Counted from the first letter of the stretch, positions 1 to 26,959 are shown. The stretch is DNA of 26,959 nucleotides from Trueperaceae bacterium (GCA_029210865.1 JARGGE010000001.1:1-26959); one strand, 5' to 3'. The notes: generated by a model not told the origin, from the letters alone. Program-made: numbers and translations.

Positions 1-614
1 TGACCCTCGCGTGCCCAGCCGTCGAGGTGGACCATCAGCGGGGCACCCGTCACCGCCTGAGCGCGCGCCGCAGCCCGAAGCGACATCTGCTCGCTCGGCG
101 TGATGGGGCTCGAGGTGCCGATCTCGCCGATGATGCCGGCCCGAACGCCCGTGTCCCCCACGCCGACACGAACGTCGCGGATGAGTTCCTCGGTCAGGTC
201 CTCGAGCGTTCGGCGCAGGAAAGCCTCACCCAGGCTGATCTCGGTGTAGTAGCCGCTCCCCATGATGACGTTCAGGCCCGTCCGTCGAGCGACGCGTCGC
301 AGCGCGGCCGCATCTCGGCCCATGGAGACGTTGGACGCGTCCACGATCGTGCGCCCACCCAACGCGACGAGGGCGTCGAGTTCGGCAACGGCGACGTCGA
401 CGTCTCCCTGGGTCAGGTTGTCGCGAACTAGGAAGGGATCGAAGCGTAGATCGCCGAGCGTCTCGATCGAGACCCGGAACTCAGAACGCGCCACGCGCGT
501 CGCCTCCGAGGGCTCGTTCCAGTAGTCGGAGACGTCGAAGAGGACGTGCTCGTGGACGAGCGTGATCCCGAGCTCGTCGCGCGGGATGGGGCCTAACACG
601 CCGATGGCGTTCAT
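1..614 (-). CDS. Phosphotriesterase-family (PHP/PTER-like) amidohydrolase, copy 2; 3' end runs off the window
   Basis: Not in the ORF track; hand translation from ATG at 614 (ATGA overlap with the upstream stop) gives MNAIGVLGPIPRDELGITLVHEHVLFD...GGRTIVDAS...TGLNVIMGSGYY...RAGIIGEIGTS...LMVHLDGW, with HxH, the GEIG Glu and a beta6 His. Confidence 0.92.
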   Translation of the reverse strand, partial: MNAIGVLGPIPRDELGITLVHEHVLFDVSDYWNEPSEATRVARSEFRVSIETLGDLRFDPFLVRDNLTQGDVDVAVAELDALVALGGRTIVDASNVSMGRDAAALRRVARRTGLNVIMGSGYYTEISLGEAFLRRTLEDLTEELIRDVRVGVGDTGVRAGIIGEIGTSSPITPSEQMSLRAAARAQAVTGAPLMVHLDGWAREG

Positions 615-1639
615 GCGGGCACCGCCAGTATCTGGGCTGGGTTGCTGACGAGCAGCGTATCGATCTGGGCGTCTCCAACGCCGTGGCGCCGAAGCCGCGG
701 GACGAAATGATCGAGGAGGTACGCGTAGCCGTTCCCGCCATGGCGAACGAGCATCATCTTGAGGAACACGTCATGGCTCAGCAGCAGCCGGCGTAGGTGA
801 CCCCGCTCGATGAGACCGACGATGCCACGAGCGCTCTCCTCGTCGCTCGGGGCCTGAAGGTCGTCCGGACCGAAGTAGTAGTCGAGACCGATCATGTCGT
901 ACGCCAGGTACGCGCCGCGATCAGCGAGCGATTGCTGATAATCGACATCCCACCACGAGGGGTTCATGTGGTCCAGGATCGTCCGCTCGATGTCGCCACC
1001 GTTCTCGGCAACGATGTCCAGCACCGCATGACCGTGGCGTCCCCAGGCATGGAGGTGGACGCTGAGCGCCACCCCAGTCTCCGCCTGTGCACGCGCAGAC
1101 GCCGCCAGCACCTTGCGCTCCTGCGGCGTGAAGGCCGGACCCGTGCCGATCTCGCCGATGTAGCCGGCACGCACGCCGGTCTGCTCGTCGCCGTCGACGA
1201 GGTCCGCGATCATGATCGCTGCGAGCTCCGACACCGAGGCGCCGGCGACGTACGGTGGGTGCGTTCGCTCGAGGTAGAAACCGGTACCCATCACCACGTT
1301 GAGCCCTGTCCTGCGCGCGACGCGCTGAAGGGCGTGCGGATCGCGCCCGATGCCGCGACAGGTAGCGTCGACGATCGTACGACCGCCGGCGTCCCGGAAC
1401 CGCGAGGCCTCCTCGACCGCGACGTCCTCGTCGAACAACGAGCAGTTGTCGAGGTTCATGAACGGGTCGTTGCGCAAGGCGTTCAGAAGATCGGGCGTCA
1501 CGGGGCGCAGCGCCAAGGCCTTCCGGGATGCCTCCGTAGGCGATCGCCATGAGGGCCGAGCGTCCAGGAAGAGGTGCTCGTGGGTCAGCGTGATACCCAG
1601 TTCAGCTGGTGGGATCGGCCCGAGGACGCCCTGGATCAT
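611..1639 (-). CDS. Phosphotriesterase-family (PHP/PTER-like) amidohydrolase, copy 1 (342 aa)
   Basis: C-terminal part of ORF 611..2476 from MIQGVLGP. Motifs THEHL, GYIGEIG, SVHLH, LDHM, LSHD form the binuclear-metal ligand set. ATG at 1639 overlaps the permease TGA. Confidence 0.95.
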   Translation of the reverse strand: MIQGVLGPIPPAELGITLTHEHLFLDARPSWRSPTEASRKALALRPVTPDLLNALRNDPFMNLDNCSLFDEDVAVEEASRFRDAGGRTIVDATCRGIGRDPHALQRVARRTGLNVVMGTGFYLERTHPPYVAGASVSELAAIMIADLVDGDEQTGVRAGYIGEIGTGPAFTPQERKVLAASARAQAETGVALSVHLHAWGRHGHAVLDIVAENGGDIERTILDHMNPSWWDVDYQQSLADRGAYLAYDMIGLDYYFGPDDLQAPSDEESARGIVGLIERGHLRRLLLSHDVFLKMMLVRHGGNGYAYLLDHFVPRLRRHGVGDAQIDTLLVSNPAQILAVPA

Positions 1640-2619
1640 CGGGGGCTCCGGCGCTGTCGTGCGAGCACCAAGTTGAACCAGATGGCGGCCAGGATGATCG
1701 CGCCCTCGATGATCTGCTGGTAGAAGGCATCGGTCTGGGCGAGGATCAGTCCGTTGCCGATCATGGCCAGCAGCAACGTGCCCATGACGGTGCCCAGCAT
1801 GCGCCCCTCGCCCCCGAAGAGGTTGGTGCCGCCGACGATGACGGCGGCGATCACCTGCAACTCGAACGCAACGCCCGAGTACGAGGAACCGGATGCGAGG
1901 CGAGCCGACGTCACCATGCCGCCAAGGGCGACCGCCAGGCCGCTGAACATGAAGACGAACAACTTGATGCGCCGCACGTTGACCCCGGCACGCCGCACAC
2001 CCTCCTCGTTGCTGCCGATCCCGGTGACGTAAAGGCCGAAGCGGGTGTGGTTGAGGAGCACATAGCCGACGATGACGACGATGATCGCAAGGATGGCCGG
2101 AACGGGCACGTCCAGGACTCGCCCCCTGCCTAGCCAGAGGAAAGGGCTGTCCGGCGCGACAGGGATCGAGTACCCCTTGGTGATCAACTGTGCCGTTCCC
2201 CTCAATATTGAGAGGGTCGCAAGTGTCACGATGAAGGCAGGGATCGATTGGTAGGCAGTGAAATAGCCGTTGAACCACCCGAGCGCGACGCCGAGGGCCA
2301 GCATCGCCAGTACCATGAGCCAGATCGGCCACCCGACGCTCAAGCTCAGAGCCGAGAGGACGGCGATGACGGCCAGCATCGACCCGACCGAGAGGTCGAT
2401 CCCACCGACGGTGATGACGAAGGTCATCCCGACGGCCACGATCAGGGTCGGGGCCGCCTGACGAACGATGTTCCACAGGTTGGCGCTCGTGACGAAGCGA
2501 TCGGACGTGGCCGCCAACAGAAGGAACACCACGACGAAGATGGCCAGCAGAGTGAGTTGGAAGACGGTGTCGGGGCTGCGAAGGCGCCTTAGGAGGCCGT
2601 CGCGCATGGGCTTCGTCAT
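1636..2619 (-). CDS. Monosaccharide-type (CUT2) ABC transporter permease, RbsC-like
   Basis: GGIDLSVGS motif, IPAFIVTLATL, GSNEEGVRRAGVNV loop, ELQVIAAVIVGG, many TM segments. ATG 2619 follows AGGTGG; GTG 2628 is an alternative start. Confidence 0.93.
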   Translation of the reverse strand: MTKPMRDGLLRRLRSPDTVFQLTLLAIFVVVFLLLAATSDRFVTSANLWNIVRQAAPTLIVAVGMTFVITVGGIDLSVGSMLAVIAVLSALSLSVGWPIWLMVLAMLALGVALGWFNGYFTAYQSIPAFIVTLATLSILRGTAQLITKGYSIPVAPDSPFLWLGRGRVLDVPVPAILAIIVVIVGYVLLNHTRFGLYVTGIGSNEEGVRRAGVNVRRIKLFVFMFSGLAVALGGMVTSARLASGSSYSGVAFELQVIAAVIVGGTNLFGGEGRMLGTVMGTLLLAMIGNGLILAQTDAFYQQIIEGAIILAAIWFNLVLARQRRSPR

Positions 2620-2628
2620 GGTGGCCAC

Positions 2629-3405
2629 CTACGCCTGGACGATGAGCTTGATGACTTCTTCGAGGTCCGTCTCGGACGTGGCTCGCTCCGCTACCTTGCG
2701 CCCTTCGTACATGAACATGATTCGATCGGTCACCTCGAGCACGTCCTGCAAACGATGACTGATGAGGATGACGCCCACGCCCTCACGTTTGAGTCGCCGG
2801 ATCAGCTCCAGGACCTCCTCGACCTCCTTGACGGCAAGGGCCGCCGTGGGCTCGTCGAGGATGAGCACCTTCGGCTCGTACGCCACGCTTCGTCCGATGG
2901 CGATGGCCTGGCGCTGGCCGCCCGAAAGGTTCTTCACTTTGGCGTAGGTCGATGGAACCTTGATCTGGAGGCGCCCCAACACCTCGGCCGCCTGGGCGTG
3001 GAGGCGCCGATAGTCCAGCAAGGGCACGCCCAGGACCCGTCGGACCGGTTCGCGTCCGAGGAAGAGGTTCTGGGCAACGTCGATGGTGTCGCACAAGGAC
3101 AGGTCCTGGTAGACCATCTCGAGACGCTCGCTCCGGGCGTCGGCAGGTGATCGGAAGTGGACCTCGTGGCCGTCGAGTCGGTAGCTACCAGCGTCCGCGA
3201 TGTAAGCGCCGCTGATCACCTTCATCAGTGTCGACTTGCCGGCACCGTTGTCGCCGACGACCCCGAGAACCTCGCCTGGATGCAGCGTCAGATCGACCCC
3301 GCTCAACGCCGTGATGGGACCGAAGCGCTTCTCGATCCCGGAGAGCTCGAGGACCGGTTGCTGGTTCATGCGGGATACCGGTGGGGCGGGTACGACCCGC
3401 CCCAC
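2629..3405 (-). CDS. CUT2 ABC transporter ATP-binding protein, single NBD
   Basis: Walker A GDNGAGKS, signature LSGGQRQ, Walker B LILDEPT, H-loop ISH. Start is GTG 3405 (after AGGAGG) or ATG 3369. Confidence 0.95.
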   Translation of the reverse strand: MGRVVPAPPVSRMNQQPVLELSGIEKRFGPITALSGVDLTLHPGEVLGVVGDNGAGKSTLMKVISGAYIADAGSYRLDGHEVHFRSPADARSERLEMVYQDLSLCDTIDVAQNLFLGREPVRRVLGVPLLDYRRLHAQAAEVLGRLQIKVPSTYAKVKNLSGGQRQAIAIGRSVAYEPKVLILDEPTAALAVKEVEEVLELIRRLKREGVGVILISHRLQDVLEVTDRIMFMYEGRKVAERATSETDLEEVIKLIVQA

Positions 3406-3407
3406 CG
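3379..3407 (-). promoter_or_regulatory. 13-bp perfect stem-loop between the SBP stop and the ATPase start
   Basis: CGGTGGGGCGGGT-(3 nt)-ACCCGCCCCACCG; covers GTG 3405-3403. Confidence 0.7.
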
Positions 3408-3415
3408 AGCCTCCT

Positions 3416-4354
3416 TCACTCGAACAGGTAGCGGAAGTCGTCGACGTTGTCGACGGTAACGATGTCGATGGGGATGAGAATCTCGAGGCCGACCTCGTTG
3501 CCAGCGATCATCTCGAGCGAGGCCCGGACCGCTTCGAAGCCCTCCTGGTAAGGGTTCTGCTGGACGACGGCCTGGACGAAACCCTGCTCGATGCCACGAA
3601 CCGCCTGCGCCGTGAGGTCCCAACCGATGATTCGGACGGTTTCCGTGCGTCCCTGAGATTCCACGGCGGCGATCGAACCGATGAGGGCTGGCTCGCCCGT
3701 CGCGTAGACGATGTCGAGATCGCTCGTGCCGGTCATGAGGTTCTCGGCTGCCGTCAGCGCGATCTCCTGCTGGTTCTGTCCGTCCACGACGTTGACGATC
3801 TCGATGCCATCGACGCCCGTCAGCACCTCGACGAACCCGTCGCGACGCAGGTTCTGGATGAACGAGTTCAGGGCCCCGACGATCCCGACCTTGGCGGTGC
3901 CGCCAAGCTCGTCGTTGATGTACGCCAGCGTGTACTCACCAGCCTGACGGCCGGCCCCGTAGTTGTCGACGCCGATGAAGGTGTTGGCCGGCGGAGAAGC
4001 TACCTGAGCGTCGATTGCGACCACGGGAATGCCGGCGTCTCGAGCGGCCTGTAGCGCCGGCACAATGCCGTTGACGTCGATCGCGACGACGATGATCGCA
4101 TCCTTCTGCTGCGTGATGAAGCTCTCGATGGCACGTACCTGACGGTCCGGATCGTTGTTGGAGTCGACGATCTGGACTTCGGCGCCGAACTGGTTGGCGG
4201 CGTCGAGCGCACCATCGTTGATCTGGTTGAAGAAGAGGGCCTGCAGGTTGATCGTGCTCAGGCCGATCTGCGGCGTACCTTGGGCGAATGCCGCGCCCCC
4301 GACGAGACCGAGGATGGCGACGGCGAAGAGAAGCGTGCGCGCGGTGCGACTCAT
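3416..4354 (-). CDS. Sugar ABC transporter periplasmic substrate-binding protein, RbsB-like (312 aa)
   Basis: GGAGG RBS, Sec signal MSRTARTLLFAVAILGLVGGAAFAQ, and Peripla_BP_4-type motifs (FFNQINDG, DAIIVVAID, IGVDNYGAG, VVQQNPYQEG). Confidence 0.93.
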   Translation of the reverse strand: MSRTARTLLFAVAILGLVGGAAFAQGTPQIGLSTINLQALFFNQINDGALDAANQFGAEVQIVDSNNDPDRQVRAIESFITQQKDAIIVVAIDVNGIVPALQAARDAGIPVVAIDAQVASPPANTFIGVDNYGAGRQAGEYTLAYINDELGGTAKVGIVGALNSFIQNLRRDGFVEVLTGVDGIEIVNVVDGQNQQEIALTAAENLMTGTSDLDIVYATGEPALIGSIAAVESQGRTETVRIIGWDLTAQAVRGIEQGFVQAVVQQNPYQEGFEAVRASLEMIAGNEVGLEILIPIDIVTVDNVDDFRYLFE

Positions 4355-4409
4355 ATGGATCCTCCATGCGTCTGGCGATTCGTGACCTGTTCGGCGTGTC
4401 GTCCAGATG

Positions 4410-5216
4410 TCAGGTCGAGCTTCGGTCAGAAACCACCCCCTTCGAACCCGTTGAATCCTCAACACGCGCCAACCAGCGCACGAGGTTGACCCAGAGGCGC
4501 CCGTAATGCGTCCACTCGACGAAGGCCGGCGGACCCCAATGCGGGCCACAGTCCGACGCGAACGCGGCGGACCTACCACGACCGAACTCGCCGACGGCCA
4601 GGAACACGTCATCGCGAACGCGGGCGACGACCTGGCCGGTGGGGGCCGGGCGCAATTGGTTGTAACCAAGGAACTGAGGCCAGGGTCCTTCGATACCTGC
4701 AAGGACAGGGTGATCCGGCGTGACGACGTGCGGGGTGACGCCCTGCGGCAACTCGACCCTGTCGTCGCCGTCGCACATCTCGACTGGCAGCACGGCGGCG
4801 ATCGACGTTCGCTGGTACCGAGCCTTGCCGTCGATCCCGGAGAACGATAGGTAGCCACCGATCATGGCCAGTCCTCCGCCGCCCAGTACGTAATCACGGA
4901 GCAGGTCGCAACGGTTCGGCTGCGGTCGAGAGTGCACGAAGGTATCGGGTGACAGTAGCAGGGTGTTGCTCCCGATATCGCTCAACAGGACCACGTCGAA
5001 CGACGCGAACTCCTCCATCGACGAGGGGAACTCACGGACCGCCTCGTGGTTCCTCAAGAAGGTCACGGAAGCACCGCCGGCCTCCAAGCCAGCGATCAAC
5101 CACGAAGCGCCCTCCGCGTACTCGCTGGTGGTGAACGAATCGAAACCCTTGACGTGGACCGTGTGGGACATCCAGCTCTCACCGGCAAGGAGGACTCGAA
5201 CTGGCGGCATCGACAT
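4410..5216 (-). CDS. GATase1-like (DUF1355-type) putative glutamine amidotransferase-fold protein
   Basis: VLLAGESW..H.KGFDSF, FDVVLLSDIGSNTLLL, GGGLAMIGGYLSFSGIDGKARY, SDCGPHWGP. ATG 5216 overlaps the gntR TGA. Confidence 0.85.
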   Translation of the reverse strand: MSMPPVRVLLAGESWMSHTVHVKGFDSFTTSEYAEGASWLIAGLEAGGASVTFLRNHEAVREFPSSMEEFASFDVVLLSDIGSNTLLLSPDTFVHSRPQPNRCDLLRDYVLGGGGLAMIGGYLSFSGIDGKARYQRTSIAAVLPVEMCDGDDRVELPQGVTPHVVTPDHPVLAGIEGPWPQFLGYNQLRPAPTGQVVARVRDDVFLAVGEFGRGRSAAFASDCGPHWGPPAFVEWTHYGRLWVNLVRWLARVEDSTGSKGVVSDRSST

Positions 5217-5974
5217 CAAACCCCTCTCGTCTGCTGCACGTAGAACTTGTACTTGTCGGCGCGGTAGCGGATGCAGGCGCTCTCGATCGGTTCGCCGGTC
5301 TGCGAGAACGCGAAGCGGCGCACGCAAAGCAGGGGCGCGCCCTCCGCGATGCCGAGCAGGTTGGCGTCCACCGTTGATGCGACCTCCGCGGAGATGACTT
5401 CCTCGGCCGTCGTGACGAAGACCCCGAAGCGGGCCTCCAGGAGTCGGTAGAGCGAGTCGTCGCCCAGGTCCTCGGCGGATACCGCCAGCCGCGGTAGCGG
5501 CAGATGACTCTGCTGCAACGAGATCGGTTCATCGCCAGCGAAGCGCAGGCGGTCGATGCGTCGAACGAGACGAACGTCGCTGCCGAAGTGCGCTGCGACG
5601 TCCTCCGCAGGAGGTCCGTCCGTGACCTGCAGGAGGCGGCTGCTCGAGCGCAGCCCGCGCCGCCACATGTCCTCGGAGAAGCTCGACAGGCGAGTGGCGT
5701 CGAAGGCGTCCCTGGTGCGTGCGACGAAGGTGCCTTTACCCTGCTGCCGAACGAGGTAACCACCGTTGGCGAGGTCGACGAGCGCCTCGCGAATCGTCGT
5801 CCGGCTCACGTGGTAGCGCGCCGCGATCTCGCGCTCGGTCAGGAATGCTTCTCCCGGTCGATAAGAACCCTCGGTGATCTGCTGCTGGAGCGCGTTCCGG
5901 AGTTGGACGTGCAGCGGTACACCGCTGTTTCGGTCCAGCCGGTCCCACGACGCCTCAATAGCGTAACTTGACAT
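5216..5974 (-). CDS. GntR-family transcriptional regulator, HutC subfamily (wHTH + UTRA)
   Basis: VPLHVQL...FLTEREIAARYHVSRTTIREALVDL...QGKGTFV, then RLSSFSEDM and C-terminal YRADKYKF. Confidence 0.95.
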   Translation of the reverse strand: MSSYAIEASWDRLDRNSGVPLHVQLRNALQQQITEGSYRPGEAFLTEREIAARYHVSRTTIREALVDLANGGYLVRQQGKGTFVARTRDAFDATRLSSFSEDMWRRGLRSSSRLLQVTDGPPAEDVAAHFGSDVRLVRRIDRLRFAGDEPISLQQSHLPLPRLAVSAEDLGDDSLYRLLEARFGVFVTTAEEVISAEVASTVDANLLGIAEGAPLLCVRRFAFSQTGEPIESACIRYRADKYKFYVQQTRGV

Positions 5975-5975
5975 G

Positions 5976-6013
5976 TTGTCATGACAATACGACCGATTCG
6001 CGGACGGGGTCAA
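5976..6013 (-). promoter_or_regulatory. Sigma70-type promoter with an overlapping palindromic operator for the gntR operon
   Basis: -35 TTGACC (6013-6008), 18-nt spacer, -10 TATTGT (5989-5984). Perfect palindrome TTGTCATGACAA at 5976-5987; no SD before ATG 5974. Confidence 0.75.
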
Positions 6014-6051
6014 GCCTGGATGGGCCCAGGTTCGGGGGTGGCGATCCAGTG

Positions 6052-6530
6052 CTAGTCAGAGGTCTGCATGGCAACCTGCAGCCGGACGAACTCGGGGATC
6101 GAACGGCCGTCGCCCATGGGGTAATGGACCGTCCCCCGGAGCACCCTCGATTCGAGGAAGAAGGTCGATCGGCCGGCGGCGGTGTCGCTGGCGCCGGGCT
6201 GGATCATGCCGTAGGCGTGCGCGACCGTCATCGACAGGTCCTCGATGATCGGGAACGGGGTGTCGACGTCGAAGTTCATTGCCATCCTTCGGTCCCACAC
6301 GATGGGCGTGTAGGTGCTATCGATCGACGACCCGAGGTGCTCGCAACCCAGTTTCTGGAACTCCGGATACGCCTTGGTGGACGCGAGATGAACTCCGTGG
6401 TGCACACCGGCGTGAAGTCGGCGGGGTGCGAGAACAGGATCAACCACTTGCTCTCGTAGTCCGACAGCCTGCGCTTCCCATGGGTGGTGTTCGCCGTTGA
6501 AGCCGGGCGCCGGTTCGTTCAGACGCGGTC
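6052..6530 (-). pseudogene. Peroxiredoxin (AhpC/TSA, Prx6-like) remnant
   Basis: Three frame segments: [10 protein letters not shown] / [34 protein letters not shown] / [15 protein letters not shown]...FPIIEDLSMTVAHAYGMIQPG...YPMGDGRSIPEFVRL. Frameshifts at about 6492 and 6385; no start codon; ends early. Confidence 0.85.
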
Positions 6531-7290
6531 CTTCGAATGCTTGGCCCATGCGGCCATCGTAGTCCTCGTCCGCTCGCTCGGAGCGCCGACCAGCGCGAGG
6601 TGCGCGGCCAACGCCGTGCGCGTGGTGGACAGCGCCCAGACGCGCAGGTCGTGTACGTTGCGGACGCCGTCGTGCGCCCCCAGCCAGTCGACCACGGCCT
6701 GACGGTTGACCGCCTAGGGCACACCGTCCGGCTCCAACCGCAACGAATCGCGCAGCGAGCGCCACGCGGTCACCGCGATCAGCAGGCTCACCGCAATGGC
6801 CGCCGCCGGGTCAAGCCAGTTCCAGCCGGTCAGCATGATCGCGACGCCGCGACGACCACCGCCCACGACGCGGTCGCATCGGCGGCCGTGTGCAGGACCG
6901 CGCCCTTGGCGTTCTGGTCGACCTTCTGAGGCCTCACGAACTGCGGCGCCGAGCTGGTGTTCGCGCCAACGCCGGCCAGCGCCGCCAGCAGCACCGCCAG
7001 GGCCGGTATGTCGCCCGGGCTCTGGAACCGGTGCGGGGCTTCCCAGATCACCACCACGGCGCCGATCAGGATCGCTACGGCGTTCAACATGGCGGCGAAG
7101 ATCGTGGCGCGGCCCCAACCGAAAGTGTGCGTCGCGCTCCCCACGCGCGTTGCCAGCACCGCCGCGCTCCAGGCGATCAGGAGGCCGGCCACGTCGGTGA
7201 GGCTGTGCGCGGCATTGGCCAGCAGTGCGAGCGACCCGGTCAGCAGCCCCGCCGTCGCTTCGACGACGACGTAGGCCGTGTTGAGCCTCC
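6519..7290 (-). pseudogene. Cation diffusion facilitator (CzcD/ZitB-like) remnant
   Basis: LNTAYVVVEA...SLALLANAAHSLTD...HTFGWGRATI...GAVLHTAAD; frameshift near 6848; WLDPAAAIAVS; in-frame TAG at 6714-6716; then VHDLRVWALST. N-terminus is missing. Confidence 0.85.
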
Positions 7291-7489
7291 ATCGGTTCCC
7301 CGGCACTCCAACTTCGACCCAAGCGTGAGGGGCAAGGCGCCGACAGGCGGGCTCGCTTGACTTGGGAATCGTGTCCCGTCGATGGCGGGAGTACAGTGCA
7401 CCCGAACGGCATTCGTGCTTCTCCGACCAACGCACGCGACGGTTGACCGCGCCCAAGGGCGAGTGACTGGACCCCGCTTTTTGCTCCAC

Positions 7490-8359
7490 TCACGGTGTAG
7501 GTACCGGCGCCAGCGTAGCTGACGCAGTTCGGTTGAGAACCTCGATCGGGGTGGCGTCCCCGAGCGCACCATGCGGCCGCTCCTCGTTGAACCACCGGCG
7601 CCAACCATCGAGCACGACCTGCGCCTCCCGAACGCTCTGGAACGACTCTTGATCGAGCAGCTCGTCGCGCAAACGAGCGTGGAACGACTCCGCGAACGGG
7701 TTCTGCCACGGCGCGCCCGGCGCGATGAACATCGTCTGCACGCCGGACGCGGCGAGGAACGCCTGGATCGCGTGCGCCACGAACTCCAGACCGTTGTCGC
7801 TCCTGACGTGATTCGGTGGCCCGTACACGACCATCAGGTTCTCCACGGCGTCGATGACGTCCTTCGCCTTGAAGCTCCGACCGGCGCGAAGCGCGAGGCA
7901 GGTCTTCGAGAACTCGTCGGTGACCGTCAAGATCTTCAGCACGCCACCATCGCTGGTGGCGTCGAACAGGAAGTCGATCGCCCAGACGTCGTGCGGCCGT
8001 GTCGCGCGGTAGCGCTCGCTGCCGTCCGTCTGCGGACCCAGACGGCGCCGCTTCGGCCCGCGCGCCGGCACGCCGAGGCTATGCTGGCGCCACAACCTCG
8101 CGACGCGCTTCTTGTTCACCCGCCAGCCCTCCCGACGGAGCTGGACGGTGATCTTGCGGTACCCGAGCCGCGCATGCTGCTCGGAGAGCGCGTGCAGGCG
8201 CCGCACCAACTTCGCGTCCGCCGCCGGACGGGTCGGCCGGTACCGCACCACGCTGCGCGCGATCCCGAGCACCCTGCAGGCCCTGCGTTCGCTGACGCCG
8301 AGCACCCGTGTGACGTGCTTGACGGCCGATCGTTGCCGTTCGGCCGTCAGTACTTTCCC
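7490..8359 (-). CDS. IS3 transposase OrfB (HTH_21 + rve integrase core), reached by -1 frameshift
   Basis: SERRACRVLG, LGYRKITVQL, VNKKRVARLW, DDE residues WAIDF / SDNGLEF / FAESFHARLRDELL. Confidence 0.92.
   Translation of the reverse strand, partial: GKVLTAERQRSAVKHVTRVLGVSERRACRVLGIARSVVRYRPTRPAADAKLVRRLHALSEQHARLGYRKITVQLRREGWRVNKKRVARLWRQHSLGVPARGPKRRRLGPQTDGSERYRATRPHDVWAIDFLFDATSDGGVLKILTVTDEFSKTCLALRAGRSFKAKDVIDAVENLMVVYGPPNHVRSDNGLEFVAHAIQAFLAASGVQTMFIAPGAPWQNPFAESFHARLRDELLDQESFQSVREAQVVLDGWRRWFNEERPHGALGDATPIEVLNRTASATLAPVPTP
8320..8359 (-). promoter_or_regulatory. Programmed -1 ribosomal frameshift signal
   Basis: Slippery heptamer G GGA AAG (8359-8353) in the orfA frame, followed by a 10-bp perfect stem TGACGGCCGA / TCGGCCGTCA (8349-8320). 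Confidence 0.8.
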
Positions 8360-8628
8360 TCGACCGCCTCCTCCAGGATGCTGTTGTCGAGCTCCTTCTC
8401 GGCCAGGAGCCGCTTCAGGCGCGCGTTCTCCTTCTCGAGCTCCTTGAGGCGCTTGGCGTCGTCGCGGTTCATGCCGCCGTACTGCTTGCGCCAGCGGTAG
8501 ACGGTCCATTCGGCGACCTCCACGCGCTTCGCGGCGGCCGCGACCGACAGGCCCTCGGTGGCCTGCAGGCGACCGATCTCGCGCAACTTCTAGACCGCCT
8601 GCTCCGGCGAGTGCATCTTGCCCTTCAT
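8347..8628 (-). pseudogene. IS3 transposase OrfA with a premature amber codon
   Basis: SD GGAGGGAG, ATG 8628: MKGKMHSPEQAV*KLREI...WTVYRWRKQYGGM...RLKELEKENARLKRLLAE; TAG at codon 13 (8592-8590). Confidence 0.88.
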
Positions 8629-8682
8629 GGGACTCCCTCCTGGAATCCCACACCTTAGCTGGACCAAACAACGGGGGTTGGA

Positions 8683-9228
8683 TCAGGTGCCCTCCAGGTA
8701 GAACAACGGCAGGTGCCAGAGCGCCCAGAAGACGCCCACCACCAGGGCCGCACCGGCCGCCGGCAGCCGCCGCTGCAGGGCGTTCTGCGCGTACCCGCGC
8801 CAGGCCGGCTCCTCGACGATGCCCGCGAGGAGGCCGACGAGGAGGAAGGTGACCGGACCGGATCCCGCGACCAGCGACCAGGGCGCCGCACCGCGGGTCA
8901 GGGCGGTCCACACGAGCGGCGCCCCGGCCAGGACGACGGCCAACGAGAGCGCGATGACGTACCGGCGGGGCGCAACCGAACGCGGATCGAGGGCGCGTCG
9001 CCAGAAGGCGCGTGGTGGCGCGTGCCACCACCCGGCCGCCACGAAGCCGGCGGTGACCACCAGGGGTCCCAGCATGCCCGCGATCGTCAGCAGCACGGTC
9101 GGGTACGCGAGCCACGGCTGGCCGGTCAGGGTCGCCGGCCACAGGAACGCCCAGGTCCAGCCCACGACGGCCGCCAGGAACCACCAGGGGCGGGGGCGCC
9201 CGGCCGCCGCTCGTGCCGCAGGGGTCAC
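8683..9228 (-). pseudogene. CPBP (Abi/CAAX type II) intramembrane protease, 3'-truncated by the IS
   Basis: VEEPAWRGYAQ and FWALWHLP motifs. The stop is the terminal TGA of the IS and the last motif (HxxxN) is absent. GTG 9228 overlaps the upstream TGA. Confidence 0.85.
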
Positions 9229-10746
9229 GGTCCGAACCGCTCCGTGAGCCATTCCGCGATGGCCTCGGGCAGCTCGGGCAGGAAGGCCATCTCCAGGCGC
9301 AGGTACTCGTCGAGCGCGCCCGTCTCGGCGCGCTGGAACAGGTGGTTGGCCTCGGGGAGCACCACCACGGTGGCGTCGTCGTTGCCGGCCGCGGCCAGCG
9401 CGGCCTCGAAGGCCGGCAGGTTGGCGTCGAGGTCGACCTGGGCGTCGAGGGCCGCGAAGACCCCGAGCACGGGCACCGTCACGCGCGACCAGTCGTCGGC
9501 GGGGTCGTAGGTGAGGAAGAAGCGCATCCAGGGCTGCTGGAACGCCGCCGCGCCCGCCGCCTGCTGGGCGACGTAGGCGTCGACGTCGGGGATCTGCGCC
9601 TGCGTCGCGGCGGGCAGCGCGGCCACCTGGGCCGCCGTCACCTCGGTGAGGTAGGCCTCGAGGGCCGGCCAGTCCTCGGCCAGCGCCAGCTCCACGACGC
9701 GCGTCTGCTGCGAGGCGGCCTCGGCCACCTGTTCGGGCGTCATGCCGCTGTCGGCCGAGATGCGCGCGACCTGCGCGACGACGAGCTCCGTGTACGGCAG
9801 CGCCGACGGCGCCATCGCGACGCCGAAGGCCACCTCGGGGGCGCGGGCGCCGACCACGGCGACCAGGGTGCCGCCCTCCGAGTGGCCGAGGATGCCTACG
9901 CGCTCGCGATCGACGTCGGGCCGGGCGGCCAGGGTGCGGACGGCCGCCGCGAGGTCGTCGGCAGGGTCGGCCGAGGTGGCGCTCGCGTGATCGCCGGTCG
10001 ACGCGCCGACGCCGCGCTCGTCCCAGCGCAGGACGGCGAAGCCGGCGCGGGTCAGGTGATCGGCCAGCCAGCGCAGGGGCTCGTAGCCGGGCAGCGCCGG
10101 GTTGGCGCCGTCGCGGTCCTGGGCGCCGGAGCCGCTCACCAGCGCCACGGCCGGGTGCGGGCCGGGGCCGTCGGGGATCGAAAGCACGCCCGCCAGCGTC
10201 ACCTCGCCCGATGCGAACGCCACGTCCTCGATCGCGTAGGGAAGCTCGGCGGGGTCGACCGCCTCGGGCACGGCGCTCGCCACCTCGAAGCCCAGCAGGA
10301 TCTCGTTGACGGCCGCGTTCACCCCCTGCGCGTAGGCCGGCTGCGTCGCCTGGACCAGCATGAGGACGGTGTACCCGCCGCGCTCGAGGCTGATCGCCGC
10401 GACCAGGTCGTCAGAGGCGCTGCGTCCAGACCGCGTCGGGCAGGGCGACGGGCGACGTCTGCAGCGGTGCGGCGGCGAAGGCGTCGTCGAGCGCGGGGTC
10501 GACCAGGATCTGCAGGGCTGCGGTGACGACGTCCATCTCGGCGCCGATCGGCGCGAGCAGGTGGATGACGCCGTCCGGGGAGGTGGGGCGCGTGAGGGTG
10601 GCGACGTCGGGGGTGGCCTCGACGGTCCAGCCCTGCGGGACGGGCGCCGTGTAGCGGGCCTGCGGGTCAGCGTAGCGGCCCTCCTGGGCCAGCGCCGAGC
10701 CGACGAGCAGGGCGACGAGGAGGGCGGCGGCGAGCGTGCGGATCAT
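9225..10746 (-). pseudogene. Secreted alpha/beta-fold hydrolase, frameshifted at about 10413
   Basis: AGGAGG + MIRTLAAALLVALLVGSALAQ signal; frame 1 stops at TGA 10413-10411; the +1 frame continues DDLVAAISLERGGYTVLMLVQ into SGSGAQDRDG, GHSEGG, DAQV, EANHLF (Ser-Asp-His). Confidence 0.8.
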
Positions 10747-10790
10747 GGCGTGCCTCCTGGCAGGGCGGCCCGGGCGGCCGCCCACTGGGT

Positions 10791-11588
10791 TCAGAACCCC
10801 TCGCGCCGCACGCGCCAGACGGCCAGCGCGAGAAACAGGGCGGTCCAGGCAGGCGTGGCCAGCAGCGGCCACGGCGTGGCGAGGGCGCCCCCGCTCGTGA
10901 CCACGATCGCCATGCGGCCCAGCAGCCAGGGGCCCACCTGCCCGAGCCAGGGGGCGACCACGAGCATGGCGTCGCCGCCGAAGAGCAGGACCAGCGCGAC
11001 CGCGAGCACGACGCCGCGGCTGCGCGCGAACGCGCCGAGCATCAGCGTCACGGCGGCGTAGAAGAGCAGGTCGAGCGCGAGCAGGCCGAAGGCCGCCGCG
11101 TAGGCACCGAGCGGCAGCGCGGCGCCGGCCTCCAGCGACAGGGCCCCGTAGGCCACCGCCGCCGGCAGCACCAGCCCGACGGCCGCCAAAGCCAGCGCAT
11201 GGACGACGAACTTGGCCAGCACGAAGGCGGTGCGGGAGGCCGGCTTGCTCAGCACCCAGGCGGCCGTGCCGGTCTCGCGCTCCCCGAGGATCGCGCCGTG
11301 CAGCAGGATGATGGCGCCGATCGGCAGCGCCAGGGCGCCCATCTGGAAGGGCATCTGCAGCGCCACCGCGAAGGCGCCGTCGGTCTCGGCCTCGAAGAGC
11401 TCGCGCATGAACACGAGCGGCAGCAACAGCGGCGCCACGAGGATGCCGAGCCACACCAGCGGCTGGACCCAAGCGCTGCGGGTGCGGGTCCACTGCGCCG
11501 CCTCGTTGCGCGCGAGGTTGCCGAAGCCGAGCCAGCCGCCGCGGTCGGCGACCGGGCGCAGGGCGGTGCCTGCGGCCGGGGCGCTCAT
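10791..11588 (-). CDS. ABC-2 type exporter permease
   Basis: GAILGERETGTAAWVLSKPASRTAFVLAKF motif and about 6 TM segments; ATG overlaps the ATPase TGA. Confidence 0.88.
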   Translation of the reverse strand: MSAPAAGTALRPVADRGGWLGFGNLARNEAAQWTRTRSAWVQPLVWLGILVAPLLLPLVFMRELFEAETDGAFAVALQMPFQMGALALPIGAIILLHGAILGERETGTAAWVLSKPASRTAFVLAKFVVHALALAAVGLVLPAAVAYGALSLEAGAALPLGAYAAAFGLLALDLLFYAAVTLMLGAFARSRGVVLAVALVLLFGGDAMLVVAPWLGQVGPWLLGRMAIVVTSGGALATPWPLLATPAWTALFLALAVWRVRREGF

Positions 11589-12580
11589 CGCGCCGCCTCC
11601 GCGTCGCGGACCAGGCCCATGAAGACCTCCTCGAGCTCGAAGCTGCGGCGCCGGAAGTGGGTGACGACGGCATCGGGAGCGTCCATGACGCGCCGCAGGA
11701 GCTCGGCCTTGGCGATCACCTCGTCGTGCACGGCCACCTAAAGCGTCACGCCGCCGTCGGCCACGGGGTGCTCCACGACGTCCGCCACCCACGACAGCGC
11801 GCGCAGCGCTTCCAGGGTCCCGTTCGGCGACCGCTCCAGGCCGATCAGGTAGGTGGCGGCGCCGTCGCCCGCCAGCAGCTCGTGGGTGGGCGCCTGGGCG
11901 ATCAGCCGCCGGCCGCGGTTGAGGATGGCGACGTGGTCGGCCACGCGCTGCACGTCGTCAAGGATGTGGGTGGAGAACAGGACGGTCGTGTGCGCCCGCA
12001 GCCGGTCGAGGATCGACAGCACCGCGTGGCGTCCGACGGGGTCGAGCGCGGCGGCGGGCTCGTCCATGATGAGCAATTCGGGCGCGTTGACCTGCGCCTG
12101 CGCGATGCCGAGCCGCTGGCGCTCGCCGCCCGAGAAGCCGCGGACCGGCCGGTCGGCCTTGTCCGCGAGGTCGACGAGCTCGAGCATCTCGTCGATGCGG
12201 TCCTCGATCGCGCGCGCGGGACCGGCGTAGAAGAAGCGGGCGGTGAAGCGCAGCGTCTCGCGCGCGGTCTGGTGCTCGTAGAAGCGCGGGTCCTGCGCCA
12301 GGAAGCCGACGCGGCGCCGCACCTCGAGGCTGTCGCGGGTCGCGTCGTGGCCCAGCACCTCGGCGCGTCCCGAGGTGGGCCGCGCGAGGCCGACCAGCAG
12401 GCGCATCGCCGTCGTCTTGCCGGCGCCGTTGGGGCCGAGGAAGCCGAAGACGGCGTGGCGCGGCACCCGCAGCTCGAGGGCGTCGAGCGCGGTGACCTCG
12501 TCGAAGCGCTTGGTGAGGCCGTGGGTCGCGATGGCGTGGCCGTCGGCGGGGTCGGCCTGGGGCAGCGGGAGGTCGGTCAC
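11585..12580 (-). pseudogene. ABC-2 exporter ATP-binding protein with an internal TAG
   Basis: GGAGG + GTG 12580; GPNGAGKTT, FSGGERQRLG, LIMDEP, STH. TAG at 11740-11738, then the same frame continues VAVHDEVIAKAELL...SFELEEVFMGLV to TGA 11585. Confidence 0.85.
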
Positions 12581-12707
12581 GGTCGTCCTCCGGGTGGGTC
12601 GTGGCGGCACGAGGACGGGTAGGACCCAGGGTACGGCCGCGAGCGAAGCGCGGCCGGGACGCGTGTCACCCGGGGAAGCCGAAGACGGTACGGCACGTTC
12701 GGCCTCC

Positions 12708-12751
12708 ATAGCGCTTGACGCTATATAGCGTGGCACGCTAATATCCCACCT
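12708..12751 (+). promoter_or_regulatory. higBA promoter with two tandem palindromic operators
   Basis: -35 TTGACG 12715-12720, -10 TAATAT 12739-12744. ATAGCG-N5-CGCTAT (12708-12724) and ATAGCG-N5-CGCTAA (12725-12741). Confidence 0.8.
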
Positions 12752-13036
12752 GTGATCCTGTCCTTCGCGGACCGAGACACGCAGGCGGTCTTCGAGCGAA
12801 AGCGCGTGCGCCGCCTCCCGCCGGATACTCACCGACGCGCGCATCGGAAGCTCCTGACGCTTCACGCGGCGAGTTCGCTCGACGACACGAACGTGCCGCC
12901 GGGAAACCGACTGCATCCGCTCGCCGGAGACCGAGCCGGCCAATACGCGATCAGGATCAACGACCAGTGGCGCATCTGTTTCCGTTGGCACGATGGGAAC
13001 GCGTACGAGGTGGAGATCGCCGACTACCACGACTAA
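12752..13036 (+). CDS. higB: HigB-like toxin (RelE/ParE superfamily)
   Basis: MILSFAD...PPGNRLHPLAGDRAGQYAIRINDQWRICFRW...VEIADYH; toxin precedes antitoxin. Confidence 0.93.
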   Translation: MILSFADRDTQAVFERKRVRRLPPDTHRRAHRKLLTLHAASSLDDTNVPPGNRLHPLAGDRAGQYAIRINDQWRICFRWHDGNAYEVEIADYHD

Positions 13037-13069
13037 GGCTCCCCATGGGGCCAGAGAGCGAGGGTACGG

Positions 13070-13402
13070 ATGACCGGGAGCAAGCGCAAGGATGCCTATC
13101 CGCCCGTCCACCCGGGCGAGATCCTCCTGGAGGAGTTCATGGAGCCCCACGGTCTCTCGGCCTATTCGTTGGCCGCCAAGATCGGCGTCGATCACATGCG
13201 GATCTACCGGATCACGCGTGGCGAGCAGAGGGTCACCACCGACACCGCGTTGCGCCTGAGCCGGTTCTTCGGCACCACCGCGCGCTTCTGGCTCAACCTC
13301 GAGGATCACTACGATCTGGAACTGGCCGCGAGCGACCAGGGCGTCCAGCAGAGCCTCGAGAAGATCCGACCGCTCCGCACGGACCATTCCGTAGCCCAGT
13401 GA
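13070..13402 (+). CDS. higA: HigA antitoxin (HTH, VapI-like)
   Basis: PPVHPGEILLEEFM...ITRGEQRVTTDTALRLSRFFGTTARFWLNL. Confidence 0.93.
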   Translation: MTGSKRKDAYPPVHPGEILLEEFMEPHGLSAYSLAAKIGVDHMRIYRITRGEQRVTTDTALRLSRFFGTTARFWLNLEDHYDLELAASDQGVQQSLEKIRPLRTDHSVAQ

Positions 13403-13417
13403 AGCACCGTTCGTGGC

Positions 13418-13880
13418 CTACAAGGTCGCGGGTACGTCGGCGAACAGGCGGAAGCTCGTCACCGTGACGAACCCGAGCCGCTCGTAGCGCTTCTCGGCCA
13501 TGGGCGAGGAGTCCAGCACGACGACCTCGTGCCCCATCTCCTTGGCTGCCCGCATGGCGGTAACCATCAAGACGGGGGCGATCCCCAGGCCGCGCGCCTC
13601 GGGCTTGGTCGCCACCGCGTAAATGCCGGCCGAGCCGGGGCCGTCGTACAGGCCGAGCTTGGAGATCGGGACGCCGTCCCTGTACGCCATCCACATCCGC
13701 GTGCGCGACCGGGCCGGCCGACCTGGAACCTCGTCAAGATGTCGTGCAGGTGCGGGCGATAGGCCCCGGGCACGCCCCAGCGCCAAGCCGCGAACTCGGA
13801 ACCGACGCCCGGGTCGGCGTCGTCGCGGACCTCGCGGATGACGCACGATCTCGTCGCGCGGGTACCATGCCACTCGCTTC
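13418..13880 (-). pseudogene. GNAT acetyltransferase remnant
   Basis: C-terminal AGIYAVATKPEARGLGIA...YERLGF; upstream part (VIREVRDDAD...ILTRFQVG) lies in another frame; no clean start. Confidence 0.7.
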
Positions 13881-14025
13881 ATCGCGCCATCGCAGCCGAC
13901 CGCGACGGCGGCGCCCGCCGGTGGCCGAGGCTGCGCGCGCGCCAGGCACTCGGGTACCCTGGCCGCACGATGCATGCAAGCGGTTCGCGGCCGATCGCAC
14001 CGCGCCCCGCAACGAGGAGGTCGCC

Positions 14026-14955
14026 ATGAAGTACCGCCGCTTGGGCTCGACCGAGATGCCCGTCTCCGTCGTCGGGATCGGCACCTGGCAGTTCGGAGGC
14101 GAGTGGGGCCATGACTACCAGGTGGCCGAAGTGCGCGCCATCCTCGACCGGGCTCGGGAGCTGGGCGTCAACCTCCTCGACACCGCCGAGTGCTACGGCG
14201 ACCACGTCTCCGAGCGGCTGATCGGCGAGGCCATCGAGGGCCGCCGCGACGAGTGGTTCGTCGCCACCAAGTTCGGCCACCGCTACACGGGCGACTTCCA
14301 GCGCGACCAGCTGTGGTCGGCCGACGAGGTCCTCCGGCAGCTCGACGCCTCGCTCGAGGCGCTCCGCACCGACCACGTCGACCTCTACCAGTTCCACTCC
14401 GGCTCACACGACGCCTTCGAGAACGCCGACCTGTGGGCGGCGCTGGCCGAACAGGTGTCCGCGGGCCGCATCCGCCATCTGGGGATCTCGATCGGCAGGA
14501 ACGACGACGTGGACCAGACGAGCCGCGCGCGCGACGTCGGGGCCGAGGCGATCCAGGTGGTCTACAACCGGCTGGACCGGACGCCCGAGCAGGACGTCTT
14601 CCCCGTCTGTCAGGACCACGACCTGGGCGTGCTGGCCCGCGTGCCGCTGGCGAGCGGGTTCCTCAGCGGCCGGTACCGCCCTGGCGCGACCTTCGACGAC
14701 GCGAGCGACGTGCGCTCCCGGCACGACCCGACCACCGTCCAACGCAAGCTCGAGGAAGCCGACCGGATCCGCCGCGACGAGGTGCCCGAGGGCGTGGCCA
14801 TGGCGACGTGGGCGCTGGCCTGGTGCCTTCAGCACCCCGCGGTCACCTGCGTCATCCCCGGGTGCAAGAGCGTCGCGCAGGTCGAGGCCAACGCCCACGC
14901 GGCCGACCTCGACCTGGTGCGCGACGACCACCCGCAGGCGGTGACCAAGGGTTAG
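14026..14955 (+). CDS. Aldo/keto reductase
   Basis: GAGGAGG RBS; GIGTWQFGG, LLDTAECYG, VATKFG, DLYQFH, GRIRHLGIS, RVPLASG, VIPGCKSVAQVEAN. Confidence 0.95.
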   Translation: MKYRRLGSTEMPVSVVGIGTWQFGGEWGHDYQVAEVRAILDRARELGVNLLDTAECYGDHVSERLIGEAIEGRRDEWFVATKFGHRYTGDFQRDQLWSADEVLRQLDASLEALRTDHVDLYQFHSGSHDAFENADLWAALAEQVSAGRIRHLGISIGRNDDVDQTSRARDVGAEAIQVVYNRLDRTPEQDVFPVCQDHDLGVLARVPLASGFLSGRYRPGATFDDASDVRSRHDPTTVQRKLEEADRIRRDEVPEGVAMATWALAWCLQHPAVTCVIPGCKSVAQVEANAHAADLDLVRDDHPQAVTKG

Positions 14956-15143
14956 GGCGCGGCGTCCGAACGGCCTCGGTCGGCGACCCGGCGCTCGGTC
15001 GGTAGGTCGGGCGTGGCACGAGCGGGCATGACGTTTGCACCTCACCCTCTCCGTGCGGCGAGGGCTACGCTTCACCCGCATCGACCGGCCGCCGCCGTAC
15101 CCGACGACAGGTCATCGCAGTCGGAGGCGCGACCATCGCGAAC

Positions 15144-15620
15144 GTGACCGTCGTGTCGATCAACGCACTCGCCTTAGGGTGCCTCGTCTTCTCGTTCAGC
15201 CGGGATCGGACCAAGACGGCGCAGGCGCCGCGCATCGCCCGGCGCTCGGCCACCGGGCTGCTGCCCACGCTGCTGCTCATCCTGGTCCTCATCGCGCTGA
15301 TGCTCGCGTTCGTGCCACCGGCGACGATCGGACGCCTCGTCGGGTCGGGCAGCGGCGTCGCCGGTGTCGGCATCGCCGGCTTCCTCGGTTCGGTGCTCCA
15401 CATCCCGGCGCTGCTCGCGTTCCCGCTCGGGGCCTCGTTCCTGCGGAGCGGCGCGTCGACGACGGTCGTGGCCGTCTTCATCACGACGCTGACGATGGTC
15501 GGCCTGGTGACGCTGCCGCTCGAGATCGAGTTGCTCGGCCGTCGCTTCGCGCTGCTTCGCAACGGGCTGAGCCTCGTCGCCGCCCTGCTCATCGGCCTGT
15601 TCGTGGGCGTGGTCCTGTGA
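15144..15620 (+). CDS. Permease half, DUF318/COG0701 (ArsP-like)
   Basis: Hydrophobic; HIPALLAFPLGASFLRSGAS, TLPLEIELLGRRFALLRN motifs. Confidence 0.75.
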   Translation: MTVVSINALALGCLVFSFSRDRTKTAQAPRIARRSATGLLPTLLLILVLIALMLAFVPPATIGRLVGSGSGVAGVGIAGFLGSVLHIPALLAFPLGASFLRSGASTTVVAVFITTLTMVGLVTLPLEIELLGRRFALLRNGLSLVAALLIGLFVGVVL

Positions 15621-16204
15621 ACGGCACCGCCGCGCACGTGCCGGCGGGCGCCACGGGCGCCCAGCGCGCACCCGCCGCGGGCCGCGCCTGGCTCCTCCTG
15701 GCCGGTGTGCTCGTCATCGCGACGCTGCTCCTAGTCCTCTTCCCGGACCGGCGCGCGCCCGCCACCGACGTCTTCTGGACGTTCCTCGTCGAGATGCTCA
15801 CCGTGATCCCGGCCGTCCTGATCATCATGGGCGCGTTCGCGGTGTGGGTCCCCAAGGAGATGATCACGCGCCACCTGGGGCGCAGCGCCGGCGCGCGCGG
15901 CCTGGCGCTCGCGCTCCTGCTGGGAACCCTGCCGACCGGCCCGCTGTACGCGGCCTTCCCGTTCATCCGTGGGCTGCTGGACAAGGGTGCCTCGCTCAGG
16001 AACGCCTTCGCCTTGATGGCGGCGTGGGCCTGCATCAAGCCCCCTCAAGAGCTCTTCGAGATCCAGTTCCTCGGCTGGCGCTTCGCGCTCGCCCGGCTCC
16101 TGATCACCCTCGCCGTCGTCATCGCGCTCGCCCACGTCTTCCCGCTGCTGCTCGCCGACCCGACGGGTGGCGCCGATCGCGAGGCGAGCGAAGCCACGGC
16201 GTAG
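15617..16204 (+). CDS. Permease half, DUF318/COG0701 (ArsP-like)
   Basis: GTGA overlap; GTLPTGPLYAAFP..LLDKGAS, WACIKPPQELFEIQFLGWRFALAR parallel the motifs of the first half. Confidence 0.75.
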   Translation: MNGTAAHVPAGATGAQRAPAAGRAWLLLAGVLVIATLLLVLFPDRRAPATDVFWTFLVEMLTVIPAVLIIMGAFAVWVPKEMITRHLGRSAGARGLALALLLGTLPTGPLYAAFPFIRGLLDKGASLRNAFALMAAWACIKPPQELFEIQFLGWRFALARLLITLAVVIALAHVFPLLLADPTGGADREASEATA

Positions 16205-16289
16205 CCGCACCCGGTAGCCGAAGCCCGAGGCGCCCGCGGCGTCGGCTCGTGGTCGCCGAGCGGATCCGCCACGACGCCGTGCCCGAGGC

Positions 16290-16763
16290 TCAGCCTCGCA
16301 GCCGCCCCCGCGACTCCTGCTCGGGGTGCTGCACCAGGTAGGCCAGCCAGCCGGCGACCGTCAGGTCGCCGAGGTCGTTGTGCCGCACGACGGTGGCCGG
16401 ATCGACCCCCGCCTCGTGCAAGCGACCGACCAGCGCGACCGTCTCGGCCCGCGTCTCCGCGAAGGCACGCCGGAGCGCGGGGACCCCGGCGGCCTCGTCG
16501 GGGCGGTAAGCGTGGTGGCCGTCCTCGACGAACGGCTCGCCGAGCGCGACGCGCAGGCGTCGCTGACCCCAACGCTCGATCCCCACCCAGTGGGCGATCG
16601 CGTCGCGGTGGCCGGGCGTGTCGGAGGCGCTCGCCAGGCGCGCGTCCATGCGCGCCGCCGAGACCTCGAGCTCGGCGGCGAGCCGCTCGAGCCCCTTGCC
16701 CCGCGCGGCGCGCTCGGCCATGGGGCGACGGACGAGTCCGATCAGGCGCTGAAGGAGGCTCAT
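16290..16763 (-). CDS. DinB-like protein
   Basis: AHWVGIERWGQRRL...VRHNDLGDLTVAGWLAYLVQH four-helix pattern with spaced His residues. Confidence 0.65.
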   Translation of the reverse strand: MSLLQRLIGLVRRPMAERAARGKGLERLAAELEVSAARMDARLASASDTPGHRDAIAHWVGIERWGQRRLRVALGEPFVEDGHHAYRPDEAAGVPALRRAFAETRAETVALVGRLHEAGVDPATVVRHNDLGDLTVAGWLAYLVQHPEQESRGRLRG

Positions 16764-17001
16764 GGACCCATCGTCGCATGGGGGTTGCGGCGAGCGCGTC
16801 GGACCGCACGCGGACGCCACGCCGGTGGCCTCCCTTGGCGTGGGGGCCTCCGGCTCGTGGGGCCGCGGGTCCACCCCTCCGTGAGAAGCGCAACGACCCC
16901 GATCGCGAACGTGCTATGACCTTCCGGAACACCGCCATCACATGCCCGTCCCCCGGCAAGCGCCATCCAAGCCGGGTGCGTCGGGGCGAGAGGACGCGAC
17001 C

Positions 17002-17376
17002 ATGGACGTACGCCGACCCGCCGATGCAGGCAAGGCCTTCGAGATGCTCTTCGCCGCAGGCGACCTCGAGGGGCTGATGGAGCTGTACGAGCCCGATGCC
17101 GTCTTCACCAACGCGCGGGGCGCCCACGCCGGATCGGTCGCGATCCGGAACGTGCTCCAGGGGTACCTCAACACGGGCGCCTCCATCCGCATGAACGAGT
17201 CGGTGGCGTTCGAGGCGGGCGAACTGGCGCTCGTCCACTGGTCGTGGACGATGACCTTCCCCGACGGCCGCACCGCGGAAGGCGCCACGGCCGAGGTCCT
17301 TCGCAAGTCCGCGGACGGCACTTGGAGGTTCGTCATCGACAACCCCGATGGGCCTGCCCTGATCGGTCACCCCTGA
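17002..17376 (+). CDS. SnoaL-like / DUF4440 (NTF2-fold, YybH-like) protein
   Basis: GAGAGG RBS; AGDLEGLMELYEPDAVF...TAEVLRKSADGTWRFVIDNP. Confidence 0.88.
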   Translation: MDVRRPADAGKAFEMLFAAGDLEGLMELYEPDAVFTNARGAHAGSVAIRNVLQGYLNTGASIRMNESVAFEAGELALVHWSWTMTFPDGRTAEGATAEVLRKSADGTWRFVIDNPDGPALIGHP

Positions 17377-17422
17377 ATCGGCCCAGCCCACACGCTCGGC
17401 CGGTCGCGCGGTCGGCACCGCC

Positions 17423-17640
17423 ATGACCTGCTGCATCGACGGCGTCGTCCTGATCTTCGACGTCGCCACGCGCCCGAGCCACCAACGCCGTGGCGTCGGC
17501 GAAGCGATGAGCTGGTGCGCCGTGAACCACGGCATCGAGGCTGCATGCGACCTCGCCTTCTTGCAGGTCACGCCCGCTGGCCGGCCTCTACGAGCGTTTG
17601 GGGTTCCAGCACGTCACCGAGCGGCTCGCCGAGCCGAAGC
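17423..17640 (+). pseudogene. GNAT acetyltransferase C-terminal remnant
   Basis: IFDVATRPSHQRRGVG...AFLQVTPAGRP, then LYERLGFQHV in another frame. Confidence 0.65.
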
Positions 17641-17796
17641 TCGCGACCCTCGACCGACGCCACTTCGGCACGCTCCGGCCTCGTCACGTCGACGCGCTCG
17701 TGCTCTTGCCCCTCGACGAACCCTGAGGGCGCCAGGTCCGAACGTCGCTCGCCCGGACCCTCCGCGGGCGCGCCCGGCGTCGCCTAGACTCCCGTC

Positions 17797-18066
17797 ATGT
17801 GTCGGAACATCCAGCAGCTCCGCGGCGCCGAGCCGCCCGCCACCGACGCCGAGGTTCGCGACGCGGCGCTCCAGTTCGTGCGCAAGGTCAGCGGCTACCG
17901 CACGCCGTCGGCCGCCAACGCGGCCACATTCGAGACCGCGGTCGACGACGTCGCCACGGCCGTGCGCCGGCTGCTCGACGGCCTCACCCCCGGACCCGGC
18001 TCCAAACCGGTCACGCCGCTGCAGCGACGGCGCGCGGCGGCGCCAGCGTCAACGCAGCGCCGCTGA
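17797..18066 (+). CDS. DUF2277-family small protein
   Basis: MCRNIQQLRGAEPPATDAEVRDAALQFVRKVSG; preceded by TAGACT-N6 with no SD. Confidence 0.88.
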   Translation: MCRNIQQLRGAEPPATDAEVRDAALQFVRKVSGYRTPSAANAATFETAVDDVATAVRRLLDGLTPGPGSKPVTPLQRRRAAAPASTQRR

Positions 18067-18082
18067 AGGACGGTCCGCGCCG

Positions 18083-19552
18083 TTAGCCTCCGCTCGTCGC
18101 CGCCACCACCTCGTCGAGCAGGCCGGCGTACTCCGCCGGCCGCTCGAAGTTGGCGCGGTGGCTCGAGGCCTCGAACACCACCCAGTGCTTCTCGGGCGCC
18201 TGCAGCGCCTCGAACCACTCCTGCGCCGGCTCCACGCGGCCGCGCGCCTCGTGCCGGCCCATCACCACCCAGACGGGCACCTCGAGCGCCGGGACCTGCT
18301 CGCGAAAGTCGAGCTCCTGGAGCTGCGGGTACAGGCGGGCGAAGGAGTCGGCGAGCCCGCGCACCGCGCCGATGCGCTCCATCATGTCGAACTCGGGTCG
18401 AAAGATCGTCGCCGTCATCTCGGTGCGGCCGTCGAACTCCGGGTACGGGTTGAGCGAACGCTCGGCCCCCACGATGACCGGGTACGTGGCGACCGGCTCG
18501 GCGTAGGGCGGCGGGCCCATCGCCTCGAGGCGCTCGACGAGCGCCGTGTCGCCGCGCTCGCGCGCCCAGGCCAGGGTGTCGTCGTAGAAGAGGCGGTCGG
18601 TCTCGCGGACGTCGACCATCATCCCGGTCGCGACGAGCGCGTGGTACGGCTCGGGCCGCTGCTGCGCAGCCAAAGTGGCGGGGATCGTGCCCCACGACTG
18701 CCCCGCCAGGTAGATGCGTTCGTGTCCGAAGCGCTCCGCGAGCAGCTCGCTCAGCTCGATGGTGTCGGCCACCACCTGCTCCAGCGTCAGCGTCTCGGCA
18801 GGGGCGAAGGCCGGGTACGACTTCCCGCTCCCCCGCTGGTCCCAGGTCACGACCACGAAGCGCTCCTCCAGCCCGGTGTCGAGCCGCATGGCGCCGATGT
18901 CGGTGCCACCCGGCCCGCCGGCGAGGTGCAGCAGCACCGGCAGGTCCGTACTGCGCCCGCGGATCATGAGCGCCTGTTCGTGCCCGCCGCTCGTGGCCGT
19001 CGTGAGCTCCGCGATGCTCCCCGGCACGACGTTGCCGTCGGCGCCCAGGATGGGCGCGGTGCTGGCCGGCCGCGCGATCACGACGGCCACGGCCGTGGCG
19101 ACGATGGCGAGGGCGGACGCGGCGACCCAGCCGCCCACACCCATCGGTCGGGCGACCGCCACGCCGAAGCGGGGCGCCACACCAAACCCGACGAGCGTCC
19201 CGAGCAGCATCGGGACCACGGTCAGCAGCCACTGCGGCGCCCGTCCGAGCAGGAAGGCGAGCACGTGGAGCATCCCGGCCGAAGCGGGTGCGTCGACCGT
19301 CGGGCCCCTGGCGCCCATGCGCGCCACCTCGAAGACGGCGACGAACGCCGCGGGCGCGAGGAGGAGCGCCCAGCGGCTACCGGTCGCGACCCCGACGACG
19401 AGGCCGACGGCGAGCGCGACCGCCATCGTGGCGAGCGCGTGGGTGGTGGTGAAGGGTCCCCGCGGCGTGAGCCAGGCGCTCGCCAAGGCGAACGCGAGCA
19501 CCACGGCGGCGGCGACGAGCGGAACGGGACGTGCGAACGGGGTCGTGGCCAT
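18083..19552 (-). CDS. Membrane-anchored alpha/beta hydrolase, proline iminopeptidase-like
   Basis: About 5 N-terminal TM segments; HLAGGPGG, WDQRGSGKS, GQSWG nucleophile, SSHRANFE; GGGAGG RBS. Confidence 0.88.
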   Translation of the reverse strand: MATTPFARPVPLVAAAVVLAFALASAWLTPRGPFTTTHALATMAVALAVGLVVGVATGSRWALLLAPAAFVAVFEVARMGARGPTVDAPASAGMLHVLAFLLGRAPQWLLTVVPMLLGTLVGFGVAPRFGVAVARPMGVGGWVAASALAIVATAVAVVIARPASTAPILGADGNVVPGSIAELTTATSGGHEQALMIRGRSTDLPVLLHLAGGPGGTDIGAMRLDTGLEERFVVVTWDQRGSGKSYPAFAPAETLTLEQVVADTIELSELLAERFGHERIYLAGQSWGTIPATLAAQQRPEPYHALVATGMMVDVRETDRLFYDDTLAWARERGDTALVERLEAMGPPPYAEPVATYPVIVGAERSLNPYPEFDGRTEMTATIFRPEFDMMERIGAVRGLADSFARLYPQLQELDFREQVPALEVPVWVVMGRHEARGRVEPAQEWFEALQAPEKHWVVFEASSHRANFERPAEYAGLLDEVVAATSGG

Positions 19553-19712
19553 CGATCAGCCTCCCAATGCGGGCGTCGAGCGTCTCCCGGATCGGGGCGC
19601 GTCGCGACGTCCGCCGCCCCGCATTGAGCCACACATCGGCCTCCGGCATCCGGGAACGACGTCCCGGATCTGGTGCGAACCACCGGATGGGCGAGGGTCC
19701 ATGATGGCCTCG

Positions 19713-20252
19713 ATGGACTACGCCACCGGGTACGAGACTCAAGAGGTCGCGCTCGTCGACCTGTTCGCCACCACCTTCGCCATGGCCTTCGGCGCGGACG
19801 AGGGTGCGCTGATCGCCGATCTGGTGCGCGACCTGCTGACCACCACGGCCGAAGGCGACCTCGTCCGCGTCGCCGCCAGCGAGGACGGGTCGCTCGTCGG
19901 GGCCGTCCTGTTCTCGCGCCTGACGTACGACCAGGACCCTAGAACCGTGTTCGTGCTGGCCCCCGTGTTCGTGGCCGCGGAGCGCCAGGGCCTGGCGATC
20001 GGTCAGGCGCTCATCACCCACGGCCTGAGCGCGCTGCGCCACGCCGGCGTTGACGTCGTGGTGGTCTACGGCGACCGTGGCTTGTACGCCAAGGTCGGCT
20101 TCGCGCCGATCACCGAGGCGGCCGTTCGGGCGCCCTTCGAGCTGAGCCACCCGGAGGGCTGGTCGGGGACGTCGTTGACCGATTGCGCCTTGACGCCGCT
20201 GATCGGCCCCGCACGGTGCGTGCCTGCTCTGGACCGTCCCGATTATTGGTAA
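19713..20252 (+). CDS. GNAT N-acetyltransferase, YhbS-like
   Basis: LVGAVLFS, VLAPVFVAAERQGLAIGQALI, VVVYGDRGLYAKVGF. Start could also be ATG 19701 or 19704. Confidence 0.85.
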   Translation: MDYATGYETQEVALVDLFATTFAMAFGADEGALIADLVRDLLTTTAEGDLVRVAASEDGSLVGAVLFSRLTYDQDPRTVFVLAPVFVAAERQGLAIGQALITHGLSALRHAGVDVVVVYGDRGLYAKVGFAPITEAAVRAPFELSHPEGWSGTSLTDCALTPLIGPARCVPALDRPDYW

Positions 20253-20296
20253 GGGCTCGCGAGCACCACGGCGTCCTTCGCCGCCAATGCCGACGC

Positions 20297-20337
20297 GCGG
20301 TCGACCCGTCGCACGGTTCGGCGCACGGGTCGACCGC
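20297..20337. terminator. GC hairpin between convergent genes
   Basis: GCGGTCGACCCGT (20297-20309) pairs perfectly with ACGGGTCGACCGC (20325-20337); no U-tract. Confidence 0.55.
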
Positions 20338-20375
20338 AGCGACGTCGTCCTAGGCCGACGGTCCTGCCGTCGGGC

Positions 20376-21067
20376 TCACAGCGCCAACCACTGCCACACG
20401 GCACCGTCCCAGTAGAGAGCGAAGTGCTTCGTCATCCCGTTGGCGCTGGTGAAGTCCCAGACGCCCGTCTCGGGCGCCCCTGGGTTGAGGGGCCAGGTGT
20501 ACCCGGTGGTACCGAAGTCGATCTCGCCGTCGACGTCGTTGGCCTGCACCGCGACGTACTGGCCGAGGGCTGGCGCGGCCGGCAGCACCACGCGCTGCGC
20601 ACCGATCACGAGCAGGTGCGTCTCTTCGGTCGTGGCGGGCACGACGTACTGGCTGGTCACGAGCGTCCGGTTCACGACGCCGGCCGGGCCCTGCGGACCG
20701 ATCTCGCCGCGCGGCCCACGCTCGCCCTGGAGCCCCTCCGGGCCCGGCTCGCCCTGCGGTCCTGGCGCGCCGTCGGCGCCGGCCGGCCCGCGGGTCCCGG
20801 CTCGCCCTGCGGCGCTTGCGGCCCGGGTTCGCCCTGCGGTCCCTGCGGTCCGGGGACCGCGGCGATGCCGGCGACTTCAGCGGCGACGGTGTCGATGCGG
20901 CCGTCGAGCATCGCGAAGTTGTGGTTCATGCGGTCGGCTTCGATGGGGTCGCCGGCGCGGAAGACGATCAGGCCGGGCGCCACCTGGGCGACGCCGACCA
21001 CCAGGGCCGCGGCGCCCAGCGTGGCGACGGCGACGCGGCAGAGGGCGCGCGTGCGGGCGTGGGGCAT
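20376..21067 (-). pseudogene. Secreted collagen-like fibre protein, frameshifted by 1 nt at about 20788 (about 230 aa if repaired)
   Basis: Signal-like N-terminus, FRAGDPIEADRMNHNF, then 19 Gly-X-Y triplets split across two frames, then VVNRTLV...LYWDGAVWQWLAL. Confidence 0.82.
20682..20851 (-). repeat. Coding Gly-X-Y repeat (19 triplets, one Gly-to-Ala, one codon missing a base)
   Basis: GPQ GPQ GEP GPQ APQ GEP GPA G|PA GAD GAP GPQ GEP GPE GLQ GER GPR GEI GPQ GPA. Confidence 0.9.
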
Positions 21068-21095
21068 CGGGTCCTACCTCTCGGAAGCGGGCACG

Positions 21096-21560
21096 TCAGC
21101 GGAAGCTCGCGGCGTCGAAGGTGGCGCCGTCGTCGAACGTCGCGCCGTCCGTCGGGACGGTCGCGCTGGGCGTGGGGGTGGCGCGCGTCGCGCTCCAGGT
21201 GCCGCCGGTGCCGCCGGGGCAGGCGGTGGGCGTGAAGGTGGCCTCGAGCGCGTCGGCGGTGATGGTGCCGGCGAGTTCGAAGCGGCAGTCGTTCGAGACG
21301 AGCAGTTCGCCGGCGAGGACGCCGGCGGTGAGGGTGGCGGTCACGTCGCCGGTGAACGCGGGCGTGCGCTCGATGGTGTAGGTGCCCACCCAGGCGCCGG
21401 TGGGGCTGAGGGTGGCGTCGATGGTGAGCGGGAAGGCGTCGGCGCCGCTGGTGCCGGTTCCGCTCCAGGCTTGGCGTTCGTCGCTCGCTGGGGCCGCGCA
21501 GGCAGCCAGCGCGAGCGCGAGGCCGACGGCGAGCAGGCCGAGAGGATGACGTCGGGGCAT
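21096..21560 (-). CDS. Putative lipoprotein of unknown function
   Basis: GAGGAGG RBS; lipobox LAAC; beta-rich body with a Cys pair; C-terminal DGATFDDGATFDAASFR repeat. Confidence 0.85.
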   Translation of the reverse strand: MPRRHPLGLLAVGLALALAACAAPASDERQAWSGTGTSGADAFPLTIDATLSPTGAWVGTYTIERTPAFTGDVTATLTAGVLAGELLVSNDCRFELAGTITADALEATFTPTACPGGTGGTWSATRATPTPSATVPTDGATFDDGATFDAASFR

Positions 21561-21792
21561 GGTGGGGCCTCCTCGGGGACGCGCGTGGGGCGGGTCGATC
21601 CCCTGGGTACCGCGCAGCCGGGCGACAGCGGTGCGGGGTTCTTCGCGCGACCGCGGGCGTCGTCGGTGCCTACGTGCTGCGTCTCGGTCGGTGCAGTGCC
21701 CGCAAGAAGGCAGGCCCGGCTGCGGGTCGCCGCGCCGGGCTGGCGGTGCGGTGGACGGCGGGCACCGTGCCGGCACCGTCAGAGGCTCAGAG

Positions 21793-24455
21793 CTACCCCA
21801 GGTCCTTGGCTCGGCCCACGGCCTGCGCGCGGCCGTTCACGCCGAGCTTCTCGAACAGGCCCTTCAGGTACCACTTGACGGTGTTCGGCGACAGGCCGAG
21901 GTCGTGGGACGCAGCGCCCAGGGGGACGGTCGCTGGCGCGACGCTCGCGCCCTCGAACGCAACTCCCGCGAAGGCGCCGATCAGGCCCGCGACGTAGGTC
22001 CCGCCGTCGCGCACGCCCTCCAGCAAGGACCGCATGGGGCGACCCAGGTCGACGAAGGTACGGACGTACCCGCGCGGCTCGGCCAAGTCCAGCGCCACCT
22101 GCAGCGTCGCGCGCGCCCGGTCCGGCGCCCGCAGACGGCGCTCGGCCAGGGCGCGCTGAGCGAGGTACGCGACGACGTCGCGGACGCGCCCCTCGGACCG
22201 CGCGCTCTCGATGAGCCGGTCGAGCAGGCGGGCGCCCTCGCGGGCGCGGCCCTGCGCCCACCGCAACCGTGCCAGCACGGCGTAGCCGCCTTCGAAGGCG
22301 TAGGCGATGGGGTCGTCGGGGCCCAGGCCCCGCTCGTCGACCCACCCCGCGACGCCCTCGAGCAGCGGAGCGTAGCGGGCGCGGGCGCCCGCCAAGCGCA
22401 ACCGCATCCGCTGCAGGGCGACCCCGAAGCGCTCGCGATGCAGGCGGTTGCCCTCGTGCACGGCGTCGAGCAGGGCGGCCATCCCCGCGAGCCGCGCCTC
22501 GGCCGCGTCGAGGCGACCGTGCGCCAGGTCGAGCTGGAAGCCGACCTCGTGCGCGAGCGCCAGGACGGGCGGGAACTGGGACCGTTGGGCGAAGCCCGCG
22601 CCCAACTCCAGCTGGCGGGCGGCCTCGTCGAGCTCGTTGCGCTCGTACAGGAGCCGGCTCAGCTCGAGGTGGAGCTCGCCGACGTTCATCGCGCGTCCCC
22701 CCTCGGCCCGCCAGGCCTCGACCACCCGCAACCCCTCGTGCAGGATCTCGAGGGCCTCCGCCGACCGTCCGAGTTCGTGCGCCACCCAGCCGTGGCGGGC
22801 GTAGTCGTTCGCGGCCCCGATGCGGTTGCCCAGGCGCACCGGAAGGGCGCGCGCCTCGGGGTACGCCCGGTCGGTCTTCGCCAGGTCGGTGTGCAGGTAG
22901 GCGTACGGGATCACGTTGGTGGCCGACGTCAGCGACCAGCGCTCCTCGTCGGTGGCGGCATCCTCCGCGGTTCGGTCCAGGACCGCGAGGGACTCGCGGC
23001 ACAGGGCGACGGCGCCCTCGAAGTCCATCCGCCACAGCCGTTCGTACGCCCGGAGCGTCAGGACGCCGGCGTGCACGACGTGCGGGTGCTCCGCGCGCCG
23101 GGCGCTGTGTTCGAAGAGCGGCAGCAGCGCCGAGAGGCTCGCCGCCTGGCCCGTGTTCACCAGCGCCCACCCGTAGTAGATGCCGAGCTTGGGCGACCGC
23201 GCGAGCATGGCGGGCGGGAGCCGCGCGACGTAGCGAGCGAGCTGCGCGTTGGCCGACGAGACCTGGAGGCTGAACGCGACGCCTTCGACCAAGCGGCCGG
23301 CGCGCTCCAGGTCGTGCCCGGCCAGAGCGTGGTCGATCGCCTCGTCGACCCATCCGTGGCCCTCGAGCCATGCGCTCGCGCGCTGGTGCAGCTCGGGGAC
23401 GACGGCGCCCTCGGCGCCGGCCAGGCGGTGCCGCAAGAAGTCGGCGAACAGGTGGTGGTAGCGGAACCAGGTGCCCTCGTCATCGAGCGCGATCACGAAC
23501 AGGTTGGCGTTCAGGAGGTGGCGCACGACCGCCGCACCGTCGCCCTGCCCGCAGACGGCGTCGCAGAGCGGCGCGGTGAAGCGCTCCAGGATCGAGGTCC
23601 GCTCGAGGAAGCGCCGCACGCGCTCGGGTTGGCGCTCGAGCACCTCCTCCATCAGGTAGCCGGTCAGGTGCCGGTGGCTGCCGGCGAAGCGCTCGACGAA
23701 GGCCTCCTTGTCGCGCACCCCGTCGAGCGAGATCCCGGCGAGCTGCGGGCCGGCGACCCACCCCTCCGTCCGCTGCTCGAGCCGGTCGACGGCGCGCGCC
23801 GAGAGCGCCAGGTGCAGCCGGTCGTTGAGGAACGCCCCCGCTTCCGCGCGCGAGAAGCGCAAGTGGTCGGCGCGGATCTCGGCGAGCCCACCGGCGACCC
23901 GCAAGCGTGCCAGCGGCAGGGGCGGGTCGCTGCGGGCCATCAGGACCACGGAGGAGCCGGGCGGCAGGTGGCCGATCAGGAAGGCGAGCGCCGCGTGCAC
24001 GCGCTCGTCGGCGATCACGTGGTAGTCGTCCAGGACGAGGAGACCACGGTCTGGTTCGAGCCGGCCAGGTCGTTGACGACGCGTGCGAGGACGACGTCGG
24101 CCGCCACGGCCTCGTCCGCCTCGAGCAGCTCGGCAGCCCCCGCCCCGACGCCGGGGACGGCGCGCCGGATCGCGGCGACCACGTAGCGGAGGAACCGCAC
24201 CGGCTCGTCGTCGCCGGCGTCGAGCGAGAGCCAGGCCGCGGGGCGGCGCGCGCGCTCGAGCCAGTCCGCCACCAGCGTCGACTTCCCCGACCCCGCCGGC
24301 GCGGAGACCATTACGAGCCGCCGCTCGACCGCGGCGTCGAGAAGGGCGTCGAGCCGCGGCCGCGCCACCACCTGCGGCGGCGGCGCCGGGCGCATCAGCT
24401 TGGTCGCGATCAGGTGGGGCTCCAGGACGCACTCCGGACGTGGGGATCGGTTCAC
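21793..24455 (-). pseudogene. MalT-like LuxR-family (STAND ATPase-TPR-HTH) regulator, frameshifted at about 24061
   Basis: IATKL..RPRL, Walker A SAPAGSGKST, WLSLDAGDD; shift into LLVLDDYH, RSDPPLPL, TEGW, FRYHHLFADFL; C-terminal LSPNTVKWY..KLGV. Start uncertain (GTG 24455). Confidence 0.88.
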
Positions 24456-24588
24456 GGACGCGAACGAAACAGCGTACCGCGGGGGGTCGCGGTCGGACCC
24501 GGCCATCGCGTCCGGGAGGGACACGACCGTCGACCGGGGCCACGGCGTCGCTGGCACGGACCGAATGGCCTGCCCGCACCACCCCGCG

Positions 24589-24635
24589 CACCACCCACTC
24601 GGGTGGTGACGGGGCGTCCGTGCAGCCGCTAGGTT
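24589..24635 (+). promoter_or_regulatory. 20-bp palindrome upstream of a candidate -10 box
   Basis: CACCACCC-ACTC-GGGTGGTG (24589-24608), with TAGGTT at 24630-24635. Confidence 0.55.
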
Positions 24636-24712
24636 CTCCGAAGCGAAGCGACGTGCGGCGACCACCGATCTGCCGCCGGCGGACGCTCGAGCCCACCCAC
24701 GAGGAGCCCCAC

Positions 24713-25125
24713 GTGATCCGATCCCTCCGAACCGCCCTCGCCGCCACCCTTCTTGCCGTCACCGCCGCCGCCGCGGCCCGGGCGAGCGCGCCGGCGACCG
24801 GCGACCGGCGACCGGCGACTGCACCTTCCAGAACGGCGTCACGACGTGCGTCACGGAGGTCTACCCGAGCGGCGACCTGCGCCTCGACCTCGTTCGCGGC
24901 GACACCTTCTGCACGTCCAGGAACACCGGCGCGCGACTCCTCGTCAACGCTGCGACCCTGACCAGCCCGGAAGAACAGTACTTCTACCGAGTGACCACGG
25001 AGTACCGCGGACAATCCAACGTCGTGGCGAGCGAGACCTCGCTGCTCGTGATCGTCACTGCCACGGTCACGTACAACGGTGGCGAGGGGGGTCCGCTCCT
25101 CGAGAGCTTCGCTCCCTGCTGGTAG
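24713..25125 (+). pseudogene. Small secreted 4-Cys protein, out of frame at a heptamer repeat
   Basis: GAGGAG + GTG; VIRSLRTALAATLLAVTAAAAARASAP signal; the downstream frame reads GDCTFQNGVTTCVTEVY...TFCTS...SFAPCW to TAG 25123-25125. Confidence 0.72.
24791..24818 (+). repeat. (CCGGCGA)4 perfect heptanucleotide tandem repeat
   Basis: ccggcga x4 read directly. Confidence 0.97.
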
Positions 25126-25143
25126 GTCGAACCTGACGTGGAC

Positions 25144-25175
25144 TGCGTGCCGCGGCCTTCGGGTCGCGGCGCGCA
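25144..25175 (+). terminator. 14-bp stem with a C(UUCG)G tetraloop
   Basis: TGCGTGCCGCGGCC-TTCG-GGTCGCGGCGCGCA, two G-U pairs; 19 nt after TAG 25125. Confidence 0.65.
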
Positions 25176-25216
25176 ACCGTTCGTCGTCGCCAAGCTAGGC
25201 GCGACCCCCCACCCCC

Positions 25217-26959
25217 TCAGCACCCCCCCACCGCCCGCCGCTCCAACCAGTACTCGTCGAGCCGGTACGAGCCGTCGTCGGCCCAGCCGACCTCGTAGTA
25301 GCTCCAGCTGCCCGCGTCGTCGAAGAGGAGCAGCACCGGCCGGTCCCCGATCGCCGCGAAGGTCCAGCGCCCCCGGCCGCTCCAGGCGCCCGCGTCGACG
25401 CCGCCGAAGAACTGCACCCCGACCGACAGGCCCGAATCGGCCACGGCCCCGGCGAAGGTCGCATCCTCGCTGCGGGCCTCGTGCGCGTAGCGACCATCGG
25501 CGCAGAGGTCCCAGGACGCCTCGAACTCGCCCGACGTACGCGCGTTGCCGTTCACCTGGCTCGCGCTCGCGTAGTGGTAGGTCCACATCCGGTAGCCGCT
25601 CCAGTCCTGGTGCAGCTTCTGCAGCGCCGGAGCGAAGGCGGCCGCCTCGAAACGCAGCGAGGCCGCCAGCGCCCCGAGCAGCTCGGCGCCCACCGCCTCC
25701 TGCCCGGCGCCACCCAGGTAGAGCAGGATCGCGCCGGCGTCGCCAGCGGTGCGCGCGGCGCCCACCCCCACGCCCGCCGTGGCCGCGTAGCGGACGCTCA
25801 CTCGATCGCCCACGGCCTGCGGCGGCGCGACCGGGCGCAACACCGTCCCGTCGTCGAGCTCGATCGCCTCGCCCAGCGCCCGCTCGAACTGCGCCAGCGT
25901 CACCCCGTGCGTCGGCAGCACCACGGCCATGCCCGGCTGCGCCTGGGACGCCACGTAGAGCGGCAGCAGGGGCTCGTCGGCGACCCACGCCTGCCAGCCG
26001 GGGGGCACCACCAGCGACGTACCCACGTAGGGGTAGCGCACGCGGTCGCCTTCGGCCAACGCGAGGCCCGGGCGCGCCTCGTGGATCGCCCCGCTCTCCG
26101 GCGGGGCGATCGCGGTGGTCGGGGGGGTCGGGAGGGCGCCGCCGCCTCCCGGCGGCGCGGTGGGCAGGCGCAGCGGGGGCGTGGCCGGCGACGCGCCGAC
26201 GCGGTCGAAGGCGAGGGTGCGGGCGCTGCTGGGGATGGCCTCGCCCTGCGCGTCCGCGTCGTAGAGCGTGAGCTCCAGACCCTGGCCCGTGGCCACGGCC
26301 GAGAAGTACATCCCGCCCTCGTCGTCGTAGATCACGCCGTAGGTACCGTCGGCGTCGGTCACGCCCTCGACGGTGAACTGGGCGTCGGACCCCGACAGCG
26401 TGCCGCGGATCTGCCCGTTCGCGTCCTGCGCCATCTGCAGCGTCACGTCGCCACCCTGCAGGCGGAAGCTGCCGGCGAAGGGACCCGTCGCGGCCGCCGC
26501 GCCGCCCCCGCCGAGGGCCGGCGGCAGCGTCGGCGCGGACGGTGCCGACGGCAGCGCGCCGCCGGCCCCGGCCCCGCTCGAGGTCAAGCGGTACGTCCCG
26601 CGCGTCCCGGGCTGCAGCAGGGTGAAGACGTCGACGTACCAACGGCCGGCCTGCGGCGCGTCGAAGGCGAGCACGGTGGGATCGGCCGTCTCGACGTCGC
26701 GCGCGTCCCAGTCGCCGCCGCGGTCGCGGTCGGCGTAGTTCTGGATCTCGGAGCCGTACTTCACGGCCACGTCGAGGTCGGCGTCGGCCTCGAGCGTCAC
26801 CGTCCAGCGCGCGACGCCCGCCGGCACGTCGACCCAGTAGGTGTGGAAGGCGTTCCCGCCGGCGATCGCCGCCAAGGTGCCCTGCGCGACCCCCTCCAGC
26901 GGCAGCGCCCCGACGACCGCGGACTCGGTCGTCGGCGCCGTCACGACGGTGGCCGCAGG
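25217..26959 (-). CDS. Large multidomain, probably exported protein with a PPC-like domain; 5' end outside the window
   Basis: Open frame to the window edge. FHTYWVDVPAG..DADLDVAVKYG..PQAGRWYVDV is a PPC-like pattern, followed by Pro-rich linkers and three further beta-rich domains. Confidence 0.8.
   Translation of the reverse strand, partial: PAATVVTAPTTESAVVGALPLEGVAQGTLAAIAGGNAFHTYWVDVPAGVARWTVTLEADADLDVAVKYGSEIQNYADRDRGGDWDARDVETADPTVLAFDAPQAGRWYVDVFTLLQPGTRGTYRLTSSGAGAGGALPSAPSAPTLPPALGGGGAAAATGPFAGSFRLQGGDVTLQMAQDANGQIRGTLSGSDAQFTVEGVTDADGTYGVIYDDEGGMYFSAVATGQGLELTLYDADAQGEAIPSSARTLAFDRVGASPATPPLRLPTAPPGGGGALPTPPTTAIAPPESGAIHEARPGLALAEGDRVRYPYVGTSLVVPPGWQAWVADEPLLPLYVASQAQPGMAVVLPTHGVTLAQFERALGEAIELDDGTVLRPVAPPQAVGDRVSVRYAATAGVGVGAARTAGDAGAILLYLGGAGQEAVGAELLGALAASLRFEAAAFAPALQKLHQDWSGYRMWTYHYASASQVNGNARTSGEFEASWDLCADGRYAHEARSEDATFAGAVADSGLSVGVQFFGGVDAGAWSGRGRWTFAAIGDRPVLLLFDDAGSWSYYEVGWADDGSYRLDEYWLERRAVGGC

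Follow-up and report, generated by a model that had tools for sequence, protein, structure and literature searches.

An orphan gene cluster that combines an ABC importer with PTE-family hydrolases and a protein of the former DUF1355 family (PF07090, now GATase1_like) occurs across many bacterial phyla, and the window (the whole 26,959-nucleotide stretch of Trueperaceae DNA that we analysed) holds one more copy of it. With moderate confidence, we read this copy as an uptake-and-hydrolysis operon that would continue past the contig end, may act on a ribose conjugate and appears to have arrived as an island. The first-pass annotation had described the pathway as uncharacterised, and this still holds: the literature searched contained neither a homologous operon with an assigned substrate nor an assigned substrate for the cluster itself. 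The same cluster is easier to study in cultured Klebsiella, Rhizobium or Meiothermus.

Seven co-oriented genes on the minus strand occupy positions 1–5974 of the window, which is the entire contig C111. All seven noted previously are present, with strong Pfam family matches; the list also gives two sites just 5′ of the regulator gene:

5984..6013, minus strand: promoter-like site TTGACC-18 nt-TATTGT, just 5′ of the regulator gene
5976..5987, no strand assigned: perfect 12-bp palindrome TTGTCATGACAA, candidate operator, overlapping the −10 box and adjoining the start codon
5216..5974, minus strand: GntR/HutC-type regulator, 252 aa, winged HTH plus UTRA effector domain (Pfam)
4410..5216, minus strand: GATase1_like protein (PF07090, ex-DUF1355), cytoplasmic, 268 aa (Pfam)
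3416..4354, minus strand: CUT2-type periplasmic solute-binding protein with signal peptide, 312 aa (Peripla_BP_4)
2629..3405, minus strand: single-domain ABC ATPase, 246–258 aa (ABC_tran)
1636..2628, minus strand: CUT2-type permease, ~327 aa (BPD_transp_2)
611..1639, minus strand: PTE1, binuclear-metal amidohydrolase of the Rsp3690/PTER subgroup, 342 aa (PTE profile)
1..614, minus strand: PTE2, tandem paralogue, first 204 aa only, cut by the contig end (PTE profile)

This copy of the cluster is real and undamaged, but truncated by the contig end, off which PTE2 runs. Gene lengths match those of the closest relative, locus L009 (252, 312, 246, 327 and 342 aa), and the visible operon genes showed neither in-frame stops nor frameshifts. 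The earlier description of the operon as intact is thus accurate for the visible part, where no gene is broken, but not for the severed PTE2. Nor are most genes joined by stop/start overlaps, as had been stated: true overlaps occur at only three of the six junctions (GntR/DUF1355, TGATG; permease/PTE1, ATGA; PTE1/PTE2, ATGA), the rest being gaps of 0–55 nt.

Conserved DUF1355-PTE-ABC linkage had been set beforehand as a test, and a gene-neighbourhood search found it strongly conserved across phyla. Among 80 metagenome loci found with PTE, a permease lies ≤300 nt upstream of the PTE in 57 of 64 and DUF1355 ≤300 nt downstream in 46 of 60. Where at least 6 kb was available either side of the PTE (29 of the 80 loci, hereafter well-flanked), the binding protein, ATPase and permease occur together in 28, BtpA in 26, DUF1355 in 25, TenA in 21 and M20 peptidase in 19, although these counts overstate independence because there is much redundancy among the 80 loci: a single Klebsiella-type order accounts for 15 of the 29. 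PfkB was counted in just three of the 29, a low figure that we ascribe to overly divergent kinase queries, because annotated Pantoea and Rhizobium records have the kinase.

Comparison of gene orders shows the same order in Deinococcota and rearranged versions in Alpha- and Gammaproteobacteria. L009 (69–89% identity per protein) shares the order of the window, as do L019 and L021 from Trueperaceae, the Meiothermus-type loci L011 and L012, L100 and L113; complete but rearranged clusters were found in Klebsiella pneumoniae, Pantoea, Rhizobium leguminosarum and Sinorhizobium meliloti M162 (L103–L106). These last four have in common with the window the binding protein (that of PDB 5hsg is of their type), half-size ATPase, permease, Rsp3690-like PTE and DUF1355, at 36–62% protein identity, and bring BtpA/SgcQ, PfkB and TenA-like partners of their own. 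They differ in having a LacI or XRE-cupin regulator rather than GntR/UTRA, one PTE rather than two, divergent units and an added M20 peptidase or IMPase-family gene.

Complete relatives from Trueperaceae, Meiothermus, Rhizobium, Sinorhizobium, Klebsiella and Pantoea go on with genes for a BtpA/SgcQ TIM barrel and for a PfkB kinase resembling ribokinase; a cysteine-free TenA-like protein is usual in them, as the commonest further partner, and an M20 peptidase is often present. The remark that no kinase is visible and that the operon continues past position 1 can therefore be refined, since relatives encode a ribokinase-like PfkB after BtpA/SgcQ, just beyond. By synteny, the remainder of PTE2 probably lies beyond position 1, together with a phosphate-binding BtpA/SgcQ barrel and a PfkB kinase similar to ribokinase. 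A search of the whole assembly (90.75% complete) found no BtpA, no TenA and no further part of PTE2, so the operon may really be cut short in the organism itself. The predicted BtpA model (pLDDT 84) has ThiE, HisF, IGPS, TrpA, HPS, NanE and PRAI as fold neighbours.

CUT2 importers are recognised by a Peripla_BP_1/4 binding protein, a BPD_transp_2 permease and, usually, a fused two-domain ATPase of ~500 aa. The binding protein (Peripla_BP_4, 3.8e-55) and the permease (BPD_transp_2, 1e-40; 88% identical to its L009 counterpart) agree with the assignment to CUT2, but the ATPase (ABC_tran, 2e-31) is single-domain rather than of the usual fused kind. Starting at GTG 3405, preceded by AGGAGG, or at ATG 3369, it covers only the N-terminal half of AlsA (positions 3–242 of 510) and RbsA (2–238 of 501), and this half size is constant across all homologous clusters (242–273 aa). 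Half-size ATPases have a few precedents within CUT2, FrcA being one. The closest solved structure to the binding protein is 5hsg (4.3e-83), deposited merely as a ‘putative ABC transporter’ protein and, we assume, in the apo form. Assignment to the ribose transporter RbsABC was rejected, with RbsB (NF007936) at 102.6 bits against a cut-off of 337, RbsC (NF007067) at 228 against 398 and RbsA (NF008030) at 207 against 745; the permease likewise reached 221 bits against 378 for AraH. Equivalog scores for RbsB, RbsC, RbsA and ribokinase all lie far below their cut-offs.

The DUF1355 protein belongs clearly to its family (PF07090, 5.8e-102, 340.9 bits against a cut-off of 27), has >5000 homologues and is closest among PDB structures to 2gk3 (STM3548, 6.3e-79) and 3soz (STM1381, 3.7e-72). 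Class I glutamine amidotransferases have a Cys-His-Glu triad with an invariant nucleophilic Cys. Judged by alignment A1, GATase1_like has no invariant Cys; its invariant residues are polar (E13, H21, K23, D26, D80, D151-D152-R153-E155, H226), and its sole conserved Cys, C223, is Ile in the paralogue from the same genome. That second DUF1355 lies on contig C67 in an rbs-like operon (PfkB-ATPase-permease-SBP-DUF1355), and in Bacillota rbs-like operons DUF1355 stands alongside RbsD. The association of DUF1355 with PTE-like genes described in the first-pass annotation does recur across phyla, but the family is not PTE-specific: a PTE lies within 10 kb of about 7 of 80 PF07090 genes, most of which occupy other CUT2/rbs-like contexts.

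Profile matches (PF02126: PTE1 2.2e-71, 241 bits; PTE2 1.5e-41, 143 bits; cut-off 22.4) and the six metal-ligand positions place both hydrolases in the PTE family, PTE2 as far as its ligands are visible. The HxH, bridging Glu, His, His and Asp positions (H20, H22, E163, H195, H224, D290) are invariant in the 17 sequences of alignment A3; PTE2, whose visible part spans profile positions 3–162, has the HxH, the Glu and the earlier of the two single His residues. It shares 75% identity with the full-length PTE2 of L009 (354 aa); that protein, at 47% identity to PTE1, likewise has Rsp3690 as its best match (3.4e-98). Three narrower assignments failed. Scores for organophosphate hydrolase OPH/PTE (NF041153) were 104 and 77 bits against 500, and OPH requires a carboxylated-Lys bridge, in place of which 17 of 17 aligned sequences have Glu (IGEIG). 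E. coli PHP/YhfV (NF007373) gave 157.7 and 90.1 bits against 486, and PHP structures lack the N-terminal insertion, their alignment starting only at residue 67. Phospho-furanose lactonase (NF045706) gave 79.7–80 and 34.6–56 bits against 630.

Among solved structures, PTE1 is closest to Rsp3690 from Rhodobacter sphaeroides (3k2g, 1.7e-110), with which it aligns end to end at ~55% identity within the same subgroup; Pmi1525 from Proteus mirabilis (3rhg, 1.4e-68) also shares the PTE subgroup and Glu-bridged binuclear centre. Both proteins reportedly show metal-stimulated esterase activity, without an assigned physiological substrate. Animal PTER, represented by the sponge enzyme (9efa, 8e-55), is an amidase that hydrolyses N-acetyltaurine and N-acetyl-beta-alanine, and its hallmarks are full-length similarity with a helical insertion, polar channel residues (Tyr69, Tyr131, Arg209, Phe270) and N-acetyltaurine activity. 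According to the PTER paper, the insertion, between the first two beta/alpha modules, is commonly missing in bacterial PTEs, yet the PTE1 alignment spans it and runs the full length (residues 4–337 against 13–352), which suggests that amide (N-acetyl) hydrolysis would be realistic chemistry for PTE1. The PTER match is nonetheless far weaker than that to Rsp3690 (189 against 372 bits), and the bacterial PTE genes, unlike PTER, belong to a sugar-uptake operon.

The regulator combines an N-terminal winged helix (GntR, 1.4e-18, 66.7 bits) with a C-terminal UTRA domain (1.9e-31, 109.2 bits), both over their cut-offs, as in the HutC subfamily of the GntR family, and is 69% identical to its L009 counterpart. 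Its best NCBIfam matches, PhnF, HutC and TreR, were each under their cut-offs. TTGACC-18 nt-TATTGT is the sole sigma-70-like site in positions 1–7000, but 0.7 such sites are expected by chance, so it is weak by itself. Its −10 box ends 10 nt before the regulator ATG (5974), so the transcript may have little or no leader. The palindrome TTGTCATGACAA occurs once in the window, allowing up to two mismatches, and the same or a near-identical motif stands at the same position in L009 (TTGTCATGATAA), L019 (TGTCATGACA) and L100 (TTGTCATGACAA), despite regulators that are only 51–69% identical; L011 has a related motif (ATTGTTACAACAAT). This conserved palindrome is a candidate operator for the GntR/UTRA repressor.

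A parallel with Salmonella STM3548/STM3550, drawn in the first-pass annotation, proved apt, STM3548 being the protein of 2gk3. In Salmonella Typhimurium, the cluster rikA (STM3547)-STM3548-STM3549-STM3550 has been proposed to encode a pathway for an unidentified carbon source (2026; PMC13432705). There, too, a PfkB kinase and a GATase1_like protein are encoded side by side with a transporter and a hydrolase of the PTE family, but the transporter is a DMT carrier rather than an ABC system, no BtpA, TenA or GntR/UTRA gene is reported, and the PTE is probably of the Pmi1525 type, because the cluster is reported in Proteus, whereas PTE1 is far closer to Rsp3690. RikA has ribose kinase activity, although its authors suspect ribose phosphorylation to be off-target (PMC13432705). 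The rbsDACBK operon offers likenesses in its binding-protein and permease families, in the ribokinase-like partner kinase and in the DUF1355 paralogues inside rbs-like operons. The orphan cluster differs from it in that all equivalog scores fall under the cut-offs, the ATPase is half-size, RbsD is absent and PTE, DUF1355, BtpA and TenA are additions.

The first-pass annotation proposed a pathway for a sugar-linked ester, lactone or amide. Uptake and hydrolysis remain part of our reading, but context favours a ribose-containing or riboside-like conjugate over a generic sugar ester or lactone. [quoted passage not shown] In variants L102 and L117, PTE and DUF1355 are joined by PRAI, ADP_ribosyl_GH and two genes each of the IU_nuc_hydro and PfkB families; in L179, IU_nuc_hydro follows PTE. 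A simple riboside model leaves the TenA-like and M20 partners unexplained.

Under the ribose-conjugate reading, the repressor would sit on the candidate palindrome TTGTCATGACAA over the −10 box and be released once the substrate or a phosphorylated intermediate occupies its UTRA domain. The importer would bring in a small pentose-containing conjugate, most likely a ribose-containing one (acylated, esterified or N-linked riboside-like). The PTE enzymes would strip an ester- or amide-linked group, as Rsp3690 acts on carboxylate esters and PTER on N-acetyl amides, and DUF1355 might perform a second unmasking step of unspecified kind. The kinase would then phosphorylate the sugar moiety, and the BtpA barrel might isomerise or cleave the phosphorylated product, as its fold relatives PRAI, HisF and TrpA suggest.

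Salvage of the thiamine pyrimidine would account for the TenA-family gene (21 of 29 well-flanked clusters) and the M20 peptidase (19 of 29): a thiamine breakdown product or conjugate would be imported and deacylated by PTE or a YlmB-like M20 enzyme, a TenA-like protein would turn amino-HMP into HMP, and phosphorylation would follow. YlmB, of the formylaminopyrimidine salvage route, is an M20-type deformylase. The S. meliloti M162 cluster is also convergent with thiE and thiO, and ThiE is the top fold match of BtpA, with TenI listed too; however, BtpA matches ThiE, HisF and TrpA equally weakly (TM about 0.6). We consider this explanation unlikely. A TPP riboswitch was found upstream of the cluster in 0 of 14 loci searched, the sole one being that of the thiC operon; sugar-type repressors (GntR/UTRA, LacI) regulate the clusters; and the transporter and kinase resemble ribose systems instead of ThiXYZ or ThiD. 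Cluster TenA proteins score 61–84 bits against a thiaminase II cut-off of 130 and have Ala at the catalytic Cys135 position, and no TenA was found in the assembly of this genome.

A route for a phospho-sugar lactone or sugar acid, with import, PfkB phosphorylation and PTEs acting as Lmo2620-type phospho-furanose lactonases, strikes us as equally improbable. The kinase and the phosphate-binding barrel are constant partners, the PTE family includes such lactonases, and NF045706 is among the three NCBIfam matches of both PTEs, but its scores are those of the rejected assignment above. PTE1 and PTE2 fall instead in the Rsp3690/PTER subgroup (E 1e-110 and 3e-98), in which the enzymes assayed proved to be carboxylesterases, phosphonate esterases or N-acetyl amidases rather than lactonases, and a lactone-forming dehydrogenase is not among the conserved partners. 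Still less credible, and in our view very unlikely, is a second rbs uptake operon with bystander hydrolases, or PTEs serving organophosphate detoxification. Ribose, allose and arabinose systems are indeed the best named matches for the importer proteins (binding protein, permease, ATPase), yet every rbs equivalog misses its cut-off by a factor of about 2–3, and contig C67 of this genome already supplies an rbs-like operon whose ATPase is full-length. Permease-PTE-DUF1355 linkage is tight, cross-phylum and translationally coupled, and therefore unlike that of bystander genes. Detoxification is suggested by the PTE family name itself, against which stand the OPH equivalog score (104 bits against 500) and a Glu bridge in place of carboxylated Lys.

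Composition and distribution indicate that the operon reached this genome horizontally, as an accessory island rather than a core trait of the lineage. Of 121 genomes from the order, only 3 have a PTE1-like gene, and of 2 same-genus genomes neither does. GC content is 63–68% in the operon but 71–76% elsewhere on the contig, with GC3 values of 0.78–0.87 against 0.97. The decay noted next to the operon was borne out, positions 6052–9184 containing a fragment of AhpC-TSA, a cation-efflux gene split across frames and a transposase of the IS3 type.

The source assembly is a metagenome-assembled genome of 666 contigs (3.26 Mb, 90.75% complete), in which the window represents one complete contig, C111, of 26,959 bases. 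The first-pass annotation had described seven co-oriented genes at its left end, and all seven were recovered on the minus strand of positions 1–5974 with matches to Pfam families, so that the overall observation is real:

5974–5216, minus strand, GntR/UTRA regulator, 252 aa (Pfam GntR 1.4e-18, UTRA 1.9e-31)
5216–4410, minus strand, GATase1_like protein (PF07090, formerly DUF1355), 268 aa (Pfam 5.8e-102)
4354–3416, minus strand, periplasmic binding protein with signal peptide, 312 aa (Peripla_BP_4 3.8e-55)
3405 or 3369–2629, minus strand, ABC ATPase, 246–258 aa (ABC_tran 2e-31)
2628 or 2619–1636, minus strand, permease, about 327 aa (BPD_transp_2 1e-40)
1639–611, minus strand, hydrolase PTE1, 342 aa (PTE 2.2e-71)
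614–3, minus strand, hydrolase PTE2, first 204 aa, cut by the contig end (PTE 1.5e-41)

Gene lengths are identical to those of the closest relative, locus L009, and no operon gene in the window has an interrupted reading frame; the operon is thus intact, as had been claimed, as far as it is visible, but it loses part of PTE2 to the contig end. The statement that most genes are joined by overlaps was slightly generous: neighbouring genes truly overlap at three of the six junctions (TGATG, ATGA and ATGA), and the remaining three have gaps of 0–55 nt, two of which contain good ribosome-binding sites. The ATPase gene has two candidate starts, a GTG at 3405 with a strong AGGAGG site and an ATG at 3369, and either may be the true one, as a G+C-rich hairpin (GGGCGGG-TCGTA-CCCGCCC; 3378–3398, minus strand) lies between them, just past the GTG.

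Starting from DUF1355 and PTE homologues, we found a common gene order—GntR regulator, DUF1355, binding protein, half-size ATPase, permease, one or two PTEs, BtpA/SgcQ and a PfkB-family kinase—in L009, in two further Trueperaceae loci (L019, L021), in two of Meiothermus type (L011, L012) and in L100 and L113. Proteins of L009 are each 69–89% identical to those of the window, and a TenA-family gene stands at one of the two ends of these GntR-type clusters. In annotated genomes the set recurs in rearranged order, the regulator being of LacI or XRE-cupin type: the Rhizobium leguminosarum cluster comprises LacI, SBP, ATPase, permease, PTE, ‘glutamine amidotransferase’, BtpA/SgcQ, TenA, ribokinase and an IMPase-family gene, while those of Pantoea, Klebsiella and Sinorhizobium meliloti M162 have the same set plus an M20 peptidase. 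The M162 cluster appears to be strain-specific.

The predicted linkage of DUF1355, PTE and ABC transporter proved to be conserved across genomes of Deinococcota, Alpha- and Gammaproteobacteria: among 80 metagenome loci viewed from the PTE side, a permease lies ≤300 nt upstream of the PTE in 57/64 and DUF1355 ≤300 nt downstream in 46/60, counts that measure consistency and not independent events, since many of them come from Klebsiella-type loci that nearly duplicate one another. The same applies to a census of partners at the 29 loci flanked by 6 kb or more on both sides.

Partner genes at the 29 well-flanked PTE loci (consistency, not independent events)
Binding protein, ATPase and permease: 28/29
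BtpA: 26/29
DUF1355: 25/29
TenA: 21/29
M20 peptidase: 19/29

Viewed from the DUF1355 side, a PTE occurs within 10 kb in only about seven of the top 80 PF07090 loci from species genomes; most adjoin ordinary two-domain CUT2 systems and several adjoin RbsD. On contig C67 (L014; 42–6190, minus strand) the same assembly has a second PF07090 gene, the last of an rbs-like operon in which it follows PfkB, a two-domain ATPase of full length, a permease and a binding protein; the contig stops just beyond it. Given these contexts, DUF1355 accompanies ribose-like uptake systems in general, and the specific unit is PTE, half-size-ATPase importer, BtpA and PfkB. An ESM Atlas search with DUF1355 returned relatives fused to VWA/BatA alone and gave no hint of function; these neighbours suggest that another PF07090 match of the assembly, the third and a weak one (27 bits; C177:12253–12471, L008), within an 837-aa open frame, is of the VWA/BatA-fused GATase1_like type.

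By synteny, the remainder of PTE2, BtpA and a ribokinase-like kinase should lie past position 1, so that the earlier remark that no kinase is visible holds for the contig, but a kinase is expected just off its end. Extending the contig leftward was unsuccessful: no BtpA, TenA or further PTE fragment was found anywhere in the assembly, an exact 44-mer from window positions 11–54 had no match in metagenome contigs, and public sequencing runs from soil and sediment contained ≤15% of the sampled words. We therefore infer the continuation from relatives only, and the operon may be truly truncated in this organism.

Base composition changes in a step between positions 1–8000 and 9000–26959: G+C content is 63–68% in the operon versus 71–76% in the contig beyond about 9 kb, and GC3 is 0.78–0.87 versus 0.97 in the next gene beyond the transposase. 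Between operon and high-GC remainder lies a decayed stretch (6052–9184):

within 6052–9184, AhpC-TSA fragment covering profile positions 49–117 only
6714–7709 and 6830–7489, cation-efflux gene split over two overlapping frames
7490–9184, long frame of an IS3-type transposase (HTH_21, rve, rve_3)

Only three of 121 genomes of the same order have a gene resembling PTE1 (E up to 1e-60), and by the same threshold it is absent from both same-genus genomes. One of the three (G112, a Trueperaceae MAG) corresponds to L019, as coordinates coincide, which suggests that the window comes from a member of Trueperaceae (Deinococcota). tRNA genes, a usual landing site of genomic islands, stand directly upstream of homologous clusters in L009 (one, 8275–8346) and L021 (three, 8601–9095). 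Taken together, the compositional step, the decayed IS3 neighbourhood, the rarity within the order and the tRNA adjacency in these relatives mark out the operon as an accessory island gained by horizontal transfer.

PTE1 can be aligned over its whole length with Rhodobacter sphaeroides Rsp3690 (PDB 3k2g; 1.7e-110, about 55% identity); its matches to Pmi1525 (3rhg; 1.4e-68) and sponge PTER (9efa; 8e-55) are weaker. Its alignment with PTER covers a helical insertion that, according to the PTER structure paper, is kept in eukaryotic PTER and commonly missing from bacterial PTEs; the alignment with E. coli PHP begins only at residue 67. In an alignment of 17 sequences the six metal ligands are invariant, with Glu as bridging ligand. 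PTE2 is a paralogue in the same subgroup, 47% identical to PTE1. Metal-stimulated esterase activity on carboxylate and methylphosphonate esters is cited for Rsp3690 and Pmi1525 in PMC5341072, and PTER is an N-acetyltaurine and N-acetyl-beta-alanine amidase (PMC11374699, PMC13311154).

DUF1355 matches structural-genomics entries 2gk3 (STM3548; 6e-79) and 3soz (STM1381). Its invariant residues are polar and include no cysteine, which makes a classical amidotransferase mechanism doubtful. Among solved structures the binding protein comes nearest to 5hsg (4e-83), an unassigned ABC binding protein, with ribose-binding proteins only distant kin. The ATPase corresponds to no more than the N-terminal half of RbsA and AlsA, a half size that is constant across all homologous clusters. 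A sequence search of the PDB with BtpA found nothing beyond marginal matches to TrpA and HisF. The AlphaFold model of the cluster BtpA (pLDDT 84) shows a phosphate-binding TIM barrel with ThiE, HisF, IGPS, TrpA, hexulose-phosphate synthase, NanE and PRAI as fold neighbours, all at TM about 0.6 and none close. This fold fits the replacement of BtpA by a PRAI gene in L102, and fits action of BtpA on the phosphorylated product of the kinase.

TenA and M20 partners, together with thiE adjacency in S. meliloti, suggested salvage of the thiamine pyrimidine by the cluster. Against this, no TPP riboswitch precedes any of the 14 clusters searched, transporter and regulators are sugar-type, and the cluster TenA misses the thiaminase II cut-off and has Ala at the catalytic Cys position, and so resembles TenA_E. 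On pSymB of S. meliloti M162 (L103, 14847–19443) the cluster end and the thiE and thiO genes are convergent; the thiamine operon that holds these two genes has a TPP riboswitch (73.8 bits) in front of it. Hydrolysis by a phospho-sugar lactonase is weakened as an explanation by the placement of the PTEs in the Rsp3690/PTER subgroup and by the lack of a conserved dehydrogenase partner. Both PTEs score far under the cut-offs of all three NCBIfam equivalogs compared (PHP, OPH and phospho-furanose lactonase), and plain ribose uptake and organophosphate detoxification both fail the equivalog tests.

The literature searched in full text assigns no substrate to any homologous cluster, in keeping with the earlier description of the pathway as uncharacterised. 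In Salmonella, the gene for STM3547 (RikA), a PfkB protein with ribose kinase activity, precedes STM3548 (DUF1355), STM3549 (a DMT transporter) and STM3550 (a PTE); the paper reporting this, published in 2026, states that the latter three have not been studied and suggests a pathway for an unknown carbon source, with ribose phosphorylation possibly off-target (PMC13432705). SMb20620/SMb20623, considered as a lead, are annotated in the sole paper as a sugar ABC transporter and methylthioribose kinase and gave no clue to this cluster. Contigs of GCA_900175155.1 type (L102, L117) carry two CUT2 permeases, ADP-ribosylglycohydrolase, Amidohydro_1 and a PRAI-family barrel, followed by two PfkB kinases, two IU nucleoside hydrolases, PTE and DUF1355, and may offer the most informative context for the substrate class; in L179 a PTE is followed by a nucleoside hydrolase. 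The partner kinase has ribokinase as its best match, yet scores under the cut-off. This kinase, the RbsD and rbs-like operons with DUF1355, and the L102, L117 and L179 variants point to a ribose-containing conjugate as a plausible substrate class.

Gene content, linkage and metal-site conservation were observed directly; all catalytic steps are inferred. The importer would take up a pentose-containing, probably ribose-containing, conjugate, the PTEs and DUF1355 would remove ester- or amide-linked groups, the sugar part would be phosphorylated and BtpA would convert the product. A more specific proposal, which we offer tentatively and consider rather unlikely, is that the cluster represents a pathway, shared across phyla and not yet described, that salvages a modified metabolite of riboside or ribosylamine type. 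Hydrolases of the PTER/Rsp3690 type would then strip acyl or ester groups together with DUF1355, the ribokinase-like enzyme would phosphorylate position 5, BtpA/SgcQ would free ribose 5-phosphate by chemistry resembling that of PRAI/HisA (reverse Amadori) or of TrpA, and an aminopyrimidine-like leaving group would be processed by the Cys-less TenA. If it exists, such a route would supply first functions at once for DUF1355, BtpA/SgcQ and the bacterial PTER-like enzymes.

DUF1355 (2gk3, 3soz), bacterial PTER-like PTEs (3k2g, 3rhg) and the 5hsg-type binding protein have long lacked a function despite solved structures; BtpA/SgcQ has no solved close relative, and a substrate for the animal homologue PTER was assigned only in 2024. 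The analysis shows these families joined in one tight cluster across three bacterial groups, with a kinase resembling ribokinase and a candidate operator, and this linkage makes function testable as a defined experiment on cultured hosts. Its value is a well-defined orphan pathway uniting four unassigned families. The cluster is widespread and already visible in cultured organisms and its Salmonella variant is in print; the window operon is one more truncated, horizontally acquired copy, adding a two-PTE, GntR-regulated example and nothing new biologically past that.

The first 7 kb contain a single sigma-70-like site, TTGACC-18 nt-TATTGT (6013–5984), which lies upstream of the regulator gene. 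A perfect palindrome, TTGTCATGACAA (5976–5987), which occurs once in the window, overlaps the −10 box of this site and abuts the regulator ATG, and the transcript is probably leaderless. Judged by position and sequence, the palindrome is a candidate operator of an autoregulated operon, at which the regulator would bind. The motif occupies the same position ahead of orthologous regulators in L009, L019 and L100, which are only 51–69% identical in protein, and a related motif precedes the regulator gene of L011.
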